43,573 nucleotides of DNA. Origin: an uncultured Thermotogae bacterium. Its GTDB lineage: Bacteria; Bipolaricaulota; Bipolaricaulia; UBA7950; UBA9294. Location: NCBI GenBank assembly GCA_964593295.1, contig CAZQHD010000002.1:1-43573 (forward strand). The letters are read 5' to 3'. This document shows positions 1 to 43,573 of this stretch, one piece after another; positions within the stretch are counted from its first letter, which is position 1; each line of letters opens with the position of its first letter. The position numbers were made by a program, and so were the translations under genes. The notes under the pieces are model-generated. The model made no database searches. It saw only the letters and a program-made list of their open reading frames with translations, and was not told the origin of the DNA.

Positions 1-100
1 GGCAGTAGACACAAGAGTACGAGCAGGTCTTCGGCGGGATGTTGTTGATGCCTAGACTACGCCCCAGACGCCGCGATGGGACAGGTCCGAACGCAAGCAT
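1..100 (-). CDS. radical SAM protein, N-terminal fragment (gene continues past the window start)
   Basis: The reverse complement of 1-100 reads [33 protein letters not shown]. This contains the CxxxCxxC radical SAM cluster motif. AGGAGG (reverse complement of 106-111) lies 5 nt upstream of the ATG. An in-frame alternative ATG is at 187. The ORF is absent from the track because it is open-ended. Confidence 0.75.
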
Positions 101-460
101 GGCCACCTCCTGACCGAGGCTCATGAAGAGCTGACCCCAACCACCTGTTGGCAACGACCGGCAGCTTGTCATCTGCCCGTAGTCCATTGGCCGTTCTCCA
201 TGAGAACCTATTCATCCCAAGCAAGTAGACTACTCCTTGGGTGGCTGTGAGTCCAGCGTGGGGATCTGGGCTTTCGCCCGTAGCAGAGACGTCAAGAATG
301 GGCTTGGGAAGGCGATTGACCTGAATCGACTGCAGTGACTCGGCAGCGCTTGGGAGTTGCTCGAGAAGGCTCCCTTCGTCCGACGACCTCGCTGTTTGTG
401 CGGATCCCCCGGGACGGTGTATGCTGGCGGTTTCTCCAGGCTTCTCAAGAAGGAAGGTGA

Positions 461-1171
461 ATGCCGATCGCTGTATCCATGATCATTCGTACGCTGGTTC
501 TCGACTTTGACGGGCTGATTCTGGACACGGAGACGCCGATGCGCGACGCTTGGCACGAGCTGCTCAAGGAACATCGCCTCTGCATCTCTGAGGAGGACTG
601 GGCCCGGATGCTCGGTTCGTCGGAAGACCCTGTCGAGATCTACAACGTGCTTGAGGACCATCTTGGGCGTCCGGTGGACCGAGGCGCGCTGCGTGAACGC
701 CGTATGATCCGAGAACTGGAGCTTCTTTCTAAGAACGGGGTGCTCCCTGGGGTACGGGAGATCATTGCCGAAGCGAAGTCGATGGGGTTGAAGCTGGCGA
801 TTGCGTCGAGCTCCGATCATGCCTGGGTGGAGGGCCTGTTGAGCCGGCATGCGCTGCAGATCATGTTCGATGTGATCGTCTGCTCGGACGATGTCGAACG
901 AACCAAGCCGTTTCCCGATCTGTACCAGACGGCGCTGGAGCGGCTCAACGTTCTGTCGACCGAGGCGATCGCGTTCGAGGACTCGCAGCACGGTGTGCTG
1001 GCGGCCAAACGGGCAGGGCTGTTCTGTGTGGCAGTCCCGAACGATGTGACGCGGTGTCTTTCCTTTGCGGACGCGGATCTTGTTGTGGATCGAATCGATG
1101 ACCGAACGATCTGTGAGTACATCCGTCTGGCTCTCCATCGCGATGCCCTGTCGAACGATGCGGCTGTCTAG
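461..1171 (+). CDS. HAD-superfamily hydrolase, subfamily IA (phosphatase / beta-phosphoglucomutase-like)
   Basis: HAD motif I LVLDFDGLILDTE, motif II IASSS, a conserved Lys in RTKPFPD, and motif IV AFEDSQHG. A GAAGGAAGG Shine-Dalgarno sequence precedes the ATG. Confidence 0.85.
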   Translation: MPIAVSMIIRTLVLDFDGLILDTETPMRDAWHELLKEHRLCISEEDWARMLGSSEDPVEIYNVLEDHLGRPVDRGALRERRMIRELELLSKNGVLPGVREIIAEAKSMGLKLAIASSSDHAWVEGLLSRHALQIMFDVIVCSDDVERTKPFPDLYQTALERLNVLSTEAIAFEDSQHGVLAAKRAGLFCVAVPNDVTRCLSFADADLVVDRIDDRTICEYIRLALHRDALSNDAAV

Positions 1172-1315
1172 ACGCAGCTGTGGGTTGAGAAGCATCGACA
1201 GCCTTTCCTTGAAGCGAAGACATGAAGCAGCTGAAGAAGTGAAAGAGGTGTTCCTCGTGTTGACTCGCTTTGCCCTTCCATGCTACGTTCCTTTCAGAAC
1301 TAAGGAGGTCTACCC

Positions 1316-2209
1316 ATGAAAAGAGGCTTGCTGGTCCTGTTTCTGTTGAGTGCTCTGGCAATAAGTGCATCGGCGGACGTCTTCATCGTTGCTTCAGACA
1401 TTCCGTGGCAACCGTTCGAGATGATCACTGACGAGGGAGAGTTCTTCGGTTTCGATCTCGATCTCATGCGCGCCATTGCCGTGACGGCGGGGTTTGAGAT
1501 CGAGATTCGGAACGTTGCCTTCGACGCGATCATTGAAGAGGTCCGCACGGGGCGTGCACACATCGGGGCGTCCGGGTTCACGATCACTGAAGAACGTGAA
1601 CAGGCCGTCGATTTCTCTGACCCCTACTTCCTGTCGAATCAGGCAGTTGTGATCCGCAAGGACTCCGGCCTGAACATCATCACCGCCCTGGCAGGCCAGG
1701 GACCGAACAAGGCGATCGGCGGACAAAACGCCACCACCGGACTCTGGTGGGGAGAGGATCATCTTGAGGCGTTCGGTGTGAGCATGCGGGGATATGAGAC
1801 CTACCCCGCCGCGATCCTTGATCTGGTGAACCGACGGATCGATGCAGTGATCCAGGACGAGCCGGCATCGAAGGCGTCCATCTCCGCCTATCCGGAACTC
1901 CTGACCATCGCCGGCATCATCAACACCTTTGAGTACTTCGGATTCATGGTGGCCAACGGCGATCCTGACGGGCTGCTGCCCAGGATCAACGCGGCGATGG
2001 GTGAGCTGGGGCTGACCGTGGTGGACGCGACCGGGGGACTCCAAGAGCTGGTCATCGCGGACGGTAGCTTCATCGACTCGCTGCTCAAGATCTACTTCGA
2101 GCCTGCCCCGGCGGAGATTACGGCGGCGTGGGTCTCGAACAAGGATCTGATCCTTTCTGGAGATCTTGACGGCTTCATCACAGCGATGATGGTGGAGTTG
2201 GGTCTCTAG
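1316..2209 (+). CDS. polar amino-acid ABC transporter substrate-binding protein (family 3 SBP)
   Basis: Signal peptide MKRGLLVLFLLSALAISASA. Typical SBP_bac_3 blocks FFGFDLDLMRAIA and GASGFTITEEREQAVDFSDPYF. AAGGAGG sits 7 nt upstream of the ATG. The gene heads a transporter operon. Confidence 0.9.
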   Translation: MKRGLLVLFLLSALAISASADVFIVASDIPWQPFEMITDEGEFFGFDLDLMRAIAVTAGFEIEIRNVAFDAIIEEVRTGRAHIGASGFTITEEREQAVDFSDPYFLSNQAVVIRKDSGLNIITALAGQGPNKAIGGQNATTGLWWGEDHLEAFGVSMRGYETYPAAILDLVNRRIDAVIQDEPASKASISAYPELLTIAGIINTFEYFGFMVANGDPDGLLPRINAAMGELGLTVVDATGGLQELVIADGSFIDSLLKIYFEPAPAEITAAWVSNKDLILSGDLDGFITAMMVELGL

Positions 2210-2304
2210 CGAGATCGAGAACAATCCATGGACTGGGAGCCACGGAGAGCGCCTGGCTCCCGGTCTGTTCTATTGCTGGCCGGAAAGGAGTCAATATCGA
2301 CGCG

Positions 2305-3024
2305 TTGGCCCGTCTGTTGCCGTTTGTTCCCCGGCTTCTGCAAGCATCGCTGATCAATGTGGGCTTGGTCGTCGGCCTGCTCTCGGTCGGGTTCGTGGTC
2401 GGCACGTTCATTGCATTGCTCCAGGTGTACGGAGGACGGTGGCCCGGGATCTTCGCCGCTGTGTTCGAGTGGGTCTTCCGAAGCATCCCCGCACTCGTAC
2501 TGCTGTTCTTGTTCTACTACGGGCCACCGCGGTTCGGCCTCGGGATCTCAGCGTTTGCGGCAGCGACGTTCGCCCTTGGCTTCCGTTCTTCTGCGTATCA
2601 GTCGCAGATCTTTCGGGGGGCAATCCAGTCGATCTCGTCCGGGCAGATGATGGCGGCGCGCTCGATGGGGATGGGCACCCTTCGAGCCATTGTCTCGATC
2701 ATCCTTCCCCAAGCGTTTCGGCTGTCGATCCCCGGCTGGAACAACGAGTTCGCCTCTGTGATCAAGGATACCACCCTGGCATACGCTGTGGGATACACCG
2801 AGGTTCTGCGGACGGCTCGCCTGGTCTTCGACACATACTATGATCTGGCGATGCACGTATTGATTGTCGTTGCGTTGGTGTTCCTCGTGCTGACGTACTT
2901 GGGCAACACAGCACTGAGCTTTGTTGAGCAACGGGTAAGCATCCCCGGGCTCCAGATGCCGGGAGCAGGAATCACACGGAGAAGAGGACGAAGGCAACAC
3001 AAGGTGGAGGAAGCGCCACGATAG
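2305..3024 (+). CDS. amino-acid ABC transporter permease (HisM/HisQ/GlnP type)
   Basis: Multi-TM protein with the EAA-type loop GQMMAARSMGMGTLRAIVSIILPQAFRLSIPGWNNEF. The start is non-ATG (TTG) and its position is uncertain. Confidence 0.85.
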   Translation: MARLLPFVPRLLQASLINVGLVVGLLSVGFVVGTFIALLQVYGGRWPGIFAAVFEWVFRSIPALVLLFLFYYGPPRFGLGISAFAAATFALGFRSSAYQSQIFRGAIQSISSGQMMAARSMGMGTLRAIVSIILPQAFRLSIPGWNNEFASVIKDTTLAYAVGYTEVLRTARLVFDTYYDLAMHVLIVVALVFLVLTYLGNTALSFVEQRVSIPGLQMPGAGITRRRGRRQHKVEEAPR

Positions 3025-3040
3025 TGGCCGGGGAGACAGC

Positions 3041-3787
3041 ATGCTGCTGAGGGTGGACGACATACACAAGCGGTACGGTCAAGAGCAGGTCCTGTGTGGC
3101 GTGTCCTTTCAGATGCAACGCGGGGAGACCAAGGTGATCATCGGCCCCTCAGGAACCGGCAAGAGCACACTGCTTCGCTGCATCAACCTCCTGACGCCCG
3201 CCGATCACGGCAGGGTCTGGCTCGAGGACGTCGAGATCACACATGTGAGAACCAACATCAACAGGATTCGTGCACAGATCGGATTCGTGTTTCAGAGCTT
3301 CAACCTGTTTGCCCATCTCACGGCATTGAACAACGTTCGCATTGGTCCGACCAAAGTCAAGAACATGAAGCGCGCGGCGGCAACGACGTTGGCGATGGAA
3401 GAGCTGGAGCGTGTCGGCTTGGGAGACAAGGCCAACGCCTATCCCGCGGAGCTGTCCGGCGGGCAACAACAACGCGTGTCCATCGCACGAGCCCTGGCGA
3501 TGATGCCCAAGCTGATTCTCTTCGACGAACCCACCTCCGCGCTGGATCCGGAGCTGATCGGAGAGGTGCTTGAGGTCATGATCAGCCTGGCCAAGGAAGG
3601 GATGACGATGCTTGTCGTGACGCACGAGATGGGGTTCGCGCGCGCGGTGGCTGATGAGATCATCTTCATGGAGGGCGGCGTCATCGTAGAGCAGGGAGCG
3701 CCGAAGCAGATGTTCAACGATCCGACGCATCAGAGAACGGGCGAGTTCCTGAACAAGATCTCTGAGCTATACGGAGACACGAACTGA
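3041..3787 (+). CDS. amino-acid ABC transporter ATP-binding protein (GlnQ-like)
   Basis: Walker A GPSGTGKST, ABC signature LSGGQQQRVSIARAL, Walker B LILFDEPTSALD, and the H-loop in VVTHEMGFA. Confidence 0.95.
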   Translation: MLLRVDDIHKRYGQEQVLCGVSFQMQRGETKVIIGPSGTGKSTLLRCINLLTPADHGRVWLEDVEITHVRTNINRIRAQIGFVFQSFNLFAHLTALNNVRIGPTKVKNMKRAAATTLAMEELERVGLGDKANAYPAELSGGQQQRVSIARALAMMPKLILFDEPTSALDPELIGEVLEVMISLAKEGMTMLVVTHEMGFARAVADEIIFMEGGVIVEQGAPKQMFNDPTHQRTGEFLNKISELYGDTN

Positions 3788-4455
3788 TGGTCTTCCAGTG
3801 GGAGTGGGTTGCCACGCTGGCCAAAGGACTGCCGCTCACGCTGCAGATCACTTTCACCTGTATTGCGATCGGCATTGTGCTCGGCGTGCTGTTGGCGCTG
3901 GCGCGCGTCTATGGAAATCGCCTGCTACGCGTCCTCTGCTCGATCTACATCCAGTTCTTCCGGGGAACGCCGCTGTTGGTTCAGCTTTTCATCGTATACT
4001 TCGGGTTTCCCGCCTGGGGCATTCGATTCACCGCGTTTGAAAGCGGCATCCTTGCCCTAGGCCTCAACACCGCCGCCTATCAGGCCGAGTACTTCCGAGG
4101 AGCAATTCAGGCAGTCTGCGGCGGGCAGATGATGGCGGCACGATCGTTAGGCATGAGTCTGCCCCAAACCATCCGGCACGTCGTTCTGCCCCAAGCGTTC
4201 CGGCTGGTGCTTCCCGCCTGGTCTAACGAGTTCATTCTCATGCTCAAGTACTCCTCCATCGTTTTCACGGTGACGTTGTTGGATATCATGGGACAGGGGA
4301 AGCGGCTGGCGGCACGGAACTTCCGATACTTCGAAGTCTTCCTGATCGTCGCGGTGTTCTACTTGGTGCTCGTGCTGATCGTCACCGTTGTGCTTCGCCA
4401 GCTGGAACGCAGGATCCGTGTTCCGGGGCTCGGCTCGCCGGCGGAGCATCGGTAG
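3787..4455 (+). CDS. amino-acid ABC transporter permease (second subunit)
   Basis: Paralogous to 2305-3024, with the same GQMMAARSLGMS...LPQAFRLVLPAWSNEF loop. Its ATG overlaps the stop of the ATPase gene (ATGA... at 3785-3789). Confidence 0.9.
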   Translation: MVFQWEWVATLAKGLPLTLQITFTCIAIGIVLGVLLALARVYGNRLLRVLCSIYIQFFRGTPLLVQLFIVYFGFPAWGIRFTAFESGILALGLNTAAYQAEYFRGAIQAVCGGQMMAARSLGMSLPQTIRHVVLPQAFRLVLPAWSNEFILMLKYSSIVFTVTLLDIMGQGKRLAARNFRYFEVFLIVAVFYLVLVLIVTVVLRQLERRIRVPGLGSPAEHR

Positions 4456-4496
4456 ACACGCAGACTTGAAAGCAAGCTCCTTCGGGGGATGAACTG

Positions 4497-4505
4497 TGCT
4501 ATAAT
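4497..4505 (+). promoter_or_regulatory. candidate extended -10 promoter element (TGcTATAAT)
   Basis: TGCTATAAT lies 42 nt upstream of the ATG at 4547, in an otherwise GC-rich intergenic region. I see no good -35 at 17 nt spacing, which is acceptable for an extended -10 promoter. Confidence 0.35.
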
Positions 4506-4546
4506 CCCGGAAGCAAGGCATTGGCATCACAAAGGAGGGCGCGCAC

Positions 4547-5189
4547 ATGCGAGTTCGTAGATGGGGATTCGTTATTTCACTGATTGTCATCGTTGGAATG
4601 GTGTCGGGATGCGGGCTGTTCAACGCAGCACCGGTGGTCAGCTTCTCATGGAGTCCCCAGGATCCCCTCGCCCGATCGGATGTCCAGTTCTCGGACTTGT
4701 CCACCGATGCCGGGGGGGTTGCTTGGCGGCGGCGGGGTCGTGACCTGGCTGTGGAACTTCGGGGATGGGTCTTCGTCTCCGATGCAGCATCCGAAGCATC
4801 AGTACGACAAGGGCGGGCCTTATAGTGTGCAGCTCACGGTGACCGATGGAGGGGGCAAGACAGCGACGGCCATGAGGCAGATCACGGTCACGCCGAGCCT
4901 TGCCGGTCGCTGGACGGGAACACTGACAGATCTGGCGTTCAACTCTGTCGGGATCTCGTTCGAGCTTCAACATTCGGCGTCAGGCGGAATCAGCGGAACA
5001 CTCTATGTTGTGAACGCTGCATTTCCGGTCTCATCCGCGTCGTTCAACGCCGCGACCAAAGAGGTTCAGATCATGTCGGCAACCATCATCTTCCGAGGGA
5101 CGCTGGATGCCAATGAGCGTCGCATCTCGGGATACTGGTACGATCAGTTTGGGGTGCGCGGAGAGGATTGGTCTGTAAGCCTCCTGTAA
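4547..5189 (+). pseudogene. PKD-domain lipoprotein interrupted by a +1 frameshift at a G7 tract (a real pseudogene or an assembly error)
   Basis: Frame of 4547: MRVRRWGFVISLIVIVGMVSGC (lipobox), then PKD strand VSFSWSPQDPLARSDVQFSDLSTDAGG. The PKD consensus continues in the frame of 4584: VVTWLWNFGDGSSSPMQHPKHQYDKGGPYSVQLTVTDGGG. Removing one G from the run at 4712-4718 joins the two halves. Confidence 0.6.
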
Positions 5190-5318
5190 TCCTGGAGGGG
5201 TTGAGATGCGGGGACCACAGGCTAGAGGGCTACAGCCTCCTCCGGTGAGGTGGATGGATCATGGGAGGCCGCCCACCCGAGGGTCCTGCCGATCGTGTGA
5301 TACGGCGGCTGCCTGGGG

Positions 5319-6638
5319 ATGAGTTGGCGAAAGGCCTCTACGGCTGGATGGGGGGGCATGTTGTTGATCGGTCTTGCGCTGATCAACGGATGTCTGCTGT
5401 TTCCGAACGATCCACCAGTTGCGGTCCTGGATGCGTCTGTTCTGCAGGGCGTTGCCCCGCTGGAGGTTCGTTTCGATGCCTCGGGCTCATTCGATCCGGA
5501 CGGACACATCACCGCGTATGCATGGTCGTTTGGGGACGGGAGCTCGGCCGAGGGGGGCGTTGTCATCCATCGATTTGAGGCCCCGGGCCGGTATGAGGTT
5601 CACCTCTCGATCCGCGACAATCGAAGGGCCGCCAGCCATGCAATGGTGATCATCGACGTGGTGGCGTCCAATGATCCGCCCCATGCTCACATCACAGCGA
5701 TTCCTCAACAAGGAGATGCCCCCCTGCTGGTGGCCTTTGACGGCACGGGGTCGAGCGACTCCGACGGGAGCATTGTCTCGTGGGAATGGGAGTTCGGCGA
5801 TGGGGCGTCGGACTCCGGACCGGTGACGTCGCATCGCTATGTGTCTCCGGGAACGTACACGGCGCGGCTGACCGTGACGGACAATCTCTCGTCGACCGCG
5901 ACGGCCTCTCTTGAGATTCACGTCACGGAGCCTCCGCCGTTTACACGCCAGATCACGTGGGAGCATCTGGGAAGATCGTACCATCGATCGGTGTCGATCC
6001 CTGCGTCTCTCTACTACGCATACATCGAGGAGTCCCGTGTGATCGGTCCGGTTCAAGACTACGATACCTACGTCCTCGATCCTCGGGATGATGCGATCAT
6101 GACCGAGATCGCGGCGTGGGTTCGGGGCCAAGTGGGGGGAGACTACCACCTGACGGCTGAGTGTCTCTTCCACTTCGTGCAGGCGGCGGTGGCCTATACT
6201 TACGATCGGCCTGGCTTCGAGTATCCCAAGTACCCGCTGGAGACGCTTGTGGACGAAACCGGGGACTGTGAGGATACCGCGATTCTCTACGCGGCGTTGG
6301 TCCGAACGCTGGGAGCAGGCGCGAAGATCGCCGCGGTGGACACGAGCGGGAACGGCAGTCCGGATCACATGATCACCCTGGTTCCTGTGAGCCAATCCTA
6401 TGCGGATAGCGTCACCTGCCCTCAGGGGCAGGCGAAGAGTTTCTGGACGTATGGAGGACAGCTGTACGCCCTTGCTGAGACCACAGGCTCGCCGGACGTG
6501 CTGGGGGACTATCTCTCCCTTGGCTGCGATCCCTGGGGCCTGGGTGCCGATGACTTCAAGATCGTCTGGGACGTATCTCGCATCTCCATGAATCCCAATG
6601 TGGTGCGATGGTCTCCGGTCTCTGTGCCCGAGCATTGA
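5319..6638 (+). CDS. lipoprotein with two PKD domains and a C-terminal transglutaminase-like (Cys-His) domain
   Basis: Lipoprotein signal ...LIGLALINGC. Two PKD repeats (ITAYAWSFGDGSSAEG...YEVHLSIRDN and IVSWEWEFGDGASDSG...YTARLTVTDN). The C-terminal part has GDCEDTAILYAALVRTLG ... PDHMITLVPV, resembling a transglutaminase-core Cys/His pair. Confidence 0.7.
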   Translation: MSWRKASTAGWGGMLLIGLALINGCLLFPNDPPVAVLDASVLQGVAPLEVRFDASGSFDPDGHITAYAWSFGDGSSAEGGVVIHRFEAPGRYEVHLSIRDNRRAASHAMVIIDVVASNDPPHAHITAIPQQGDAPLLVAFDGTGSSDSDGSIVSWEWEFGDGASDSGPVTSHRYVSPGTYTARLTVTDNLSSTATASLEIHVTEPPPFTRQITWEHLGRSYHRSVSIPASLYYAYIEESRVIGPVQDYDTYVLDPRDDAIMTEIAAWVRGQVGGDYHLTAECLFHFVQAAVAYTYDRPGFEYPKYPLETLVDETGDCEDTAILYAALVRTLGAGAKIAAVDTSGNGSPDHMITLVPVSQSYADSVTCPQGQAKSFWTYGGQLYALAETTGSPDVLGDYLSLGCDPWGLGADDFKIVWDVSRISMNPNVVRWSPVSVPEH

Positions 6639-6732
6639 GACGGCGAAACGCCTGCTTGTCCGAAGGTGCGACTTCATCACGACCGACGGCTTGGTTGATG
6701 GGGCCGCGGACGTCCTCGACAATGAATCCTCC

Positions 6733-7158
6733 ATGCAGAGAAAAAGGGAGCACTCATTGAGGAACGGTTGGTCGCCGCTGGTCATCCTTCTCTGGACTCC
6801 GCGCGTTCTGGCCATGGCCTTCATCCTGTTGATGTCCATGTACACGGTCGATGTCTTCGCTGACGGAAGGGAGTTCTGGGCAACCGGGGCAGCGTTCGTC
6901 CAACGTCTTGTGCCCGCATTCAGCGCACTGTTCGTTCTTCTGCTCGGATGGCGACGAGACGGCCTGGCGGCCTTGGGTTTCCTGGCGTTGTCCGTTGCCT
7001 ACGTCGTTGCGCTGGGAGGATGGGGGGCCTTGCCGGACTCAGCTGTCCTGGTGGTGCCGCCGGCGGGAATCAGCCTGGCGTTCTTTGCGAGGATGAAGCT
7101 GCTCCAGCGGGGCGTACGCACCGGGGTCGACCCGCGCCGGAGCGGGGAGTCTCTGTGA
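6733..7158 (+). CDS. small integral membrane protein, unknown function
   Basis: Four predicted hydrophobic helices (LVILLWTPRVLAMAFILLMSM, LVPAFSALFVLLLGW, LAALGFLALSVAYVVALGGW, AVLVVPPAGISLAFFA). I prefer the internal ATG at 6733 over the track start at 6598, because the first 45 residues look non-coding. Confidence 0.55.
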   Translation: MQRKREHSLRNGWSPLVILLWTPRVLAMAFILLMSMYTVDVFADGREFWATGAAFVQRLVPAFSALFVLLLGWRRDGLAALGFLALSVAYVVALGGWGALPDSAVLVVPPAGISLAFFARMKLLQRGVRTGVDPRRSGESL

Positions 7159-7862
7159 CGAGATACTCGTGGTTGATCCTCGACGCGGATGGCACGCTGC
7201 TTGACTTCGAGGCGGCAGAGCGCCGGGCTCTGAAGCGTACCCCTGAAGAGATCGGCCTGACCGTTCCGCCGGCGTTCCAGGAGACGTATGCATCGGTCAA
7301 CGCCGAGCTCTGGGGCGCTTTCGAACAGGGCCGGATCGGAGCTTGGGATGTCCGGACCCGAAGGTTTCGCGAGGTGTTCCGGCGCCTGCGCCTCGAGGCA
7401 GACCCTGACAGATTCAGCGAATCGTTTCTCCGGAATGTCATCCATGGATCGACATTCATGCACGGGGCAGAGCAGCTGCTGACCGATCTGCGCGGGCGTG
7501 TGCGTCTCCTCCTGTTGACCAATGGTTTCTCAGACGTTCAGAGAGCACGGATTGAGCGACTCGGACTAGAGTCGGCGTTCGACCACGTGATCATCTCCGA
7601 GGAGGTAGGCGTGGCCAAGCCCCAGCGAGCCATCTTCGACCTTGCTCTTGAGCAGATGGGACAGCCGGAACGGGGATCGGTGCTTGTTGTGGGCGACTCG
7701 TTGGCCTCCGACATCCTGGGTGGACTGAGCAGCGATCTGGACACGTGTTGGTTTAACCCTGACCGGGAGCCCTGTCCGACCGAGTTGCGTCCGACCTATG
7801 AGATCGTCTCCTTGGAGGCGCTACCGTCCCTCCTCGGTCTCTGCGAGCCGTTTGATGCGTGA
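7155..7862 (+). CDS. HAD-IA hydrolase, YjjG-like nucleotidase family
   Basis: Motif I LILDADGTLLDF, LLLTNG, KP in VGVAKPQRAIF, and motif IV VVGDSLASDILGG. The GTG start at 7155 overlaps the upstream stop (GTGA). The track's longer N-terminus (6948-7154) lies inside the preceding gene. Confidence 0.8.
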   Translation: MTRYSWLILDADGTLLDFEAAERRALKRTPEEIGLTVPPAFQETYASVNAELWGAFEQGRIGAWDVRTRRFREVFRRLRLEADPDRFSESFLRNVIHGSTFMHGAEQLLTDLRGRVRLLLLTNGFSDVQRARIERLGLESAFDHVIISEEVGVAKPQRAIFDLALEQMGQPERGSVLVVGDSLASDILGGLSSDLDTCWFNPDREPCPTELRPTYEIVSLEALPSLLGLCEPFDA

Positions 7863-8502
7863 ACGCGACCGGGATCGACTGAGACAGGCGTATGCGGACA
7901 ACATCGCGGCGCGGGAAAGGAAGCTCCTTCCCTCTTGGCGGGAGGAGCTTCGGCGTGTTTACCTCCAACGTCTGCGGCGGGCTGACGCCACATCGTTGCT
8001 GGAGATCGGCGCAGGCGTGGGCAAGGACGCTGAGTTCTTCGCCGAGGGCGGGCTCTCGGTCATATGCATCGACCTCACGCCGGAGATGGTCCGGCACTGT
8101 CAGGCCAAGGGACTGCGCGCTGAGGTCATGGATGCTGTCGACCTTTCGTTCCCGGATGAGGTGTTCGATGCGGCGCACTCCGTGAACAGCCTTCTTCATC
8201 TGACGAAGCCTGAACTCGTCGTGGCGTTGGAGGAGGTGCGACGGGTGCTTCGGCCGAACGGGCTCTTCTTCTACGGAACCTGGGGCGGGTTCTGTCACGA
8301 GGGAGTCTACGAGGACGATTCGCTGACGCCTCCACGGTGGTTCTCGTTCCATGATGACGCGACACTTCAGAGAATCTTGGGGAGGTTCTTCGAGGTACTC
8401 TCCTTTGACTCAAGGGCACGCAATCCGATTGACCCCCGGTTCCTGTTTCAGACGAGCTTGCTGCAGAAGCCGTCGCCCGCTACGCTCGAAGTAGGATCTT
8501 GA
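7855..8502 (+). CDS. class I SAM-dependent methyltransferase
   Basis: SAM motif I LLEIGAGVGKDAEFFA, acidic residue in ICIDLTPEMV, and post-II LRPNGLFFYGTWG. The ATG at 7855 overlaps the stop of the preceding HAD gene. Confidence 0.85.
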   Translation: MRERDRDRLRQAYADNIAARERKLLPSWREELRRVYLQRLRRADATSLLEIGAGVGKDAEFFAEGGLSVICIDLTPEMVRHCQAKGLRAEVMDAVDLSFPDEVFDAAHSVNSLLHLTKPELVVALEEVRRVLRPNGLFFYGTWGGFCHEGVYEDDSLTPPRWFSFHDDATLQRILGRFFEVLSFDSRARNPIDPRFLFQTSLLQKPSPATLEVGS

Positions 8503-8516
8503 AAGGAGACCAAGCC

Positions 8517-8777
8517 ATGGCACTGAAGGAGCTTGTGGCGACATCCAACCCTGCTGAGATTGCGCTGATCAAGTCGCTCTTGGAAGGAGAGGGGATCGCC
8601 TACCTGGCCCACGGGGAGAACTTCCACTCGGTGCGCATGCTGGTCGAACCGGTGCGTTTCTTGGTTCCCGAGGAGGAGATGGAACGAGCCCGGCCGCTCG
8701 TGGAGGAGCTCACCCTTTCGTTCGGGACCTACTCCGACTTTCAGGATGGCCAGGGTGTGCAGAACGATCCCCCTTGA
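8517..8777 (+). CDS. DUF2007-like small protein (putative signal-transducing domain)
   Basis: MALKELVATSNPAEIALIKSLLEGEGIAYLAHGENF... matches my recollection of the DUF2007 pattern. AAGGAG sits upstream of the ATG at 8517. The 3' end overlaps the convergent transporter gene. Confidence 0.55.
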   Translation: MALKELVATSNPAEIALIKSLLEGEGIAYLAHGENFHSVRMLVEPVRFLVPEEEMERARPLVEELTLSFGTYSDFQDGQGVQNDPP

Positions 8778-9675
8778 GGCCATGGAGTTGGGCCATCATC
8801 ATGCCGGCCAGCATGAGCGAGCTTCCCCACACGCCGCGGGCGGAGAGAGATTCTCCCAACAGCCACCACCCGCCGAGGAGCGCGAAGACCGTCTCCAGGC
8901 TCATCACCACCCCGGCCTGAGCGGGCAGGACGTGTTGTTGTCCGATGAGCTGGAGTGTGTACGCCGCGCCGACGGAGAGGATGCCTGCATAGGCCAGCGT
9001 CCATGCGGCGTGCTGTAAGGCAACGAGCGGAATCGACTCTCGGAACGAAGCGACCAGGAGGCTGAGCGCCGCGCAGAGGAGGAATTGCAGCACCGCCAAA
9101 CGGAGGGGATGGATCCGGCGGATGAGCCAGGCGACAAGCTGAACGTGAACTGCCCAACCGAACGCACTTCCCAACACCAAGGCGTCACCGGGAAGAAGGG
9201 TGAACGATCCGACCACGCTCAAGACATAGAGACCGACGGTGGCGAAGAAGCACCCAATCCAGACCATCGGATGTACACGTTGCCGCCAGATCAGGCCGAG
9301 CAGGGGAACGATGACCACATAGAGTCCGGTGATGAACCCTGCCTTGCCGGCAGTGGTGTAGACCAGGCCCACCTGTTGTAGGTTGGATGCGACGAACAAG
9401 ACGATGCCGGCTGCAATCACTCCGATCCACGCACGGCCGGACACAGCGGCTCGTGGATCCAAACGGTGTCGCCTTCGACGAGCGAGGAGCCATGGCAGCA
9501 ACACCATGCTCCCCAACGCAAAGCGGATCCCGTTGAACGTGAACGGGCCGATGAAGCGCATCCCTGCGCGTTGAGCGACGAAGGCGAATCCCCAGATGAC
9601 CGCGGCCAGCAACAGAGCGGCCAACGCCTTGGCTTCCTTCCGTCTTCTGTCGGTGATCGAGTGAGAGGGTGTCAT
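8710..9675 (-). CDS. DMT superfamily transporter (EamA/RhaT type)
   Basis: About 10 TM helices in two EamA-like halves (WGFAFVAQRAGM..., GDALVLGSAFGWAVHVQL...). The polar C-terminal tail overlaps 8710-8777 of the convergent gene. Confidence 0.85.
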   Translation of the reverse strand: MTPSHSITDRRRKEAKALAALLLAAVIWGFAFVAQRAGMRFIGPFTFNGIRFALGSMVLLPWLLARRRRHRLDPRAAVSGRAWIGVIAAGIVLFVASNLQQVGLVYTTAGKAGFITGLYVVIVPLLGLIWRQRVHPMVWIGCFFATVGLYVLSVVGSFTLLPGDALVLGSAFGWAVHVQLVAWLIRRIHPLRLAVLQFLLCAALSLLVASFRESIPLVALQHAAWTLAYAGILSVGAAYTLQLIGQQHVLPAQAGVVMSLETVFALLGGWWLLGESLSARGVWGSSLMLAGMMMAQLHGLKGDRSAHPGHPESRSRSRTKG

Positions 9676-9855
9676 TGTACGTTCCGAGAGAAAGGCGCTT
9701 CAGCGTAGCCGATGGGGCTTGCGCGAGCAACCGAGACACCCGAAAGCATCCGCAGAGTGATGAGGAGGATCCGTCCGGTATAATGGTGCTTTGGAGGCGA
9801 GAACAATTCTCATGAACACGCTCTGGAGAGCAGACTTTTTTGGGGAGGGGGAAGC

Positions 9856-10858
9856 ATGTCGAGGTTGATCGATCGATTGCTGGACTCCGCATCACGCCAG
9901 GAGGACGACCCCCGTCCTGTACAGCGCATGCGCTTGCCGAGCGTTGTGGGATGGGGCTTGGTCTTGCTGGTCGCGGCCATCTACTTGGCGACCGGCATCT
10001 ACACGGTGGGCGCGTCCGAGGAGGCGCTTGTCAAACGGTTCGGTCGCTATGTGCGAAGCACCGGGCCGGGGATCCACTATCATCTGCCGGCACCGTTCGA
10101 ACAGGTCGTTACGGTCGACATTCGGCAGGTCCGGAACGTGGAGATCGGGTTTCGTACGATCTCTCCGGCACCGAACCCGCGGTATCAGTCGATCATCTCC
10201 GAAGCACAAATGCTGACTGGAGACGGGAATATCACGCACGTGGAGATGGCGATCCAGTATCGGGTGAAGGACGCGGCGATGCTTGCCTTCAACCTGATCT
10301 CACCGCACACGATCGTCAAGCAAGCGGCCGAAGCGATGCTTCGCGAGGAGGTCGCCACGAGAACGTTGGACGAGACCCTCACGGAACTGCGCGATGTCAT
10401 CGGGATCAACACGCTGATCGCGTTGCAGGAACTTCTGGATCTGTACGGAGCAGGGATCTCGATCGACAACGTGCAGCTGCAGGCGGTGAAGCCGCCCAGT
10501 GAGGTTGTGTCTGCGTTCGATGACGTCAACAGCGCAATACAGGACAAGGAGAAGCTGATCAACCAGGCGCAGCGGTATTCATTGGACATCATCCCGCGCG
10601 CGGGGGCAGGCACGGGAGATCTCCAACCAGGCCGATGCGTACAAGCAGACGCGGATCAAGGGCGCCGAGGGGGAGGTGGCGAGGTTCCGAGAGGTTCTCG
10701 CCCGTTACTCGGTGGGCGAGGAGGTCACACGAACCCGTCTGTACATCGAGGCCCTGGAGGACATCCTTCCCGGGATGGAGAAGATCCTCATCAGTGAGGA
10801 CACGGGAGGGATTCTCAAACTGCTCAGTCTCGATGGTGCAGGAGGTGAGATCGAATGA
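9856..10858 (+). pseudogene. hflK: FtsH protease modulator HflK, reading frame broken near 10595-10606 (a real frameshift or an assembly error)
   Basis: N-terminal TM helix plus SPFH/band-7 core (VGASEEALVKRFGRYVRSTGPGIHYHLPAPFEQV) in the frame of 9856. After ...AQRYSLDIIPRA, the conserved HflK C-terminus (RGQAREISNQADAYKQTRIKGAEGEVARFREVLARY...RLYIEALEDIL) continues in the frame of 10676. Its stop overlaps the hflC ATG (ATGA at 10855-10858). Confidence 0.8.
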
Positions 10859-11715
10859 GGCCTCTGATGGTATTCCTCGGTGTGATCGTTCTCCTGTTGA
10901 TCGGATACAGCCTGCTGACGTTCACCGTGGACGAAACGCAGAAGGCGGCGGTATTGAGGTTCGGGGAGATCGTCCGGCTTGTGGAGACCCCGGGGCTGTA
11001 CTTCAAGCTCCCCTTCATCCAGACCGTCACGCATCTGGACCGAAGGATCCTCAACTATGATATCCAACCGCTCGACGTCTATACCTCGGACCAGAAACGT
11101 TTGACCATCGACAACTATGCCATTTGGCGTGTCGGAGATCCTCGGCAGTTCATCGAGGCAACGGGGGGACGCACTCTCAGCGCACAGACCCGCATCGATG
11201 AGATCGTGTTCTCTGACCTTCGGAACGTGCTTGCGGAGCAGACCCTTGACGAGATCGTGTCCGAGAAGAGGGGAGATTATCTTGATCTCGTGACCGCGAT
11301 GAGTCGGGAGAAGCTCAAGGAGTTCGGCATTGACCTCATCGATGTACGCATCATACGGGCAGACCTTCCGTCCGAGATCGAGCAGGCGGTGTTTGCGAGG
11401 ATGCGCTCGGAACGAGAGCGGATTGCTGCACAGCTTCGGGCAGAAGGGGAGGAACAGTCCAGGCAGATCACGTCGAGCGCGGACCGAGACGCGGAGATCC
11501 TCCTGGCGGACGCGCGCAGGGACGCAGAGCGGGTTCGTGGAGAGGGAGATGCACAGGCGTTGGAGATTTACGCCGTAGCCTACAATGAGGATCCTCAGTT
11601 CTACCGATACTGGCGAACACTGGAGTCGTATCGGGTGGCGTTGGCCGAGAACACCCGCATCGTGCTCTCCACAGAGTCTGACTACCTCCGATTCCTGGAG
11701 CGGATGGATGATTGA
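10855..11715 (+). CDS. hflC: FtsH protease modulator HflC
   Basis: N-terminal TM helix, an SPFH domain (AAVLRFGEIVRLVETPGLYFKLPFIQTV), a coiled-coil C-terminal region, and a position immediately after hflK. Confidence 0.9.
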   Translation: MRPLMVFLGVIVLLLIGYSLLTFTVDETQKAAVLRFGEIVRLVETPGLYFKLPFIQTVTHLDRRILNYDIQPLDVYTSDQKRLTIDNYAIWRVGDPRQFIEATGGRTLSAQTRIDEIVFSDLRNVLAEQTLDEIVSEKRGDYLDLVTAMSREKLKEFGIDLIDVRIIRADLPSEIEQAVFARMRSERERIAAQLRAEGEEQSRQITSSADRDAEILLADARRDAERVRGEGDAQALEIYAVAYNEDPQFYRYWRTLESYRVALAENTRIVLSTESDYLRFLERMDD

Positions 11716-11792
11716 CTGCAGGCATCCGGCTCGTGAGGGGAAACGTAGTTGGATCCGGAACGATCGCGCGGGAGCGAGGGGAGTCTCTGTTC

Positions 11793-13052
11793 ATGACGGA
11801 CTCGATGCTGTATGACGTCGCGGTGATTGGTGCGGGTCCCGCAGGGGTGACCGCCGCCATCTTCTCGGCTCGAGAGGGAGCACGTACACTCTTGCTGGAT
11901 CGAATGCCGGATCCAGCACAGAAGATGCTTCTCTCCGGCGGCGGGCGCTGCAACATCCTGCCCAAGGTGGCAGATCCTTCGGACTACGTGACCGACTCAT
12001 CCGCCTATCTCCTGAGAAACATCCTCCTTGCTTGGTCCTTGGAGGAGGTTCGCGCGTTCTTGGAGACGGAGATCGGACTCAAGATCAGAGAGGATCAGGC
12101 CACTGGGAAGCTATTCGTGGCGGGCGGCGGCAAAGAGGCGCGCCAGCGGCTGCTCGCTTCAGCCCAGTCAGCAGGGGTCCGTATCGTGAGGTCCTTCAGG
12201 GTCGAACGACTGGGGGGAGGAGATCCCACCTTCTTCCTGACGGCTCCGGATAAGACCACCCATCGCGCACGGCGTGTCATCCTGGCCTGTGGGGGGCAGT
12301 CGTATCCGCACACCGGAAGTGACGGATCCGGAATCGAGTTGGCGCGTGCGAGAGAGCATCGCATCGTTCCTCCGTATCCCGCGTTGACGCCGCTGATCGG
12401 AGAACGCCCTTCGCATCGCATGCTTGCCGGCATCACGCTTCAGGCGACGGTGACGGCCCGATCCTCGACAGAGGAAGCCACATCTCGAGATGGGTTTCTC
12501 TTCACCCATCGGGGGTACAGTGGGCCGGCGGTACTGAACACCAGTCATGTGGTGGCTCGTGCTCGGCAACGGCGAGAGCCGGTTCAAGTGCTTGTCTCAT
12601 GGACCGACCTCCGCGAAGACGAGTGGAGATCTCTGCTCTCGGAGGGGAAGCGAACGCTTCGGGGAGCGCTCGTCCACGAGATGCCCGCCCGTCTTGCCGA
12701 TCAGCTGTTGGAGGAGAACGCTCTGAAGGATGCTCGGGTCGCGACCCTGGAAAAGGATCGGCGCGAGCAACTGATCCGAGCGCTCACGGCCTATCCGCTC
12801 CCCATCACTCGGAACGATGGCTTCGACTCGGCGGAGGTGACCGGAGGCGGCGTGCATCTGGGCGACGTGGAAGCGAAGACGCTGGAGAGCCGACGCACGC
12901 CTCGCCTCTTCTTCTGCGGGGAGATCCTGGATGCATTTGGCCCGATCGGAGGCATGAACTTCCTGTGGACGTTCGTCACGGGACGGAAGGCGGGGCAGGC
13001 GGCAGGCAGCGACGCGCGAGAAGAACAGAACGACAACAGGAAGGGTTCGTGA
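11793..13052 (+). CDS. HI0933/BaiN-type NAD(P)/FAD-dependent oxidoreductase
   Basis: YDVAVIGAGPAGVTAAIFSAREG dinucleotide fold followed by the family-typical LLSGGGRCN. C-terminal GGMNFLWTFVTGRKAG. I prefer the ATG at 11793 to the track start at 11712. Confidence 0.85.
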   Translation: MTDSMLYDVAVIGAGPAGVTAAIFSAREGARTLLLDRMPDPAQKMLLSGGGRCNILPKVADPSDYVTDSSAYLLRNILLAWSLEEVRAFLETEIGLKIREDQATGKLFVAGGGKEARQRLLASAQSAGVRIVRSFRVERLGGGDPTFFLTAPDKTTHRARRVILACGGQSYPHTGSDGSGIELARAREHRIVPPYPALTPLIGERPSHRMLAGITLQATVTARSSTEEATSRDGFLFTHRGYSGPAVLNTSHVVARARQRREPVQVLVSWTDLREDEWRSLLSEGKRTLRGALVHEMPARLADQLLEENALKDARVATLEKDRREQLIRALTAYPLPITRNDGFDSAEVTGGGVHLGDVEAKTLESRRTPRLFFCGEILDAFGPIGGMNFLWTFVTGRKAGQAAGSDAREEQNDNRKGS

Positions 13053-13062
13053 AACGCTCCTA

Positions 13063-14280
13063 TCAGGTGTGGAGAGATGCGCTTCGAAGCGTGGAGAAGG
13101 CATCCAAGACCTGGCTGAGCTGATCCTCGGTGTGCGTTGCCATCACGCTGGTGCGCAGCAACGACTGCCCTTGAGGCACGGCCGGGGGAATCGCCACGTT
13201 GACGTACACCCCGGCTTCGAAGAGCACGCGCCACGCCTTGAGCGCCTCCAGCGCATCGCCGAGGAACACCGGGATGATCGGCGTGCTGCTCGTCCCGACG
13301 TCGAACCCCAGGGAGCGAAGCCCTTCGCGGAGACGGTCGGCCCGCGCGTTCACCTGTTGGACACGCTCCGGTTCCCGTTCCAGGATCTTCAGCGCGGCGA
13401 GCGCGGCGGCGACGTTGGGTGCCGGAAGGCTGGCGCTGAAGATCAGCGAACGTGCCATGTGGCGGATCCAGTGAATGGGTGCCGCCGACCCGGCGATGTA
13501 CCCGCCGATCGACGCCAGAGACTTGCTGAAGGTTCCCATGAGAAGATCCACACGGTCCGCAACGTTGAGGAGGTGAGCTGTCCCGCGTCCACAGCCGACG
13601 GCGCCGACGCCGTGCGCATCATCGACCATCCATCGCGTGTTTGTCTCCTCGCAAAGGCTGGCGATCTCGGGCAGGAAGGCGATCTCTCCGCTCATGCTGA
13701 ATACCCCGTCGGTGACGAGCAGCTTGCCGGCATCCTCGGGGCAGGCTTCGAGAACCCTGCGAAGGTCCTCCATGTCGCTGTGCTGATACCGAAGCATGCG
13801 TCCCAGCGATAGCCTGCACCCATCCACGATGGATGCGTGGTTGTCTTTGTCGCTGATCACGACGTCTCTTCGTCCGATCAGACCCGACAGCACACCCAGA
13901 TTCGTCTGATAGCCCGTACTGAAGACGATGGCGTCGTCCTTGCCCAAGAAGTCGGCCAGACGCGATTCCAGCTCGCCGTGCAGGCGCAGGGTGCCGTTGA
14001 GGAAGCGTGACCCCGTACAGCTCGTACCGTATTGACGAACGGCGTCCTCTGACGCACGGCGAACCTCGGGATGCATGGTGAGTCCGAGGTAGTTGTTCGA
14101 ACCCAGCATGATCAGGCGACGTCCGTCGATGACGATCTCCGTACCCTCTGCGTGGTCCAGCGGAATGAAGAACGGGTAAAGGTTCATCTCCTTTGCGGCA
14201 CGCGGGCTGGCCGGATACCCCATTCGGATTGCGAACGATGGGTCGGATAGAAAGCTCTCACAGCGGGCAAACAGATCCAC
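13063..14280 (-). CDS. PLP-dependent alpha-oxoamine synthase, serine palmitoyltransferase (Spt)-like
   Basis: LGSNNYLGL, GSRFLNGT, DDAHGVG, the PLP-lysine block GTFSKSLASIGGYIAG, and RSLIFSASLPAPNVAA. By my recollection, GSRxLNGT and GTFSKS match Spt-type enzymes better than BioF or Kbl. The GTG start overlaps the SDR stop by 1 nt. Confidence 0.8.
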   Translation of the reverse strand: MDLFARCESFLSDPSFAIRMGYPASPRAAKEMNLYPFFIPLDHAEGTEIVIDGRRLIMLGSNNYLGLTMHPEVRRASEDAVRQYGTSCTGSRFLNGTLRLHGELESRLADFLGKDDAIVFSTGYQTNLGVLSGLIGRRDVVISDKDNHASIVDGCRLSLGRMLRYQHSDMEDLRRVLEACPEDAGKLLVTDGVFSMSGEIAFLPEIASLCEETNTRWMVDDAHGVGAVGCGRGTAHLLNVADRVDLLMGTFSKSLASIGGYIAGSAAPIHWIRHMARSLIFSASLPAPNVAAALAALKILEREPERVQQVNARADRLREGLRSLGFDVGTSSTPIIPVFLGDALEALKAWRVLFEAGVYVNVAIPPAVPQGQSLLRTSVMATHTEDQLSQVLDAFSTLRSASLHT

Positions 14281-15185
14281 TAGCTTCTCCTTCCGTTACA
14301 CGGAGGCACGCCGTAGTACTTCGAAAGAGCCCACTCAAACCATTGGGACGGCAGAACGCGTTTCAGCTCGACGGCTCCTCGTTGAGATCTCGGGCCGACA
14401 GTATAGCGTACACGTGGAGATCGACACGTCAACACGCGCTCCACAAGTCGCGCAACCGACTCTGGATGGGCGCCGCCACGTTCGTCCTTCTCGACCACCG
14501 AGAGCACATGGTCCTCGGTCTCTCGGTAGATGGAACCCGGGCGAGATGCTTGCACGCGCTTCCGACGGTCGGTGAACTGTGTGTGAACGTCGCCGGGCTC
14601 GATCAGCACGACCTGTACACCGCCCGGAGCGGCTTCCATGCGCATCGCTTCGGTGAGCCCCTCCAGCGCGAACTTGGTCGCACTGTAGAGTCCCTGGTAG
14701 GGAAGGCCGATGCGACCGCCGATCGAGGAGATGTTCAGGATCTTCCCCCGTCCTTGGTGGCGGAGCACTGGAAGTACAGCACGACAAACCCTCATGACTC
14801 CTAGGAGGTTCGTCTCAAGGAGGGCACGAGCCTCTTCGTCCGATGTCTCCTCTACCGCGCCGAACAGCCCAACCCCCGCACAGTTGATGACGCCATCCAG
14901 GCTTCCTGCGTCCTGCAACACACGTTCGACCCCCGCGGTCACCGAGGCGGCGTCATCAACGTTCATCGTCACCATTCTCAGGAACTGGGAGGGGGGAAGC
15001 AGCTGTCGAAGCTCGTCCTCAATGGGCTCGGGGTCGTGACGCGTGGTTCCGAACACAGGGTATCCACGCCGTGCCAGTCGCAACGCGCATGCGCGCCCGA
15101 TACCTGAAGACGCCCCCGTGATCAACAGCACGCCGAGCGTGCGCGCTCTGTGGCGGCGGCTCATGAAGGCTCTTTCTCTCTTCAC
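14280..15185 (-). CDS. classical short-chain dehydrogenase/reductase (SDR)
   Basis: TGASSGIGRA cofactor motif, NISS, and catalytic YSATKFALEGL. The GTG start overlaps the lipocalin stop (GTGA). An alternative ATG is at 15164. Confidence 0.85.
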   Translation of the reverse strand: MKRERAFMSRRHRARTLGVLLITGASSGIGRACALRLARRGYPVFGTTRHDPEPIEDELRQLLPPSQFLRMVTMNVDDAASVTAGVERVLQDAGSLDGVINCAGVGLFGAVEETSDEEARALLETNLLGVMRVCRAVLPVLRHQGRGKILNISSIGGRIGLPYQGLYSATKFALEGLTEAMRMEAAPGGVQVVLIEPGDVHTQFTDRRKRVQASRPGSIYRETEDHVLSVVEKDERGGAHPESVARLVERVLTCRSPRVRYTVGPRSQRGAVELKRVLPSQWFEWALSKYYGVPPCNGRRS

Positions 15186-15730
15186 GGACGCTCGTCCAAT
15201 CCGTCGATCTGCGGAATCCTCTGGAACGCGTCTCGGAGATATCCCTGAGTCTCTAGGCGTTGGAAAATCCCCTCAAGGACCGCCTCCGGTAGGCAGGGTG
15301 TCCGACTGAGAATCCATCCATACCGACGAGAAGGGTGGCCAACGACAGCATACGTGTAGTCCTCTGCCAGATCGATGATCCAGTAAGGGGCGCCGAACCA
15401 CCACAAGCCCAGGAAACGCACGAAACTCACACGCAATTTGGCTGGATCCGATGGATCGGGGATCCATGCGTTTCCCCGGGCGGTGTCTTGGGAGCCCTGC
15501 GCGGTGTAGCACCGGTTGACGACCTCAACTCTTCCGTTGGGCAGGAGGGTGTACTCAGCTGTAGTTCCGGCTGCGCATCTTCGCTCAAACGGCGTAGGGA
15601 TGCTGGCAATCGAGTACCAACGTCCCATGTAGCGAGTCAGATCGACCGACGATACTGTCTGTAGGGCGGGACGCGCCAGCCCTCCCCATCCCAGGCACAA
15701 CATAATCGCGACAAGTGCGCCCGTTCGCAT
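15182..15730 (-). CDS. bacterial lipocalin (Blc-like)
   Basis: Signal sequence, then the lipocalin signature LTRYMGRWYSIASIPTPFE. Also YWIIDLAEDYTYAVVG and GWILSRTP, as in Blc family proteins. Confidence 0.85.
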   Translation of the reverse strand: MRTGALVAIMLCLGWGGLARPALQTVSSVDLTRYMGRWYSIASIPTPFERRCAAGTTAEYTLLPNGRVEVVNRCYTAQGSQDTARGNAWIPDPSDPAKLRVSFVRFLGLWWFGAPYWIIDLAEDYTYAVVGHPSRRYGWILSRTPCLPEAVLEGIFQRLETQGYLRDAFQRIPQIDGLDERP

Positions 15731-15862
15731 ATTCGATCACCTCTTCCCTGTCAGCGTAGCGCCGTGTTCCTCGTGGGGCAAGCATGAAGGAGAGCGTCTG
15801 TCTCCGGAAGGGGCGCTTCCGAACGGGCTCGGGGGGAAGGAGATGACGATGCGATCCGTGAC

Positions 15863-16984
15863 ATGTACCATCGATTCATGAAACGTGCACTCCAGGTGTT
15901 CTTCGTGGGGGTCTCAGTTGCCCTTATTGCCGGCTGTCTGTTCGACATGAACCTGCCCGTGGTCGATTCGGAGGGTGGGGTGTTCGTCTTTCTGTCGGAG
16001 GATGGCTCGTATGCCTCGTTCTCTGAGGGGGGATCTCTCTATCGGTGGCTTGATGGGCACTGGACCCCCTTCCCCCAGGTGTCGGTTGAGAACGCGGGGG
16101 CAGTCATGGCTGTCTCTCCGAACGGCGAGGAGCTTCTCTACGTGGAGGTCCTTTCAGAGAGCCCCTTCGATCCGCCCTTGACTCGAATCTATCATCTCTC
16201 CACAGTCTGTCCGGCCTCTGCTGCGCCCCGTCTTGTGACAGAGACTCGTCAACTGCTGGCTCGTGCCGCGTGGTCGCCTTGGGGCGTCCTTGTTCTGACG
16301 CTGGATGCGGAGGGCGAGGGACGTATCGGACGACTGGATCTCGCGTCTGGCGAGATCGAGACGCTTCGCACAGGGGTTCTATCGTTTATCGTCCGAGACG
16401 ACATCCTCATCTTCTCGGTGGAAGTGTTCGGTGACCTGGGGATCGGGAGGATCGATCGTTGGGATCCCGAGAGGGGGCCCTTCGAGCACCTCGCGTCCGT
16501 CGCCGTCGGACGAGACACCGCGATGATCTTTCGCTCTCTTCCGCACTCCGTTCTCTGGGACGCGACCGAGGATGGATTGGGCATGGCTCTGGCGATCTAC
16601 AGTGCGTCCGTTCTATCTCCTGACCTGCAGGACAGCTCGCCTTCTCTGTATCTTCTCGACCTTGAAGCAGTCTCAGCTCAACAGGTGGCTGTGACGGGCC
16701 TCATGCCCGCGTTCTCCCCGGACGGAACAAGGCTTGCGCTCCTTGAGGGGGCGGACGAAGAGGCCCTCCATGTGGTGGTCGTATCGTGGAAGGATGGAGA
16801 CAGGCAAACGCTGGAGGGAACGGAGGGAGTCCAGACCCTTCACTGGGTAGGGCCGGATCGTCTCTGGGTTGTGCGGGAAGACGAGAACCAGCAGGTGTTC
16901 CTGCTTGAGGTTGAGGTGTCTCCCGGGGGAGAACACAGTGTGATGATCATCCGCGGCCCAGGGCCTGCGCCGCACACTCCATGA
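15863..16984 (+). CDS. lipoprotein, TolB-like beta-propeller repeats, unknown function
   Basis: Lipobox VALIAGC. Repeated SP(N/D)G..L motifs (AVSPNGEELLY, AFSPDGTRLALL). An alternative start is at 15878. Confidence 0.55.
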   Translation: MYHRFMKRALQVFFVGVSVALIAGCLFDMNLPVVDSEGGVFVFLSEDGSYASFSEGGSLYRWLDGHWTPFPQVSVENAGAVMAVSPNGEELLYVEVLSESPFDPPLTRIYHLSTVCPASAAPRLVTETRQLLARAAWSPWGVLVLTLDAEGEGRIGRLDLASGEIETLRTGVLSFIVRDDILIFSVEVFGDLGIGRIDRWDPERGPFEHLASVAVGRDTAMIFRSLPHSVLWDATEDGLGMALAIYSASVLSPDLQDSSPSLYLLDLEAVSAQQVAVTGLMPAFSPDGTRLALLEGADEEALHVVVVSWKDGDRQTLEGTEGVQTLHWVGPDRLWVVREDENQQVFLLEVEVSPGGEHSVMIIRGPGPAPHTP

Positions 16985-17999
16985 TGCGCGTGTAGCTCAA
17001 CTGCGTTCCTTGCTGGTACCAGGGAACCAGCTGTTCGTGAAGCCGACGGTTGAACGGATGGGCCAACGCCGCCTCCAGGGAACCGTGAAGCCGTCGGCCC
17101 ATGTGGAGTGTCTCTAGCTGCGCGGCGTTCCATTTCTGCTCGTAGTGCCCTTCGATCGGTTGGACCACGATCCTCTTGCCCAGGAAGAAAGCCTCACAGA
17201 TCGTCTGAAACCCTGCGGTTCCTACGTATGCGTAGCAGGACGTGAGATCCTGGAGAAACCGCCCGGCCTCCGACACGAAGTGAACGTTGGCCGGAGTCCC
17301 GGGAGAAGGTTGATTGTACCCGTAGATCAGGATCTCGCGTTCTTGGTGGCGCTCGGCATACGACAGGATTGGGTCTAGCCGCCCGGGAAACGAGTGATAG
17401 ACTAACACATGACCATCATCAGATGGAGACAGTTGCTCTATCTCCGGGCGCAGGATGGGCGGAAGACATGAGCTGTCGTGTGGGTAGAAGTGGCAGCTGA
17501 GGATGACGTCCACACCGCTGGAGCACAGTTTGATGGCCAGGTTCGTGTTGAATCTGTCCAGCCGTTCGCCCGGGAGTGGACTGAGATGGTGTCTACGCGA
17601 CATCGCCCAGTTTCCCACACCCACCTTGAACACGGAGGGGGCGACCAGGGGAGATCCGGTGATGGGGTCGAAGTCGCTTATGATAAAGTCCGGGGCGAAC
17701 TGCGTGATCAGTTTGTGCCCCTGGCGAAGGCTCTTCAGGAGTCCGGGCATCCCACCAACAAACGACGAAGCGGTCTTCCGTTTGGAGATTCCGCCCATGC
17801 CGTCGTCCGCCATCTCGAATCCGGACATCCGCTCATGACGAGAGGTTCCCACGGCGTCGAGGAAGAACGAGGGCGGATCATGGCGCCCGGAGATGATGAC
17901 CAGCATCTCGTGTCCGTCGGCGTCGAACCATGGCTTGAGCGCAGCGAACCGTGCCAGATGCCCGCGACCCGTGCTCTGTACGCCATAAACGATCCTCAC
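16947..17999 (-). CDS. GT-B glycosyltransferase, MJ1255/VC2487 (TIGR00661)-like
   Basis: N-terminus RIVYGVQSTGRGHLARFAAL... is typical of this MurG/UGT-related family. C-terminal GTAGFQTICEAFFLGKRIVVQP is a nucleotide-sugar binding half. The GTG at 17999 is preceded by GGGAGGGGA. Confidence 0.65.
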   Translation of the reverse strand: MRIVYGVQSTGRGHLARFAALKPWFDADGHEMLVIISGRHDPPSFFLDAVGTSRHERMSGFEMADDGMGGISKRKTASSFVGGMPGLLKSLRQGHKLITQFAPDFIISDFDPITGSPLVAPSVFKVGVGNWAMSRRHHLSPLPGERLDRFNTNLAIKLCSSGVDVILSCHFYPHDSSCLPPILRPEIEQLSPSDDGHVLVYHSFPGRLDPILSYAERHQEREILIYGYNQPSPGTPANVHFVSEAGRFLQDLTSCYAYVGTAGFQTICEAFFLGKRIVVQPIEGHYEQKWNAAQLETLHMGRRLHGSLEAALAHPFNRRLHEQLVPWYQQGTQLSYTRIMECAAQALGRG

Positions 18000-18183
18000 C
18001 CGTCCCCTCCCGTGACACACTCGTTCCCATGAGTGTCCGAAGAATCGTAGAGCCCGTCAATCCTAAAGCTGCAGGTTCCCGGCGAGAAGGCTTCTATGGA
18101 TGCCGCTGTCTCGCACTGCTTGCAGTAGCGCCCCCGGGAGGGAGAATAGACAGTGGAAACGACCAAGGAGGGGCTGTTCAATC

Positions 18184-19068
18184 ATGCATCACTTACGATC
18201 GCTAGGGTTTGGCGTGTTCGGTCTGGGGGTTCTTCTTGTCGGGCTGATCGCGGTGGGGGAGACGAAGTCCAACCAGGAGCTTCTGGCCGAGGCGGATCTT
18301 GCCTACGTTGGACGCCTTTGTCCCGAGGGCATGGAGGAGGCGGTCGTGCGCTATGAAGCCGTGCTCGATGGCATCGATTCTCTCTCCGTGTCGGAGCAGA
18401 CCAGTCTCCTGAACCGCCTGTCTCAACTGTACTATGAGTCCACCACGTTTACGATCGATGACGTGCCGGGGGACCGACAGCGATTCGAGAGGGGAAGAGA
18501 GTACGGGCTGCAGAGCCTGAGGCTCAACCCGGCGTTTGTCGAGGCCGAAGACCGTGACTTCAAGGAGGCGGTGTCCTACGTCACGGACCTCGCCGCGCTC
18601 CACTGGACGGCCAGCAACTGGGGAAAGCTGTTGGGAATGACAAGCTGGGTCGAGATTCTCTTCCAACCAGGGCTGGTGGCTCAGGCGGGGAGGATCCTCG
18701 TGTTGTTCGAGCGCGTTGTGGCGCTGGACCCAGGCTTCTGGGGAGGCAGTGCGTGCAGCTCCCTTGGGTCACAACTGGTGATGTCTCCTGCGTTTCTGGG
18801 CGGAGACCGGCCGCGTGGACTCGCCCTGATGGAGCAAGCGATCGACCTGGATCCGTCGTACCTGTCGAACCGAGTCATCTTTGCCGAATACGCGGGGTAT
18901 GCCTACGACACGTTCGGGAATCGAGGCAAGCCTGCCGACGTGCAGCTCATCCGGCAAGAACTCAGCGTCGTCTTGGAGGCTGAAATCGGAGACTGGCCGT
19001 TCTGGAATGCCCGCGCCAAGGAACGAGCGGCCTACCTCCTGGAACAACTCTCACCCGATTCGTCCTGA
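18184..19068 (+). CDS. secreted all-helical (TPR-like) protein, possibly TatT family
   Basis: The ATG at 18184 follows AAGGAGG. N-terminal hydrophobic anchor. The C-terminal block FWGGSACSSLGSQLVMSPAFLGGDRPRGLALMEQAIDLDPSYL..VIFAEY resembles the TatT (TRAP-associated TPR) family as I remember it. Confidence 0.45.
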   Translation: MHHLRSLGFGVFGLGVLLVGLIAVGETKSNQELLAEADLAYVGRLCPEGMEEAVVRYEAVLDGIDSLSVSEQTSLLNRLSQLYYESTTFTIDDVPGDRQRFERGREYGLQSLRLNPAFVEAEDRDFKEAVSYVTDLAALHWTASNWGKLLGMTSWVEILFQPGLVAQAGRILVLFERVVALDPGFWGGSACSSLGSQLVMSPAFLGGDRPRGLALMEQAIDLDPSYLSNRVIFAEYAGYAYDTFGNRGKPADVQLIRQELSVVLEAEIGDWPFWNARAKERAAYLLEQLSPDSS

Positions 19069-19121
19069 CACGCGAGCGATTCGCCGAACGGCAAGAGCCC
19101 GGGGCACCAGGGCCTTCATCT

Positions 19122-19886
19122 CTACTCCCCCCATCCTGTCTTGCCGATCTGAGTGAGTCGATTGAGGCAGGGTACGAGAGATTGCATCGCGATCCGGGCA
19201 TGCCGTGCCAGTCGAACCAGCGAGGCCCACTGGCGTGGATGCAGAGATGTGTCGATGAGAAGACGGACTCGGGATGCCTCGGCGCTCAGAACCCGACGGG
19301 TACTCTCCGGCATCGTGTCTTCCAGACGGTCTGAGACCGCGCGCACCGTGAGGAATGGAACGCTGTGGGACGCGGCGATGGTGGCCAGCCAGAAGCTCTC
19401 CATGTCGACCACGTCGGCGCAGTGCTTTGCGGCAAGAGACTGCTTCTGCTTGGGCGTGGCGACCAACCTGTCGGTGGTCAGTCCTCGGAGCCTTCGGACG
19501 TTCCCGGCGCACCCCGTGATGGTTTGCTCAGCCCATGCAATCAGCTGCTCGTCGAGCGCGTGATCCTTGATCGTTGGTCTCCCCGACGTTTCTTCTTCAC
19601 ATCTTACGCTCGTGTACAACGCGATCTCTCCGATGCCCACACCGTCCACCAGCGCGCCGCAGAATCCGAAGGAGACGATCCGGTCGATCCTCTCTTGAGC
19701 CATTGCGCAGGCCACGGCGTTCTGGACTCGATCACGGCCGATTCCTGTTTGGATCAGCAACACCGGATCATCACGATTCGCCGCCCGATACGATGGGAAC
19801 GGCAGGTGCGGATCCCTCCTGTTGAGGCGAAGGGCCTTCTTGACCGGGAGAACCTCCTCACGAACTGCACCGACCAGCAGGATCAT
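19122..19886 (-). CDS. PNP/UDP-phosphorylase-fold nucleosidase, HpnG/MTAN-like
   Basis: MILLVGAV..., TGIGRDR, SFGFCGAL and VVDMESFWLA are the conserved blocks of the MTA/SAH nucleosidase and hopanoid-associated phosphorylase fold. The ATG at 19886 overlaps the sulfotransferase stop (ATGA). Confidence 0.7.
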   Translation of the reverse strand: MILLVGAVREEVLPVKKALRLNRRDPHLPFPSYRAANRDDPVLLIQTGIGRDRVQNAVACAMAQERIDRIVSFGFCGALVDGVGIGEIALYTSVRCEEETSGRPTIKDHALDEQLIAWAEQTITGCAGNVRRLRGLTTDRLVATPKQKQSLAAKHCADVVDMESFWLATIAASHSVPFLTVRAVSDRLEDTMPESTRRVLSAEASRVRLLIDTSLHPRQWASLVRLARHARIAMQSLVPCLNRLTQIGKTGWGE

Positions 19887-21028
19887 GACGAGACCTCGGA
19901 CGATGGATCGCGAAGCGTGTACCCCCATGGGGTGAACGCAAATGCCCACTGACGGTTGACCTCGGCGATGACCTCGCGGCTCAGAGGATACTGGTTTCTC
20001 CGATACCCGGAAACCGATTCGATGTACTGTTCGAAGTAGGGGCGTGCTTTCTCGAACCCGGGAAGCTGCAGTTCCCGGTAGATCCTTGCCAGTTGGGCCA
20101 ACGGCGCTGATTCCAGGTCTTCGTAGCGAATCTCAACATACCGGTTTGCGGGGATGGAGGACCGGTCCTCCAGAAGGCGTTGCATGAGCTTTCGATAGAA
20201 GAGCAGAACATTGAACGGGATCTCCTCCGGGGCGATCCGTTGGAGCTGTGACTTCGGGAGCACCGTCCTGTGCATGTGTACGGTCGAGAGAAACACCTCG
20301 TAGGGATCACGATGGATGTGGATGAATCTGGCTTCGGGGAACAGCTTCAGCAGGGTCTTGATCCGCCCGCTGTGTGCACAGTTCTTGATGACCAGTCTTC
20401 GGCCTTGGCTTCTCACGGTGGCTTTACGGAGGATCTCCTGGTAGACGGCGCACCAACGCGAGAGTGTCGCTTCCGGGAGGCGGTGGAACAGTACGTACCG
20501 ATCGAAAAACCATCGAGCCTGTCGGGGAAACGTAAACGCGTGCAGGAAGGAGTAAGGAGACATGGAGGCCAGAGCAAACTCGTCCTCTTGAGGCGCGTCA
20601 AGGGCGAGAGGGATGTTGTCAATCAGGCGTGTCGGATAGTGTTTGGCCGCGTGCCTTGCCAGCAGGGGCATGAGTCTCCGTTCCCCCGAAAGACAGAAAC
20701 CCGGGGCCATGGCCTGGAAGGTAGAGACGGATCCGACCGCGGGATCCCTGCACAGGAGGTTGTGCAGATGGGTGGTCCCGCTTCGCCAGTGTCCGAGGAT
20801 GAAGAGCGGTTGGGGATGAACCGCGGTATGTCGAACCAAGCGACCGTATCGGACGCGTTCCCATACGCGAAGCGGAGCGGTGAGCAGCGTGGTCAACGTC
20901 ACGAAGGCTGCCCGTAGAAGGAACGGTCTGTCTACGCTCGGGTGCTCTCGAAGCAGGCGCACCCAGCTGGAGAAGGATCCCAGCGCGATCGGATGCTCTG
21001 TATGTCTTCGGTGTTCGCGTTTCGACAT
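19883..21028 (-). CDS. PAPS-dependent sulfotransferase family protein
   Basis: 5'-phosphosulfate binding loop GHWRSGTTHLHNLL, and a 3'-phosphate binding region ARFIHIHRDPYEVFLS. The ATG overlaps the upstream stop by 1 nt (TGATG). Confidence 0.85.
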   Translation of the reverse strand: MSKREHRRHTEHPIALGSFSSWVRLLREHPSVDRPFLLRAAFVTLTTLLTAPLRVWERVRYGRLVRHTAVHPQPLFILGHWRSGTTHLHNLLCRDPAVGSVSTFQAMAPGFCLSGERRLMPLLARHAAKHYPTRLIDNIPLALDAPQEDEFALASMSPYSFLHAFTFPRQARWFFDRYVLFHRLPEATLSRWCAVYQEILRKATVRSQGRRLVIKNCAHSGRIKTLLKLFPEARFIHIHRDPYEVFLSTVHMHRTVLPKSQLQRIAPEEIPFNVLLFYRKLMQRLLEDRSSIPANRYVEIRYEDLESAPLAQLARIYRELQLPGFEKARPYFEQYIESVSGYRRNQYPLSREVIAEVNRQWAFAFTPWGYTLRDPSSEVSS

Positions 21029-22731
21029 CAGCGCACTCTCCCAGGAGGGTGGGATTCATCGTGTGCGTAGGGCATTGCGCTGGCCTGCGACGCATGGAGA
21101 GGCGCGGCGGCCTCTCGAAGCATCACCAGACCAAAGATGGTCGTGGAGTAGGCGATCCCTCCGTTGGGGTGAAGGAAGACGGCTCCTGCCCAGTTATTGA
21201 ACCCCAGCCCGCGGCCAGCCAGCCGTCGGTAGACTGTCTCGCCGGTGTGGAAATCGATGGCGATCCAATACCAGTGAGTCACCGAACACTCTTCACTTCG
21301 CCAGTACATGTACACCAGACCATTGCCCAACGAGAGCTTGAACACACAGAGGCTCTTCTCGGAGCTCGACCAGACTTCACGGCAGGAGAAGCTCCCGTCG
21401 TCTTCTCTGAGCACGTCCACACGCGTCAGCCCCGGCTCCGGACGTGAACGAGGGAATCGATGGTGTCCCCAGTTGTTCTCCACCAGAATCGAGTACCGCC
21501 CCCGTCCCACCCCCTGAGTATCCGCATGTTCAAAGCACGCAACGCTGACATCGGTTCCACTCTTGCCCTGTTCGAACAGAGGGAAACGGCAGAGGATCTG
21601 TCCGTCGTGGCGACGCAACAAGAGAAGATGGATCCTCGGCTCTGCGTTGTCGGTGATGGCCACCAATCCATCGAGGTCTCCCATCAACGAAACCGAGGTC
21701 CCCGACCCTCGAGCAATGTGTCCTGGTTTCTTGGCGCCGCCGCGATCATACGGAGTTCGCCACTCGATGATCACCTTGCCCTCGTCTCCGACACCGAACC
21801 GGTACATGGCATGATCGGAGACGATGAACGCGCCGTCCTGGCCCACCGCGAACGAGTTCTCGATGGTTTCTCCCTCGAGTTGAAGTGTTCGAACGTCTCC
21901 GGACTCGATCTCCACGGTCCCGACCATCCCCTCTGTGGAGGCAAACCAGTAGTACTGACCGCCCCAATCGGGGAGAACCCATGCAATACTGTCCCTCTTC
22001 GGCCAACGCATCGGTACGACCGAATCCTGGAGGTCGTAGGTCCTCACGACCTCGAAGCTCGAACTGTCGTCAGAGATTCGGATCACCTCGATCGTGTTCT
22101 GTGTCGTGGGGACGACCGCGCGGTCTTCGTGGTCCAAGTAGAAGTACATCCCGGCCCCGATATACTGCCAGGGCATGATCCCCTGCAGCCACCAGTACCA
22201 CGGCCGAGAGGGAAGAGGGTGCGTTGCCAGCAACTCCAGCGAGTGGTCATCGATGAGATCGAGTCGGAACCGCCTGCCGTTGCTGAACACGGCGACGATG
22301 CGCCCGAGGCGATCGTGGGTGAGGGTGCCGTATCCGCCGAACCCTTCGGTTCGAGAGACGATCTCCATGTCGATGCCCAGCGGGCCCGCGGCCGTGTAGG
22401 TGTCGCTCATGGACGCATCACAGTGCATGTTGTTGACCCCTCCGGAGGCCATGAACGGGTGCTTGGGGACCGGCATGTGGGGGATCGGCACGGGCTTGGT
22501 CTCCGGGATGGACCGGAGGACCTCTGAACAGGAAGACGTGTCCGCGTTGTCTCTGCCGAACAGAGCGCTCCACGCCACGCGGAATGCCTCGGAAGGATAG
22601 AGGATGTTGGGCGAGATCGGACGGACAGTGTCTGAGGGCTGGGATGTACAACGCGAGAGGGCGAAGACGAGGAGAACGCAGCCCACGATGATGGCGGGAA
22701 CGAACCAACCTCTTCGCTGAACAGAGTTCAT
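21028..22731 (-). CDS. membrane-anchored extracytoplasmic protein, probably beta-rich/propeller-like, family not recognised
   Basis: MNSVQRRGWFVPAIIVGCVLLVFALS anchor, then about 540 residues rich in W/Y/G beta-strand patterns (GGVNNMHCDASMSDTY, WYWWLQGIMPWQYIGAGMYFYLD, YYWFASTEGMVGTVE). The track's N-terminal extension to 23037 is Arg/Ser-rich and runs into the divergent gene, so I place the start at 22731. Confidence 0.55.
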   Translation of the reverse strand: MNSVQRRGWFVPAIIVGCVLLVFALSRCTSQPSDTVRPISPNILYPSEAFRVAWSALFGRDNADTSSCSEVLRSIPETKPVPIPHMPVPKHPFMASGGVNNMHCDASMSDTYTAAGPLGIDMEIVSRTEGFGGYGTLTHDRLGRIVAVFSNGRRFRLDLIDDHSLELLATHPLPSRPWYWWLQGIMPWQYIGAGMYFYLDHEDRAVVPTTQNTIEVIRISDDSSSFEVVRTYDLQDSVVPMRWPKRDSIAWVLPDWGGQYYWFASTEGMVGTVEIESGDVRTLQLEGETIENSFAVGQDGAFIVSDHAMYRFGVGDEGKVIIEWRTPYDRGGAKKPGHIARGSGTSVSLMGDLDGLVAITDNAEPRIHLLLLRRHDGQILCRFPLFEQGKSGTDVSVACFEHADTQGVGRGRYSILVENNWGHHRFPRSRPEPGLTRVDVLREDDGSFSCREVWSSSEKSLCVFKLSLGNGLVYMYWRSEECSVTHWYWIAIDFHTGETVYRRLAGRGLGFNNWAGAVFLHPNGGIAYSTTIFGLVMLREAAAPLHASQASAMPYAHDESHPPGRVR

Positions 22732-22810
22732 GAACAGGAGGATACCCTGAGGCTGACTCTCGATCACGTGACCGTGAGATCGTGCTCTTGTCATCCGAGG
22801 GTTGAGTCGG

Positions 22811-22851
22811 CGGAGCGCTGAACGGCAAGATGAACCCCGCCGAGCGCTCCG
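22811..22851. promoter_or_regulatory. perfect 9-bp inverted repeat in the divergent control region
   Basis: CGGAGCGCT (22811-22819) and AGCGCTCCG (22843-22851) are exact reverse complements separated by 23 nt. The repeat sits midway between the divergent starts at 22731 and 22921. Confidence 0.25.
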
Positions 22852-22920
22852 AAGAAGGTTGCTGGAAGAGGACCTGCCATGGGATGATACCCGTACACGA
22901 TTCAGAGAGAGAGGGAGAGG

Positions 22921-24591
22921 ATGGCCACACAGGACGGCTTTGTGCTTTGGTTCACCGGTCTGTCTGCGTCGGGGAAGACAACCTTGGCCCAGGCGGTGGA
23001 GAAGGAGATGATGGCACGCGGGATGCCGCGGGTTCAACGCTTGGACGGTGATGTTGTACGCGAGGACCTGACAAGAGACCTGGGCTTCAGCAAGGAAGAC
23101 CGGGACGAGAACATCCGGCGGATCGCGTTTGTCGCGCAGCTACTCTCCTCCCACGGTGTGGCCACGCTCTGCTCCTTCATCTCACCGTATCGAGAAGCGC
23201 GAGCGCACGCTCGCACTCGATGCCGCCGCTTCATCGAGGTGTTTGTGGACTGCCCGATGGACGTTCTTCTCGAAAGGGACCCCAAAGGGCTCTACAAAAA
23301 GGCGATGGCCGGGCAAATCCGAGGGTTCACCGGAGTTGACGATCCCTATGAGGCTCCGGAATCTCCGGAGATTGTTGTCCACACGGCACGCCAAACAGTC
23401 GAGCAGTCCACGCAGGTGATCCTCTCATACCTGGAGACGCACGGTTTGCTCGGAGCCCAACAGTCTGGCGTAATGAGCTCTGTACGGCTCGTGGATCGGA
23501 CGGTGTCAGATCGCCGGAGACTCCGACAGGCGGATGGCCCTGTTCTGGTACTGTCTGACGTGCAGGTGAGCGAGCTAGACGCTATCGGATGTGGGTTGTA
23601 CAGCCCGCTGACAGGGTTCATGACCTCCGCGGAGTACGAGCGCGTGATCTCTTCGATGAGGCTTCCGGATGGCTCCGTCTGGACCGTCCCGATCACGCTT
23701 CCCGTGCCGAATGAACTGCGCCAGGGTATCCGATGCGGGATGGTCCTCACGCTTTGCGATGAGCAGGGGGAGACACATGGTCTTCTAGAAGTGAAGGACA
23801 TCTTCTCCCGCGATCTGAAGCACGAAGCCCAGTCAGTCTATGGGACAACCGAAACGATCCATCCCGGTGTCGCCCGACTGATGGAGGAGCCGGAGGCGGT
23901 GGTGGGCGGAGACATTCACCTCCTTCAAAGATCAGGCCCATCGCAGCATCCCCTCAACATGGATCCTGAAGTCACGAGAGAGCTGTTCTCCCAGAGGGGA
24001 TGGAAGACGATCGTGGCGTTCCAGACACGAAACCCCATTCATCGAGCGCATGAGTATCTTCTCAAGTGTGCGCTGGAGATCTTCGACGGGTTGTTCGTCA
24101 ACCCTCTGGTGGGAGAGACTCAGAAGGAGGATCTCCCGGTTGATCTACGGATGCGCTGCTACGAAGAGGTCTTGCAGGGCTACTTCCCGAAGGAGAGGAC
24201 GATCCTAGGAACCTTTCCCGTTCCCATGAGGTACGCCGGACCGCGAGAGGCTGTGCATCATGCCTTGTGTCGAAGAAACTACGGGTGCACGCACATGATT
24301 GTGGGGCGTGACCATGCGGGGGTGGGTGGCTACTACGGGACCTACGACGCACAACGAATCTTCGATCGGTTCACTCCGGAGGAACTGGGGATCACCCCGC
24401 TATGCTTTGAGCACGCGTTCTACTGCAGGGTGTGCGGCCAAGTGGCCAGCAAGAAGACATGTCCACATGACGCAGAACACCATCTCTTCCTCTCCGGGAC
24501 CAAGGTGCGGGAGATGCTCAGTGGCGGGACTCCGCTTCCCGATGAGTTCACACGGGCGGAGGTGGCCGAGATTCTGCGCGGGGCGCTCTAG
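22921..24591 (+). CDS. bifunctional adenylylsulfate (APS) kinase / sulfate adenylyltransferase (PAPS synthase)
   Basis: The N-terminal APS kinase has FVLWFTGLSASGKTTLA and SFISPYRE. The C-terminal ATP sulfurylase has FQTRNPIHRAHEYL and VGRDHAGVG. GAGGGAGAGG precedes the ATG. Confidence 0.9.
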   Translation: MATQDGFVLWFTGLSASGKTTLAQAVEKEMMARGMPRVQRLDGDVVREDLTRDLGFSKEDRDENIRRIAFVAQLLSSHGVATLCSFISPYREARAHARTRCRRFIEVFVDCPMDVLLERDPKGLYKKAMAGQIRGFTGVDDPYEAPESPEIVVHTARQTVEQSTQVILSYLETHGLLGAQQSGVMSSVRLVDRTVSDRRRLRQADGPVLVLSDVQVSELDAIGCGLYSPLTGFMTSAEYERVISSMRLPDGSVWTVPITLPVPNELRQGIRCGMVLTLCDEQGETHGLLEVKDIFSRDLKHEAQSVYGTTETIHPGVARLMEEPEAVVGGDIHLLQRSGPSQHPLNMDPEVTRELFSQRGWKTIVAFQTRNPIHRAHEYLLKCALEIFDGLFVNPLVGETQKEDLPVDLRMRCYEEVLQGYFPKERTILGTFPVPMRYAGPREAVHHALCRRNYGCTHMIVGRDHAGVGGYYGTYDAQRIFDRFTPEELGITPLCFEHAFYCRVCGQVASKKTCPHDAEHHLFLSGTKVREMLSGGTPLPDEFTRAEVAEILRGAL

Positions 24592-24624
24592 GCAGCGGGA
24601 GGGGGTCCCCGACCGAGAACGGAT

Positions 24625-26067
24625 TCAGGGATGTGCGATCTGATGCACCTTGAGGAAGTTGGTCTTGCCTCCTCCACCGACCGGGAGCCCTCCGGTGAGG
24701 ACGATCCAGTCCCCGGGACAGGCATCATCACGCTCGATCAGCATCCGTTCGGCCACCTGCAACAACGCCTCAGTGGAGTCGAAGGAAGGGACGAGTACGG
24801 GGGAGACCCCCCACACCAGGGCCAACTGACGGTGTACGGACGGCTGAGGGGTCAAGGCTACGATGGCTTGTCGAGGACGCATCCGGGCGATCTGGCGGGC
24901 CGTGTACCCAGACCATGTTGCAGTCACGATGAGACGGGTCTGTAAATCCGTGGCGATCTGAACGGTGGCGTCACTGATCGCGTCGGTTACCGCGTGAAGT
25001 CGGTGTGTCCCGGGCGTCGCCGTCATCTGCTTGAGCATCCGATCTTCGACCACCGAGGAGATCTCCCGGATGATGGATACCGCCTCCACGGGGTAGCGGC
25101 CGATGGCCGTCTCCGCGGACAGCATGACGGCGTCTGTTCCGTCTAGGATCGCGTTGGCCACGTCGCTGGCCTCGGCGCGGGTGGGGCGGGGACTGTCGAT
25201 CATGGACTGGAGCATCTGTGTCGCCGTGATCACCGGGATCCCCGCATGGTTGCACTTCTGGATGATCTCCTTTTGGTGGAGCGGGACGGTCTGTGGGGAG
25301 AGCTCTACACCCAGATCCCCCCGGGCCACCACGATCGCGTCGACCCGTGGGAGGATCTCGTGGAACCGTTCCACGGCGCAGCGAGACTCAATCTTGGCTA
25401 GGATGGCGATACCGGCAGCGACCTCTCCTTGGAGCCGGAGAACACGTCGCAGATCCTCGATGTCCTCTGGAGACCGCACGAACGAAAGCGCGATGAAGTC
25501 CACGCCTTGCGACACCGCGAAAGCTGCATCTGCATGATCCTTGTCGGTCATCGCCGACTGCACAGGGATCCCATCCGGCAAGGCGACGCCTTTGTTCGAG
25601 GAGAGAGGACCACCGAGTAGAACTCGGCAGATCAACACCTCTGGGCGGACCTCTTCGACGACCAACTCCACGGCCCCGTCGTCCAGCATCAGGCGTTGCC
25701 CCGTTCGCATGTGGGCGATGATCTCCGGATGAGGCAGGGGCAGGACGTGGTGTGTCCCATCTGCGGAACGGGACGTCAGGCAGACCCAGTCTCCGATCGA
25801 GAGTTCCATCGGCCTGACGAGCTCTCCCAACCGGATCTTGGGGCCCTGCAGATCCGCCATGATGGCAATGACCGCACGCTCCTGCTGCGCAGCCTCGCGT
25901 ACTTGTTCGATCATCGATCGGTGCTCGTCATGACTCCCGTGAGAGAAGTTGACGCGGGCAACATCCATCCCTTCGCGGATCAGACGACGGAGGACGGAGA
26001 GATCCTTCGTTGCCGGACCCATCGTGCACACGATCTTCGTCTTTGTGTCGGAGACACTGAGCACCAT
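24625..26067 (-). CDS. pyk: pyruvate kinase
   Basis: KTKIVCTMGPAT, VARVNFSHGSHDEH, IMADLQGPKIR, VVARGDLGVELS, ITATQMLQSM, and a C-terminal allosteric domain. Confidence 0.95.
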   Translation of the reverse strand: MVLSVSDTKTKIVCTMGPATKDLSVLRRLIREGMDVARVNFSHGSHDEHRSMIEQVREAAQQERAVIAIMADLQGPKIRLGELVRPMELSIGDWVCLTSRSADGTHHVLPLPHPEIIAHMRTGQRLMLDDGAVELVVEEVRPEVLICRVLLGGPLSSNKGVALPDGIPVQSAMTDKDHADAAFAVSQGVDFIALSFVRSPEDIEDLRRVLRLQGEVAAGIAILAKIESRCAVERFHEILPRVDAIVVARGDLGVELSPQTVPLHQKEIIQKCNHAGIPVITATQMLQSMIDSPRPTRAEASDVANAILDGTDAVMLSAETAIGRYPVEAVSIIREISSVVEDRMLKQMTATPGTHRLHAVTDAISDATVQIATDLQTRLIVTATWSGYTARQIARMRPRQAIVALTPQPSVHRQLALVWGVSPVLVPSFDSTEALLQVAERMLIERDDACPGDWIVLTGGLPVGGGGKTNFLKVHQIAHP

Positions 26068-26076
26068 ACGATCCTC

Positions 26077-26931
26077 CTACCGATCAGGGTCGACCAGAGT
26101 GTACACCGCGCAGTCGGCCAACGGTCGGAATCCGACTCTCTGGTAGATCCGGTTCGATGTGGGGTTGGACAGATCTGTGTACAGCGTACAGAAACGCGAT
26201 CCCTCGGAGAGGAGGTGGCGACAGAGCGCGGACACACAGGCAGTGGCGTACCCCCGTCTACGAGCTTCTTGGGGTGTGTAGACCGGAGCAATTGTCCTTC
26301 CGTTCGACGTTCCGCGGCCGCTGCCAACCATGGAAACCGGTGATCCGTCCTCCCAGACGGCGAGTCGTCCATGTTGGATGAACTGAAGAACGCGATCCTG
26401 CAGATCCGGAGGAGGGGCATCATGGGTTGCTTCCTTGATAAAGGCGGCCCACCAACCGGCCAACAGAGGAACATCCTCTGCCGTCGCCCAGCGCATGCTC
26501 CCGGCAACCGTCGCTGCCTGTTGCACATCGGTCAGGCAGTACAGTCGTTGAGACATACGCAGCGTGAAGAACTGCCCCGTCTCCCGCTGCCATGCTCGGC
26601 AGAATTGCTCCACCAGGGAAGTGGCACCATGGACCGTAGGAAATCTGTGTCCGATGCCGGCCATGTGTTCCGCCACCCGCTCCAGCGCATCGCGTCGCTC
26701 GGGATCGCCATGAAGGATGATCCCATGCGGAGGCGTATGCGCCACCGCAGCCACCAGACGATCCTTGTCCTGAGCGGACAGGAAGAACGGAGGCTCCTGG
26801 CCGTATGGATGCCCGTCTCGCACGCGCAGCGCCACGCTCAGGATCAAGCTGTGTTCGGCCTCGTGTCTGAGAAGATCGGCCTCAACGACCTCCAGGAACT
26901 CCTCTGCCCTTGGCGTTGTCATGATCCTCAT
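26077..26931 (-). CDS. GNAT family N-acyltransferase with an N-terminal accessory domain
   Basis: The C-terminal acyl-CoA binding core is IAPVYTPQEARRRGYATACVSALCRHLL...NPTSNRIYQRVGF. The start overlaps the CYTH gene stop by 4 nt. Confidence 0.8.
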   Translation of the reverse strand: MRIMTTPRAEEFLEVVEADLLRHEAEHSLILSVALRVRDGHPYGQEPPFFLSAQDKDRLVAAVAHTPPHGIILHGDPERRDALERVAEHMAGIGHRFPTVHGATSLVEQFCRAWQRETGQFFTLRMSQRLYCLTDVQQAATVAGSMRWATAEDVPLLAGWWAAFIKEATHDAPPPDLQDRVLQFIQHGRLAVWEDGSPVSMVGSGRGTSNGRTIAPVYTPQEARRRGYATACVSALCRHLLSEGSRFCTLYTDLSNPTSNRIYQRVGFRPLADCAVYTLVDPDR

Positions 26932-27449
26932 CCTGTCTTCCTCTCCAGAAGATCCATGTAGGCGTTGGCCACCAGATCCTCTCGGGGGATCTGCAGCTGA
27001 GCCATCAGCCCCTGAGCGATTCTCTGGCCCTCGTCAGCAGACTGGTGGGTTGCCAGGATGACTTCCAGCTCGATGAACTCACCCAAGCCGTCTACCGTGT
27101 CCAGATGGACGCGGGTCTGGCCAATGTGGTACAGTCGCCGTCTCTTGGTGACAATCCCACGAAGGGGAAGCACAGATTTCAAGATCCGGGCGAAGGCTTC
27201 TGGATTGCCCGAACGGACGATCTCATAAGTCGAGGTCTTGGCCGAGAACTCATCGGGACGCTCGTAGTAGATCAACTCGCATCGATCAGGCGCGAGCACG
27301 CGTAGCTTCAGACGGCCGTGGGACGTGCCGTAGAAGGTGTCTTCCTGGTTGAGAATCTCTCCCGGGGTGTCGTCGGAGAGCTGCTCGACGCGGGCCCGCA
27401 GGTCGGCCACATCACGCACGCGCGCCTTGATCTCCACGTTTCTCGGCAC
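26928..27449 (-). CDS. CYTH-domain protein (class IV adenylate cyclase / triphosphate tunnel metalloenzyme)
   Basis: The N-terminal ExExK signature is in MPRNVEIKARV. Also QEDTFY, GRLKLR and IELEV strands, typical of CyaB-like CYTH proteins. Length 173 aa. Confidence 0.8.
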   Translation of the reverse strand: MPRNVEIKARVRDVADLRARVEQLSDDTPGEILNQEDTFYGTSHGRLKLRVLAPDRCELIYYERPDEFSAKTSTYEIVRSGNPEAFARILKSVLPLRGIVTKRRRLYHIGQTRVHLDTVDGLGEFIELEVILATHQSADEGQRIAQGLMAQLQIPREDLVANAYMDLLERKTG

Positions 27450-27622
27450 GTTCGCTCCTTCCGGGCATCGGCCGCTTCTTTGCGGTGGGATTTCTGTCCG
27501 TCACCTGAGCGGTTCCTTCTGCAGTGCCCAAGAACGTTTCCGTGATGAGACAGCCTGCCTCGACGCTGCGACTCCTCGACCCCGACGGGAATCAGACTCT
27601 CCCGTTCTGTGCAGTCTAGCGG

Positions 27623-28267
27623 CTACTCAAGCGCTGTCACCAGGAGGCTCTCGAACGCCATGCGTGCATCGGTGGCCCCATCATACGTTCGGCAATAGAC
27701 GCCGACGCGACCAGAGGCCACCGATGCATCGACCGTCTCATGGACTTGCTGGCCGTTCACGAAGAACCTCAGGGTGCTTCCGTGCGCTATGACTGAGAGG
27801 GTATTGCTTGTTGTCCCCTTGACGATCGCGTCGGATGATGTCCAACCAACCAGTTGGACGAACTCCCCCGCGAACTGCTTCCAGACGCTGTACGTGCCGC
27901 CGGGACCGATGCGAAATCCGTAGTAATTGTCCCAGTCTACGATCCGAAAGAGGACTCCGGATGCACAGAGGTTGCTCTGTCCGCTGATGTGGGTCACCTC
28001 CACATCCAGCCGGAAATCGCTGAACGGTCCCTGTTGGATGTTCTGCGTCCCGGTCCACCGAGCTTCCGAAGTTTTAAAGAGGACGTGATACCTCCCCGCC
28101 TCAATCCACTTCTTGGTGTTGTCATCCTCTGTTTGACTCCATTGGGCTGCCGTCCCTCCAGAGAACGTCTCTTGGTACAGGACCGTTGGCCCGGTGCTGA
28201 AGAACGCACATCCCGAGAGGGCTAGCATCAACGCACCCACCAACACAATCCATGTCCTCCGTCGCAT
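27623..28267 (-). CDS. lipoprotein with a concanavalin-A-like (LamG/DUF1080-type) domain
   Basis: The ATG at 28267 follows GAAGGAGGG. Lipobox LALSGC. Jelly-roll-like pattern FRLDVEVTHISG...GVLFRIVDWDNYYGFRIGPGGTYSVWK...LRFFVNGQQV. Confidence 0.55.
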   Translation of the reverse strand: MRRRTWIVLVGALMLALSGCAFFSTGPTVLYQETFSGGTAAQWSQTEDDNTKKWIEAGRYHVLFKTSEARWTGTQNIQQGPFSDFRLDVEVTHISGQSNLCASGVLFRIVDWDNYYGFRIGPGGTYSVWKQFAGEFVQLVGWTSSDAIVKGTTSNTLSVIAHGSTLRFFVNGQQVHETVDASVASGRVGVYCRTYDGATDARMAFESLLVTALE

Positions 28268-28425
28268 AACACCCTCCTTCTGCGCATTGAGCGCACCTCC
28301 GCAGTCCACGTCGCTTCCCGACGCTGGTTTCAGGGAGTCGAGAGATCCTATCGTGGCAAGGGGGGAGAGGACAACTTCCCTCCAAGGTGACGAGGATTTG
28401 TATGCGGAGCGTGCCCGGCGTGATG

Positions 28426-29424
28426 CTAAGACGGATCGGTGTTACGGATCTTGATCCGAATCTGGTCGAAGCTCCTGCCTCCCGCGTTGTCATACAGCAG
28501 CAGCGTGATCGTGACAGTCTCCCCTTCGCGGTGATGCGACGCTGGCGCGTGATAGATCGGCCTCAACGTGTCCGTATGTTCGAGCCGCCCTTTGCTGGCC
28601 GACCACACGAAGCAGACGGGCTGACAGGCGGGATTGCGGACAGAGCCAATCAGCTGCACGCTTGTTTCCTCATCGATCTGGGCAGGGTAGTGCCGATTGA
28701 TAGACGGTTTGGCGCGGTCCTTGGGATGGGCGGGCACGGTGTCCGTGGGCCAAGCGGTATGCCAAGTCGCCGTGCAGTCGTCGGTTTCAACGCAGGGACA
28801 GGGAACCGCCGTCGGGCAGGCATCGGCGGTCGGGGCATGCGTGATGCACGGGGAGTCACAGGCGATGTCCGGCGTGGCCGGACAAGTGGCCGCCTGTCGG
28901 TCCTGTACACACGGATCCGCGGGCAGACAGACGATGGGGAGCGTATCCCTCTTGGGAGGGCAAGCAAGGGGATTCCGGACGGTCAGGACCATCCGGTCTG
29001 AGGCGCTCACGCCGTGTGCGTTGGTGGCGGTGAGGGTCAGGATGACCTTCGTCTCACAGCCGCAGGAAGAGGGGGCCGTGAACGCGGTTGTGGGGGATCC
29101 AGGGTTCTCGAAGACGGCCGGAGCTCCCTGCACGGACCACGCAAAGGTCAGCGGAAGCCCGTTGGGATCATGTCCTTCTCCGGCAAGCCGGATTGTCTCG
29201 CGCTCATGGACCATCCGATCCAGCCCTGCACGGACCACCGGAGCCGGCGTGGAGGGGGGTGAGGTTGAGGAGGAGACAGGTGTGCTCGTTGACGGGGGCA
29301 CGGACGCAGCCGCTACGACAGGCTCTGTGGCCGCCGGGTCTCCCGACGGAAGCAAGAAGAGCAGGCCAAGAAGGAGCACAACGCCTCCCACCAGCAGGAG
29401 TACTGTCGAATCGGTGTTGTTCAT
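28426..29424 (-). CDS. membrane-anchored protein with two PKD/Ig-like domains flanking a Cys-rich linker
   Basis: N-terminal TM helix VLLLVGGVVLLLGLLFLL and a Pro/Ser/Thr linker. An Ig-like domain (LTFAWSVQGAP...LTLTATNAHGVSASD). About 70 residues with 12 Cys. A second Ig-like domain (CFVWSASKG...ITLLLYDNAGG). Confidence 0.55.
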   Translation of the reverse strand: MNNTDSTVLLLVGGVVLLLGLLFLLPSGDPAATEPVVAAASVPPSTSTPVSSSTSPPSTPAPVVRAGLDRMVHERETIRLAGEGHDPNGLPLTFAWSVQGAPAVFENPGSPTTAFTAPSSCGCETKVILTLTATNAHGVSASDRMVLTVRNPLACPPKRDTLPIVCLPADPCVQDRQAATCPATPDIACDSPCITHAPTADACPTAVPCPCVETDDCTATWHTAWPTDTVPAHPKDRAKPSINRHYPAQIDEETSVQLIGSVRNPACQPVCFVWSASKGRLEHTDTLRPIYHAPASHHREGETVTITLLLYDNAGGRSFDQIRIKIRNTDPS

Positions 29425-29679
29425 GGTCCCTTCCTTCCGTGTTTGGGTCCGCGACGATTCCTTGTATGACGACGCGGCCGGTCCCGTTGTGATCGTAGGT
29501 GTTTGGTGGGAGAATGGGCACGGAGTCTGTCTCTAAGACGTGTGTCATTTGTCGCCTGCTGACAGGGCTTGAGGTCGCTTCCGTGTTGTTGCTTTGCCAT
29601 GGATGGACTAGAGTCCTGTGACAGACTCTCCGCGGGACACAACGTGAGTGCATTGCTGCGATGTGAAGGAAGGGAAGCT

Positions 29680-30525
29680 ATGGAGGGTGCTCTCTATCTT
29701 GTATCCATGCCGATCGGCAACCTCTCGGATATCACCCATCGAGCCGTGGAGACCCTTCAGGCCGTAGACTTCATCGTCGCCGAGGACACACGGACAACGA
29801 AGCGTGTGCTCGAACGATACGGAGTCTTGACACCGTTCTTCTCCTCGGTCTACCAGGGGGCCGAGCGCCAACGGATCCCACCGATCCTTGAGAAGCTGGC
29901 AGAGGGCAGACGCCTTGCTCTGGTCTCGGACGCCGGCACCCCCCTGATCTCCGATCCCGGATTTCCGCTGGTGCGGGCTTCGCTTGACGCCGGCCATGTT
30001 GTGGTCCCCGTTCCGGGAGCATGTGCCGCGATCGCAGGACTGACCGCGTCGGGGCTTCCCACGGACCGGTTCTACTTCGGAGGCGCTCTTCCACGATCGC
30101 GAGAGGCGAGGAAGGAGGTCTTCGCGAGCCTTGCCTTTCGCCGGGAGACGGCCTTGTTCTACGAGTCCTGTCACCGCATTCTTGAGTCGATGAAACTGCT
30201 CTACGAAGCGTCTCCTTCACGGAGGGTTGTGCTGGCGCGTGAACTGACCAAGCTTCACGAACAGTTCTACCGCGGAACCTCAGAGGATGTTTACCATTGT
30301 CTGGCGGGACAAGCGCGCATACGAGGGGAGTTCGTACTCTTGGTGAAAGGGAACGACGCCCCGCCCACGTCCGAGGAGCAGGCGGCACGGCGCGTAACGG
30401 CGCTGCTTCGATCGGAAGGCGTACCGAACAAGACCATCCACCAGGTCCTCGTTGACGGGATGGGAATCCCGCGCAATGAGGCGTATCGATGGGTTCACGT
30501 GGAGGAAGACGATCGGCTGCGCTAG
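29680..30525 (+). CDS. rsmI: 16S rRNA (cytidine1402-2'-O)-methyltransferase RsmI
   Basis: LYLVSMPIGNLSDITHRAVETLQAVDFIVAEDTRTTKRVLERYG, LVSDAGTPLISDPGF and PGACAAIAGL are tetrapyrrole-methylase-fold RsmI blocks. The ATG at 29680 follows GAAGGAAGGGA. Confidence 0.9.
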   Translation: MEGALYLVSMPIGNLSDITHRAVETLQAVDFIVAEDTRTTKRVLERYGVLTPFFSSVYQGAERQRIPPILEKLAEGRRLALVSDAGTPLISDPGFPLVRASLDAGHVVVPVPGACAAIAGLTASGLPTDRFYFGGALPRSREARKEVFASLAFRRETALFYESCHRILESMKLLYEASPSRRVVLARELTKLHEQFYRGTSEDVYHCLAGQARIRGEFVLLVKGNDAPPTSEEQAARRVTALLRSEGVPNKTIHQVLVDGMGIPRNEAYRWVHVEEDDRLR

Positions 30526-31001
30526 GTGTGTTTGTCGGCCACTGCAGTGGCCGCGTACGCATACGGCTTGATGCGCACGGCCAATCCGTTGCCCAGGATC
30601 ATCCCTACGACCTCATCGATCAGTTCTTTGGTTCGCCCGTTTTCTCCGATGTCGACATGAACCTCAAGGTTGAACTGGAGAGCGGACGTTGTCTCCAACT
30701 CGGCCATCACGCGCTGGGCCAGCTCAAAGGAGAGCCATGCCTCGCGCCAGATCTGGTGGCGCAACGTCGGGGGACGTTTCTCTCTCCTCGTTGTCCAGAA
30801 GTAACGTCCTCCATGTCCTACCCTGTGTAAAACGATGGCGCTGACCAGGACCAGCTGCTCGGAAGAGGTGGAAGAGTCTGTCCCGATGAGCAGTTCGAAT
30901 CGATCTTTCGGATGCGCCTCCATCGACTCTACCAGCGTCGATCGTACGTCGTCGAACGTCATCTCTCCCAGACTAGGATTGTGAAACACCTGCGCACACA
31001 T
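30522..31001 (-). CDS. YkuK/DUF458-like RNase H-fold protein
   Basis: FELLIGTDSSTSSEQLVLVSAIVLHRVGHGGRYFW and LEVHVDIGENGRTKELI match the pattern I recall for the YkuK family. Confidence 0.6.
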   Translation of the reverse strand: MCAQVFHNPSLGEMTFDDVRSTLVESMEAHPKDRFELLIGTDSSTSSEQLVLVSAIVLHRVGHGGRYFWTTRREKRPPTLRHQIWREAWLSFELAQRVMAELETTSALQFNLEVHVDIGENGRTKELIDEVVGMILGNGLAVRIKPYAYAATAVADKHT

Positions 31002-31031
31002 GAACCATCCTAGCCCAGGGGACCGATGGGG

Positions 31032-32438
31032 TCAACTGCCCGGAAGACGAACGATGAACTGCGCGCCGCCGCCGGAGCGGTTCGTAGCCGAGATCGAGCC
31101 TCCATGAGCTTCCACCCATTGCTTGACGATGGCCAACCCCAATCCACTCCCGCCAGACCGTCCGCGAGCCGGATCCGCTCGGTAGAATCGCTCGAAGAGG
31201 TGCGGAAGGTCGATCGGGCGGATCCCCGATCCGCTGTCTGCGACGATCATCTCGATCTGGTCTCCTGCTTGGTGGATGCGGATGAACACGTCGCCGTTCT
31301 TGGGCGTATGGCGGAGCGCATTGCTGAGCAAATTGGCGATGACCTGTCGGAAGCGCTTTCGATCCAATCGGATCTTGGGGAGCCCGTCAGAGACGTTGAA
31401 ATGCAGTTTCGGCGCGTCCTCTCTGGAGAGAAACGCCATCTCCGCGACCTGTTGTACCAGATCGACGAGGTCCACAGGCTCCTTGTCCAGCCGAAGCTCT
31501 CCCGCTTCGGCCAGGGCCAGATCTCGCAGATCGTCGATCAGTCGCCCCAGGTGCAGGGTCTCCTCATAGATCGGGGCAATGGACTCCTCAGAGGCCTCGT
31601 AGATCCCGTCCAGGATCGCCTCCAATGTCCCCTGGATGATCGTGACCGGAGTGCGGATCTCGTGGGCAATGTCCGCTGTCATCGTCTGACGGACGGTCTC
31701 CGACCGTTTCAGACTCTCCAGCATCTGGTTGAACGACTCTCCCAGGCGACCGATCTCATCATGGGTTCGCAGCTTGACTTTGTCGGGAAGGGTTCCTTCT
31801 GTGACGCGCTCCGTGGCGCGCGAAAGCGCATGAAGTGGACGGAGGATCTGGACCATCAGGAGGGTTGACAAGAGCAGTGAGAGACCGATGGCGATGCCCC
31901 CACCGATCAGTGCGGACTCGGCCACCGTGGAGAGGAAGACAGCCTCGGCGGCGCCGGGATTGCCGATGTCTCCGACCACAAGTGTCCCCTCGCGTCGTCC
32001 TCCCACATGGATCGGGATGCCGCGACTCAACTCCTCTTCGTCCAGAGGGAGCACCGCCCCACGGGAGTCGAGGCGGACGAACGTGTTCAGCCATTCCCAG
32101 CTGTTGGTGGCGATGAAGCTGCCGTCCCGCTCGAACAGGCCGAAGGGGACGTCGAAGATGGAGATTTTTCCTTCCAGACTCTGCTCTCCCAGTGTCACTA
32201 CATACGGTCGGGTCAGGACCATCTCCCCCACACCAACCCAACCCCCTGTCTCCTCGCGGTAGTTGGCGAGCAGGGCCGCCACCTCGGCCGCGAACTTCTC
32301 ACGGGAAGTCCGCCGGTACTCGTCAAATTGCGTGGGGATGGACCACAGGATGAGCCCATAGACCAGGCCGACAGCCAGCAGGATGACGACGATGAACGTC
32401 ACCCCGAGCTTGGCGGCCAGGGGAATCCGACGCTTCAT
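31032..32438 (-). CDS. two-component sensor histidine kinase (TM-sensor-HAMP-HisKA-HATPase)
   Basis: H-box IAHEIRTPVTIIQG, N-box LLSNALRHTP, G1 VADSGSGI, G2 GGSGLGLAIVK. Two TM segments flank a roughly 150-aa sensor region. Confidence 0.9.
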   Translation of the reverse strand: MKRRIPLAAKLGVTFIVVILLAVGLVYGLILWSIPTQFDEYRRTSREKFAAEVAALLANYREETGGWVGVGEMVLTRPYVVTLGEQSLEGKISIFDVPFGLFERDGSFIATNSWEWLNTFVRLDSRGAVLPLDEEELSRGIPIHVGGRREGTLVVGDIGNPGAAEAVFLSTVAESALIGGGIAIGLSLLLSTLLMVQILRPLHALSRATERVTEGTLPDKVKLRTHDEIGRLGESFNQMLESLKRSETVRQTMTADIAHEIRTPVTIIQGTLEAILDGIYEASEESIAPIYEETLHLGRLIDDLRDLALAEAGELRLDKEPVDLVDLVQQVAEMAFLSREDAPKLHFNVSDGLPKIRLDRKRFRQVIANLLSNALRHTPKNGDVFIRIHQAGDQIEMIVADSGSGIRPIDLPHLFERFYRADPARGRSGGSGLGLAIVKQWVEAHGGSISATNRSGGGAQFIVRLPGS

Positions 32439-33122
32439 CTACATCTCCCGCGCGAATCGATACCCCACCCCGTGGACCGTCAGAATGTACTTGGGTGACT
32501 TGGGATCCGGCTCGATCTTGCGCCGCAGGTTCTTGACGTGCGTGTCAACGGTTCGGGCGAACGAATCGTACGTGTATCCCTGGACTTCACGGAGCAGTTG
32601 GAGCCGAGTGAAAACCTGCCCCGGGTGACGGGCGAGGTAGGCCAGCAGATCGAACTCTGTGGGGGTAAGCTCCACCTCTTTGCCATCGACTTTGAGTTCG
32701 CGCATCTTGAGATCCAGCGAAAGGGATCCGGCTTCGATCCGCTCAACCTCGGAGCCCTCCCCGTCAAATCTCCGAAGAACTGCCCGGATCCTGGCCACCA
32801 ACTCCCGCGGACTGAATGGCTTGACGACATAGTCGTCGGCACCGAGTTCCAGGCCGACGACGCGGTCGGCTTCTGAAGCTTTGGCGGTCAGCATGATGAT
32901 GGGCACAGAGGACTTGCTCCGGATGCTTCGGCAGACCTCCAGCCCACTGACTTTCGGCAACATCAGATCGAGGACGATCAGGTCAGGCCCCTTGGCATCA
33001 AATGCACGGAGCGCTTCCTCTCCGTCGAAGGCTGTATACGTCTTGAACCCCTCCCGATCCAAGTAAGCCTTCACAGTTCGAACGATCATCTCTTCATCAT
33101 CAACAATGAGAATCCGCTTCAT
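32439..33122 (-). CDS. OmpR/PhoB-family response regulator
   Basis: Receiver domain MKRILIVDDEE, LIVLDLMLP, IIMLTAKA. Winged helix LTPTEFDLLAYLARHPGQVF...VDTHVKNLRRKIE...ILTVHGVGYRF. The track's longer N-terminus (to 33320) is not receiver-like. Confidence 0.9.
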   Translation of the reverse strand: MKRILIVDDEEMIVRTVKAYLDREGFKTYTAFDGEEALRAFDAKGPDLIVLDLMLPKVSGLEVCRSIRSKSSVPIIMLTAKASEADRVVGLELGADDYVVKPFSPRELVARIRAVLRRFDGEGSEVERIEAGSLSLDLKMRELKVDGKEVELTPTEFDLLAYLARHPGQVFTRLQLLREVQGYTYDSFARTVDTHVKNLRRKIEPDPKSPKYILTVHGVGYRFAREM

Positions 33123-33340
33123 GGCGACGTTTGCACCCCTCGCTTCCGCTTGTGCCGACACCGAACCCTGCCCAAGGCGTTCAGCGATGCAGCCCTGCAT
33201 ACTACAAGTGTGCAAGGCAGAAGTGAAAAAGCCAAGGACGCGGGGTGAGGATTCGTCGAAGACGGAAGCCGTGTCCCATTTTGCGTTTGAGTGACTCCAC
33301 ACGTACCATGCAGCATCCATGAGGAGGGATTCCGAGTACG

Positions 33341-34411
33341 ATGAAACGCATACTGATTGTCTCGACCGAGCAACATTCAGGCAAGAGCCTGCTGTCGATC
33401 GCGCTCGGGAGGGCGTTTCAAGACCGATCCCTACGCACAGCGTACATGAAGCCGATCAGCTATGAGGTGTCGTACTCAACCGGGGAACCGGTCGACCGAG
33501 ATGCTGACACGATTCGCCAGCTACTCAGGTCGGAGGATGCCTTGCGCGACGTAGCGCCCGTTCCTCTCGAAGGGACATTTCTTCGAGAGGCGATAGAATC
33601 CGGCGATCGTGGATTTCGACAGCGGATTCACGATGCGTTCGGTCGAGTGTCCAAAGATCGAGATGTCGTCATTCTGGAGGGCCGAAACTACCTGGGATTG
33701 GGCGTCAGCGCCGGTCTGAGCGATCCGGATCTGGCCGAGCTCCTCGATGCCGACATCCTTCTGATCACGCAGTATGACGGGGAAGAGGCGATCGATCGGA
33801 TCATCTGCGCGTTGCGCTTGTTCGATGGCGCCCCGGTGATGGGCGTCATCCTCAAGGATGTCCCGATGGATCGTTCGTACAACGCGCTCTCTGAGGTCTT
33901 GGTCTCTTTCCTCGCCAGTCGGGGGGCGGAAGTACTGGGGATTGTCCCGTTCGACCGGCATCTGAAGATCGTCAGCTCGGAGGAGGTCGTCAAGCGCCTG
34001 GGCGGGCGTCTTCTGACGGACCCGTCGATCGAGCGGGAGATCCGGCACTTCGTGATCAGCGCGATGGGTCGAGAGGAATCCCTGCGTCTGTTTCGTCGTA
34101 CGCCTGACATGGCGGTCATCACCGGCGGGGACCGAGAAGACATCCAGCGGGCTGCATTGGAGGTTCCCAGTCTACGGTGCCTGATCTTGACGGGGATCCA
34201 TCGGCCGACCCAGGACGTGATTCACCTCGCCAATGAGACAGAAGTGCCCGTCATCCTTGGCGGGCAGAACACACTCGCGACCGCAACCCTGTGCGAAGAG
34301 ATGCTGCAGCGAACGTGGATTCGGCCGGGTCCGGCTCTGGACTACGCCGCCGATTATGTCCGCTACAACATCGATGTGGATAGGATCCTGGAGAAGGCCC
34401 GAGATCACTGA
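33341..34411 (+). CDS. Pta-N-terminal-like protein (CobQ/MinD-type P-loop domain plus DRTGG domain)
   Basis: MKRILIVSTEQHSGKSLLSIALG nucleotide-binding start, and a DRTGG-type block MAVITGGDREDIQRAAL. No phosphotransacetylase catalytic domain follows. Confidence 0.7.
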   Translation: MKRILIVSTEQHSGKSLLSIALGRAFQDRSLRTAYMKPISYEVSYSTGEPVDRDADTIRQLLRSEDALRDVAPVPLEGTFLREAIESGDRGFRQRIHDAFGRVSKDRDVVILEGRNYLGLGVSAGLSDPDLAELLDADILLITQYDGEEAIDRIICALRLFDGAPVMGVILKDVPMDRSYNALSEVLVSFLASRGAEVLGIVPFDRHLKIVSSEEVVKRLGGRLLTDPSIEREIRHFVISAMGREESLRLFRRTPDMAVITGGDREDIQRAALEVPSLRCLILTGIHRPTQDVIHLANETEVPVILGGQNTLATATLCEEMLQRTWIRPGPALDYAADYVRYNIDVDRILEKARDH

Positions 34412-34824
34412 TCCCGCTGGATCTCGTAGGAAGATGTGATCTCTGCTGTGCCTCGAAGCGTGCCGGCCACTGGGCAGTACTTCGACAACGATAGGTCAAT
34501 CGCCTTCGCCACATTCTCTTCCGGAACGTCTCCGGTGAGCCGATAGAGCAGGTGGATCTTCGTGATCTCCTTGGGATACTCCGAGGCACGTTCATCCCTG
34601 ATCTCTATGGAGAAACCCCGCGGCTCCGTCTTCATCTTTCGCAGCAGGGAGAGGACATCCATTCCTGTGCATCCACCCAGCGAACTGAGAAGAGCCTCGA
34701 TCGGAGACGGGGCGGCCTCTGCTCCCCCGGCCTTCACGGAGGCGTCCATCTTGATCGGATGTCCGCTTGCGCCCTCCCCCACAAAGGCCATTCCCCCTAC
34801 ATGCTTCACGTGCGTGGTTCCCAT
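34405..34824 (-). CDS. OsmC family peroxiredoxin-like protein
   Basis: APSPIEALLSSLGGCTGMDV and LSKYCPVAGTL carry the two conserved OsmC/Ohr cysteines. Length 139 aa. Confidence 0.85.
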   Translation of the reverse strand: MGTTHVKHVGGMAFVGEGASGHPIKMDASVKAGGAEAAPSPIEALLSSLGGCTGMDVLSLLRKMKTEPRGFSIEIRDERASEYPKEITKIHLLYRLTGDVPEENVAKAIDLSLSKYCPVAGTLRGTAEITSSYEIQRDQ

Positions 34825-34841
34825 CTGTCTCCTCCCTATTC

Positions 34842-34869
34842 ATTGAATCAAAATATCTAAATGATTGAA
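34842..34869. promoter_or_regulatory. candidate ArsR-family operator in an AT-rich divergent promoter
   Basis: TTGAATCA (34843-34850) and TGATTGAA (34862-34869) form a 7/8 inverted repeat with an 11-nt spacer. ATTGAA also recurs as a direct repeat 22 nt apart. This is the only strongly AT-rich patch in the region, and it lies between the osmC-like and arsR-like starts. Confidence 0.4.
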
Positions 34870-34925
34870 ATTATACCCCTCGTACTGTACCCTGTGTGCC
34901 TCACAGAGTAAAGGTGGTCCAGGGG

Positions 34926-35225
34926 ATGAACGAGCGTGAACGCCGACAGGAGTGGGCCCATGTGTTCTCCGCGTTGGCCAGCGAGCATCGTCTGCGGTTG
35001 GTGGAGCTTCTCTCCGACGAGTCGATTCGTTGCCAGGAGGAGATGCAGGACCACCTCCAGCTGAGTCAGCCCGCCATCTCGTACCACCTTTCCAAACTGG
35101 AACAAGCGGGAGTTCTCCTGAAAGAGAGGCAGGGAACCCGCAACTGTTATCGAGTGCGAGAGGGAGTCGGCGAGCTCGTTCGCCTCATCTCGAAGGAGGG
35201 AGAAGACCCATGGATCGAAAGGTGA
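34926..35225 (+). CDS. ArsR/SmtB family transcriptional regulator
   Basis: FSALASEHRLRLVELL plus HTH MQDHLQLSQPAISYHLSKLEQAGVL and the wing RQGTRNCYRV. An alternative GTG start is at 34896. Confidence 0.85.
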   Translation: MNERERRQEWAHVFSALASEHRLRLVELLSDESIRCQEEMQDHLQLSQPAISYHLSKLEQAGVLLKERQGTRNCYRVREGVGELVRLISKEGEDPWIER

Positions 35226-35449
35226 CTGTCTATAGCACGCCCACATGTTCTTGGTGTCAAGTGGCCAAGGAGCACCTCCGGACGCACGGGATACCGTTCG
35301 AGGATGTGGACGTCTCGACGGACATGGTCCGAGCGCGGGAGATGGTGGAGCAAAGCGGGCAGTACGGAGTTCCCGTCATCGACATCGATGGGGAGATCGT
35401 CATCGGGTTCGATCGGGCTCGGATTGACTCACTGCTCGGCCTTCAGTGA
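35210..35449 (+). CDS. glutaredoxin-like protein (YruB/NrdH-like, CxxC)
   Basis: MDRKVTVYSTPTCSWCQVAKEHL (CSWC active site) and GVPVIDIDGEIVIGFD. GAAGGAGGG precedes the ATG. The gene overlaps the arsR-like 3' end by 16 nt. Confidence 0.85.
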   Translation: MDRKVTVYSTPTCSWCQVAKEHLRTHGIPFEDVDVSTDMVRAREMVEQSGQYGVPVIDIDGEIVIGFDRARIDSLLGLQ

Positions 35450-35459
35450 TTGACACGTC

Positions 35460-35483
35460 CCCTCGCGACATCCTGCGCGAGGG
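35460..35483. terminator. GC-rich hairpin in a convergent intergenic gap (possible bidirectional terminator)
   Basis: CCCTCGCG (35460-35467) pairs perfectly with CGCGAGGG (35476-35483) around an 8-nt loop. It lies in the 38-nt gap between the stops at 35449 (+) and 35488 (-). There is no clear U-tract on either strand. Confidence 0.3.
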
Positions 35484-35487
35484 TCGG

Positions 35488-36072
35488 CTATGGAGCAAAC
35501 AGGGGGATCGGGCTCTGTCTCGTGCCCCCCGTTTCTCTCTTCCTCGCTCTGGATCCGCTCCCGTGGGTTGGGCGGACGGCCGTCCGGGGCAGGGAGTCCT
35601 GGACGAGAACCCTGGAGAACCCTTCCTCGGGACGAACCGCCTCATAGCACCGGGCCATGGCGTCAAACCGCTCTCTTGAGAGCATGGTGACATCGATGCG
35701 AGGGCGATGGAGGCGGAGGGCCTCCATCTGTCGACAGAGCCGCGCGTACAGCTCGTCGATCGGTGTGTGGGGCATCACGACAGCCACGGTCTCTCGGTCG
35801 CACAGGCGACCGAGCTCCACATACGATCCTCGTTCGGATCGAAGGAGGTTGAGGTCGTCGATGCACACAGTGACCGCTGGAGACTCGACTGCCTCGATCA
35901 CCATGGCGGAGAAGATGCGATCGACCGATTCCTCGTACTTCGATGCATACGTACAGGAAAACACCTCGTGTCGGATCACGTCCCTGCACACGATGGCACT
36001 GTGGCTCTTCTCCTCAAGAAAAAGAGACTTGCCGGACCCCGGAAGCCCGACCATCACGACAAGCTGTCTCAT
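35488..36072 (-). CDS. P-loop ATP-binding protein (AAA_33 / small kinase-like)
   Basis: Walker A at the N-terminus (MRQLVVMVGLPGSGKSLF) and a Walker-B-like VCIDDLNL. The size and layout resemble polynucleotide/gluconate-kinase-like P-loop kinases. Confidence 0.7.
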   Translation of the reverse strand: MRQLVVMVGLPGSGKSLFLEEKSHSAIVCRDVIRHEVFSCTYASKYEESVDRIFSAMVIEAVESPAVTVCIDDLNLLRSERGSYVELGRLCDRETVAVVMPHTPIDELYARLCRQMEALRLHRPRIDVTMLSRERFDAMARCYEAVRPEEGFSRVLVQDSLPRTAVRPTHGSGSRARKRETGGTRQSPIPLFAP

Positions 36073-36082
36073 CCCCCCCCCC
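36073..36082 (-). repeat. homopolymeric G10 tract (C10 on the + strand) abutting the start codon of the P-loop kinase gene
   Basis: The + strand reads CAT CCCCCCCCCC TCTCTCTG. On the coding strand this is CAGAGAGA GGGGGGGGGG ATG. Confidence 0.9.
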
Positions 36083-36173
36083 TCTCTCTGCGCTTCTGTG
36101 GTTCAGTATGCGGAAGAACGGGAGGAGCCGTCAAGGAATCATGGGGAGAAGCTCGGCCTGCGTACGCTGGATC

Positions 36174-37541
36174 TTAAGGCTGAAGGGCTTGATATGCATC
36201 GATGAGCCCTTGACCGCTCCAGGAAGCGGATCCATGTCCCTCGACCGGGACGGCGGATGCAAAGAGAAGGGCCACCGCGTCCGCGCTGGACAACGTTGGA
36301 TAGGCAGACAGGACAAGCGCCAGAACTCCGGAGACATGCGCGGCGGCGAATGATGTCCCGGAGCGGGTTGCGGTCTGCCCCCCCGGCAGGAACGAAACGA
36401 TGTCGGCGCCGGGCGCACAGAAGGCAACCTCCGGCCCCCAGCTGCTGAATCCCGCGCGCTGGTTGTTCTCGTTGACGGCGGCGATTGCCAGAACATGCGG
36501 ATACTTCCCAGGGTACAGAACGCCGACTTGTCCGGTGTTCCCGGTAATCCCGACGACGATGAGCCCTGCCTGGACGGCCCGTTGCAGCGCTCGTTCGAAC
36601 GTGGCCGGAGGCTGAGAATGGGCAAAGATGCTGAGGTTGATGATCTGCGCCCCGTTGTCCACGGCGTAGTCGACGGCGCGTGCGAACGTCTCCCAATCGC
36701 GGGAGGAGAACTGGTTTCTGGAGTCCAGGAAACGCACGTCCATCAGGCGAACCCCCGGGGCGACACCGACCATCGGGACCTGACCAGGCTGCGCGGCGAT
36801 GATTCCCGCGACGAACGTCCCGTGCCAGTGCAAAGGGGATCCCACCAGCGAGCAGGGGTTGTTGTCGCGGAAGTCCCAGCCGTGGATGTCGTCAATGTAT
36901 CCATTCCCATCGTCATCTCTTCCGGTTCCGTCGATCTCCTGAGGGTTGATCCACATGCTCTCCGTTAGCTGTGGGATGGAGTGATCAACTCCCGAATCGA
37001 TGACGGCAACGATCACCTCACGACGCCCATGGGTGATCGTCCATGCCTCCATCGCAGAGATGTGTCGAAGCCCCCAGTTGATCGGGGTCTGGTAGAGGGT
37101 GCGCAGCCCCTCTCCGTGGGTGGACCTCTTCGGCGCAAGCGGCAACGGAACGGGCAGGATACGAAACGGAAGCCCCCGGGAGATGACCGCGCCCGAGGTG
37201 GTCTCCAGCACGACTTCCGCCAGGTAGACCCCGGGGATCTGAAACTCCCACCGGCTGGTCACCGAGACCTCCCTCGATGCGCCCGAAGACAGTGTGAATC
37301 CGTCAAACGAAAGGACCTCTACCGGTTGTCCTCCGGCATCGGAGAGGACCGTCCGGCCACTGGGAACATCCCACGTAGACTCGCTGCGATTCGTCACACG
37401 GAACGTCACCTCGAACGGTGTCAACTGTGTCACGTCCAGGTCGGAGATCCAGTCGGTGGCGGGTGACTGGGCGGCGCCGACCAGAACACCGAGAAGCAGT
37501 GCGACGATCAGACCGAAGGGGGCAAGCAAACGCGGGGTCAT
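36174..37541 (-). CDS. secreted subtilisin-like serine peptidase (S8 family)
   Basis: Signal peptide. An N-terminal beta-sandwich-like domain. Catalytic triad blocks VAVIDSGVDHS (Asp), HGTFVAGIIAA (His) and SGTSFAAAHVSG (Ser). The ATG overlaps the upstream stop (ATGA at 37538-37541). Confidence 0.9.
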   Translation of the reverse strand: MTPRLLAPFGLIVALLLGVLVGAAQSPATDWISDLDVTQLTPFEVTFRVTNRSESTWDVPSGRTVLSDAGGQPVEVLSFDGFTLSSGASREVSVTSRWEFQIPGVYLAEVVLETTSGAVISRGLPFRILPVPLPLAPKRSTHGEGLRTLYQTPINWGLRHISAMEAWTITHGRREVIVAVIDSGVDHSIPQLTESMWINPQEIDGTGRDDDGNGYIDDIHGWDFRDNNPCSLVGSPLHWHGTFVAGIIAAQPGQVPMVGVAPGVRLMDVRFLDSRNQFSSRDWETFARAVDYAVDNGAQIINLSIFAHSQPPATFERALQRAVQAGLIVVGITGNTGQVGVLYPGKYPHVLAIAAVNENNQRAGFSSWGPEVAFCAPGADIVSFLPGGQTATRSGTSFAAAHVSGVLALVLSAYPTLSSADAVALLFASAVPVEGHGSASWSGQGLIDAYQALQP

Positions 37542-38836
37542 TCAAGCATGTCACCCATGCTTCCCAGCAATCGATCCATGATCTCGTCGAGGGGACGGGT
37601 CCCCGTCTGCTCCCATCCCATCGGCACGATCCTGAGGGAGAACGCCCCCTTCGTCTCCAGAAGGAGTGTGGGGAGCTGTGTTTCCAGTCGCCGTGCGGCG
37701 ACGGCGGCCCCCTCCGGAGGGGTCTCCGGCAACAGGGTGACGAAGCGGTTCTCAGTGATGCGGAACAGCGAGTCGACGGCACGAAGGTTCCGAACCAGGA
37801 AGCCTGCTGTTTGGATCAGCCCGTCGTCCCGGATCTCGGGCGAAAGTTGATCGAGTCCCTCCAGTTGCACCAGCAGCACCGAGGTGGGGTGTTTGTAGCG
37901 ACTTGTCTTGAGTAACTCTCGTTCCAGTTCTGTGCGGAAGTGGTCCACCGTATAGGCTCCAGTCAGCTCGTCCAGGACCACCAGCTTCAGTAGCTCCTGT
38001 TCATGCGACCGGATCATGTGGGTCATGAGATTGTACCCGTCTACCAGTTTGCTGATCTCATCGCGCTGCCGGGTACCAGGGAGCCGACAGGACCCGAGAG
38101 AGACCTGCTGACCGCTCTGTCTGCGGGCGACCCTGCCCATGCCACGGGCGATCCTGGCAATCGGCTGCGTCACGATCGACCGAAGGGCAAGCGTAAGCAG
38201 CCCCCCGAGCACGAGAATGCCCACCAACGTACCTCCCCCATACTGAACCGCTAACCGGGAGACATACATGATCTGCTCATCGAGTGACAGATCGACGATG
38301 ACAACCCCTATCAGATCTGCGCCTGAGAAGATCGGGTAATGGGCTCTGAGAAGCGGAGTATCCGCTGTCCGTGTCCGTTCGACTTCGACGGCCTCCATCG
38401 ACTCGTATCGAAGCTGGGTGGACTCATCAGCCAGTAGGCCCACCTGGGTCGGATCCGTACCGGCCACGGTCAAGAATCCACGCGCACTGCGACCGACCAC
38501 GCGGATCCCGATCACGGATGTGTGCCGCTCCAGCATCCGCCCGATCTCTGTGTCCAGCGACTCAGAGTAGTAAAGAACGTAGTCCTTGTCCTGAATGGAG
38601 CGTGAGATCACGGTGGCCACCGCGCGCGCGCGGGACTCGTAGATGGCAGAGATCGACGAGGTCAAGGACGTCCAGGAGAACCAGAAGAGCGCACCGATCA
38701 CGAACAGCGTGATGCCGACGACAAGCACCACCAGCTTCCCGTAGAGGCTGGTTCCGTGTCGGATCGCAGAACGAATCCGCGACAGAAAGTGGGGACGAGA
38801 AATGGGTTCTTCCCTTCTCTCTTTGTTTGCATCCAT
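37538..38836 (-). CDS. membrane sensor protein with HAMP and a degenerate (non-catalytic) GGDEF domain
   Basis: TM, periplasmic region, TM, then HAMP (VTQPIARIARGMGRVA...ISKLVDGYNLM), then a GGDEF fold starting LDELTGAYTVDHF. The signature position reads RITENRFVTLL instead of RxGGDEF. The ATG at 38836 follows AGAGGAG. Confidence 0.75.
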   Translation of the reverse strand: MDANKERREEPISRPHFLSRIRSAIRHGTSLYGKLVVLVVGITLFVIGALFWFSWTSLTSSISAIYESRARAVATVISRSIQDKDYVLYYSESLDTEIGRMLERHTSVIGIRVVGRSARGFLTVAGTDPTQVGLLADESTQLRYESMEAVEVERTRTADTPLLRAHYPIFSGADLIGVVIVDLSLDEQIMYVSRLAVQYGGGTLVGILVLGGLLTLALRSIVTQPIARIARGMGRVARRQSGQQVSLGSCRLPGTRQRDEISKLVDGYNLMTHMIRSHEQELLKLVVLDELTGAYTVDHFRTELERELLKTSRYKHPTSVLLVQLEGLDQLSPEIRDDGLIQTAGFLVRNLRAVDSLFRITENRFVTLLPETPPEGAAVAARRLETQLPTLLLETKGAFSLRIVPMGWEQTGTRPLDEIMDRLLGSMGDMLE

Positions 38837-38846
38837 GGTGTCTCCT

Positions 38847-41183
38847 CTAATCGTTCGAGCGGCGAGACGGGGCCAGATAGTCCCGTGCAACCTGCTCCAC
38901 CTCTCTGCGGAGCAGGCGGATCTGGCTGACCAGGCGGTGAACGACCTCACTGGTCAGGTGTTCTTCCATCTCTGTGATCAGGGACTCAAGCTCCGGGAGT
39001 CTCTGGAGGGTCTCCTTTCGGACGGCCAGAAGAAGCGGATGATCCGACAGGGCGTTCCGGTCGTCCTTGAGGAGAACAAACCCGGAAAGGCTCAGGGTTT
39101 CCTCCAAGCGAGGGACGATTGCGATCTCCACCGAGCCGAGCTTCAGCAGGGTCTCCACCTCTTCCAATCCACGGTTCTCCTGAATCATCTCCAGGCATTC
39201 GGACAACCCGTACGACTGCAGGAAGGGTTCGAACGCCTCCTCGCTCCACGGTGAGGGCCAGACGGTTCGAAGCATTCCGTCACGATCCGAGCACAGGGCC
39301 GACAGTGCCGAGAGATCTCGATCCGAAAGCGACTCAGCGAGCACGGGCGAGATCGCCAGCCGCCATCCGTCAACCACCGACATTGTCGTCCAGAGCACGG
39401 TCTCGTCGTCGGGTCGAAGAACGGGCAACAGAGTCGACATCGGCCGAAGCCAGACGATATCCGCGTCTCCGTCCTCGAATGCCTGGAGAACGCGCTCTGA
39501 TGACTCTAGCCCCACCAGATCGACCACCTGATACCCGGCTTCGATGAGCATCTGTTTGAGGATCGTACCCAAGAGAAGCTCCACCGTACTCGATCCGCCG
39601 CCCACGGCCACGGATCCTCTCCAAGCAGTGGTCTCCAGCGAGACGTTCTCGGAAACGACCGCACGGTGAGGATCGCGCGTCCGATCCTCTCCCCACCAGT
39701 TTCCGCCCGCGGACAACGAAGGTACGTCTTCCGTTTGGATGTCGTACTGTGCGTTGCTCTGGAACAGATTACGGGTCAGCAAGGGAGGGTCGCTCGGCCT
39801 CTCGATCGACCCGGTAACGCCCAGACGACGAAGATCTTCCTCGATCTGTGAGGGATCCCGTTGCCACTTCAAGCCCACGTCGTTGCCGGCCAAGAGATTG
39901 CCGTCCACGTGAAGCCGACCCGCGGAGCCGATAAGCAAGATTCCTAGACGGTTGCCGGTGAGCGCGTTGCTTGAGAACAGGTCGTCTCCCGTCGCGAAGC
40001 CAAGCAGCCCCCACGCGCACGAGGACAACACGTTGTCCACGACCTGTTGCTGTCCGAGTGAGTGCAGCACAGAGATCCCGCCGCGTTGGGCCGAGGTGAT
40101 CGTGTTGCGGAGAAACACGGTTCCGCGCGACCCGATCGAGACCATACCGTGTTCTCCGCCGGAGATGGCGTTGTCGTGCACCTGATGGTGCTGTCCCCGG
40201 ACAAGCAGGAGTCCAGTCTGGCGACTATCGGACACGGTGTTTCGAAGGAACCTTCCATTCGCGGCCGGACCGACCCGGATTCCGTCCGCGCAGTCGGAGA
40301 TGGCATTGCCTTGAACCAGTGTCCGGGGGCTCTGCTCGATGAGCAGGCCCGAGGTGCCGCACCCGCTGACGTGGTTGGACACGAGTGCGTTCTCACGTCC
40401 GCCTATGAGGACGATGCCCGACTGCTGGGATCGCTGAACCGTCGACTCTTGGACTCGGCTCTGGACCGTTCGATCCATCCGAATTCCCGCCTGCTCGACG
40501 GCCTCCACGCGGGAGCGTTCGATCTCCACGACCTGAGCGTCTTCCACCAGGATCCCGGTGGGCACGGCGCGGATTGTCATGAACCGTACACTGATGGCGT
40601 CGACATTCCGGAGAAGAACGCCCGCGTATGAACTCCCCGAGACGCTCCCATGGAGGAGATGGCTCTGCGAGGCCCCCTCTCCCACGAGCAGTCCGATCTG
40701 GCCCCCGCGCACGTGGACGGACCTGAGCGTGCACCGAACGGCTCCTCGCAGTTCGATCCCCACGGTGGCTGCCTGGACCTCTGTGTCCGTGATCTGAGTG
40801 TCACTTCCCCCTATGAGAATGCCTGCGGCCTCGGAACGAACGGAGATCCCTCGGACGCTGACGTCGTCGGCCGCCAGCGTCAGCGCAGCGCCCTCCTCGG
40901 GGCCTGTCCAGGGGATCCTCTCCTTCCACGAAGTGATCGTGATGCCGGGGACCTCGATCGAGACTGGGCCATGCACGATGCCCACGGACGGAAGCAGAAT
41001 GATGACATCCCCAGGCGCCGAGCGATCGAGCGCGGCCTGCAAGGTGGCGACATCCCGAGGAACGACAATAGCCTCCGACGGGAGACGAGGCTGCCGAACA
41101 GCCCAGAGGGTCCCGGCTGCCAACAACAGCAACACCAGACCCACAACCAGTGCCGTCCGTCGTGTCCACCGGGAGTTCATCAT
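38847..41183 (-). CDS. membrane-anchored fusion protein: NosD-like parallel beta-helix repeats plus a C-terminal OpuAC/ProX-like substrate-binding domain
   Basis: N-terminal anchor TALVVGLVLLLLAAGTLW. About 400 residues of roughly 22-aa PbH1-type repeats (..V.GN.I..C..GI.V..). The C-terminal roughly 230 residues (LLLGTILKQMLIEAGYQVVDLVGLESSERVLQAFEDGDADIVW...) resemble the glycine-betaine-type binding fold. Confidence 0.65.
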   Translation of the reverse strand: MMNSRWTRRTALVVGLVLLLLAAGTLWAVRQPRLPSEAIVVPRDVATLQAALDRSAPGDVIILLPSVGIVHGPVSIEVPGITITSWKERIPWTGPEEGAALTLAADDVSVRGISVRSEAAGILIGGSDTQITDTEVQAATVGIELRGAVRCTLRSVHVRGGQIGLLVGEGASQSHLLHGSVSGSSYAGVLLRNVDAISVRFMTIRAVPTGILVEDAQVVEIERSRVEAVEQAGIRMDRTVQSRVQESTVQRSQQSGIVLIGGRENALVSNHVSGCGTSGLLIEQSPRTLVQGNAISDCADGIRVGPAANGRFLRNTVSDSRQTGLLLVRGQHHQVHDNAISGGEHGMVSIGSRGTVFLRNTITSAQRGGISVLHSLGQQQVVDNVLSSCAWGLLGFATGDDLFSSNALTGNRLGILLIGSAGRLHVDGNLLAGNDVGLKWQRDPSQIEEDLRRLGVTGSIERPSDPPLLTRNLFQSNAQYDIQTEDVPSLSAGGNWWGEDRTRDPHRAVVSENVSLETTAWRGSVAVGGGSSTVELLLGTILKQMLIEAGYQVVDLVGLESSERVLQAFEDGDADIVWLRPMSTLLPVLRPDDETVLWTTMSVVDGWRLAISPVLAESLSDRDLSALSALCSDRDGMLRTVWPSPWSEEAFEPFLQSYGLSECLEMIQENRGLEEVETLLKLGSVEIAIVPRLEETLSLSGFVLLKDDRNALSDHPLLLAVRKETLQRLPELESLITEMEEHLTSEVVHRLVSQIRLLRREVEQVARDYLAPSRRSND

Positions 41184-41274
41184 CGCCCCACCTTACCACA
41201 GTCGCTCTCGTGCCGTCCATCCGTACATCGTAGGGCGTGGACGAATGCCCAGAAGAGGGGAACGGGTGGCCGCA

Positions 41275-41592
41275 TTATGCGTCGCCGAGCATCTCCACCC
41301 CGATTGATGCCAACCAACAGAGGAAGCTGTTCTCGATCGTCGAATCGTAGAAGCGCAAGGATTCAGGACCGTGGGAGGTGGTGAACCGGCGAAGATACGC
41401 CATGATCTCCTCCCAATCCTCCGGCGGCATGCCGTCACGGATCTGGTGCGCCTTGTCGACGCGAAGCTTGGACAGGATCTCGTCGACGGTGAACGCCTGC
41501 AGCTCCCGGACCTGATCGAACGTGAGGTCGCGACCTTCGTCGAGCAGACTCAACACGCCGTGGATGAACTTTCGAGCCGAGCTTCGGTACAT
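41275..41592 (-). CDS. hypothetical small acidic helical protein
   Basis: 105-aa ORF with coding-like composition (MYRSSARKFIHGVLSLLDEGRDLTFDQVRELQAF...). I recognise no family. It stands alone between two larger transcription units. Confidence 0.4.
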   Translation of the reverse strand: MYRSSARKFIHGVLSLLDEGRDLTFDQVRELQAFTVDEILSKLRVDKAHQIRDGMPPEDWEEIMAYLRRFTTSHGPESLRFYDSTIENSFLCWLASIGVEMLGDA

Positions 41593-41864
41593 TCTGTTCT
41601 GCCTCCTTCCGGGAACGATCCCGAGGCTCCGCCGCTGAATCCCGTGATCAAGCGACAGGCGGCTTCATCCGAGCCCGTACGCCGGATCCTTGTAGCATGC
41701 ATGTTTCATCTACTTGATTCCAGGGCTGACAAGTGTGGTGTGTAGAACGGACGGGATCTCGTTCTTCCTGTAAGATGAGAAGGTTTCGTACGGCGTCGAT
41801 CCGTGCATGCAGCAGCCTTCCACGGTGTGATGTGGGACGGATGGTCGCCAAGAGAGGGGGCAAC

Positions 41865-43573
41865 ATGACGGGAAGGTATGCGGGGGCGGTGCTGGCGATC
41901 CTAGTCCTCTTGTCGATTGCGGCGATCGCACAGTCCGTTCAGCTGAGCGGGCCCGATCAGTTGGGGCGCTGTGAGGAAGAGGTCTTCTCGATCACGTTCT
42001 CTACCTCTACCGTTCAGACCGCCAGTCAGATCGTCGTGACCAACACTCGGTCGCCGAACGGATTCGAGTACGTCTCGGGGTCGGCCACGGTGACGCTTCA
42101 CGACGGCACCGAGATCCTTGACGATCCGATCCAGACAGGACTGGATCTTATCTGGAATCTGGACGTTCTTCTCGGTGCGGCCTATGAGCTTCCGCCCGGG
42201 GAGCAGATCGCGCTGTCGTTCGAGCTGGAGACCTCCTGTGGGACGCTTTCCGGCAACGACGAGGTGCAGGTGGAGTACCTGTCCGACGGAGCCCCCGGGA
42301 TCCGCACCGACGCGCTGTCCACGGAGATCCTTCCCGGCGCCGTGCTGATCTACAAAACGCCGGGCGTGATTGAGGCGCGCGTCGGAGACGTCGTCGAGTG
42401 GACGCTGTCCCTGGAGAACACCGGGTTCGGCCCGATCTACAACGTGGTCGTGACCGACCTTCTCGGCTCTGGGCTCAGCTACGACTCGTCCACCCCGGTG
42501 GGGTCGAACGTGGGGCAGACGACGGTTTGGGAGATCGATGAGATCCTCGCCGGAGGGGCCGTAGATCTCGTGCTTCGGGCCGAGGTCACCGCCTGCTCCG
42601 GACTAGACAACCAGGCCGACGTGCGGTTCGGCTGCGACGACGGCTCGATCTGCTTCGACACAGCGACAGAGGGAGGAACGGCCACGGCGTCGATTCTGCT
42701 CCTTCTGGAGAACCCCCTTCTCGACTGGACCCCTCCGACGATCGAGATGCCGTACTGCAATCCCGACGGCGTGCAGGTCAGTCTCCCGATCACCAATCAA
42801 GGGGAAGGGTCGGCGCGGAACATCCGATTGTGCATTGATTGCGATCCGCTGGTGGTGGAGAACGTTCAGCCCGGGGCCGAGTATATCGGCGGCTGTTTCG
42901 TGCTTGAGGACCCGCTGCCCGGCGGAGAGACGTTCACCCTCCTGTTCACCGTGCGCTATCCCGGGGACTGGTGTGCCGGGGCGCCCAGCGGCACGGTCCT
43001 ATGTGAGACGATCTACGAGAACGATTGCGGGGTGGAGTTCCGCCCGCCGTCGAACTTCGGCTCGTTCTCCACCACCTATGGCCCCAGCGGGCCGCCGTCC
43101 GTGTCGGCGTCCATCAGCGGGCCGAGCGAGACCTACGTGGGGAACCTGGGGACGTACAATGTCTCCGCCGGCTTCTCCGGGCTGAGTCAGTGTGGAGAGA
43201 GCGGAGAAACCACCGATGTGGCGGTGAGCGTGGGTGTGCCGGACGGGTTCACGGTCGAGGACGCCGGCGGAGGAGCCTGGACGCCGGGCGCGGGAGGCAC
43301 CGGCGGAACGATCGCTTGGATCCTCGCCTCCGATGGCCCGCCACTCAACACGCAAATCGATCTTCGCGTGCCGGGCACCGAGTTCTGCTTTGAACTGGCC
43401 ACGGCGACGATCTCGGCCACGGCGGTCGATTGCTGTGGATGTGATCTCAGCTCCAGCGGATCCACGACCACGGCCATTCAGTGCGACGAGTTCGTCGACT
43501 CCAGCCGGTCGGCCGGCCCGTCCACGGTGACCAAGTGTGCCTCCACGACGTATACCAATAGCTACAACTTCCT
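41865..43573 (+). CDS. large secreted DUF11-repeat (conserved repeat domain) surface protein, 5' part, open at the window end
   Basis: My own translation from the ATG at 41865 finds no stop in frame to 43573, so it is absent from the track. Signal peptide MTGRYAGAVLAILVLLSIAAIAQS. DUF11 signature ARVGDVVEWTLSLENTGFGPIYNVVVTDLLGSGLSY. Many paired cysteines. Confidence 0.8.
   Translation, partial: MTGRYAGAVLAILVLLSIAAIAQSVQLSGPDQLGRCEEEVFSITFSTSTVQTASQIVVTNTRSPNGFEYVSGSATVTLHDGTEILDDPIQTGLDLIWNLDVLLGAAYELPPGEQIALSFELETSCGTLSGNDEVQVEYLSDGAPGIRTDALSTEILPGAVLIYKTPGVIEARVGDVVEWTLSLENTGFGPIYNVVVTDLLGSGLSYDSSTPVGSNVGQTTVWEIDEILAGGAVDLVLRAEVTACSGLDNQADVRFGCDDGSICFDTATEGGTATASILLLLENPLLDWTPPTIEMPYCNPDGVQVSLPITNQGEGSARNIRLCIDCDPLVVENVQPGAEYIGGCFVLEDPLPGGETFTLLFTVRYPGDWCAGAPSGTVLCETIYENDCGVEFRPPSNFGSFSTTYGPSGPPSVSASISGPSETYVGNLGTYNVSAGFSGLSQCGESGETTDVAVSVGVPDGFTVEDAGGGAWTPGAGGTGGTIAWILASDGPPLNTQIDLRVPGTEFCFELATATISATAVDCCGCDLSSSGSTTTAIQCDEFVDSSRSAGPSTVTKCASTTYTNSYNF

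Follow-up and report, generated by a model that had tools for sequence, protein, structure and literature searches.

Can members of the Bipolaricaulota make sphingoid long-chain bases, and does a lipocalin encoded beside the enzymes handle the product? This question is raised by three tightly packed genes, encoding a lipocalin, an SDR and an alpha-oxoamine synthase (AOS), on a 43.6 kb contig (the whole analysed stretch of 43,573 nt, hereafter the window). Deep-branching and with hardly any cultured members, Bipolaricaulota (Acetothermia) form a sister phylum of Thermotogota. Our literature search retrieved no report of a sphingolipid from Bipolaricaulota, and the paper describing the first isolate is without mention of one (10.1101/2025.11.21.689855). 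We consider it likely that the operon encodes the two initial steps of a sphingolipid pathway, together with an exported lipocalin that is made alongside. The AOS and the SDR are ordinary members of known families, whereas the link to the lipocalin is new but weakly conserved.

Gene layout and source of the operon

All three minus-strand open reading frames (ORFs) are present at the positions given by an earlier sequence-only reading of this DNA, packed end to end (Table 1), and every motif quoted there was found in the AOS and SDR translations. The stop codon of the SDR gene (TAG, 14282-14280) and the start codon of the AOS gene (GTG, 14280-14278) have one base in common, which confirms the first of two claimed overlaps. 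The second, a 4-nt GTGA overlap at 15185-15182, holds only when the SDR starts at GTG. An alternative in-frame ATG at 15164 is preceded by a purine-rich stretch, is a better fit to the N-terminal lengths of the orthologues and would leave a 17-nt gap after the lipocalin gene, with no overlap. The genes are tight enough for co-transcription with either start, and a scan found no promoter-like site between the window's three genes. Bacterial operons show 1- and 4-nt overlaps more often than any others, which makes these unremarkable in themselves; the gaps in two measured orthologous loci (L086, L088) amount to ~17-60 nt, without overlaps. The AOS start is supported by the N-termini of its orthologues (MD[LV]F...). 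Shine-Dalgarno sequences were read upstream of the lipocalin and AOS genes, and GAGGTGATC is complementary to the canonical 3' tail of 16S rRNA. An HI0933-like flavoprotein gene ('aminoacetone oxidase family') on the other strand converges on the AOS gene, the two stop codons lying 10 nt apart, and sulfur-activation genes lie 3-9 kb from the operon.

Table 1 Features of the lipocalin-SDR-AOS operon in the window
Feature	Position	Strand	Basis and remarks
Lipocalin, secreted Blc/TIL-like, 182 aa	15182..15730	minus	ATG start (ORF check); PF08212, PDB matches, AlphaFold/Foldseek
Lipocalin signal peptide, predicted Sec-type, residues 1 to ~20	15671..15730	minus	Charge/hydrophobicity pattern; exact cleavage site inferred
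Lipocalin Shine-Dalgarno region GGGAAGAGGTGA	15737..15748	minus	Read from sequence; 6 nt before ATG
SDR, KdsR-like	14280..15185	minus	301 aa from GTG 15185 (ORF check); 294 aa from ATG 15164
AOS Shine-Dalgarno GGAAGGAG	14287..14294	minus	Within 3' end of SDR gene; 6 nt upstream of GTG 14280
AOS, Spt type, 405 aa	13063..14280	minus	GTG start (ORF check); NCBIfam, PDB, active-site residues, tree

A serine palmitoyltransferase-type AOS

The AOS had been proposed to be of the serine palmitoyltransferase (Spt) type rather than a BioF or Kbl, and family models, solved structures and signature residues all support this. The protein has an Aminotran_1_2 domain (profile search, E=1.9e-59) with the motifs GSRFLNGT (residues 90-97), GTFSKSLASIGGYIAG (249-264) and RSLIFSASLP (277-286). 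Its two best NCBIfam models are both Spt models, the top score being that of SerpalmtaseCFB (NF047600) with 475 bits, versus 383 for bioF, 369 for Kbl and only 180 for CqsA. Among PDB sequences, the best matches are all Spts; the SPT of S. multivorum (SmSPT) ranks first with 388 bits, versus 260 for Kbl, 255-257 for SulA/CFAT and ~200 for BioF. Spt models and structures are ahead of BioF, Kbl, SulA, HemA and CqsA by 70-190 bits. The equivalog cut-offs of the Spt models were all missed (NF047600, 475.4 vs 640 bits; NF047599, 402.7 vs 500; NF047603, 323.5 vs 670), as were those of the BioF (TIGR00858, 383 vs 426) and Kbl (NF005394, 369 vs 460) models, and the scores are therefore best-match evidence, not curated membership.

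The same affiliation emerges at the residue level. The window AOS is 48% identical to SmSPT (trimmed alignment), 37% to E. coli Kbl (EcKbl) and 31% to E. coli BioF (EcBioF), and like SmSPT (PDB 3A2B, 8GUH; NF047600) it appears to be a soluble, homodimer-type AOS of ~400 aa. Residues N62, G90, S91, H148, S195, D220, H223, T250, S252, K253, A283 and R376 are all of the Spt type. The SmSPT active-site residues described in PMC10196870, which gives the roles of the PLP lysine, the stacking His, the Asp and the second His, are all conserved when mapped by alignment: the PLP-binding K253 sits in GTFSKS (TFSKS being common to both enzymes), the triad H148, D220 and H223 is present, and the contacts to the carboxylate and hydroxyl of serine are retained. 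Differences from SmSPT include Thr89 in place of Ala79 and Ile280 in place of Met271. Position 252 is Ser in the window AOS and Spt versus Gly in Kbl and BioF, and positions 90-91 are Gly-Ser in the window AOS, Spt and EcBioF versus Ser-Val in Kbl. A neighbor-joining (NJ) tree groups the window AOS with SmSPT and the Sphingomonas SPTs (SpSPT, SwSPT) and separates them from E. coli Kbl and BioF with moderate support (66% of 300 bootstraps; only two labelled outgroups).

A housekeeping BioF or Kbl, or a CqsA-like signal synthase, standing next to an unrelated SDR is very improbable in the light of these data. The bioF and Kbl scores are still high and no Spt cut-off was reached, but the bioF and Kbl cut-offs were missed too, at lower scores; the signature residues, taken together, are unlike both enzymes, and the CqsA score is far lower. 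The bioF and kbl genes of E. coli have biotin or tdh genes in their operons, whereas bioA, bioB, bioD and tdh were found neither in the window nor in the annotated flanks of its relatives. In favour of this rival, an MDR dehydrogenase is encoded at some sister-group loci, its best match being a weak one to Tdh (137 bits vs a cut-off of 380). The convergent flavoprotein also speaks for it, but is on the other strand and syntenic among close relatives only.

Sphingoid or capnoid base

Besides a sphingoid base, the sequence-only reading had allowed for an amino-sulfonate (capnoid) one. The former agrees with the best matches of both enzymes (Spt and KdsR). The latter would require the AOS to act as SulA/CFAT on cysteate and the SDR as ketocapnine reductase, yielding capnine. 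SulA and Spt have a common fold and mechanism, and SDR keto-reductases of this kind are promiscuous, acting on both keto-sphingoid and keto-capnoid substrates (PMC11211663), so that the substrate does not follow from the SDR by itself. The residue reported to tell SulA from Spt is Lys281, given to the active site by the opposite protomer (PMC9304779). Its counterpart in the window AOS is Ala283, an alanine shared by each of the 30 related sequences examined and by the three solved Spts (SmSPT, SpSPT and SwSPT); EcKbl has Asn and EcBioF Thr at this position. The capnoid option is disfavoured because of this alanine, and Spt models outscore all others. The nearby sulfur-activation genes might seem to favor cysteate, but their product is PAPS, for sulfate esters, rather than cysteate, and they are not conserved beside the AOS in relatives. 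Synthesis of capnine is hence scarcely credible.

The sequence does not reveal whether the AOS is specific for serine or for alanine or glycine. With alanine or glycine, the pair would make 1-deoxysphinganine-type bases, comparable to the 1-deoxyceramides of anoxic waters; such lipids, in part sulfated, occur in abundance in the Black Sea and stem from unknown anaerobic bacteria (PMC11334938). Spt enzymes take both amino acids at low efficiency according to the SmSPT study, and Ala79 of SmSPT, replaced by Thr89 here, contacts the substrate side chain through water (PMC10196870). The serine-using SPT of S. wittichii also has Thr at position 89, however, and the serine-hydroxyl network of SmSPT (Asn52, Gly80, Ser243, PLP phosphate ligands) is conserved in the window AOS. 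To our knowledge, a preference for alanine has no known determinant, which likewise counts against 1-deoxy bases. We regard their synthesis as improbable.

The SDR and the proposed pathway

The SDR had been described as a classical member of the 3-ketosphinganine-reductase class, in keeping with which KdsR (NF049977) is its top curated match. It scores 273.7 bits, aligned end to end and 40 bits ahead of the next SDR match (PRK06179 at 233), with the cut-off of 400 missed. The protein has an adh_short domain (profile search, E=5.3e-47) with the motifs TGASSGIG (23-30), NCAG (101-104), NISS (151-154, with Ser153/154) and YSATK (167-171); TTRH at 47-50 suggests NADPH as the cofactor, and no signal peptide was found in the SDR. 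It is a probable KdsR-like 3-ketodihydrosphingosine reductase. Like KdsR of B. thetaiotaomicron (BT_0972), it is a classical SDR with TGxxxGxG and the Ser-Tyr-Lys set (NF049977; PMC9278070), ~270-300 aa long with a C-terminal extension, although at 274 bits vs 400 it is no equivalog. In Bacteroides, the reductase is a separate locus, BT_0972 (PMC9278070), whereas the SDR gene of the window lies directly upstream of spt in the same operon and its stop codon is overlapped by the AOS gene. A cognate KdsR-like SDR gene is found directly upstream of the AOS gene in 16/16 Bipolaricaulota-type loci examined, and one also adjoins the AOS gene in four Bacillota-type/Acholeplasmataceae MAG loci (L053, L069, L075, L076).

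The AOS-SDR pair most likely makes sphinganine, judging by the best matches of both proteins, and the claim that the operon makes a long-chain base stands in this form. We infer substrates, products and cofactor as follows. A cytoplasmic, PLP-dependent AOS would convert L-serine and a long-chain acyl thioester (acyl-ACP/acyl-CoA) into 3-ketodihydrosphingosine and CO2, after which a cytoplasmic NADPH-type SDR would reduce the 3-keto group, giving dihydrosphingosine (sphinganine). N-acylation to ceramide, if any, would be due to an enzyme encoded elsewhere; no genes for a ceramide synthase, an ACP or an acyl-ACP synthetase were found on the 43.6 kb contig.

The nearest AOS relatives outside Bipolaricaulota (50-59% identity) have another neighbourhood. 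In over 30 loci, their AOS gene is followed by one for a ~380-aa GNAT-like N-acyltransferase, frequently with a gene for an HpnA-like (CerR-like) extended SDR as well. In the tree, the window AOS nests among these Spt-like AOSs linked to GNAT-type (ceramide-synthase-like) and CerR-like genes; theirs is the Spt-bCerS-CerR layout on which the definition of the 'Spt-like' clade B was based (PMC11334938). The committed step is the same as in the Caulobacter-type Spt-bCerS-CerR cluster (PMC11087976, PMC11324152, PMC11334938), but the window and its Bipolaricaulota relatives are without a nearby bCerS-like GNAT, CerR-like extended SDR, dedicated ACP/acyl-ACP synthetase or LptF/G paralogues. The window reductase differs as well, being a classical SDR that has no signal peptide, which implies reduction before acylation, in the cytoplasm, in the eukaryote-/Bacteroides-like order. 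If true, this would be a compact reductase-first route, with Spt and a cytoplasmic SDR of the KdsR type encoded in one operon, unlike the Caulobacter-type arrangement of the nearest AOS relatives. Unlike S. multivorum, the host belongs to a Terrabacteria-side diderm phylum without known sphingolipids; should the pair act as proposed, Bipolaricaulota would join the growing list of phyla with sphingolipid potential.

The lipocalin is a Blc/TIL-like barrel without a lipobox

The first gene had been read as a Blc-type lipocalin. Its fold holds, since the protein matches PF08212 (Lipocalin_2) over model positions 1-146 of 146 (E=3.6e-44), and its best PDB matches by sequence are TIL from Arabidopsis, at 103 bits, and Blc from E. 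coli, at ~66 bits (32% identity), with a score against the Blc model NF007786 of 92 bits, below the cut-off of 267. The AlphaFold model (pLDDT 87) has eight strands and a C-terminal helix, and its top Foldseek matches are Blc, TIL and ApoD (vs Blc, TM 0.75-0.93, E ~1e-13). With Blc and plant TIL (PF08212; PDB 1QWD, 2ACO, 8WB2) it thus has the eight-stranded calyx and C-terminal helix in common, as well as the G-x-W-Y motif and predicted export from the cytoplasm; its aromatic loop RFLGLWWFG is five residues longer.

The likeness to the lipoprotein Blc ends at the N-terminus. There, a positively charged MR precedes a hydrophobic stretch, whose Kyte-Doolittle values reach 2.5, and then ...GGLA/RP, and AlphaFold models the signal peptide as a separate helix (residues 3-14). 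An L-x-[GAS]-C lipobox is absent: the site aligned to VVAC|S of Blc reads A-R-P in the window lipocalin and A-A-D/E in orthologues, whose signals end in AAD, AAE or ASE without a conserved Cys at the lipobox position. Because the lipobox cysteine is missing, the Sec-exported protein is probably soluble in the periplasm rather than a lipoprotein of the outer membrane. Cys52 and Cys74 are both invariant in 41 aligned Bipolaricaulota-type homologues; Cys52 is not conserved in E. coli Blc, and including Blc in the alignment leaves Cys74 only nearly invariant. This clade-specific pair suggests a disulfide.

Linkage of the lipocalin to the enzymes

Bipolaricaulota are diderms with a toga-like outer membrane (10.1101/2025.11.21.689855; 10.1101/2021.05.31.446380), and a periplasm therefore exists. 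Co-made with the enzymes, the Sec-exported, non-lipidated lipocalin would bind a hydrophobic or amphipathic ligand in this periplasm (toga space). That this ligand is the sphingoid base, or a sphingolipid formed from that base, we consider possible but less likely than not. A soluble periplasmic carrier collecting the base or sphingolipid at the inner membrane and bringing it to the toga-like outer membrane is a further step, and an unlikely one. The periplasmic leg of bacterial sphingolipid transport is still unknown per recent work (PMC11087976; 10.64898/2026.04.12.717747), and the lipocalin, if such a carrier, would be the first candidate for it. A full-text literature search found no paper on a lipocalin linked to a bacterial Spt, in agreement with the sequence-only reading, which knew of no such coupling. 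As a way for sphingolipids to cross the periplasm, the lipocalin is a testable candidate on thin genomic evidence.

The genetic linkage, which sets the window lipocalin apart from Blc and TIL, exists in some genomes. A lipocalin gene lies upstream of SDR-AOS in 5/8 close relatives (window, L086, L087, L088, L091) and is absent there in the other three (L001, L085, L089). None was found upstream in any of the ~150 more distant AOS loci, nor in any other phylum. The linkage is limited to one Bipolaricaulota sub-lineage and labile even there. The proposal that the operon chaperones its own product is accordingly speculation, a hypothesis only, given this distribution and the many orthologues encoded elsewhere.

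Whether the lipocalin is instead an independent, general envelope lipid binder, placed upstream and co-transcribed by chance in this sub-lineage while the pair makes sphinganine, is to us an evenly balanced matter. Orthologues at unrelated sites (L170-L173) are 59-65% identical, which is also the range of the linked ones, and on ERZ21869525 contig_30 the lipocalin gene is ~25 kb from SDR-AOS. Ligands as for Blc, TIL and ApoD (fatty acids, lysolipids, hydrocarbons, tetrapyrroles) are conceivable, and since the cultured Bipolaricaulota isolate takes up hexadecane via its toga (10.1101/2025.11.21.689855), carriers for hydrophobic molecules are to be expected anyway. Chance placement is at odds with the lipocalin-(x)-SDR-AOS order, kept on five independent contigs whose AOSs are only 72-78% identical, and with the abutting or overlapping genes of the window, between which the scan found no promoter-like site. 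An independent role is also favoured by a conserved partner of the lipocalin's own, a secreted ~255-aa protein of unknown function found with it within the Spt locus (L091, L087) as well as away from it (L171, L172); under the carrier reading, this protein could be the partner in transport.

Organization of the operon

The three minus-strand genes described in the sequence-only reading, which encode a lipocalin, a classical short-chain dehydrogenase (SDR) and an alpha-oxoamine synthase (AOS), are present, tightly packed and have unambiguous domain matches (see table). All sequence motifs cited in that reading were found in the encoded proteins. The proposed 1-nt overlap is confirmed, as the SDR stop codon and the AOS GTG start codon have one base in common (TAGTG). 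The proposed 4-nt overlap (GTGA) between the lipocalin and SDR genes holds if the SDR starts at GTG, but becomes a 17-nt gap if it starts at an ATG located 21 nt further in, which is the better fit to orthologue lengths. Gene overlap of this kind is ordinary in operons. The intergenic gaps are ~17-60 nt in the two orthologous loci measured (L086 and L088; L numbers denote loci around homologues of window proteins), so tight packing is general and the literal overlap is peculiar to this genome.

Features of the operon, its surroundings and related loci
Feature	Locus	Coordinates	Strand	Remarks
Lipocalin	window	15730-15182	-	182 aa; Lipocalin_2, E=3.6e-44
Classical SDR	window	15185-14280	-	301 aa; adh_short, E=5.3e-47
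AOS	window	14280-13063	-	405 aa; Aminotran_1_2, E=1.9e-59
HI0933-like flavoprotein, 'aminoacetone oxidase family'	window	11712-13052	+	TIGR00275, 292 bits, above cut-off
Probable envelope lipoprotein	window	15863-16984	+	373 aa; lipobox LIAGC; weak TolB/LpqB-like beta-propeller matches
PF13528 (MJ1255/VC2487-type) glycosyltransferase	window	16947-18020	-	1.2 kb upstream of lipocalin
Sulfation gene set	window	19122-24591		3.4 kb from operon
~255-aa secreted protein	L091	4209-5057		between lipocalin and SDR
~255-aa secreted protein	L087	4444-5079		between lipocalin and SDR
~255-aa secreted protein	L171	5043-5810		beside unlinked lipocalin
~255-aa secreted protein	L172	5030-5806		beside unlinked lipocalin

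The AOS GTG start is preceded by GGAAGGAG and yields the N-terminus MD[LV]F, the same as in the orthologues, and GAGGTGATC precedes the lipocalin ATG. A promoter and terminator scan of positions 12800-16100 returned no promoter-like site and no plausible terminator, the one terminator-like site being on the wrong strand and not above shuffles. Neither Rfam families nor tRNA genes were detected in the entire window, which is a complete contig of 43.6 kb. Close homologues with a source label all derive from Candidatus Bipolaricaulota/Acetothermia, except one labeled Thermotogota.

Assignment of the synthase

The two NCBIfam models that score highest against the AOS both describe serine palmitoyltransferase (Spt), namely SerpalmtaseCFB (475 bits) and SerpalmtaseBetaP (403 bits), followed by bioF (383 bits), the BioF/Kbl-related family (380 bits), Kbl (369 bits), HemA (240 bits) and CqsA (180 bits); none of these models reaches its curated cut-off. 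In the PDB, the best match is the SPT of Sphingobacterium multivorum (SmSPT, 388 bits), followed by Sphingomonas SPTs (279-296 bits), Kbl (at most 260 bits), cysteate enzymes (255-257 bits) and BioF (~200 bits). Identity over the trimmed alignment amounts to 48% with SmSPT, 37% with E. coli Kbl and 31% with E. coli BioF.

The active-site residues of SmSPT (taken from PMC10196870) were mapped onto the AOS through a HMMER alignment and are all retained (N62, G90, S91, H148, S195, D220, H223, T250, S252, K253 and R376). At the positions that separate the sub-families in the alignment, the window AOS has the Spt state throughout.

Residues at AOS positions that separate sub-families
AOS position	Window and clade	Solved SPTs	Kbl	BioF
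90-91	Gly-Ser	Gly-Ser	Ser-Val	Gly-Ser
252	Ser	Ser	Gly	Gly
283	Ala	Ala	Asn	Thr

The position equivalent to 283 is Lys in SulA (PMC9304779), and the use of cysteate by the AOS is disfavored by the Ala found there. The use of alanine or glycine, which would lead to 1-deoxy bases, is considered improbable. In a neighbor-joining tree, the window AOS groups with the three solved SPTs, apart from E. coli Kbl and BioF, with a moderate bootstrap value (66% of 300 replicates).

The window and the annotated flanks of relatives contain no bioA, bioB, bioD or tdh; E. coli bioF and kbl are located in operons with such bio or tdh genes. The window does encode an AAA_26+DRTGG-domain protein, which in our view is more like the N-terminal portion of a phosphotransacetylase than like BioD. 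The alternative that the AOS is a BioF, Kbl or CqsA is disfavored, as scores, residues and context all argue against it. The best-scoring homologues, the signature residues and the conserved gene context support the earlier assignment to the Spt type rather than to BioF or Kbl, below any equivalog threshold, and the same three lines of evidence uphold that reading of the three genes as a whole.

Reductase and proposed pathway

The SDR has the complete classical motif set and no signal peptide, and the Arg after strand 2 suggests NADPH as cofactor. Its best curated match is the bacterial 3-ketodihydrosphingosine reductase KdsR, a model defined from BT_0972, which aligns end to end and scores 273.7 bits, short of the cut-off of 400. 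The earlier placement in the class of 3-ketosphinganine and dehydrocapnine reductases therefore agrees with the top curated match, at a score below the equivalog threshold. Reductases of this kind are promiscuous between keto-sphinganine and keto-capnine (PMC11211663), so that the substrate assigned to the SDR rests on its partner AOS.

To compare gene neighborhoods, 80 GTDB and 79 metagenome loci with AOS relatives, together with loci of individual homologues, were scanned with the window proteins. AOS sequences scoring at least 580 bits were regarded as Bipolaricaulota-type. The cognate SDR lies directly upstream of such an AOS in all 16 loci, including L174. Four loci of Bacillota-type and Acholeplasmataceae MAGs (L053, L069, L075 and L076) have a more distant SDR abutting the AOS, again with KdsR as best curated match.

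In the pathway considered most likely, the AOS would condense serine with a long-chain acyl thioester to 3-ketodihydrosphingosine, which the SDR would reduce with NADPH to sphinganine, both in the cytoplasm, while the lipocalin would be co-expressed and exported. A ceramide synthase, if any, would be encoded outside the contig. This reduction-first order resembles that of Bacteroides and eukaryotes and differs from that of Caulobacter, where reduction takes place in the periplasm, following acylation (PMC11087976).

Other phyla show a different layout in more than 30 loci: downstream of the AOS (50-59% identical) come a GNAT-like protein of ~380 aa and, in many cases, an HpnA-like extended SDR (L071, L079, L084, L078, L077, L066, L074, L015 and more than 20 further loci). 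The groups concerned include Chloroflexota, Balneolaceae, Rhodothermaceae, WOR-3, Zixibacteria and Thermodesulfovibrionales. An Spt combined with an N-acyltransferase and a dehydrogenase is an arrangement known for bacterial ceramide synthesis (PMC11324152) and has served to delimit an 'Spt-like' clade (PMC11334938). These loci look like Spt-bCerS-CerR clusters, i.e. with the ceramide synthase and ceramide reductase of the Caulobacter-type cluster. The GNAT-like protein has only a weak Acetyltransf_1 match and matches no NCBIfam model; NCBIfam appears to lack one for this N-acyltransferase. A PDB search with this protein (GNAT-377) gave no useful match, and it is regarded as a putative bCerS. 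The window AOS nests within the assemblage of GNAT-linked AOS genes in the tree, and searches with representatives of other phyla detected no bCerS-like GNAT or CerR-like extended SDR in the window. In L174 (ERZ21869525 contig_30), a 180-aa Acetyltransf_3 GNAT is encoded at 6232-6774 on the same strand, starting 8 nt past the AOS stop codon; the small Acetyltransf_3 GNATs near the L174, L001 and L086 loci have no homologue in the window.

In L098 (7840-9117, minus strand) and ~6 similar Dictyoglomota-type loci, the AOS gene faces a convergent gene for an MDR zinc dehydrogenase (408 aa). This protein matches L-threonine 3-dehydrogenase best, at 137 bits and far short of the cut-off of 380; it may serve as an alternative keto-reductase or indicate that the branch does not belong to Spt.

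Spt-like genes have already been inferred in ~40 phyla (PMC11334938); the covered part of the supplements of that study does not mention Bipolaricaulota, and our literature search found no paper joining Bipolaricaulota and sphingolipids. The enzymes represent further members of known families, from a phylum with no sphingolipid link in the literature so far. The lipocalin association, which is weakly supported, is the sole unusual element of the operon.

The lipocalin and its linkage to the enzymes

The lipocalin has a Sec-type signal peptide without a lipobox. Its AlphaFold model (pLDDT 87) shows an eight-stranded barrel with a C-terminal helix; its best superpositions are with Arabidopsis TIL, ApoD and E. 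coli Blc, the complex of Blc with vaccenic acid included. Signal peptide and modeled fold together point to an exported protein that binds hydrophobic ligands and is probably soluble in the periplasm, a compartment implied by the diderm envelope and toga-like outer membrane of Bipolaricaulota (10.1101/2025.11.21.689855; 10.1101/2021.05.31.446380). Of the earlier description as a Blc-type lipid-binding envelope protein, fold and export stand, and the lipobox is missing. Cys52 and Cys74 are invariant in 41 aligned Bipolaricaulota-type homologues, the former not being conserved in E. coli Blc.

Five of the eight close relatives with sufficient upstream DNA have the order lipocalin-(x)-SDR-AOS (the window, L086, L087, L088 and L091); no lipocalin lies upstream of SDR-AOS in the other three (L001, L085 and L089) or in any of the ~150 more distant AOS loci. 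Lipocalin orthologues occur at unrelated places in L170-L173, and one genome carries the lipocalin ~25 kb from SDR-AOS. The linkage is real and recurrent, yet lineage-restricted and labile. The linked lipocalins do not form a distinct paralogue, as orthologues with and without linkage do not differ in their similarity to the window protein (59-65% identity). In L002, the 186-aa ORF that precedes the SDR gene was ruled out as a diverged lipocalin.

The lipocalin travels with a secreted protein of ~255 aa (40-51% pairwise identity, no Pfam or NCBIfam family), with which it may form a two-gene envelope module; the window contains no homologue of this partner. A conserved ~342-aa protein, absent from the window, is encoded immediately upstream of the lipocalin in L086 (3342-4370), L088 (416-1444) and L091 (2587-3642).

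The lipocalin could conceivably bind or carry the sphingoid product, although we consider this rather doubtful. Periplasmic carriers of bacterial sphingolipids are stated to be unknown (PMC11087976; 10.64898/2026.04.12.717747), and a full-text literature search retrieved no lipocalin-Spt coupling, in line with the earlier remark that none is known to have been described; the carrier idea is therefore new.

Genes flanking the operon

The flavoprotein and AOS genes are convergent, with 10 nt between their stop codons. L001 and L086-L091 share the flavoprotein in synteny; in L085 an ABC transporter is inserted between it and the AOS, and more distant relatives lack it. This neighbor is curious because the AOS product is also an alpha-aminoketone; it is, however, encoded on the other strand. 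The lipoprotein gene is divergent from the operon and converges with the glycosyltransferase ORF, the two overlapping by 38 nt at the 3' end of the lipoprotein gene. The glycosyltransferase was rejected as a part of the system, as it recurs in one relative only (L085, 1-452, 190 bits), 5.5 kb upstream of SDR-AOS and beside a PEMT/steroid-reductase-like membrane protein.

The sulfation set comprises minus-strand genes for a 669-aa protein without Pfam or NCBIfam match, a PF13469 sulfotransferase and an HpnG-like nucleoside phosphorylase, with a divergent gene for a fused APS kinase/ATP sulfurylase (PAPS synthase). The sulfotransferase, PAPS synthase and HpnG-like genes lie beside the AOS in no relative, and the set was rejected as part of the system. 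As sulfated ceramides of unknown origin occur in anoxic waters (PMC11334938), a link to sphingolipids is conceivable but unsupported.

Elsewhere in the window, two PKD-domain proteins are encoded at 4584-6638 (plus strand), and an unusual 778-aa protein, in which a NosD/right-handed beta-helix region is fused to an OpuAC glycine-betaine-binding domain, at 38847-41183 (minus strand).

Follow-up and report, generated by a model that had tools for sequence, protein, structure and literature searches.

The closest described systems to the locus considered here come from sulfated-lipid, hopanoid and sphingolipid biosynthesis. In Bacteroides thetaiotaomicron, the published cholesterol-sulfotransferase cluster BT_0411-BT_0416 has PAPS-supply genes adjoining that of a Sulfotransfer_3-type enzyme some 370-380 aa long; this enzyme adds sulfate to a polycyclic lipid alcohol, namely host cholesterol and not an endogenous lipid (PMC9417993). 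The mycobacterial Stf enzymes, including that of the Stf3 sulfomenaquinone pathway, are likewise PAPS-dependent and act on membrane lipids or glycolipids. Hopanoids are sterol-like lipids of bacteria; their side-chain genes hpnH, hpnG and hpnA, together with hpnN and shc, are represented by the models TIGR03470, TIGR03468, TIGR03466, TIGR03480 and TIGR01507, respectively, and we know of no described hpn cluster that includes a sulfotransferase, PAPS synthase, propeller or TatT-like gene. In the sphingolipid systems of Bacteroidota, an AOS-family enzyme (SPT; 3A2B/8GUH) and an SDR (the 3-ketosphinganine reductase BT_0972; PMC9278070) carry out the first two long-chain base steps. The capnine/sulfonolipid pathway uses the same succession of AOS (the SulA/CapB cysteate acyltransferase) and SDR (the CapC reductase) and leads to a sphingoid analogue that contains sulfur and is found in outer membranes, with sulfur entering via cysteate rather than via PAPS and a sulfotransferase (PMC9304779).

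Here we compare these systems with an 11.5-kb interval, 13063-24591, of the window, by which we mean the whole 43,573-nucleotide stretch of DNA that was analyzed, and whose source genome belongs to Candidatus Bipolaricaulota (Acetothermia).

Results

Organization of the interval

All of the gene calls in the interval stand at family level (Table 1), and every gene named in the initial annotation was recovered in its place with Pfam and NCBIfam models, although that gene list passed over a conserved 567-aa propeller ORF between the sulfotransferase and the PAPS synthase. The envelope-lipid character proposed for the interval is also borne out, both by the Spt-like/KDSR-like/lipocalin operon and by the PAPS-fed, lipid-type sulfotransferase, in an arrangement kept in the nearest relative. 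The genes form six transcription units on alternating strands, and the interval is thus not a single operon; four genes on alternating strands lie between the module A operon and the sulfotransferase operon. Context counts given below are drawn from 87 related sulfotransferase loci, with denominators that differ for each partner.

Table 1. Modules and genes of the interval, in window coordinates.
Feature	Coordinates	Strand	Family match or signature
Module A: lipocalin, KDSR-like SDR and Spt-like enzyme	13063-15730	-	
Spt-like AOS-family PLP enzyme (PLP-dependent acyltransferase); last gene of module A operon	13063-14280	-	Best NCBIfam match serine palmitoyltransferase
KDSR-like classical SDR; module A	14280-15185	-	Best NCBIfam match 3-ketodihydrosphingosine reductase
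Lipocalin_2, secreted, Blc-like; first gene of module A	15182-15730	-	Pfam
Lipoprotein, maybe propeller-like	15863-16984	+	Canonical lipobox LIAGC
Module B: PAPS synthase, divergent propeller/sulfotransferase/HpnG-like nucleosidase operon, TatT-like protein and GT-B	16947-24591		
GT-B glycosyltransferase, Glyco_trans_1_3, MJ1255/VC2487-like	16947-18020	-	Pfam, NCBIfam
TatT-like exported helical protein	18100-19068	+	PF16811
PNP_UDP_1 nucleosidase, HpnG-like purine nucleosidase/phosphorylase; last gene of sulfotransferase operon	19122-19949 as called; probable start 19886	-	Pfam
Sulfotransfer_3 sulfotransferase	19883-21028	-	Pfam
Unk567, 567-aa predicted beta-propeller; first gene of sulfotransferase operon	21028-22731	-	
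PAPS synthase, APS kinase-PUA_2-ATP sulfurylase fusion	22921-24591	+	Pfam

Module A probably makes a sphingosine-like base

The Spt-like protein (PF00155, 202 bits) scores 475 bits against the NCBIfam serine palmitoyltransferase model NF047600 (cut-off 640), compared with 383 for bioF and 369 for Kbl. Its closest solved homologue is the Sphingobacterium multivorum SPT (3A2B/8GUH; 388 bits, 47.7% identity), with KBL (260 bits), the capnine-pathway enzymes SulA (257) and CapB (255), and BioF (200) all less similar, and no cysteate synthase gene was found in the interval. The SDR (adh_short, 160 bits) has as its top NCBIfam model the 3-ketodihydrosphingosine reductase KdsR (NF049977; 273.7 bits, cut-off 400), shares 1 nt with the start of the Spt-like gene, and lies directly upstream of the AOS in all nine relatives examined. 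The lipocalin (PF08212, 150.7 bits) carries an N-terminal signal sequence and overlaps the SDR by 4 nt; it accompanies the SDR-AOS pair in L085/86, L002 and L110 and is absent beside it in L001, L087, L090 and L091.

Neither the Spt-like protein nor the SDR reaches its NCBIfam equivalog cut-off. In this, and in sharing a single operon with a lipocalin, they differ from the Bacteroidota sphingolipid enzymes, as they do in having no ceramide synthase, ACP or acyl-ACP synthetase nearby. No sphingolipid report for the host, a deep-branching anaerobe, was found in the literature searched. The Spt-like enzyme would join a long-chain acyl thioester to an amino acid, which is most likely serine; reduction of this 3-keto product by the SDR would give a long-chain base of the sphinganine type, and the secreted lipocalin may serve to bind that lipid or to traffic it.

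Module B encodes a putative lipid sulfotransferase

The sulfotransferase (PF13469, 131 bits) has a conserved N-terminal hydrophobic helix and two invariant motifs that fit PAPS-binding sites, GHWRSGTT (5'-phosphosulfate) and R240...S248 (3'-phosphate). Its PDB matches are solely to the mycobacterial Stf-type structures 2Z6V and 2ZQ5 (50 and 42 bits), a very distant similarity, and the window locus has no Cyp128-type hydroxylase, unlike the Stf3 pathway; homologues carry a Stf3-type menaquinone sulfotransferase name at JGI through automatic KO assignment. Bacteroidales homologues, 32-34% identical to the window enzyme over nearly the full length, show the gene layout of BT_0411-0416 (DASS symporter, cysC, cysD, cysN, sulfotransferase; PMC9417993), with the likeness of the window enzyme to BT_0416 being one of taxon and gene context. 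The two loci differ in that the Bacteroides cluster makes PAPS via CysDN and CysC, whereas the window has a Sat-CysC fusion, and in that the Bacteroides cluster has no beta-propeller, TatT-like, nucleosidase or GT partner. The window enzyme is predicted from its motifs and family to be a PAPS-dependent, lipid-type, membrane-associated sulfotransferase, and, on the Bacteroidales layout and the JGI name, acceptors in its family would include polycyclic or isoprenoid lipids.

Unk567 has no sequence match in Pfam, NCBIfam or PDB, and its homologues (57-83% identity) are every one annotated as hypothetical. The AF2 model is all-beta (pLDDT 77.6, pTM 0.81) and Foldseek returns generic propellers only, suggesting a membrane-anchored or exported beta-propeller of about eight blades. 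No other gene accompanies the sulfotransferase as constantly: Unk567 lies upstream of it in 57/59 related loci. Overlaps read directly from the DNA, TGATG between the Unk567 end and the sulfotransferase start and ATGA between the sulfotransferase stop and the probable nucleosidase start, indicate that propeller, sulfotransferase and nucleosidase are translationally coupled. The divergently transcribed PAPS synthase (PF01583, 208 bits; PF14306, 139; PF01747, 314) exceeds the cut-offs of TIGR00455 (229 bits, cut-off 138.7) and NF003166 (489, cut-off 387), and its gene lies upstream of the sulfotransferase, at a distance of up to 4 kb, in 13 of 42 related loci.

The nucleosidase (PF01048, 67.7 bits) has HpnG (TIGR03468) as its top NCBIfam match, at 107.6 bits and under the cut-off of 187.1. 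The TatT-like protein (PF16811, 43.6 bits, cut-off 26.5), whose translation probably begins at the internal MHHLRSLG, near 18184, is encoded convergently downstream of the sulfotransferase operon in 52/71 related loci, with no TRAP transporter next to the gene. The GT-B (PF13528, 122.5 bits) scores 92 bits against TIGR00661, under the cut-off of 195.9; L087 aside, its homologues are confined to loci from the hopanoid-linked sulfotransferase clade. For the gene initially called a propeller lipoprotein the lipobox is present, but the propeller part has weak Gmad1/TolB matches only (E about 1e-3); with a homologue only in L085/L086 (77%), it is lineage-specific, and its product may be propeller-like.

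Hopanoid genes at related sulfotransferase loci

In the window's sulfotransferase clade, as defined by a quick neighbor-joining distance tree with no support values, HpnH, HpnG or HpnA lies directly downstream in the same operon in 14/14 relatives. An example is L004, in which HpnH (429.6 bits, cut-off 225) and HpnA (441.9, cut-off 367.65) are both inside the sulfotransferase operon, and the same type of operon occurs in L095, L098, L101, L114, L158 and L161. In L124, SHC (872.5 bits, cut-off 431) and HpnH (388.7 bits) begin about 1-2 kb past the sulfotransferase. More distant relatives adjoin IspH-SHC-HpnG-HpnH, and in the Alphaproteobacteria members of the family adjoin HpnA and HpnN (900 bits, cut-off 751.85) or a canonical hpn cluster. 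Among related loci, HpnH, HpnA or SHC is within 7 kb of the sulfotransferase in 13 of 45, and about 70% have no hopanoid gene nearby. The window keeps its HpnG-like nucleosidase at the operon position seen in the hopanoid-linked relatives, with HpnH, HpnA and SHC not found in the window, which in this differs from hpn systems. Genes for SHC and an adenosyl-hopene transferase are known from the first Bipolaricaulota strain brought into culture (bioRxiv 10.1101/2025.11.21.689855); no sulfated hopanoid was found in the literature searched.

Discussion

The initial annotation read the interval as one pathway, in which the Spt-like enzyme and the SDR make a base, the GT-B glycosylates it, the sulfotransferase adds sulfate from PAPS, and export of the product, a sulfatide-like or sulfated aminolipid, falls to the lipocalin, the TatT-like protein and the propellers. 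The compact order does recur in the closest relative (L085/L086, Spt-like gene 91% identical), and in every relative that places both genes on one contig the AOS is 5.6-20 kb from the sulfotransferase (L085, L090, L009, L089/91, L002/3, L001/4). In the Kiritimatiellae contig L058, within a desaturase-AOS-sulfotransferase run, the AOS is directly upstream of a sulfotransferase of this family, showing that the family can pair with aminolipid genes, and contexts elsewhere indicate that it takes varied lipid alcohols; an aminolipid acceptor thus keeps some probability. However, the comparison across related genomes leaves the two modules mostly unlinked: they never share an operon, and of the 37 loci whose downstream sequence extends for 7 kb or more, only 3 have the Spt-like gene within 10 kb of the sulfotransferase, while of the 17 that extend for 9 kb or more in both directions none does. 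Where the modules are 7-20 kb apart their orientation varies, and unrelated genes intervene (a histidine kinase, NUDIX, MscS, the OpuA ABC transporter, a toxin-antitoxin pair and the MacB ABC transporter); since unrelated EamA, Opu, histidine kinase and MscS genes are also kept in the neighborhood, general synteny can account for the proximity. It is with HpnH, HpnA and SHC that the sulfotransferase, nucleosidase and GT-B co-vary, and Dehalococcoidia retain the sulfotransferase-propeller pair with PAPS-pathway genes near it and no Spt-like AOS nearby. Nor was an N-acyltransferase found: the GNAT at 26077-26931, put forward as the nearest candidate, sits in a CYTH-GNAT-pyruvate kinase operon with nothing to tie it to ceramide synthesis, has no NCBIfam or PDB family match, and has a homologue in 0/171 related loci. 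The context counts of the sulfotransferase locus thus give a single sulfated glyco-aminolipid pathway poor support, and we regard it as unlikely.

Separate modules leave the acceptor of module B to be considered, and a substrate that is neither hopanoid nor sphingoid (a glycolipid, S-layer or toga glycan, fatty alcohol or quinone), with the hopanoid genes mere neighbors, is a rather unlikely alternative. Besides the many loci with no hopanoid gene in reach, it is favored by the invariant partners being an exported propeller and a TatT-like putative ligand binder, by Dehalococcoidia loci that have a 3-beta-HSD/epimerase-type enzyme and a PHP phosphatase and no HpnH or SHC in their 10-kb flanks, by family members adjoining FAAL-thioester reductase in Rhodoblastus and Skermanella, by the menaquinone KO, and by the GT-B and epimerase being typical of glycan pathways too. 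Against this stand the co-operonic hopanoid genes throughout the window's own clade and the homologues inside alphaproteobacterial hpn clusters, as well as the 4-nt overlap of the nucleosidase with the sulfotransferase stop in L003 and L085, and the placement of HpnH now in the SHC cluster, now in the sulfotransferase operon, as one pathway would predict. For module A, an assignment to amino-acid or cofactor metabolism, with a KBL-type glycine C-acetyltransferase or BioF-type AOS and a threonine or other dehydrogenase, seems quite improbable. The AOS is under every Spt equivalog cut-off and proportionally nearest that of bioF (383 of 426; Kbl 369), JGI pipelines label its homologues 8-amino-7-oxononanoate synthase, and its very high phylum-wide conservation (65-78% identity) is housekeeping-like; yet by raw scores and PDB comparison it is some 130 bits nearer to characterized SPT than to KBL or BioF, its partner is a classical SDR with KdsR as best match and not a zinc-type or GalE-type threonine dehydrogenase, bioA, bioB, bioD and tdh were not found beside it in any relative, and in four lineages the operon also includes a secreted lipocalin.

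We therefore favor, at a probability of about 0.5 for the explanation as a whole, the view that two envelope-lipid modules, transcribed independently of each other, lie side by side as a lineage-specific arrangement, the acceptor of module B most likely being an extended hopanoid (ribosyl- or polyol-type, possibly glycosylated) and not a sphingoid base. It is the clade mates with sulfotransferase-HpnH-HpnG-HpnA operons and the distant relatives beside IspH-SHC-HpnG-HpnH that make an extended hopanoid the likeliest acceptor; because the window itself is without HpnH, HpnA and SHC, its sulfated form is a product that we infer. The Sat-CysC fusion, given family scores above curated cut-offs, would supply PAPS, and we infer every step after PAPS synthesis: adenosylhopane, from an HpnH encoded elsewhere, would be deadenylated by the nucleosidase, the membrane-associated Sulfotransfer_3 enzyme would then move sulfate onto a lipid hydroxyl of the hopanoid side chain, and the product would pass to exported carrier proteins, with the TatT-like periplasmic helical protein and the GT-B rounding out the module. 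The nucleosidase is 65% identical to its L085 copy while the flanking genes are 79-92% identical, and its faster divergence suggests that the hopanoid branch may be decaying in the source genome.

Results

Gene organization and transcription units

The interval between positions 13063 and 24591 comprises six transcription units on alternating strands, flanked by unrelated genes. An ORF listing together with Pfam and NCBIfam scans bears out all of the genes named in the initial annotation, which had omitted a conserved ORF, Unk567. We refer to the lipocalin, SDR and AOS (alpha-oxoamine synthase) genes as module A, and to the genes from the GT-B glycosyltransferase to the PAPS synthase as module B; L-numbers denote related loci or contigs compared with the window.

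Features of the interval and of other regions of the window
Feature	Coordinates	Strand	Basis
AOS	13063-14280	-	ORF listing, Pfam/NCBIfam
Classical short-chain dehydrogenase (SDR)	14280-15185	-	ORF listing, Pfam/NCBIfam
Lipocalin, secreted	15182-15730	-	ORF listing, Pfam/NCBIfam
Lipoprotein, lipobox LIAGC, weak propeller signal	15863-16984	+	ORF listing, Pfam/NCBIfam
GT-B, Glyco_trans_1_3 / MJ1255-like	16947-18020	-	ORF listing, Pfam/NCBIfam
TatT-domain protein	18100-19068	+	ORF listing, Pfam/NCBIfam
PNP_UDP_1 nucleosidase	19122-19949 (as listed)	-	ORF listing, Pfam/NCBIfam
Sulfotransfer_3 enzyme	19883-21028	-	ORF listing, Pfam/NCBIfam
Unk567, conserved 567-aa ORF between sulfotransferase and PAPS synthase	21028-22731	-	
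APS kinase-PUA_2-ATP sulfurylase fusion (PAPS synthase)	22921-24591	+	ORF listing, Pfam/NCBIfam
Apparent operon: CYTH-domain protein, GNAT, pyruvate kinase	24625-27449	-	
GNAT protein	26077-26931		
NosD-like/OpuAC protein	38847-41183	-	
PKD-domain protein	4584-6638		
PKD-domain protein	28426-29424		

For the nucleosidase the most likely start codon is the ATG at 19886, where the sequence reads tcATGAtc and the start thus overlaps the sulfotransferase stop; similarly, the stop of the propeller gene (Unk567) and the start of the sulfotransferase overlap as TGATG. These overlaps indicate that the propeller, sulfotransferase and nucleosidase genes constitute one translationally coupled operon, and the lipocalin, SDR and AOS genes form a second overlapping operon. 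Operon calls are based on overlaps and strand because scans of positions 12500-27600 were uninformative, with no promoter-like sites and with terminator-like sites no commoner than in shuffled sequence. Elsewhere in the window, a 778-aa protein of unusual architecture combines a NosD-like right-handed beta-helix with a C-terminal OpuAC glycine-betaine-binding domain, and several PKD-domain proteins are encoded, including the two listed.

There is no N-acyltransferase within 13063-24591, where the initial annotation had seen no obvious one. Its suggestion that the nearby GNAT protein may be a ceramide synthase gained no support: the protein (284 aa, with a C-terminal GNAT domain as its sole domain) has no NCBIfam or PDB family match and no homologue among 171 related loci, and shows no conserved linkage, although this is absence of support and not counter-evidence.

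Module A is a predicted long-chain-base operon

The AOS has the expected fold (PF00155, 202 bits), and its PLP-lysine motif GTFSKSLAS aligns with the same motif in 3A2B. Here and below, cut-offs are curated NCBIfam equivalog or Pfam gathering thresholds. The top match is NF047600, the CFB-type serine palmitoyltransferase (SPT) model, at 475.4 bits and below its cut-off of 640; the scores for NF047599 (402.7, cut-off 500) and NF047603 (323.5, cut-off 670) are also below threshold, and the bioF and Kbl models give 383 and 369 bits. Among solved structures the closest is the SPT of Sphingobacterium multivorum (388 bits, 47.7% identity over 367 positions), followed by the Sphingomonas SPTs (282-296 bits), KBL (260), SulA (257), CapB (255), BioF (200), ALAS (185) and CqsA (102). 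The AOS is thus nearer to characterised SPTs than to KBL, BioF, ALAS or CqsA, and is predicted to be SPT-like, with a putative role in condensing L-serine with a long-chain acyl-CoA or acyl-ACP. Identity as KBL or BioF was considered and judged unlikely.

The best of 217 SDR models for the adjacent dehydrogenase is NF049977, 3-ketodihydrosphingosine reductase KdsR (presumably derived from BT_0972, PMC9278070), with a score of 273.7 bits that falls short of its 400 cut-off. The SDR gene is immediately upstream of the AOS gene in nine related contigs, and the lipocalin accompanies the pair in four lineages; no tdh, bio, ACP or N-acyltransferase genes were found beside the pair. We infer that module A is a long-chain-base (sphinganine-type) operon, a functional assignment made with both proteins below their equivalog cut-offs; it would represent a known type of sphingoid-base operon in a new phylum. 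In one relative (L091:3327-5491, GCA_028278555.1) a DncV-like nucleotidyltransferase and a patatin phospholipase, a CBASS-type defence pair, are located 2.5 kb upstream of the SDR-AOS pair.

Components of the sulfation module

The sulfotransferase matches PF13469 (131.1 bits, threshold 27), and its homologues, 55-79% identical, are distributed phylum-wide. Two segments, GHWRSGTT (residues 79-86) and R240...S248, do not vary among 25 homologues, and by the general features of the fold we take them to be the PAPS-binding motifs for the 5'-phosphosulfate and 3'-phosphate. The fusion protein is assignable as a PAPS synthase, with both catalytic domains above curated cut-offs: TIGR00455 (229.4, cut-off 138.7), NF003166 (488.9, cut-off 387) and TIGR00339 (380, cut-off 322.95). 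The nucleosidase best matches HpnG (TIGR03468) at 107.6 bits, below the cut-off of 187.1, followed by futalosine hydrolase (59) and MTAN (58). The GT-B protein falls below the cut-off of TIGR00661 (MJ1255/VC2487; 92.2, cut-off 195.9) and exceeds that of the broader PF13528 (122.5, threshold 25). The TatT-like protein contains the PF16811 domain (43.6, threshold 26.5), but neither in the window nor in the relatives examined is there an adjacent TRAP transporter gene, be it for a binding protein or a permease, and a TatT-TRAP system is therefore not indicated.

Unk567 has no Pfam, NCBIfam or PDB sequence match, and belongs to a family (57-83% identity) whose members in the databases number more than 1,600 and carry hypothetical annotations throughout. 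Its AF2 model (pLDDT 77.6, pTM 0.81) shows a propeller built entirely of beta strands, with about 8 blades, preceded by an N-terminal membrane helix, predicting a membrane-anchored protein; Foldseek searches with this model return generic propellers alone (WD40, BamB, PQQ-like). We considered whether it might be a PAPS-independent arylsulfate sulfotransferase, a periplasmic propeller, and dropped this idea because that fold has 6 blades and the model about 8, there is no Pfam family, and none is among the top 50 Foldseek matches. In one complete Bipolaricaulota chromosome an Unk567 gene adjoins an APS-kinase gene, and the flanking 10 kb on either side contain no sulfotransferase gene.

Conservation of gene neighbourhoods

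Conservation was assessed by using tblastn to map the window proteins, together with HpnH, HpnA and SHC from relatives, onto 80 GTDB-genome loci from a profile search and 80 metagenome loci from a window protein search; counts refer to 87-89 non-redundant loci at an identity of at least 50%, and denominators are eligible loci. The propeller is directly upstream of the sulfotransferase in 57 of 59, and a convergent TatT-like gene lies downstream in 52 of 71. The PAPS synthase is found within 4 kb upstream less often (13/42), as is the GT-B gene downstream (6/39, with at least 6 kb of downstream sequence), and GT-B homologues are restricted to the window's clade and L087. HpnH, HpnA or SHC lies within 7 kb in 13 of the 45 loci with at least 3 kb downstream. 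Some Dehalococcoidia have the sulfotransferase-propeller pair with PAPS-pathway genes nearby and no AOS, along with a PHP phosphatase and a 3-beta-HSD-type epimerase; neighbour clustering around the 80 GTDB sulfotransferase loci revealed no universal partner outside Bipolaricaulota and Dehalococcoidia. The names on its closest database matches assign the window to Candidatus Bipolaricaulota (Acetothermia). Five of the MAGs titled "uncultured Thermotogae bacterium" in NCBI (L005, L007-L009, L015) are GTDB-representative and encode proteins 57-67% identical to those of the window; with such titles on Bipolaricaulota-like MAGs, taxon labels on matches to this interval should be read with care.

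Association of the sulfotransferase with hopanoid genes

At the related locus L004 the order is PAPS synthase, then propeller-sulfotransferase-HpnH-nucleosidase-HpnA, and further on TatT and GT-B, with HpnH and HpnA both above threshold (429.6 bits, cut-off 225; 441.9, cut-off 367.65). Operons of this type are also present in L095, L098, L101, L114, L158/159 and L161, and a version without HpnH in L003, L110 and L085/86, the closest relative of the window. Downstream of the sulfotransferase, L124 and L121 carry an IspH-SHC-HpnG-HpnH block that starts after about 1 kb; SHC itself is about 1.8 kb away (in L124 its score is 872.5 bits, cut-off 431, and that of HpnH 388.7). The same gene set is reported for a terpenoid cluster in the first Bipolaricaulota strain brought into culture (bioRxiv 10.1101/2025.11.21.689855). 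A quick, distance-based neighbor-joining tree places the window sulfotransferase in a contiguous group of 15 sequences, and HpnH, HpnG or HpnA is directly downstream in all 14 of its relatives there; the two other AOS-linked loci, L090 and L009, sit elsewhere in the tree.

Of the hopanoid-type genes, the window retains the HpnG-like nucleosidase alone, and HpnH, HpnA and SHC of relatives have no tblastn match anywhere in its 43.6 kb. An HpnA-like gene has been cleanly lost in comparison with L085/86, leaving a 53-bp gap (19069-19121) between the nucleosidase and TatT genes. Identity to the L085 orthologues is only 65% for the nucleosidase, against 79-92% for its neighbours. Together, these features may be a sign that selection on the hopanoid-type branch has relaxed in this genome.

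Two alphaproteobacterial MAGs also carry sulfotransferase homologues beside hopanoid genes. In L067:9815-14702 the homologue directly precedes an HpnA-like gene and faces HpnN, and in L063:10004-20485 it lies directly beside a canonical hpn cluster comprising HpnA, GT2, squalene synthase-like genes, HpnE, HpnG and HpnH; an alphaproteobacterial HpnN beside a family member scores 900 bits (cut-off 751.85). The literature searched contained no account of this alphaproteobacterial association and nothing directly relevant to hopanoids with a sulfotransferase or to sulfated bacteriohopanepolyols; for Bipolaricaulota with hopanoids or SPT, nothing directly relevant was found except the strain J31 preprint.

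The sulfotransferase family in other contexts

The solved homologues of the sulfotransferase are mycobacterial Stf-type proteins alone, and JGI labels homologues as Stf3-type menaquinone sulfotransferases. Bacteroidales members (32-34% identity) lie in a run of DASS symporter, cysC, cysD, cysN and sulfotransferase genes, the layout published for the BT_0411-0416 cholesterol sulfotransferase cluster (PMC9417993). In Rhodoblastus acidophilus DSM 142 (L057:305-4882) and Skermanella aerolata (L061) the homologue adjoins an ABC transporter and a gene for a fusion of about 1,085 aa between a fatty acyl-AMP ligase (FAAL) and a thioester reductase, a context suggesting that these cultured Alphaproteobacteria sulfate a fatty alcohol or aldehyde-derived lipid. 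A Kiritimatiellae MAG contig (L058:673-4138, JAPKCZ010000227.1) encodes a co-directional AMP-ligase fragment, fatty-acid desaturase, AOS (29% identical to that of the window) and sulfotransferase homologue (34%), and is thus a candidate cluster for a sulfated aminolipid outside the phylum. The family appears to be a lipid-alcohol sulfotransferase scaffold, with an acceptor that depends on the neighbouring genes, and both a hopanoid and an aminolipid acceptor are therefore chemically reasonable.

Discussion

We favor, with a probability of about 0.5, a picture in which the interval contains a sphingoid-base operon and a module for PAPS-dependent lipid sulfation that has two exported orphan partners and hopanoids as its proposed acceptor. 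The initial annotation had instead combined all of the genes in a single pathway to a sulfated (glyco)aminolipid; its observation of the gene set stands, and the unifying pathway is only partly supported. AOS and sulfotransferase genes can both be located on one contig in the window and six relatives, at distances between the modules of 5.6 kb in the window, 6.8 kb in L085, 6.8 kb (inverted) in L090, 7.8 kb (inverted) in L009, 11.2 kb in L089/91, about 15 kb in L002/3 and about 20 kb in L001/4. This persistent regional proximity keeps the single pathway alive, but membership of one operon would be far stronger evidence, and the expected co-localization in relatives largely fails: the AOS is within 10 kb of the sulfotransferase in 3 of the 37 loci with at least 7 kb downstream, and in none of the 17 with at least 9 kb on both sides. 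The intervening genes also vary by locus, including histidine kinase, NUDIX, MscS, HD protein, GNAT, nitroreductase, OpuA ABC transporter, toxin-antitoxin, PadR and MacB ABC transporter genes. Since unrelated EamA and Opu transporter genes are retained in the same neighbourhood, eroding ancestral synteny suffices to explain the proximity of the modules, and we regard the single pathway as improbable.

For module B, evolutionary company points to extended hopanoids as the predicted acceptor, the window's own operon and clade carrying the weight of this judgement given the range of neighbours of the wider family; an acceptor unrelated to either hopanoids or sphingoids is unlikely. The more specific reading, that Bipolaricaulota and some Alphaproteobacteria make sulfated, possibly glycosylated, extended hopanoids, is offered tentatively. 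In such a pathway a BT_0416/Stf-type, PAPS-dependent lipid sulfotransferase, encoded in one operon with HpnH, HpnG and HpnA, would add sulfate to a ribosyl- or polyol-type side chain. Transport of the resulting anionic lipid to the toga-like outer membrane would fall to the hitherto unrecognized, 8-bladed exported propeller and to a TatT-like carrier in the periplasm. In that membrane, part of an envelope that lacks classical LPS, it could be accompanied by sphingoid lipids from the neighbouring Spt/KDSR/lipocalin operon. To our knowledge, and in the literature searched, there is no description of sulfated hopanoids as products of biosynthesis.

Bipolaricaulota are a deep-branching and almost uncultured phylum with a toga-like outer membrane, and we found no published account of their polar-lipid classes. 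Should module A make long-chain bases, the range of sphingoid lipids would extend to another anaerobic, early-diverging diderm lineage. The occurrence of the sulfotransferase family, of about 380 aa, beside hopanoid, fatty-alcohol and aminolipid pathways provides contexts that can guide substrate discovery. If module B sulfates hopanoids, it would define a class of anionic membrane lipids new for bacteria and provide a biological origin for sulfur-bearing hopanoids, of relevance to the hopane biomarkers used by organic geochemists; it would also give a role to the propeller and to the non-TRAP TatT-like protein, both of them conserved orphan families.

What the first reader, a model, noticed from the sequence alone, without database searches (positions are those of the whole stretch)
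19122..24591. Dedicated PAPS-supply and sulfotransferase locus with two partners that have no described role in sulfation
Seen in sequence: a fused APS kinase/ATP sulfurylase (22921-24591, +) is divergent, across 189 nt, from three translationally coupled minus-strand genes. These are an unrecognised 567-aa membrane-anchored protein, a PAPS-type sulfotransferase (WRSGTTHLHNLL, IHIHRDPYEVFLS) and an HpnG/MTAN-like nucleosidase. The junctions are TGATG at 21026-21030 and ATGA at 19883-19886.

Established: this sulfotransferase fold uses PAPS. Assimilatory sulfate loci normally carry cysH/cysI/cysJ or sulfate permease genes, and none is in the window.

Inference: this is a self-contained metabolite or envelope sulfation module. 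Its acceptor and its two accessory activities are unknown.
Basis: partly seen in the sequence, partly recalled or inferred. Interest (0 to 1): 0.75.

Follow-up and report, generated by a model that had tools for sequence, protein, structure and literature searches.

The report
Hopanoid-linked lipid sulfation gene module
A conserved gene set encoding a maker of activated sulfate, a lipid-type sulfotransferase and an exported propeller-shaped protein of no known family sits inside hopanoid side-chain operons in uncultured Bipolaricaulota and Chloroflexota, which predicts sulfated hopanoid membrane lipids that I could not find described.

Summary

Across 68 related loci from several phyla, the conserved core is the unknown 567-aa protein (UNK) next to a Sulfotransfer_3 gene. 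This holds in 40 of 47 informative loci. PAPS-synthesis genes lie within 3 kb in about 22 loci.

The nucleosidase is not a sulfation accessory. It is an HpnG-type hopanoid side-chain nucleosidase. In relatives the operon reads UNK-ST-HpnH-HpnG-HpnA, with HpnH and HpnA above their NCBIfam cut-offs. One Acetothermia locus puts UNK-ST beside squalene-hopene cyclase. The window holds a reduced form without HpnH and HpnA.

ST is closest in sequence and fold to the mycobacterial sulfotransferases Stf1 and Stf9. UNK is a signal-anchored or lipoprotein-type exported beta-propeller of about 8 blades, with no Pfam, PDB-sequence or specific fold match.

Best reading (confidence 0.55): a dedicated PAPS supply feeds sulfation of a C35 hopanoid polyol, and UNK handles the product outside the membrane. 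The library searches returned no paper on sulfated hopanoids. This is a new variant of lipid sulfation with an uncharacterised obligate partner.

The parts
22921..24591 (+). Fused PAPS synthase: N-terminal APS kinase (aa 6-153), PUA_2 (aa 189-337), C-terminal ATP sulfurylase (aa 345-553).
   Evidence: Pfam E 7e-62, 9e-41 and 7e-94. TIGR00455 229 bits and TIGR00339 380 bits are both above their cut-offs. Orthologues lie divergent from UNK in L002, L005, L006, L017, L018, L022, L074 and L075.
22732..22920 (.). Divergent intergenic region between the PAPS synthase gene and the UNK operon. It is 189 nt, or 126 nt if UNK starts at ATG 22794. It holds a short palindromic core TCACGTGA at 22764-22771.
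   Evidence: Sequence. No sigma-70 consensus site was found. A short block is partly conserved in relatives. No Rfam match.
21028..22731 (-). UNK: exported, N-terminally anchored beta-propeller protein (about 8 blades) of an uncharacterised family. It is the first gene of the operon and the conserved partner of the sulfotransferase.
   Evidence: No Pfam or NCBIfam hit at E<=10. No PDB sequence match. AF2 model has pLDDT 80 and pTM 0.83, with helix 10-26 followed by a propeller. Foldseek finds only generic propellers. More than 1600 homologues exist, with no Pfam domain recorded for any of the 120 best listed. 1713 50%-identity clusters match. All orthologues have a basic N-terminus followed by a hydrophobic helix or lipobox-like motif.
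19883..21028 (-). ST: PAPS-dependent sulfotransferase of the mycobacterial Stf type (Sulfotransfer_3), with a long N-terminal helical extension. Its start overlaps the UNK stop (TGATG).
   Evidence: Pfam E 9e-38. PDB sequence hits 2z6v (E 2e-12) and 2zq5. Foldseek gives Stf1 and Stf9 with TM 0.62-0.67, well ahead of all others. PAPS motifs are invariant. It lies within 500 nt of UNK in 50 of 68 loci.
19122..19886 (-). HpnG-type nucleosidase (hopanoid side-chain step: adenosylhopane to ribosylhopane). Its start overlaps the ST stop (ATGA).
   Evidence: Best NCBIfam family is TIGR03468 HpnG, at 107.6 bits, below the 187.1 cut-off. It aligns full length, including the C-terminal extension, with nucleosidases that sit beside HpnH/HpnA in L004, L009, L030, L035, L061, L073 and L074. 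E11, the D161-M162-E163 motif and D186 are invariant. It aligns with MTAN (5'-methylthioadenosine/S-adenosylhomocysteine nucleosidase) structures over aa 4-201.
18100..19068 (+). TAtT-like (TPR, TRAP T-component-like) exported protein, convergent with the operon. It is a lineage-specific conserved neighbour. The likely true start is the internal ATG at 18184.
   Evidence: Pfam TAtT E 3e-11. Present within 10 kb of UNK in 19 of 68 loci, all Bipolaricaulota-type. It sits at the same position in L002 and L073-L077.
16947..18020 (-). Glycosyltransferase (Glyco_trans_1_3, MJ1255/VC2487 family). It recurs beside the TAtT-like gene in the nearest relatives. Whether it belongs to the module is uncertain.
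   Evidence: Pfam E 3e-35. Orthologues lie at the same relative position in L009 (65% id), L073 and L074.

Best explanation
The locus is a dedicated sulfation module for an extended (C35) hopanoid lipid of the cell envelope.

1. The fused enzyme turns sulfate and ATP into PAPS. The domains are shown; the activity is inferred.
2. The HpnG-type nucleosidase removes adenine from adenosylhopane. That substrate is made by HpnH, which is encoded next to ST in relatives but not in this 43.6-kb contig. The product is ribosylhopane, the precursor of bacteriohopanepolyols. The family assignment is shown by similarity and synteny; the substrate is inferred.
3. ST is an Stf-type sulfotransferase with an N-terminal helical extension that may hold it at the membrane. 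It transfers sulfate from PAPS to a hydroxyl of the ribosyl or polyol side chain, or of a glycoside of it. This step is inferred.
4. UNK is co-translated from the same operon and anchored on the outer face of the cytoplasmic membrane. It binds or further processes the anionic sulfo-hopanoid once it reaches the outer leaflet. The exported TAtT-like protein is a possible lipid-handling partner. This step is inferred and is the weakest.

The window carries a reduced version (UNK-ST-HpnG) of a five-gene operon, UNK-ST-HpnH-HpnG-HpnA, seen in relatives.
For: **Core pairing**
- UNK and a Sulfotransfer_3 gene lie within 500 nt in 50 of 68 loci, and in 40 of 47 loci with at least 1.5 kb on both sides. 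The loci come from MAGs labelled Bipolaricaulota/Acetothermia, Anaerolineae, Caldilineae, Dehalococcoidia and Myxococcota/Deltaproteobacteria.
- In the Myxococcota-type loci the partner is a different Sulfotransfer_3 subfamily: 26-31% identity to ST, and E 2e-44 to Pfam for L029. The link is therefore to sulfation itself, not to one gene lineage.

**PAPS supply**
- APS kinase lies within 3 kb in 22 loci and ATP sulfurylase in 20. They occur either fused or as separate genes.

**Hopanoid link**
- L030 and L035 read ATPS-APSK-HpnA-UNK-ST-HpnH-HpnG, co-directional.
- L067 and L028 read HpnA-UNK-ST-HpnH, followed by HpnG (on the opposite strand in L028).
- L004, L074 and L076 read UNK-ST-HpnH-HpnG-HpnA.
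- L009 and L073 (83% identical UNK, the nearest relative) read UNK-ST-HpnG-HpnA.
- HpnH scores 341-417 bits against a cut-off of 225. HpnA scores 430 bits against 368.
- L007 (Acetothermia) has UNK-ST convergent with IspH-SHC-HpnG-HpnH-polyprenyl synthase. SHC scores 872 bits against a cut-off of 431.
- hpn genes lie within 10 kb in 14 of 68 loci, and also in L076.

**The sulfotransferase**
- Its closest solved relatives are mycobacterial Stf9 and Stf1.
- JGI names its homologues after Stf3, the sulfotransferase for omega-hydroxy-beta-dihydromenaquinone-9, an isoprenoid lipid.

**UNK is exported**
- A basic N-terminus plus a hydrophobic helix or lipobox-like motif occurs in every lineage. The model shows a helix at 10-26.

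**The nucleosidase**
- The window protein keeps the residues that are invariant across the cluster-linked HpnG proteins.
Against: - The window has no shc, hpnH or hpnA.
- About 50 of 68 UNK-ST loci show no hpn gene within the sequence held. Only 8 of 29 loci with at least 5 kb on both sides do.
- The reciprocal scan from the L007 cyclase returned 80 SHC loci. UNK or ST appeared only in the two that are near-identical to L007.
- The window nucleosidase scores below the HpnG cut-off.
- No sulfated hopanoid turned up in the searchable literature. That fits novelty, but it also means there is no chemical support.
- Whether the Dehalococcoidia and Myxococcota carriers make hopanoids at all was not testable.
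- UNK's role is pure inference. It has no cofactor motif, no family and no specific fold match.
Confidence: 0.55

Rival explanations
1. The UNK-ST-PAPS core sulfates a different envelope molecule, such as another membrane lipid, a glycolipid or a surface glycan. On this view hopanoid genes are neighbours in some lineages only because envelope-lipid genes cluster. The HpnG-type gene in the window would be a remnant or serve another adenosyl-lipid.
For: - Most UNK-ST loci lack hpn genes nearby.
- SHC-centred loci rarely carry UNK-ST.
- Dehalococcoidia loci pair the core with a different extended SDR/epimerase, not with HpnH/HpnG.
- Glycosyltransferases recur nearby.
- Some distant UNK relatives carry lectin-like or thrombospondin-type extracellular domains.
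Against: - In Anaerolineae and Caldilineae, UNK and ST lie between hpnA and hpnH with short gaps. In Bipolaricaulota-type loci they head the same co-directional gene string.
- In the window, the nucleosidase start overlaps the ST stop.
- ST is of the Stf type, and polysaccharide sulfotransferases rank far lower in fold search.
- No polysaccharide export or polymerase genes appear in the annotated flanks.
Confidence: 0.25
2. It is an Stf3-like system that sulfates a hydroxylated isoprenoid quinone, like sulfomenaquinone S881 of Mycobacterium tuberculosis. The nucleosidase would act in the futalosine route to menaquinone.
For: - JGI annotates homologues as omega-hydroxy-beta-dihydromenaquinone-9 sulfotransferase.
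- The nearest structures are mycobacterial Stf proteins.
- The nucleosidase has a secondary hit to futalosine hydrolase, at 59 bits.
Against: - No open reading frame left unassigned in the window is long enough for a P450 hydroxylase. None appears in the annotated flanks of relatives.
- The radical-SAM neighbour is HpnH by an equivalog model, at 341-417 bits against a cut-off of 225. It is not an aminofutalosine synthase.
- The futalosine hydrolase score is below both its own cut-off (124.7) and the HpnG score.
- A squalene-hopene cyclase lies alongside in L007.
Confidence: 0.05
3. The acceptor is a sphingolipid-like or sulfonolipid-like long-chain base made by the nearby Blc-SDR-SPT-like operon (13063-15730).
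For: - A serine-palmitoyltransferase-like gene (475 bits to the CFB-type SPT model) and an SDR lie 4-6 kb away.
- An SPT-like gene is also near UNK-ST in L003.
Against: - SPT-like genes are near UNK in only 2 loci, both close relatives.
- The SPT score is below the cut-off of 640.
- The SPT operon is separated from the module by four other genes, three of them on the opposite strand.
Confidence: 0.05
4. The PAPS synthase serves ordinary assimilatory sulfate reduction, and its position beside the sulfotransferase is incidental.
For: PAPS is also the substrate of CysH-type reductases (established knowledge). The region outside the contig is unknown.
Against: - No cysH, sir or cysJI gene or sulfate permease appears in 43.6 kb, nor in the flanks of relatives.
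- PAPS genes accompany UNK-ST in two independent gene architectures across phyla.
Confidence: 0.03

Closest known systems
hpn hopanoid side-chain genes (HpnH adenosyl-hopene transferase, HpnG nucleosidase, HpnA epimerase-like protein)
   Same: Relatives of this locus carry HpnH and HpnA above the NCBIfam cut-offs, plus HpnG-type nucleosidases, in one co-directional gene string with UNK and ST. The window keeps the HpnG-type gene. The published pathway is diploptene to adenosylhopane (HpnH) to ribosylhopane (HpnG) (PMC12583986).
   Different: The hpn genes listed in that paper include no sulfotransferase, PAPS synthase or beta-propeller, and its authors found no obvious further candidate genes next to hpn clusters (PMC12583986). 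The window itself lacks shc, hpnH and hpnA. The UNK-ST-linked HpnH/HpnG lineage is only about 45% identical to the SHC-linked one.
Mycobacterial Stf sulfotransferases (Stf1 and Stf9 structures; Stf3, which makes sulfomenaquinone S881)
   Same: Same Sulfotransfer_3 fold and PAPS motifs, and the closest sequence and fold matches. From my own knowledge, Stf3 sulfates a terminal hydroxyl of an isoprenoid membrane lipid. That is the same kind of chemistry proposed here.
   Different: Identity is only 19-22%. There is no P450 partner. The partners here are an exported beta-propeller and hopanoid genes. The N-terminal 70-residue helical extension was not compared.
Bacteroides cholesterol sulfotransferase locus (BT_0416 with adjacent PAPS-synthesis genes)
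   Same: From my own knowledge, not tested here: a bacterial sulfotransferase for a polycyclic triterpenoid-type lipid is encoded together with its own PAPS supply.
   Different: The acceptor there is a host sterol 3-OH. Hopanoids made from squalene lack that hydroxyl, so a side-chain hydroxyl would be the target here. No UNK-like partner is known there. Sequence relationship was not tested.
Two-step sulfation with a PAPS-independent aryl sulfotransferase (Cpz8/Cpz4 in caprazamycin biosynthesis; periplasmic ASST beta-propellers)
   Same: From my own knowledge: a cytoplasmic PAPS-dependent sulfotransferase is paired with a beta-propeller enzyme that passes the sulfuryl group on. The pairing of a sulfotransferase with an exported propeller is formally similar.
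   Different: UNK shows no Pfam match of any kind, including to ASST families, even at E<=10. No ASST appears among the top 50 fold matches. UNK has about 8 blades, whereas ASST has 6 (the ASST count is from my own knowledge).
Activating sulfotransferases (CurM ST, olefin synthase ST, retinol dehydratase, LGS1)
   Same: They appear among the fold matches of ST. In these systems sulfation of a lipid or isoprenoid alcohol creates a leaving group for a later step. That would give UNK something to do.
   Different: They are much weaker matches than Stf1/Stf9 (TM 0.35-0.39 normalised to the query). No thioesterase or cyclase partner is present. This is a resemblance only.

Membership tests
PAPS-dependent sulfotransferase, Sulfotransfer_3 / Stf type | Profile match above the curated cut-off | tested here: met
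   PF13469 at 131.1 bits against a cut-off of 27.
PAPS-dependent sulfotransferase, Sulfotransfer_3 / Stf type | 5'-phosphosulfate-binding loop and 3'-phosphate-binding motif | tested here: met
   GHWRSGTT and HRDPY...S align with the same motifs of 2z6v. R82, G84, T85, T86, R240, P242 and S248 are invariant.
PAPS-dependent sulfotransferase, Sulfotransfer_3 / Stf type | Fold of solved family members | tested here: met
   Foldseek: Stf1 2zq5 at E 1e-11 and TM 0.62-0.64; Stf9 2z6v at TM 0.66-0.67. Model pLDDT 79.
Stf3 (omega-hydroxy-beta-dihydromenaquinone-9 sulfotransferase) | Operon partner P450 (cyp128-type hydroxylase) that creates the acceptor hydroxyl | tested here: not met
   No P450 among window ORFs or in the annotated flanks of relatives. 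The name comes only from JGI automatic annotation.
Bifunctional PAPS synthase | Both catalytic domains present and above domain cut-offs | tested here: met
   TIGR00455 at 229.4 bits against 138.7; TIGR00339 at 380 bits against 322.95. GLSASGKTT, QTRNPIHRAHE and GRDHAG are visible in the translation.
Bifunctional PAPS synthase | Equivalog model NF004040 (sulfurylase-kinase order) | tested here: not met
   501.6 bits against a cut-off of 669. The domain order here is kinase-PUA-sulfurylase.
HpnG (hopanoid-associated nucleosidase/phosphorylase) | TIGR03468 score above cut-off | tested here: not met
   107.6 bits against 187.1, although it is the best-scoring family. The cluster-linked homologues L035, L009 and L007 also fall below it, at 141, 115 and 73.5 bits.
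HpnG (hopanoid-associated nucleosidase/phosphorylase) | Conserved nucleosidase motifs and the family-specific C-terminal extension | tested here: met
   E11, D161-M162-E163 and D186 are invariant. Full-length alignment with nucleosidases adjacent to HpnH/HpnA. Aligned to MTAN structures.
HpnG (hopanoid-associated nucleosidase/phosphorylase) | Genomic association with hpnH / shc | tested here: inconclusive
   Met in relatives. Not met within this 43.6-kb contig. The rest of the genome is unseen.
hpn hopanoid biosynthesis cluster | Squalene-hopene cyclase in the same genome | not testable with these tools
   Only the contig is available. SHC is adjacent to UNK-ST in L007, L078 and L080 only.
Aryl-sulfate sulfotransferase (ASST) beta-propellers | Sequence or fold similarity to ASST; 6-bladed propeller | tested here: not met
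   No Pfam hit at E<=10 for eight family members. No ASST in the 50 best fold matches. About 8 blades, counted from the strand list.
Assimilatory sulfate reduction locus | cysH / sir / cysJI or sulfate permease beside the activation genes | tested here: not met
   None in the window or in the annotated flanks of relatives.

The most novel reading that the evidence does not exclude
The sulfo-hopanoid is not the end product. It is a membrane-bound activated intermediate. The cytoplasmic ST loads sulfate from PAPS onto the hopanoid side chain, and the lipid flips to the outer leaflet. The exported propeller UNK, the founding member of a new enzyme family, then uses the sulfate ester outside the cell, where no PAPS or ATP exists. 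It could pass the sulfuryl group to a surface acceptor, making the hopanoid a lipid-linked sulfate carrier. Or it could displace sulfate to attach or cyclise the hopanoid side chain.
Probability: 0.12. Interest if true: 0.9.

Novelty: new variant of a known kind. Interest (0 to 1): 0.72.

Why it matters
- **New lipid class.** Hopanoids are major bacterial membrane lipids and the source of geohopane biomarkers. Their side-chain chemistry is only partly assigned to genes: the functions of HpnA, HpnB and HpnL are unknown, as is the enzyme that turns ribosylhopane into bacteriohopanetetrol (PMC12583986). A PAPS-dependent sulfation branch would add an anionic hopanoid class that I expect positive-ion or acetylation-based hopanoid analyses would tend to miss (my own reasoning).
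- **Envelope biology.** It would give LPS-free, poorly understood envelopes such as those of Bipolaricaulota (PMC6092417) a source of surface charge.
- **Handle on a large unknown family.** The UNK family is large: more than 1600 homologues and 1713 50%-identity clusters. It is highly conserved and has no annotation. Its near-obligate pairing with a sulfotransferase gives a concrete way to assign it a function.
- **Directly testable.** Heterologous expression plus negative-ion lipidomics would test the prediction.

Tried and rejected
**Searches on UNK that found nothing specific**
1. Pfam and NCBIfam on UNK, then Pfam at E<=10 on eight family members, and Pfam on 34 distant relatives: no family covers the core.
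2. PDB profile search with the UNK alignment: nothing.
3. Foldseek of the UNK model against PDB: only generic WD40-type propellers. Tetrathionate hydrolase, with TM 0.40-0.53, is the only sulfur-related hit and is too weak to use.
4. An ASST-type second sulfotransferase: rejected as a family assignment.

**Rival readings rejected**

5. PAP-degrading role for the nucleosidase: rejected on established MTAN-family chemistry (a hydrophobic 5' pocket, and a glutamate that binds the free 2' and 3' hydroxyls) and on its HpnG-type alignment.
6. Sulfamoyl-nucleoside antibiotic cluster (nucleocidin or ascamycin type): considered from memory because it combines a sulfotransferase, a nucleoside phosphorylase and PAPS genes. 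No other such genes are present, and the neighbourhood is hopanoid-type.

**Window-level scans that found nothing**

7. SHC motif scan of the window and 75 loci: only L007 matched.
8. Rfam, tRNA and promoter scans: no matches, apart from terminator-like hairpins at chance frequency.

**Other dead ends**

9. Literature searches for sulfated hopanoids or sulfotransferases in hpn clusters: no relevant paper.
10. Exact look-up of the window proteins for an organism name: no names, and the encoding-contig look-up for the sulfotransferase found no record.
11. Reciprocal SHC-centred metagenome scan: did not raise the number of SHC/UNK-ST adjacencies beyond the L007 population.

Full report
**1. What is in the sequence**

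- **22921-24591 (+), fused PAPS synthase.** Its domains are APS kinase (E 7e-62), PUA_2 (E 9e-41) and ATP sulfurylase (E 7e-94). Both catalytic domains exceed the NCBIfam domain cut-offs.
- **21028-22731 (-), UNK.** This 567-aa protein matches nothing in Pfam or NCBIfam.
- **19883-21028 (-), ST.** A Sulfotransfer_3 protein (E 9e-38).
- **19122-19886 (-), NUC.** A PNP_UDP_1 nucleosidase whose best NCBIfam family is HpnG, at 107.6 bits, below the 187.1 cut-off.
- **Junctions.** The minus-strand junctions are TGATG (21030-21026) and ATGA (19886-19883).
- **Divergent gap.** It is 189 nt. The UNK start is not certain: an in-frame ATG at 22794 would give 588 aa. The nearest relative is called at 591 aa, and the 567-aa form is not the database gene call.
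- **Assimilatory genes.** None of the window ORFs that were scanned is a PAPS/APS reductase, sulfite reductase or sulfate permease.
- **Other scans.** No tRNA or Rfam family is present, and no sigma-70 consensus promoter was found.
- **Source.** The window is a complete 43,573-base NCBI contig. Its nearest relatives are MAGs of Candidatus Bipolaricaulota/Acetothermia.

**2. Which parts are conserved together**

UNK belongs to a large unannotated family. There are more than 1600 homologues. The best 120 are 57-83% identical, and none has a Pfam domain on record. A full HMMER pass finds 1713 representative clusters.

A scan of one genome per GTDB species returned 70 loci. They come from MAGs labelled Bipolaricaulota/Acetothermia (some mislabelled Thermotogae), Anaerolineae, Caldilineae, Dehalococcoidia, Myxococcota and Deltaproteobacteria. 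I searched them with the window's proteins.
- 68 loci carry a close UNK.
- A sulfotransferase lies within 500 nt in 50 of them, and in 40 of the 47 with at least 1.5 kb on each side.
- The only locus with long flanks and no ST is L020. There the PAPS gene is also truncated to kinase plus PUA.
- In Myxococcota-type loci the neighbour is a different Sulfotransfer_3 subfamily, 26-31% identical to ST (Pfam E 2e-44 in L029). UNK is therefore tied to sulfation rather than to one ST lineage.
- APS kinase lies within 3 kb in 22 loci and ATP sulfurylase in 20. They are a fused divergent gene in Bipolaricaulota-type loci and separate co-directional genes in Chloroflexota.

**3. What the nucleosidase indicates**

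The nucleosidase occurs in a minority of loci (11 of 68 within 10 kb). It is accompanied by HpnH in most of them and by HpnA in the two where HpnH is missing.
- Between ST and the nucleosidase in L004, L030, L035, L061, L067 and L070 lies a radical-SAM gene. It is HpnH by the equivalog model, at 404-417 bits against a cut-off of 225.
- L009 and L004 have HpnA right after the nucleosidase, at 430 bits against a cut-off of 368.
- L030 and L035 read ATPS-APSK-HpnA-UNK-ST-HpnH-HpnG on one strand with short gaps. L067 and L028 read HpnA-UNK-ST-HpnH, then HpnG, which is on the opposite strand in L028.
- In Bipolaricaulota-type contigs the full form is PAPS synthase, then divergently UNK-ST-HpnH-HpnG-HpnA, then a convergent TAtT-like gene and a Glyco_trans_1_3 glycosyltransferase (L074, L076).
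- The closest relative of the window (L073, UNK 83% identical) has UNK-ST-HpnG-HpnA, then TAtT, the glycosyltransferase and a lipocalin.
- The window is the same arrangement minus HpnA. Many other loci keep only UNK-ST and TAtT. This looks like a reduction series of one operon.
- In L007 (Acetothermia UBA3571), UNK-ST is convergent with IspH, squalene-hopene cyclase (872 bits against a cut-off of 431), HpnG, HpnH and a polyprenyl synthase.
- The window nucleosidase aligns over its full length with these cluster-linked proteins, including the C-terminal extension. It keeps the residues that are invariant among them.

According to the literature, HpnH makes adenosylhopane and HpnG removes adenine to give ribosylhopane. 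The functions of HpnA, HpnB and HpnL are not established, nor is the enzyme that converts ribosylhopane to bacteriohopanetetrol (PMC12583986).

**4. The two proteins at the core**

- **ST.** It carries both PAPS-binding motifs, invariant in 30-34 homologues. Its nearest solved relatives by sequence and fold are mycobacterial Stf9 and Stf1 (E 2e-12; TM 0.62-0.67). These are far ahead of tyrosylprotein, heparan sulfate and cytosolic sulfotransferases. JGI's automatic names for its homologues refer to Stf3, the sulfotransferase for an isoprenoid quinone. The model shows a long N-terminal helix (residues 34-66) before the catalytic core. This may be a membrane-association element; that is inference.
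- **UNK.** The model is confident (pLDDT 80, pTM 0.83). It has an N-terminal helix (10-26) and a propeller of about eight blades. Every orthologue has a basic N-terminus followed by a hydrophobic helix or a lipobox-like motif, so the propeller is outside the cytoplasmic membrane. Fold search gives only generic propellers. Profile searches against PDB and Pfam give nothing.

**5. Most likely mechanism**

- **Shown.** There is a dedicated PAPS supply, an Stf-type PAPS-dependent sulfotransferase, an HpnG-type nucleosidase, and an exported partner protein. These are coupled by overlapping start and stop codons. The link to hpnH and hpnA is operonic in relatives from Bipolaricaulota-type and Chloroflexota MAGs.
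- **Inferred.** The acceptor is the ribosyl or polyol side chain of a C35 hopanoid, or a glycoside of it. The anionic product reaches the outer leaflet, where UNK, perhaps with the TAtT-like protein, binds or transforms it.

I put this at 0.55. The main weaknesses are these:
- Most UNK-ST loci show no hpn gene in the DNA held.
- A reciprocal scan from the L007 cyclase found UNK-ST only in the same population.
- The window lacks shc and hpnH.
- There are no chemical data.

**6. Rivals**

- **Another envelope lipid or glycan (0.25).** It fits the many hpn-free loci and the Dehalococcoidia architecture, ST-APSK-ATPS-UNK-SDR. It does not explain why UNK and ST sit between hpnA and hpnH.
- **Menaquinone sulfation (0.05).** It lacks a hydroxylase and conflicts with the HpnH and SHC assignments.
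- **A sphingolipid-like acceptor from the nearby SPT-like operon (0.05).** It is supported only in close relatives.
- **Assimilatory use of PAPS (0.03).** It has no supporting gene.

**7. Comparison with known systems and novelty**

The module works like known lipid sulfation systems: the mycobacterial Stf enzymes, and the Bacteroides cholesterol sulfotransferase with its own PAPS genes (the latter from my own knowledge).

It differs in three ways:
- its association with hopanoid side-chain genes;
- its near-obligate exported propeller partner of no known family;
- its distribution in uncultured phyla.

Six full-text searches and passages read in seven papers found no report of a sulfated hopanoid or of a sulfotransferase in an hpn cluster.

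I classify it as a new variant of a known kind. The most novel reading not excluded is that the sulfate ester is an activated intermediate used by UNK outside the cell (probability about 0.12).

Noticed in passing
window 13063-15730 (-): An operon with overlapping stops encodes a Blc lipocalin, a short-chain dehydrogenase and a serine-palmitoyltransferase/BioF-like enzyme. The last scores 475 bits to the CFB-type SPT model, below the 640 cut-off. It may make a sphingolipid-type or sulfonolipid-type long-chain base in a Bipolaricaulota MAG. An SPT-like gene also lies about 8 kb from UNK-ST in L003.
   Followed up: partly
L020 (CP070725.1, a Bipolaricaulota chromosome record of 1.73 Mb) 9259-11512: This is the only well-flanked locus where UNK is intact but no sulfotransferase lies within 10 kb. 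The divergent PAPS gene is cut down to APS kinase plus PUA_2 (318 aa). It looks like a decaying copy of the module.
   Followed up: partly
L007 6838-8675 versus L030 10695-12498, L004 5617-7418: There are two lineages of HpnH/HpnG. One sits next to squalene-hopene cyclase and the other next to UNK-ST. The HpnH proteins are about 45% identical and the nucleosidases about 30%. Whether one genome carries both was not determined.
   Followed up: partly
L025, L029, L039, L041, L047 (about 300 nt downstream of UNK): In MAGs labelled Myxococcota or Deltaproteobacteria (L041 is labelled only 'uncultured bacterium'), UNK is followed by a different Sulfotransfer_3 subfamily, only 26-31% identical to the window's ST.
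   Followed up: partly
L040, L043, L044, L045, L048, L052, L062 (just downstream of UNK); L056 (same family, about 3 kb upstream on the opposite strand): Dehalococcoidia loci replace HpnA with a 310-aa NAD-dependent epimerase/3-beta-HSD-like protein directly after UNK (in L056 it lies upstream on the other strand). An extended-SDR partner therefore recurs even where no HpnH or HpnG is seen.
   Followed up: partly
L028 7932-8903: An aldo-keto reductase gene sits directly upstream of HpnA-UNK-ST-HpnH. It is an untested candidate for the still unassigned reduction of ribosylhopane to bacteriohopanetetrol.
   Followed up: no
L076 8442-9293 and 15077-15940; window 18100-19068: TAtT-like (TPR) exported proteins flank the UNK-ST-HpnH-HpnG-HpnA operon on both sides in L076. 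One copy is a constant neighbour in Bipolaricaulota-type loci, present in 19 of 68 loci.
   Followed up: partly
L043 4784-6235 and 10001-11551: Two UNK paralogues (56% and 53% identical to the query) lie in one locus, flanking the APS kinase and ATP sulfurylase genes.
   Followed up: no
window 22757-22773: The block CTCTCGATCACGTGACC, with palindromic core TCACGTGA at 22764-22771, lies in the divergent region. It aligns with a GGGTGATCCAG block upstream of UNK in L075, L017, L018 and L022. It could be an operator, or it could be coding if UNK starts at ATG 22794.
   Followed up: no
window 9856-11715 (+): Two adjacent SPFH/Band 7 (flotillin-like) genes lie a few kb from the lipid genes.
   Followed up: no
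window 38847-41183 (-): A 778-aa protein fuses a NosD-like right-handed beta-helix region to an OpuAC glycine-betaine-type substrate-binding domain. I did not look for this combination elsewhere.
   Followed up: no

Follow-up and report, generated by a model that had tools for sequence, protein, structure and literature searches.

PAPS is made in, and confined to, the cytoplasm, so a sulfotransferase that uses it must work there, and for the same reason it is, to our knowledge, largely unknown how bacteria place and use sulfate esters on envelope molecules. Many of the PAPS-independent aryl-sulfotransferases (ASSTs) are periplasmic or secreted, and Escherichia coli AssT is a six-bladed propeller; in these enzymes a catalytic histidine carries the sulfuryl group. 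In the caprazamycin (Cpz) pathway, both steps are cytoplasmic. Other described propellers are closer in shape to the protein considered here. The tetrathionate hydrolase of Acidithiobacillus ferrooxidans (Af-Tth; 6L8A, 7CQY) is a periplasmic, cofactor-less eight-bladed propeller in which water attacks the terminal sulfonate (-SO3) sulfur, with an Asp as the catalytic acid (PMC10859504). Rv3035 of mycobacteria (9P3G) is an eight-bladed periplasmic propeller with an ordered N-terminal segment and an envelope partner (PMC13041763).

The gene in question, X, lies next to a sulfotransferase gene in the window, that is, the whole stretch of 43,573 nucleotides that was analysed (Table 1). Like Af-Tth, X is predicted to be eight-bladed and extracytoplasmic, and Af-Tth is the top Foldseek match of its confident model. 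However, the identity is 9–10%, the X profile has no sequence-level match in the PDB, and Pfam places Af-Tth in PQQ_2 but has no family that matches X. The substrate of Af-Tth is also different, being an inorganic polythionate in acidophiles and not the product of a PAPS-dependent sulfotransferase. With Rv3035, X shares the eight blades and a conserved segment ahead of them, but Rv3035 has only about 400 residues, its partners are the lipoprotein FecB and arabinofuranosyltransferases, and the similarity is at the level of the fold, with no PDB sequence match. BamB and other PQQ_2 propellers have the same blade number and general fold; X, on the other hand, has no PQQ_2 match, PQQ-binding features were not seen in it, and its conservation is far above what is usual for scaffold propellers. 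A further possible likeness is to ASSTs and to the Cpz8/Cpz4 pair of caprazamycin biosynthesis, in that a PAPS-dependent enzyme would make an ester and a second, PAPS-independent propeller would use it. In contrast to Cpz8/Cpz4, the X system lacks a carrier-making gene (such as a type III PKS; none in the window or the related loci scanned), and its second protein is not an ASST.

The gene pair and its surroundings

Table 1. Features of the X locus, with positions in the window.
Feature	Position	Strand	Basis
Gene X: 567-aa predicted signal-anchored eight-bladed beta-propeller, unnamed family (P0001)	21028..22731	-	Translation, homologues, models
X, predicted N-terminal transmembrane signal anchor, about residues 9-27	22651..22707	-	Kyte-Doolittle, AlphaFold helix, homologues
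X, conserved N-terminal segment, residues 85-112 (H..P.HPFMA..G.NNMH.D...SDTY)	22396..22479	-	Conservation
X, eight predicted four-stranded blades, residues about 113-540	21112..22395	-	DSSP of ma4c062436160, invariant columns
PAPS-type sulfotransferase, 381 aa	19883..21028	-	Pfam Sulfotransfer_3 9.1e-38
HpnG-like nucleosidase/phosphorylase	19122..19886	-	Pfam PNP_UDP_1 1.3e-18
Bifunctional APS kinase / ATP sulfurylase (PAPS synthase)	22921..24591	+	APS_kinase 6.9e-62, PUA_2, ATP-sulfurylase 6.8e-94
Divergent intergenic region, X / PAPS synthase, 189 bp	22732..22920	.	Sequence
TatT-like TPR protein	18100..19068	+	Pfam TAtT 3e-11
Glyco_trans_1_3 (MJ1255-type) glycosyltransferase	16947..18020	-	Pfam 2.8e-35

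The reading frame of X is free of stops, and its more than 1600 homologue clusters (defined at 90% identity, and 57–83% identical to X) mark it as a real gene. A longer frame with a TTG start extends to 23037. This would cover the divergent PAPS synthase gene, and the homologues begin just upstream of the hydrophobic helix, so that translation probably starts at 22731; the ATG at 22794 may serve as an alternative. Residues 8-26 (GWFVPAIIVGCVLLVFALS) have a Kyte-Doolittle mean of 2.36 over a 19-residue window, an AlphaFold model has a helix at residues 3-28, and the N-termini of all full-length homologues are hydrophobic. The hydrophobic stretch comes after two Arg residues, in keeping with an N-in signal anchor, and the superfamily-wide conservation of a cysteine pair (C381 and C450) would suit a location outside the cytoplasm. 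By translation, hydropathy and model alike, X is thus a 567-residue protein held by a single N-terminal helix, as the first-pass annotation had described it, with the predicted propeller outside the cytoplasm. The four beta-strand motifs quoted there are all present in the translation.

The stop codon of X (TGA) shares one base with the start codon (ATG) of the sulfotransferase gene (minus strand ...gcgcTGATGtcg...), the overlap that had already been pointed out, and the two genes are translationally coupled. The ATG of the HpnG-like gene in turn overlaps the sulfotransferase TGA by 4 nt (ATGA), and the three genes make up one operon (19122-22731). The sulfotransferase has a conserved N-terminal extension of 70 residues, holding a borderline-hydrophobic helix (residues 35-53, Kyte-Doolittle mean 1.45). 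The PDB sequences closest to it are 2z6v and 2zq5, listed as uncharacterized proteins, which we take to be mycobacterial Stf-type sulfotransferases, along with the CurM/OLS sulfotransferases. The HpnG-like protein scores 107 bits against HpnG (TIGR03468), under the cut-off of 187, and is the best HpnG candidate in the genome.

The PAPS synthase gene is divergent from X, an arrangement that recurs in relatives. The region between them presumably carries control elements; no sigma-70 consensus was found in it, and a scan of the operon for promoter and terminator consensus sequences gave nothing over shuffled expectation. The TatT-like gene adjoins the X-sulfotransferase pair in 11 loci and recurs in Bipolaricaulota, and its product has a weak match to the sterol transporter BstC (E 0.036). 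The glycosyltransferase is an occasional neighbour, found also in L003 and L013. A connection with the sphingoid-base (Spt) operon, which lies at a distance of 6 kb, was considered and dropped: a Spt homologue lies near X in only one of 72 related loci (L007).

Fold and conservation of X

X belongs to no recognisable family, as the first-pass annotation had put it. Pfam gave no match at E<=1 and NCBIfam only noise, while a PDB sequence search found nothing beyond weak blade-level matches to designed propellers. The AlphaFold model (ma4c062436160; pLDDT 89.6, pTM 0.90) has the strand pattern, by DSSP, of eight four-stranded blades, which agrees with the earlier suggestion of a propeller and gives it a blade number. 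Its closest solved fold is tetrathionate hydrolase (TM 0.53–0.58), whereas a first model of X had Rv3035 as its top PDB match (12% identity, TM 0.46/0.63). The structure search that the annotation had proposed thus yields fold-level matches only, at a TM of about 0.55 and 9–12% identity, and generic WD40 scaffolds score nearly as well. By analogy to Rv3035, the segment ahead of the blades may be a plug or closure element.

How does X compare with ASSTs, the relationship that the annotation had considered? Neither PF05935 nor PF14269 is matched by X at E<=1, and PF05935 has no match in the genome at E<=0.001, although it identifies ASSTs in 10 other Bipolaricaulota. Aligned by hhalign with these same-phylum ASSTs, X-family A1 and A2 reach probabilities of 0.8% and 0.1%, and the model has eight blades, not six. 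The anchored extracytoplasmic propeller, the unnamed family and the coupling all stand, but the ASST relationship falls.

The X family is found in Bipolaricaulota, Chloroflexota, Myxococcota and Haliea, and the wider superfamily includes common secreted proteins of Streptomyces. Those members that are linked to a sulfotransferase form a monophyletic clade with 100% support; relatives outside it show no such linkage. Mean identity is 59% for X against 55% for the sulfotransferase, and X is the better conserved in 36 of 42 loci, which indicates, at the level of sequence, that the constraint on X is stronger than that on its partner. The identity of the PAPS synthase across phyla falls to 35–49%.

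About 150 positions of X are invariant across phyla. By DSSP and alignment, the invariant polar residues (Asp, Glu, Asn, His, Lys and Arg) are located in the D-A and B-C loops of blades 3-8, and it is in loops of this type that propeller enzymes usually have their active site. H103, D105 and D110 are conserved throughout the superfamily; among the histidines, H91, H103 and H521 are invariant, and H85 and H338 nearly so. The superfamily invariants are mostly Asp, plus aromatics, with no significant enrichment of acidic residues (p = 0.19). Aromatic residues are enriched among the invariants specific to the sulfotransferase-linked clade (16/69 vs 36/397, p = 0.0015), which would fit a lipid or sugar pocket. 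His and Arg at these positions (7/69) equal the background, giving no sulfate-binding signature. Distant superfamily members carry the extra domains TSP_3, DUF4214 and InlB B-repeat, which were looked at as a catalytic clue and set aside as extracellular accessory modules.

The pair in other genomes and the hopanoid connection

Of 42 informative loci from several phyla, 41 have a sulfotransferase next to X, whichever of the two genes comes first and often with their codons overlapping, the opposite of a family whose members never occur with sulfotransferases, which would have spoken against the earlier interpretation. In 35 of the 42 loci the adjacent gene is the orthologous sulfotransferase, in six the gene immediately downstream is a distant Sulfotransfer_3 member, and one locus has none. 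Where a contig ends beside X, the orthologous sulfotransferase is found elsewhere in the same genome. The two genes overlap by 4 nt in L046, where their order is reversed, and in L063, where it is the same as here. In Haliea, the pair stands alone among unrelated genes. One closed Bipolaricaulota chromosome has an intact X, a truncated PAPS gene and no sulfotransferase. The related loci share no flippase or sulfate-carrier gene that consistently accompanies the pair. Apparent natural sulfotransferase-X fusions in L050, L056 and L061 were rejected as frame artefacts in high-GC DNA, since their upstream part is out-of-frame, Arg/Ala-rich read-through.

The operon points to hopanoids as well. We know of no described hpn cluster that has a sulfotransferase or an X-type propeller. 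Here the pair shares its operon with the HpnG-like gene, and in relatives with genuine HpnH and HpnA genes. The present genome also encodes a squalene-hopene cyclase, an HpnH and a true HpnA outside the X operon. L003 has X, the sulfotransferase, HpnH (429 bits, cut-off 225), an HpnG-like gene and HpnA (428 bits, cut-off 368) in one gene string. The pair is co-located with HpnH, HpnG or HpnA in L003, L008, L013, L034, L039, L065 and L072, the shared operons being those of Bipolaricaulota and Anaerolineae, and 16 of the 18 X-bearing Bipolaricaulota genomes have a squalene-hopene cyclase. Unlike an hpn cluster, however, the pair is also present in genomes that yielded no cyclase, and a strict hopanoid link was therefore rejected as a general rule. 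Among these (all incomplete MAGs) are two Haliea, two Dehalococcoidia and one Chloroflexia genome, and three Anaerolineae genomes that carry X and HpnH; the search for the cyclase came up empty in seven of ten genomes checked and in four of five hpn-linked genomes checked. The papers searched contained no link of hopanoids or bacteriohopanepolyol with sulfation, nor of HpnH with a sulfotransferase.

What X may do

What, then, is the role of X? In our main reading, to which we give a probability of about 0.4, X is an enzyme on the outer side of the membrane whose substrate is what the cytoplasmic partner makes, a sulfated and probably lipid product. X would be the outward half of a two-gene sulfation module spanning the membrane. 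At the inner face, the sulfotransferase would sulfate the head group of a membrane-bound polyol or glycolipid, most likely the extended-hopanoid side chain of HpnH/HpnG/HpnA in this genome, in related Bipolaricaulota and in Anaerolineae. The product would reach the outer face, where X would act enzymatically on the sulfated head group. The most plausible chemistry would be a substitution at or beside the sulfate: X might transfer the sulfuryl group onto an acceptor outside the cytoplasm, an ASST-like job that is possible by analogy only, or the sulfate might serve X as a leaving group or be cleaved off. That the pair shares its operon with a hopanoid side-chain gene suggests a membrane sulfation system that is two-sided and so far undescribed.

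The alternative that survives best, if itself doubtful, is a non-catalytic X: a scaffold, chaperone or carrier that would keep the membrane-associated sulfotransferase in place or hand on the sulfated lipid, for instance to the TatT-like protein encoded next to the pair in those 11 loci. BamB and Rv3035 organise envelope machines in a similar way, the latter being the eight-bladed periplasmic scaffold matched best by the first model, and four of 28 superfamily members have weak matches to the BamB-type PQQ_2 (best 5.7e-5; none for X). A stoichiometric complex would fit the translational coupling, and the aromatic-rich clade-specific positions also favor this role. Against it are the many loop Asp, Glu, Asn, His and Lys residues of blades 3-8 among the invariant positions. 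Relatives that lack a sulfotransferase partner, moreover, retain the same core residues, which points to an intrinsic activity of X and not to a partner interface, and the authors of the Rv3035 study suspect an enzymatic role even for that protein (PMC13041763).

X could also be a secreted carbohydrate-active enzyme (a hydrolase, lyase or transglycosylase) that remodels a sulfated glycan or glycolipid and does not attack the sulfate. The Asp and aromatic invariants of the superfamily suit such an enzyme, as do the extracellular accessory domains of its distant members and the glycosyltransferase near X here, in L003 and in L013. A sister clade occurs in alpha-glucan gene strings (GH57, glycogen phosphorylase, debranching enzyme), but in two of only three loci examined. 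No glycoside hydrolase or lyase family was matched in Pfam, the best 50 Foldseek matches include no carbohydrate-active structure, and the near-obligate, coupled pairing with a sulfotransferase would be left unexplained, all of which makes this decidedly unlikely.

Sulfotransfer_3 includes protein-tyrosine sulfotransferases, and X might be the substrate itself, tyrosine-sulfated by the co-translated enzyme before export as in RaxST/RaxX. The tight gene pairing and the invariant tyrosines would agree with this, but the clade-specific Y134, Y179, Y190 and Y413 lack the typical acidic neighbours, relatives without a sulfotransferase conserve the SDTY motif as well, and about 60% identity over 500 residues would go unexplained. 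Since the nearest solved relatives of the sulfotransferase include no tyrosine sulfotransferase either, this is very improbable. Least credible of all is X as a divergent ASST, for which an extracytoplasmic propeller beside PAPS-making genes and the two-step precedent of Cpz8/Cpz4 might be cited, but the sequence, profile and blade-number tests are all against it.

An outward-facing enzyme acting on the sulfated product is also the setting for a bolder and unlikely proposal, namely that X is the first of a new enzyme class that handles sulfuryl groups outside the cytoplasm and independently of PAPS (eight-bladed, cofactor-less and tetrathionate-hydrolase-like). With the cytoplasmic sulfotransferase it would make up a two-gene relay that moves activated sulfate through the membrane on a lipid, which would be an extended hopanoid in Bipolaricaulota and some Anaerolineae. 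If this relay is true, sulfated bacteriohopanepolyols, so far undescribed, would exist in nature.

What has been identified is a compact and widely transferred gene pair, with one half predicted on each side of the membrane, and this pair is the first functional lead for the large, nameless family of X. Hopanoid lipids serve as geological biomarkers, and for Bipolaricaulota the pair leads to the concrete prediction that a sulfated hopanoid is made. Its confirmation would mean a new head-group class for hopanoids and a new enzyme class in sulfur-ester biochemistry.

Reading frame, topology and operon

The observation that X, the 567-residue propeller protein, is an exported protein of an unnamed family coupled to a sulfotransferase is confirmed. 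Its longest possible frame starts with a TTG at 23037, which would overlap the divergently transcribed gene for the bifunctional APS kinase/ATP sulfurylase (PAPS synthase). Because of this overlap, and because aligned homologues begin only a few residues ahead of the hydrophobic helix, translation most likely starts at the ATG at 22731, although it may instead begin at an in-frame ATG at 22794. All of the peptide motifs quoted in the first-pass annotation occur in this frame. Residues 8-26 are strongly hydrophobic (19-residue Kyte-Doolittle mean, 2.36), and since they are preceded by Arg-Arg, the body of X should lie on the extracytoplasmic side; the conserved cysteine pair C381/C450 fits such a location. 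No conserved lipobox was found in the homologue alignment.

The next gene encodes a Sulfotransfer_3 enzyme (Pfam, 9.1e-38), and its ATG and the TGA stop of X have one base in common. It ends in turn with a TGA that overlaps, as ATGA, the start codon of an HpnG-like nucleosidase/phosphorylase gene. Two other proteins of the window are recorded here. One, the second exported protein (373 aa), has no Pfam match and only a faint TolB-propeller match (E 3.8e-4); its gene separates the lipocalin/SDR/Spt operon from a glycosyltransferase gene. The other, of 778 aa, has an unusual combination of a right-handed beta-helix/NosD-like region and an OpuAC-type substrate-binding domain.

Positions of X, its neighbors and related loci (window coordinates unless a contig or locus is named)
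Feature	Location	Strand	Note
X	21028-22731	-	open frame, 567 codons (translation)
Sulfotransferase	19883-21028	-	
HpnG-like gene	19122-19886	-	
PAPS synthase	22921-24591	+	
Second exported protein	15863-16984	+	
778-aa protein	38847-41183	-	
HpnH and cyclase, own genome	C84:3379-6777		
True HpnA, own genome	C4:26661-27641		
X and cyclase, Bipolaricaulota genome G064	C9:308-1909 and 4874-5824		
X paralogues, Dehalococcoidia contig	L047:4637-6214 and L047:9980-11554		
Sister-clade X relatives, Chloroflexota	L093:7001-8644; L094:7001-8563		
GDPD_2-like/secreted protein loci, Streptomyces	L079:5761-9599; L081:4341-9593		

Pairing with a sulfotransferase across genomes

The gene neighborhood is the strongest result for X. 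With a single genome scanned for each species, 72 loci were obtained, in Bipolaricaulota (many mislabelled as Thermotogae), Chloroflexota (Anaerolineae, Dehalococcoidia, Chloroflexia and Caldilineae), Myxococcota and other "delta" lineages, and the gammaproteobacterium Haliea; 42 were informative, with at least 2 kb on either side of X. An orthologue of the window sulfotransferase (49-62% identity) adjoins X in 35 of the 42, and in six others a distant Sulfotransfer_3 gene lies immediately downstream (in L063, a Pfam match at 3.5e-45 confirms it). Where a contig ends beside X, the orthologue is still present in the genome, on another short contig. The proposed coupling to sulfation is thus borne out by the 1-nt stop/start overlap and an adjacent sulfotransferase in 41/42 informative loci. 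X comes first in Bipolaricaulota, Anaerolineae and Haliea and second in Dehalococcoidia and Myxococcota, and overlaps of 1-4 nt are frequent in both orders. In Haliea, the pair stands without related neighbors, amid TonB receptors and peptidases, and the two genes therefore constitute the core unit. X is better conserved than the sulfotransferase in 36/42 loci (mean identity, 59% vs. 55%), and PAPS synthase identity between phyla drops to 35-49%. The sulfotransferase-linked clade is monophyletic in the X tree (100% support). Within it, the hpn-bearing Anaerolineae branch among the Bipolaricaulota (95% support), a placement suggestive of module transfer.

The single exception is a closed chromosome, CP070725 (L024/L001), with an intact X of 541 aa; neither a sulfotransferase orthologue nor a squalene-hopene cyclase was found in this genome, and the divergent PAPS gene retains only its APS kinase and PUA_2 parts (318 aa). 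The module may be decaying there, or X may have a separate role. Two X paralogues, from separate subclades of the X tree, occur on one Dehalococcoidia contig, where they flank split PAPS-synthesis genes, with a sulfotransferase upstream and an HpnA-like SDR downstream.

Predicted fold and conserved residues

That X belongs to no named family was correct: no Pfam match was obtained at E<=1, the NCBIfam search returned only noise, and the homologues (>1600 clusters, 57-83% identity) are all unnamed or "hypothetical". When 1.8 billion representatives were searched with a profile, 1718 relatives emerged, of which 343 scored below 1e-30. Against PDB sequences, X matched only at the level of single blades, in designed propellers, and the family profile had zero matches. 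A first AlphaFold model was of moderate quality (pLDDT 74); a second, covering residues 80-545 and built from a more diverse alignment, is confident (pLDDT 89.6, pTM 0.90) and has eight four-stranded blades. Together with the signal-type helix, this model agrees with the exported propeller suggested earlier.

About 150 columns are invariant among 33 close homologues. Those also kept in distant, differently linked relatives include H103, D105, D110, D161, Y196, D200, D203, R204, E288, N292, Y328, K335, D361, N362, C381, S396, N419, R437, D439, D493 and D540. By the strand pattern of the confident model, i.e., its secondary structure rather than its coordinates, conserved groups map to loops of blades 3-8, either D-A or B-C: D247/S248, E288/E291/N292/S293, D361-P365, S391-S396, E418-G422, N512-W514, T530-G534, and, in the long 328-347 loop, Y328, R330, K335, H338, R341 and S343. 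These loops form the usual substrate-binding face of propeller enzymes, where we infer that the conserved groups would be located. Among positions whose invariance is confined to the sulfotransferase-linked clade, aromatic residues are enriched (16/69 vs. 36/397, p = 0.0015), and His and Arg are not.

Sulfation acceptor and possible roles of X

What is sulfated? The operon's HpnG-like gene ranks first in its own genome (107 bits; next, 41) and is the only good one there. The genome's hopanoid genes lie on no fewer than three contigs: one has HpnH next to the cyclase, another has true HpnA (456 bits) alone, and the window (C2) is a third. The L003 locus has X, sulfotransferase, HpnH (429 bits vs. 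a 225 cut-off), an HpnG-like gene and HpnA (428 vs. 368), followed by a TatT-like gene, a Glyco_trans_1_3 glycosyltransferase and a PEMT/ICMT-like methyltransferase; comparable arrangements are present in L008, L013, L034, L039, L065 and L072. Of 151 Bipolaricaulota genomes sampled, 18 encode X and 91 the cyclase; 16 of the 18 X-bearing genomes, which are related and so do not amount to a statistical sample, have a cyclase. In one, the two genes are about 3 kb apart. Because of the HpnG-like gene in the operon, the hpn strings in relatives, and the cyclase in this genome and in 16/18, the product here would most likely be a sulfated extended hopanoid. Among the papers searched, none connects hopanoids and sulfation. 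The Spt/SDR/lipocalin operon, 6 kb from X in the window, recurs close to X at just one further locus.

The cyclase was not detected in two Haliea, two Dehalococcoidia, one Chloroflexia and one large unclassified genome, nor was there a convincing match in L034, L039, L072 (Anaerolineae) or L008 (Bipolaricaulota), though X and HpnH are present; the genomes lacking a match are MAGs of unstated completeness, in which a missing match is not proof of absence. These last four all have X, the sulfotransferase, an HpnG-like gene and HpnH, the last with 60-72% identity to a true HpnH. Either the MAGs are incomplete, or the HpnH-type enzyme has a substrate other than hopene. The hopanoid link is not universal, and the pair is not restricted to a single lipid.

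Our tentative reading (probability about 0.4) is that X is an outward-facing enzyme that acts on its partner's sulfated, probably lipid, product. Topology, gene pairing, fold and conservation pattern are shown by the analysis; we infer what X acts on, which reaction it carries out and whether it touches the sulfotransferase physically. The top Foldseek match of the confident model in the PDB is the tetrathionate hydrolase of Acidithiobacillus ferrooxidans (6L8A, 7CQY; TM 0.53-0.58, 9-10% identity), a cofactor-free enzyme in which an Asp serves as acid and water attacks the terminal sulfonate sulfur (PMC10859504). The first model's top match was mycobacterial Rv3035, a scaffold suspected by those who described it to conceal an enzymatic activity (PMC13041763). 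Both are eight-bladed propellers outside the cytoplasm, but the likeness is at the fold level only, and generic WD40 proteins score almost equally. That X is a non-catalytic scaffold or carrier, as Rv3035 might suggest, is somewhat unlikely. A carbohydrate-active enzyme for which sulfate is not the target is less likely still; strings of alpha-glucan genes adjoin X relatives in two of three loci examined in the Chloroflexota sister clade, and the linked clade itself is paired with sulfotransferases. It is very improbable that X is itself the sulfated substrate. The earlier suggestion of an ASST is contradicted by the lack of a PF05935 match, hhalign probabilities of 0.1% and 0.8% against real ASSTs (found by PF05935 search in 10 other Bipolaricaulota genomes), and eight blades rather than the six of ASSTs; a divergent ASST is scarcely credible. 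Purely by analogy, X might do an ASST-like job, the extracellular use of a sulfate ester that a PAPS enzyme makes in the cytoplasm, as in caprazamycin biosynthesis, where a sulfate ester from a PAPS enzyme is used by a second enzyme (Cpz8/Cpz4); the X-sulfotransferase pair has neither a carrier-making gene nor a flippase alongside.

The two sister-clade loci listed (~38% identity) have GH57, glycogen phosphorylase, debranching enzyme and glycosyltransferase genes as neighbors and no nearby sulfotransferase. In Streptomyces, a large X-related "secreted protein" subfamily adjoins a GDPD_2 phosphodiesterase-like gene; in 2/2 genomes examined, this gene and a 64-aa ORF precede the secreted protein. 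Other relatives carry extracellular TSP_3, DUF4214 or InlB-type modules, and weak PQQ_2 matches occur in 4/28 superfamily members. At 30-40% identity, relatives keep the core motifs and not the sulfotransferase partner, from which we conclude that the X core probably acts in its own right, with the sulfotransferase-linked clade as a specialized branch.

Follow-up and report, generated by a model that had tools for sequence, protein, structure and literature searches.

Control of a periplasmic protease by a c-di-GMP receptor has its founding case in LapD (PMC3032553). In the Pseudomonas fluorescens LapD-LapG-LapA system (PMC3032553; PMC5231407), an inner-membrane receptor with a LapD/MoxY periplasmic domain, a HAMP linker and a dead GGDEF domain binds c-di-GMP at its EAL domain and shares an operon with a secreted periplasmic BTLCP cysteine protease, near a giant repeat adhesin. 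Desulfovibrio vulgaris DvhD-DvhG-DvhA (PMC13090378) rebuilds this logic from different parts: DvhD, a Cache-bearing, enzymatically dead HD-GYP receptor (dCache-PAS-HD-GYP), controls a periplasmic protease, DvhG, which is still of the BTLCP type, and the operon has a T1SS. By analogy, the cassette described here appears to follow the logic of both systems using parts that are all unrelated to theirs, with cytoplasmic c-di-GMP as the proposed input and proteolysis in the periplasm as the proposed output. No published description of the cassette was found in the literature, in agreement with a first-pass annotation that knew of no report of this combination.

YdaK of B. subtilis, PopA and CdgA are degenerate-GGDEF I-site receptors that, like PelD and Listeria PssE, have lost GG[DE]EF and retained RxxD. 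These proteins are membrane-bound receptors encoded inside the operon under their control, and their partners are synthases of the cytoplasm or membrane; none is known to have a Cache-HAMP relay reaching the periplasm or to be paired with a subtilase or with a fusion of NosD/OpuAC type. WalK (YycG) is a histidine kinase of TM-Cache-TM-HAMP layout regulated by membrane-anchored extracytoplasmic partners, YycH and YycI, encoded in its own operon.

The window, a 43,573-nt stretch of DNA from an uncultured Bipolaricaulota bacterium, carries the cassette as three minus-strand genes, designated G1, G2 and G3 (Table 1). The 10-nt gap and 4-nt overlap noted at first pass were confirmed from the ORFs and the sequence: the G1 stop codon TAG is followed by AGGAGACACC and then by the G2 ATG, the AGGAG in the gap being Shine-Dalgarno-like, and ATGA at 37538-37541 overlaps the G2 stop with the G3 start. 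A longer G2 frame with a GTG start extends to 38950. The cassette is real, and every domain named in the first-pass annotation scored in Pfam searches, with HAMP (21.5 bits) just below its 25-bit cut-off.

Table 1. Features of the cassette and its neighbours in the window.
Feature	Position	Strand	Basis or detail
AAA_33 P-loop kinase-like gene, downstream of G3	35488..36072	-	Pfam AAA_33 1.8e-8
G3	36174..37541	-	ORF, 455 aa
G3 N-terminal domain, residues 28-130, ending in conserved linker ILPVxLPLAP	37152..37460	-	Alignment A5
G3 signal-peptide-like N-terminus	37470-37541	-	Sequence read
G2 (TM, single Cache, TM, HAMP, predicted catalytically degenerate GGDEF with intact I-site)	37538..38836	-	ORF from ATG, 432 aa; Pfam, NCBIfam, alignment A1
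G2 I-site partner residue R383	37688-37690	-	Alignment A1 of orthologues
G2 degenerate active-site motif TENRF replacing GG[DE]EF	37742..37756	-	Translation
G2 I-site RAVD (R352-x-x-D355)	37772..37783	-	Alignment A1 of orthologues
G2 HAMP linker, residues 219-276	38009..38182	-	Pfam HAMP 3e-4
G2 TM2	about 38159-38227	-	
G2 periplasmic single-Cache domain between TM helices	38228..38671	-	AF2 model, Foldseek
G2 TM1	38672-38740	-	
G1-G2 intergenic gap, 10 nt, containing AGGAG	38837..38846	-	Sequence read
G1	38847..41183	-	ORF, 778 aa
G1 C-terminal periplasmic-binding-protein domain, OpuAC/ProX/YehZ/EgtU fold	38868..39626	-	Foldseek, Pfam
G1 beta-helix region, ~residues 39-500	39684..41069	-	DSSP strand ladder in AF2 model
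G1 N-terminal putative transmembrane anchor (RTALVVGLVLLLLAAGTLWAV)	41097..41159	-	Read from sequence
Small conserved protein, 105 aa, upstream of G1	41275..41592	-	Same position in relatives
Divergent DUF11/CLIPPER fibrillar-adhesin gene, cut by contig end	41865..43573	+	Pfam DUF11 4.7e-17

G1 is a putatively membrane-anchored extracytoplasmic protein combining a NosD-like right-handed beta-helix with a C-terminal OpuAC-fold binding domain (Pfam Beta_helix 6e-57, NosD 1.5e-28, OpuAC 1.2e-15; AF2 mean pLDDT 82.6). AF2 predicts a helix at residues 3-29, and the N-terminal hydrophobic segment may be either an anchor or a cleaved signal peptide. The beta-helix has one to two fewer rungs than that of orthologues (a ~45-column gap in alignment A2), and the invariant columns of the orthologue alignment are mostly repeat Asn and Gly. 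It passes the Pfam NosD cut-off, whereas the NosD equivalog model gave 83.7 bits, far below its 300-bit cut-off, and, unlike in the NosD setting, nosZ and nosFY genes are absent nearby. The OpuAC match exceeds the Pfam cut-off and spans profile positions 2-256 of 257, and the top 43 Foldseek PDB matches of the C-terminal domain all belong to the OpuAC/ProX/YehZ/EgtU family (E down to 3e-11; target-normalised TM 0.63-0.74, and 0.64-0.74 for the ProX, YehZ, OpuBC and EgtU matches). The binding-protein fold assigned at first pass is thereby upheld; its glycine-betaine-type label is doubtful because Pro and His stand in the alignment where OpuBC/OpuCC have two cage tyrosines, and because G1 has no ABC permease gene nearby. 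The betaine aromatic cage is probably absent. Unlike OpuAC/ProX/YehZ/EgtU proteins, the domain follows a beta-helix in one fusion protein with a putative membrane anchor, and a HMMER search against 1.84 billion representatives returned only 170 matches at E<=1e-3, the best being mostly ~800-aa fusion proteins or shorter fragments.

Judged from its sequence, G2 is a dead cyclase (Pfam GGDEF 1e-8). Translation gave the TENRF signature already read at first pass, where the family consensus is G/S/A-x-x-R-F, positions 3-4 having no conserved acid; the 50 aligned orthologues have lost the GG[DE]EF acids together with the substrate Asn and the DxD/FK motif. Column analysis of alignment A1 found R352, D355 and R383 invariant in the same 50 sequences, of which all but the closest share 46-61% overall identity. 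In alignment these residues fall on the RxxD and AERIR segments of active cyclases with PDB structures, and they have the spacing of R359/D362/R390 in the inhibitory site of PleD. Pfam and NCBIfam searches identified no other output domain, enzymatic or DNA-binding, in G2. The invariant I-site, the dead active site and this lack of another output domain together lead us to read G2 as a putative c-di-GMP receptor that would signal via HAMP to a periplasmic domain of the WalK-like single-Cache type. Of the earlier proposal, the architecture of a two-TM HAMP protein with a dead GGDEF domain holds; plain outside-in ligand sensing appears less likely than inside-out flow (c-di-GMP to periplasm) or coincidence detection, since the I-site of G2 is invariant and neither an enzymatic nor a DNA-binding output is present. 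With 5 strong GGDEF and 6 HD-GYP genes, the source genome can make and break c-di-GMP, and an Omp85/BamA homologue makes a periplasm likely.

The top Foldseek PDB matches of the G2 Cache model (pLDDT 77, pTM 0.73) are the WalK/YycG extracellular domain (query-normalised TM 0.63-0.70), led by the WalK-YycH model 9a5d, and the LapD output domain is absent among the 50 matches listed. The NCBIfam WalK N-terminal module likewise matches G2 residues 37-278, and a HAMP match is on record for most orthologues; G2 differs from WalK, whose output is a histidine kinase, in lacking HisKA/HATPase and carrying a dead GGDEF domain instead. Such a module could serve an outside-in or coincidence sensor, in which the G1 binding domain would take up a ligand outside the cytoplasm, perhaps a product that the G1 beta-helix releases or binds, and present it to the G2 Cache, as LuxP does for LuxQ or YycH/YycI for WalK, with G3 as an accessory. 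The GGDEF-like domain would then change state and contact a cyclase or phosphodiesterase, or sequester c-di-GMP. This reading is consistent with the confirmed binding-protein fold of G1, the WalK-like Cache and HAMP, the operon-encoded partners of WalK, the strong conservation of the Cache (47-64% identity to seven orthologues), the constant G1-G2 pair with an optional G3, and a PAS-GGDEF-EAL gene with intact motifs, a potential contact, just upstream of G1 in relatives. It is nevertheless judged somewhat unlikely: a dead GGDEF domain alone has no known means of emitting a signal, and its sole invariant functional site is predicted to bind c-di-GMP and therefore points to input from inside. 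Furthermore, the source genome has neither the PAS-GGDEF-EAL partner nor any EAL gene, and the canonical OpuAC-family ligand cage is apparently not kept in G1.

G3 is, by sequence criteria, an intact S8 serine protease that is secreted and has an additional beta-rich domain at its N-terminus (Pfam Peptidase_S8 3.9e-44). All of the 11 aligned orthologues keep D182, H240, N335 and S397, consistent with the intact triad reported initially, and the invariants of the N-terminal domain and linker in alignment A5 are SRW-FQ and I128/P130/L133-P134-L135/P137. Short S8 orthologues outside the cassette do not have this domain and match only G3 residues 152-453; they adjoin a giant CLIPPER_2/Big_9/LTD protein in family f6 and dockerin/cohesin surface proteins in family f7. 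The N-terminal domain is also weakly similar to a dockerin-bearing neighbour protein, c10 (E 0.001).

G2 has 123 orthologues of ~430 aa, and every source name giving an organism is Bipolaricaulota. Within the Bipolaricaulota family, G1 orthologues are present in 19 of 24 genomes and G2 orthologues (E<1e-50) in 16 of 24, representing 11 genera; neither G2 orthologues nor the cassette were found in 16 genomes of seven sister families. In the 16 family genomes, G1 lies directly upstream of G2 wherever the contig allows, and G3 directly downstream in 14. The synteny survey thus agrees with the operon proposed at first pass, and pairwise identities of the three genes are congruent over 19 loci (r 0.88-0.95): G1-G2-G3 is inherited as one unit. 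At least four loci have G1-G2 without an adjacent G3 (L028, L031, L024 and the L019 copy A). The constant core is thus G1-G2, and proteolysis cannot be the sole output. Confinement to one family, together with long synteny around the cassette in related genomes (including OsmC, DRTGG and a two-component pair), would fit co-transcribed envelope genes kept by descent in a narrow lineage without a joint mechanism, G2 being a decayed cyclase with no signalling role. This is very improbable, however, as the trio persists after complete turnover of both flanks in four loci (L020-L023; the flanks there are unrelated housekeeping genes, including MatE, aminoacyl-tRNA synthetase, Amidase_3, HhH-GPD, CysRS, PALP and CbiQ), L019 carries a second, divergent copy, start-stop coupling is retained, and decay would not leave the three I-site residues invariant at the identities given above.

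The divergent adhesin has a signal peptide and an N-terminal domain common to the adhesins of L030 (4622 aa) and L018; DUF11 is the CLIPPER isopeptide stalk domain (bioRxiv 10.1101/2025.04.25.650565). The first-pass description of a giant DUF11 surface protein is borne out as to the domain, while the size is taken from relatives because the plus-strand frame is cut by the contig end. A giant adhesin of Cadherin/Big_9 or DUF11/CLIPPER type lies divergently upstream in 13 of 19 assessable loci, and at least five different head domains and two stalk types occupy this position. This adjacency, along with S8 relatives beside surface proteins in two other families, supports the suggested link to a giant surface protein. 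An adjacent adhesin is absent in the other 6 loci, some family genomes that lack the cassette encode Big_9 adhesins as well, and G1 divergence does not follow adhesin type. No common N-terminal module that could be a cleavage site is shared among the adhesins, which carry Sec signal peptides, and adhesin adjacency may be largely inherited synteny.

In a c-di-GMP-gated glycan module, adhesin adjacency would be incidental: G2, as an I-site receptor of the PelD/PssE/YdaK kind, would activate or position G1, whose CASH-type beta-helix (like AlgG or pectate-lyase folds) would bind or modify envelope or matrix polysaccharide, and G3 would mature or turn over the machinery. Degenerate GGDEF I-site receptors controlling exopolysaccharide systems are established, examples being PelD (named in PMC3032553) and Listeria PssE (PMC4125290); the G1 beta-helix scores with the Pect-lyase_RHGA_epim model as well as with Beta_helix and NosD, G2 has a weak PelD_GGDEF match, and a glycosyltransferase lies three genes downstream in L028. 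Such a module is considered distinctly unlikely, given that the loci examined show no conserved synthase, polymerase or exporter gene beside the cassette, no AlgG or pectate-lyase catalytic motif was identified in G1, PelD-type receptors are not known to have a periplasmic Cache/HAMP relay, and it is adhesin and dockerin-protein genes rather than glycan genes that recur in the neighbourhood.

The reading tentatively favoured, at slightly less than an even chance, is that the cassette forms a c-di-GMP switch of Lap/Dvh type, assembled from unrelated parts, which governs the proteolysis of surface proteins in the periplasm. G1-G2-G3 would constitute an envelope signalling module of one Bipolaricaulota family, in which catalytically dead G2 would sense cytoplasmic c-di-GMP via its conserved inhibitory site and relay binding through HAMP and two TM helices to the periplasmic Cache (inside-out). 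In the periplasm G2 would partner the co-translated, membrane-anchored G1, and the two would jointly hold or release G3, deciding whether large surface proteins are retained or trimmed; the likeliest targets would be the giant adhesins encoded next door. The tight operon, its conservation as a unit, flank turnover, congruent identities, invariant I-site, adhesin adjacency, c-di-GMP turnover genes, PAS-GGDEF-EAL gene upstream in relatives, and f6/f7 S8-surface protein pairs all point to such a switch. Counting against it are loci without an adhesin or without G3, adhesins without the cassette, synteny, the lack of a shared cleavage module, and a Cache model nearest WalK, a classical outside-in sensor, rather than LapD; moreover, the proposal assigns G1 no specific role.

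Viewed by analogy, the cassette suggests a possible new version of the bacterial switch for keeping or shedding surface adhesins. Relative to Lap, G2 has no EAL domain, binding being predicted at the GGDEF I-site, and has a WalK-like single Cache in the periplasm; the protease belongs to the S8 serine type, and G1 is a third partner without a Lap counterpart. T1SS genes or a shared retention module were not seen with the adhesins, which carry Sec signal peptides. Relative to Dvh, which has no beta-helix/binding-protein partner, the sensor also joins a Cache-type domain to a dead c-di-GMP-turnover domain, here in the order sCache-HAMP-GGDEF. The proposed switch does not belong to the LapD family.

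The 105-aa protein has no Pfam or PHROG match and belongs to no known family; orthologous genes lie between adhesin and cassette in L033, L034, L035 and cluster c16. The AAA_33 gene, separated from G3 by a 101-nt gap with a promoter-like site, follows G3 in 10 examined loci and is absent in L020-L022; frequent but not constant, it is probably outside the module. The same types of gene flank L028 and L031, which may be a single duplicated segment or come from two populations binned together.

The cassette consists of three minus-strand genes encoding a beta-helix/OpuAC fusion (G1), a transmembrane protein with a periplasmic Cache domain, HAMP and a degenerate GGDEF domain (G2), and a secreted S8 protease (G3). 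ORF coordinates, the 10-nt gap between G1 and G2 and the ATGA joining the end of G2 to the start of G3 all bear out the arrangement claimed in the first-pass annotation, and every domain named there scores in Pfam. The G1 stop codon TAG is followed by AGGAGACACC and then by the ATG of G2, so that the gap contains a Shine-Dalgarno-like AGGAG. From spacing only, we infer that the three genes are co-transcribed.

Coordinates of the cassette, its surroundings and related features (positions without a prefix are those of the window; L-numbers denote loci of related genomes)
Feature	Position	Strand	Description
G1	38847-41183	-	778-aa ORF
G1 beta-helix	39684-41069		
G2	37538-38836	-	432 aa counted from ATG
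G3	36174-37541	-	455-aa ORF
Gene of 105-aa protein, upstream of G1	41275-41592	-	No Pfam or PHROG match; no TM segment apparent
Overlapping ORF	41371-41745	+	Apparent shadow of the 105-aa gene
G10 run	36073-36082		Abuts ATG of AAA_33 kinase-like gene downstream of G3
Promoter-like site	36105-36134		Near the AAA_33 gene
Insert genes of relatives	Between the small (105-aa) gene and G1		PAS-GGDEF-EAL protein with intact motifs; dockerin-bearing secreted protein; 166-aa anchored protein
PAS-GGDEF-EAL genes	L034:5518-7188; L035:4033-5703; L016:13978-15648		556 aa
gyrB, short S8 and surface protein genes	L040:6644-13377 (genome G032); L041:366-7690 (genome G035)		Sister family; surface protein of 1670-1897 aa
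Type I dockerin-like and cohesin-like secreted proteins	L035:5794-6861, 6913-7413; L045:10406-13398		
Adhesins with mapped C-terminal region	L028:1994-7438; L031:669-7181; L033:659-6394; L019:5561-9943		Region of ~250 aa

Each cassette protein was searched against 40 related genomes, 24 from the same family and 16 from seven sister families. Full-length G2 orthologues (E<1e-50) were present in 16 of the 24 family genomes, spanning 11 of 18 genera, and in none of the 16 genomes of the seven sister families. G1 lies directly upstream of these orthologues wherever the contig extends far enough, and G3 lies directly downstream in 14 of the 16 genomes; such counts are descriptive and not statistical, since the genomes are kin. 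The expected co-localisation in relatives was found, with order and orientation of G1-G2-G3 constant in a gene map of 15 fetched loci and identical in public assemblies with independent gene calls and Pfam labels, found by looking up G2 homologues as exact proteins. The trio is intact in L020-L023, four loci of more distant genera, though both flanks there consist of unrelated housekeeping genes, and pairwise identities of the three proteins are congruent over 19 loci (r 0.88-0.95), with G1 evolving approximately twice as fast as G2 and G3. Constancy of order and orientation, turnover of the flanks and congruent identities therefore indicate that G1-G2-G3 is inherited as one unit. The constant core of the cassette is G1-G2. 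G3 is absent beside this pair in L028, L031, L024 and copy A of L019, whose genome holds two divergent cassette copies; L028 and L031 come from one assembly, have flanking gene types in common and may not be independent. It is improbable that the three genes have no joint mechanism. Word-indexed homologue searches with G1, alone or as a profile, returned only 3-5 proteins, the beta-helix repeat words swamping the index, and a pattern scan of genome contigs gave no confirmed G1 relative; relatives were instead located by whole-genome searches and exact-protein look-ups. The window proteins are unusually divergent for a comparison within the same genus (35/58/60% identity for G1/G2/G3).

The cytoplasmic part of G2 (HAMP-GGDEF, residues ~215-432) matches Pfam GGDEF at 1e-8 and HAMP at 3e-4, the latter under the cut-off in the window protein and on record for most orthologues, and the TENRF signature previously read at the GG[DE]EF position was confirmed. 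Column analysis covered 50 aligned orthologues whose identity to the window protein is 46-80%; all source names of G2 orthologues that give an organism read Candidatus Bipolaricaulota. Across this alignment G/S/A/T-x-x-R-F stands at the GG[DE]EF position and no acid is conserved there, Thr replaces the substrate Asn in 47 sequences, and the DxD/FK motif is degenerate; G2 is almost certainly a dead enzyme. R352, D355 and R383 are invariant (50/50) and fall, in profile alignments, on the RxxD inhibitory site and the AERIR helix of solved active cyclases. The RxxD sits five residues upstream of the degenerate motif, and the spacing of the three residues (3 and 28 residues) is that of PleD R359/D362/R390. 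At the level of sequence, GGDEF-type c-di-GMP receptors such as PelD (named in PMC3032553) are marked by a dead A-site combined with an intact inhibitory c-di-GMP site (I-site), and G2 carries the sequence features of this class. G2 is thus predicted, with good likelihood, to be a c-di-GMP receptor. No second cytoplasmic domain is present; the protein stops ~70 residues past the GGDEF motif, and no EAL match was obtained with Pfam. Strong GGDEF genes number five and HD-GYP genes six in the window's genome (91% complete), where no EAL gene was found; the predicted means to make and degrade c-di-GMP are thus present. An Omp85/BamA homologue in the same genome points to an outer membrane and hence a periplasm.

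G1 matches the Pfam models Beta_helix (6e-57), NosD (1.5e-28) and OpuAC (1.2e-15 across nearly the whole profile; 58.3 bits vs a cut-off of 21.2). In its AF2 model (pLDDT 82.6) a helix at the N-terminus leads into a long right-handed beta-helix, with a two-lobed alpha/beta domain after it, and each of the best 43 PDB fold matches of this C-terminal domain (residues 520-772) is a member of the ProX/YehZ/OpuBC/OpuCC/EgtU family (Foldseek; TM 0.63-0.74 normalised to target). Pfam and Foldseek hence agree on a class II binding-protein fold. Searched exhaustively with HMMER, 1.84 billion representatives yielded only 170 proteins with the domain at E<=1e-3. At the top stood mostly ~800-aa fusions with the domain C-terminal, or shorter fragments, and ordinary ~300-aa binding proteins entered the list only from ~5e-11 downwards. 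The domain is an outlier among OpuAC-type binding proteins. In local alignments, the Tyr of the OpuBC/OpuCC motif 'RYTGT' corresponds to Pro in G1 and that of 'FPPYD' to His, and the G1 family consensus has no conserved aromatic at either position, the N-lobe alignment being weak; these tyrosines belong to the OpuBC/OpuCC aromatic cage for a quaternary ammonium ligand. No ABC permease or ATPase genes adjoin the cassette in any locus examined. The outlier status, the Pro and His aligned with the cage tyrosines and the lack of a nearby ABC permease therefore cast doubt on glycine betaine as the ligand: of the 'glycine-betaine-type binding domain' originally proposed, the fold stands and the ligand is doubtful. 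G1 belongs to the OpuAC class by fold and not by genomic context. Among the HMMER hits, proteins of 900-1450 aa (P0178, P0183-P0196) match the domain in 4-6 separate stretches, which suggests tandem OpuAC-like domain proteins.

The beta-helix of G1 passes the generic NosD and Beta_helix models, as its earlier description as NosD-like would have it. NosD proper was rejected, with G1 scoring 83.7 bits against TIGR04247 (cut-off 300) and no nos genes at the loci. A PelD-like c-di-GMP gate on a glycan-acting beta-helix would also make use of the predicted I-site of G2; no enzymatic site can be named in the beta-helix, however, because its invariant columns are mostly repeat Asn and Gly, and we consider such a gate rather improbable. 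The window copy lacks ~45 residues (one to two rungs) of the beta-helix compared with all orthologues except the closest relative.

The periplasmic part of G2 (residues 56-203; 47-64% identity to seven orthologues) was modelled as a single Cache domain (pLDDT 77), and a fold search gave WalK and other Cache domains, with the WalK/YycG extracellular domain as the closest solved structures. The LapD output domain was absent among the 50 fold matches listed, and Pfam LapD_MoxY_N gave no match. The NCBIfam WalK model NF033092 matches residues 37-278 through its N-terminal module (31 bits vs a cut-off of 725). A WalK-type sensor kinase was rejected: the TM-Cache-HAMP part alone matches, and G2 contains no HisKA or HATPase_c. 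A sensor working outside-in or by coincidence, with G1 handing a ligand to G2, would be consistent with this resemblance and with the binding-protein fold of G1; set against the invariant I-site, it is an unlikely reading, to be kept in mind. A complex between G1 and G2 is itself somewhat favored.

G3 scores 3.9e-44 (151.6 bits) with Peptidase_S8, and the triad described as intact is so: D182, H240 and S397 (D-H-S order), together with the oxyanion N335, are invariant in 11 orthologues. Behind a signal peptide lies a beta-rich domain of ~100 residues, conserved and ending in an invariant Pro-rich linker (ILPVxLPLAP), and then the S8 catalytic domain. Judged by these sequence features, G3 is a regular S8 protease. 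A mycosin (T7SS subtilase) was rejected, with 194.1 bits against TIGR03921 (cut-off 278.75) and no hydrophobic C-terminal tail. A ~360-aa S8 protease without the N-terminal domain, found in the same class, including genomes without G1-G2, shares 53-57% identity with the catalytic domain. In two complete genomes of another family (the sister-family genomes G032 and G035) this short form is immediately followed by a CLIPPER_2/Big_9/LTD surface protein of 1670-1897 aa. In a third family surface proteins bearing dockerin and cohesin come after it, and where genomes of the window's own family lack the cassette its neighbour is a dihydrolipoyl-dehydrogenase-like gene instead. In G032 and G035 the order is gyrB, short S8, surface protein, with a small ribbon-helix-helix ORF between the latter two in G032. 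In genome G021 a NosD-like gene lies two genes away from the short S8; it was rejected as part of a split cassette, showing generic beta-helix similarity only, and the intervening ORF looks spurious. In two families the S8 lineage is accompanied by secreted proteins with type I dockerin-like and cohesin-like modules, a hint that Bipolaricaulota may assemble surface structures in a cohesin-dockerin fashion. One domain of the dockerin protein shows weak similarity (E 0.001) to the G3 N-terminal domain.

The window DUF11 gene is divergent from the cassette and reaches the contig end, with its N-terminal 570 aa encoded in the window. The DUF11 domain, now called CLIPPER, forms isopeptide-bonded stalks in fibrillar adhesins (bioRxiv 10.1101/2025.04.25.650565). 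In relatives, the corresponding position holds giant proteins (1100 to >4600 aa) with CLIPPER or Cadherin_4/Cadherin_5/Big_9 repeats, and a giant adhesin gene is divergently upstream in 13 of 19 assessable loci. All cassette-adjacent adhesins carry Sec signal peptides, with at least five unrelated N-terminal head domains, and no common N-terminal module, as a possible shared cleavage site, was found among them. A C-terminal LTD-containing region is common to these adhesins and is not cassette-specific, because the window's genome encodes it in three further proteins as well (C27, C28 and C32). Over ~250 aa it comprises a Lamin-tail domain and, after it, a conserved stretch that closes with ...FWI-YG-G....PV..T; it may be a lineage-specific anchoring or sorting module. 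The adjacent adhesin as substrate of G3, as first suggested for the DUF11 protein, is possible and somewhat doubtful. G1 divergence does not track adhesin type, which would have suggested an adaptor role; G1 identity simply scales with that of G2 and G3. Cassette-less genomes tested for a lack of Big_9 adhesins proved to contain them too.

Switches for adhesin retention driven by c-di-GMP are found in Proteobacteria (Lap; LapD-LapG-LapA of Pseudomonas fluorescens) and, with different parts, in sulfate reducers (Dvh; DvhD-DvhG-DvhA of Desulfovibrio vulgaris). The deep-branching Bipolaricaulota have, to our knowledge, no cultured representatives and almost no described signalling biology. The simplest model using all conserved features runs from c-di-GMP through G2, Cache/G1 and G3 to surface proteins, and is put forward tentatively, at a little under even chances. 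Binding of c-di-GMP to the I-site of G2 would be passed on by HAMP and the transmembrane helices to the Cache domain, which, with co-translated G1, would retain or free the periplasmic protease G3 to act on large surface proteins. LapD-LapG-LapA has the same logic (PMC3032553), and a further rebuild of it is plausible because sulfate reducers have already rebuilt it with a dCache-PAS-dead-HD-GYP receptor (2026 study; PMC13090378). The Dvh system has been reconstituted in a Pseudomonas fluorescens lapD lapG deletion strain.

Membership in the Lap family was rejected, as four of five defining features fail (output domain, EAL sensor, BTLCP protease and T1SS adhesin). G2 resembles LapD in its juxtamembrane HAMP followed by a degenerate GGDEF, but lacks the c-di-GMP-binding degenerate EAL and has a WalK-like Cache in place of the LapD/MoxY output domain. 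Whereas LapG is a BTLCP cysteine protease, the cassette encodes a Peptidase_S8 with a Ser-His-Asp triad; whereas LapA combines T1SS export with an N-terminal retention module and cleavage site, the adhesins here have the Sec signals and varied heads already described. No T1SS genes were found at the loci examined. The cassette is thus not a Lap member, though it may work in a Lap-like way. Against the Lap-like model stand the optional G3, the third of loci without an adjacent adhesin, an adhesin adjacency that may largely be inherited, the likeness of the Cache domain to that of an outside-in sensor, and the lack of a defined role for G1.

More speculatively, and with low confidence, the cassette could be a third independently assembled c-di-GMP inside-out control of periplasmic proteolysis, coincidence-gated, with a GGDEF I-site sensor and a subtilase effector (both firsts) and G1 as obligatory co-receptor. 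If G1 were obligatory, the switch would fire only when the intracellular second messenger coincides with an extracytoplasmic ligand or surface polymer. In the literature searched, no description of this gene set in Bipolaricaulota/Acetothermia and no subtilase-based Lap analogue were found. If the Lap-like model is true, adhesin-retention logic has arisen at least three times and extends to Bipolaricaulota. A function would then also be assigned to the family of ~800-aa beta-helix/binding-protein fusions, which by HMMER is nearly absent elsewhere (170 hits), and a concrete, expressible three-protein system would become available for studying outward signalling through HAMP from a dead cyclase domain.

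The 105-aa protein is encoded between the cassette and the giant adhesin gene in several genera. By eye it is ~70% identical to the copy in locus L016, and it could specifically regulate one or other of the two transcription units. In many relatives three extra genes are inserted between this small gene and G1, none of which is present in the window's genome; at least six relatives carry the PAS-GGDEF-EAL gene, with intact GGDEF and EAL motifs, immediately before G1.
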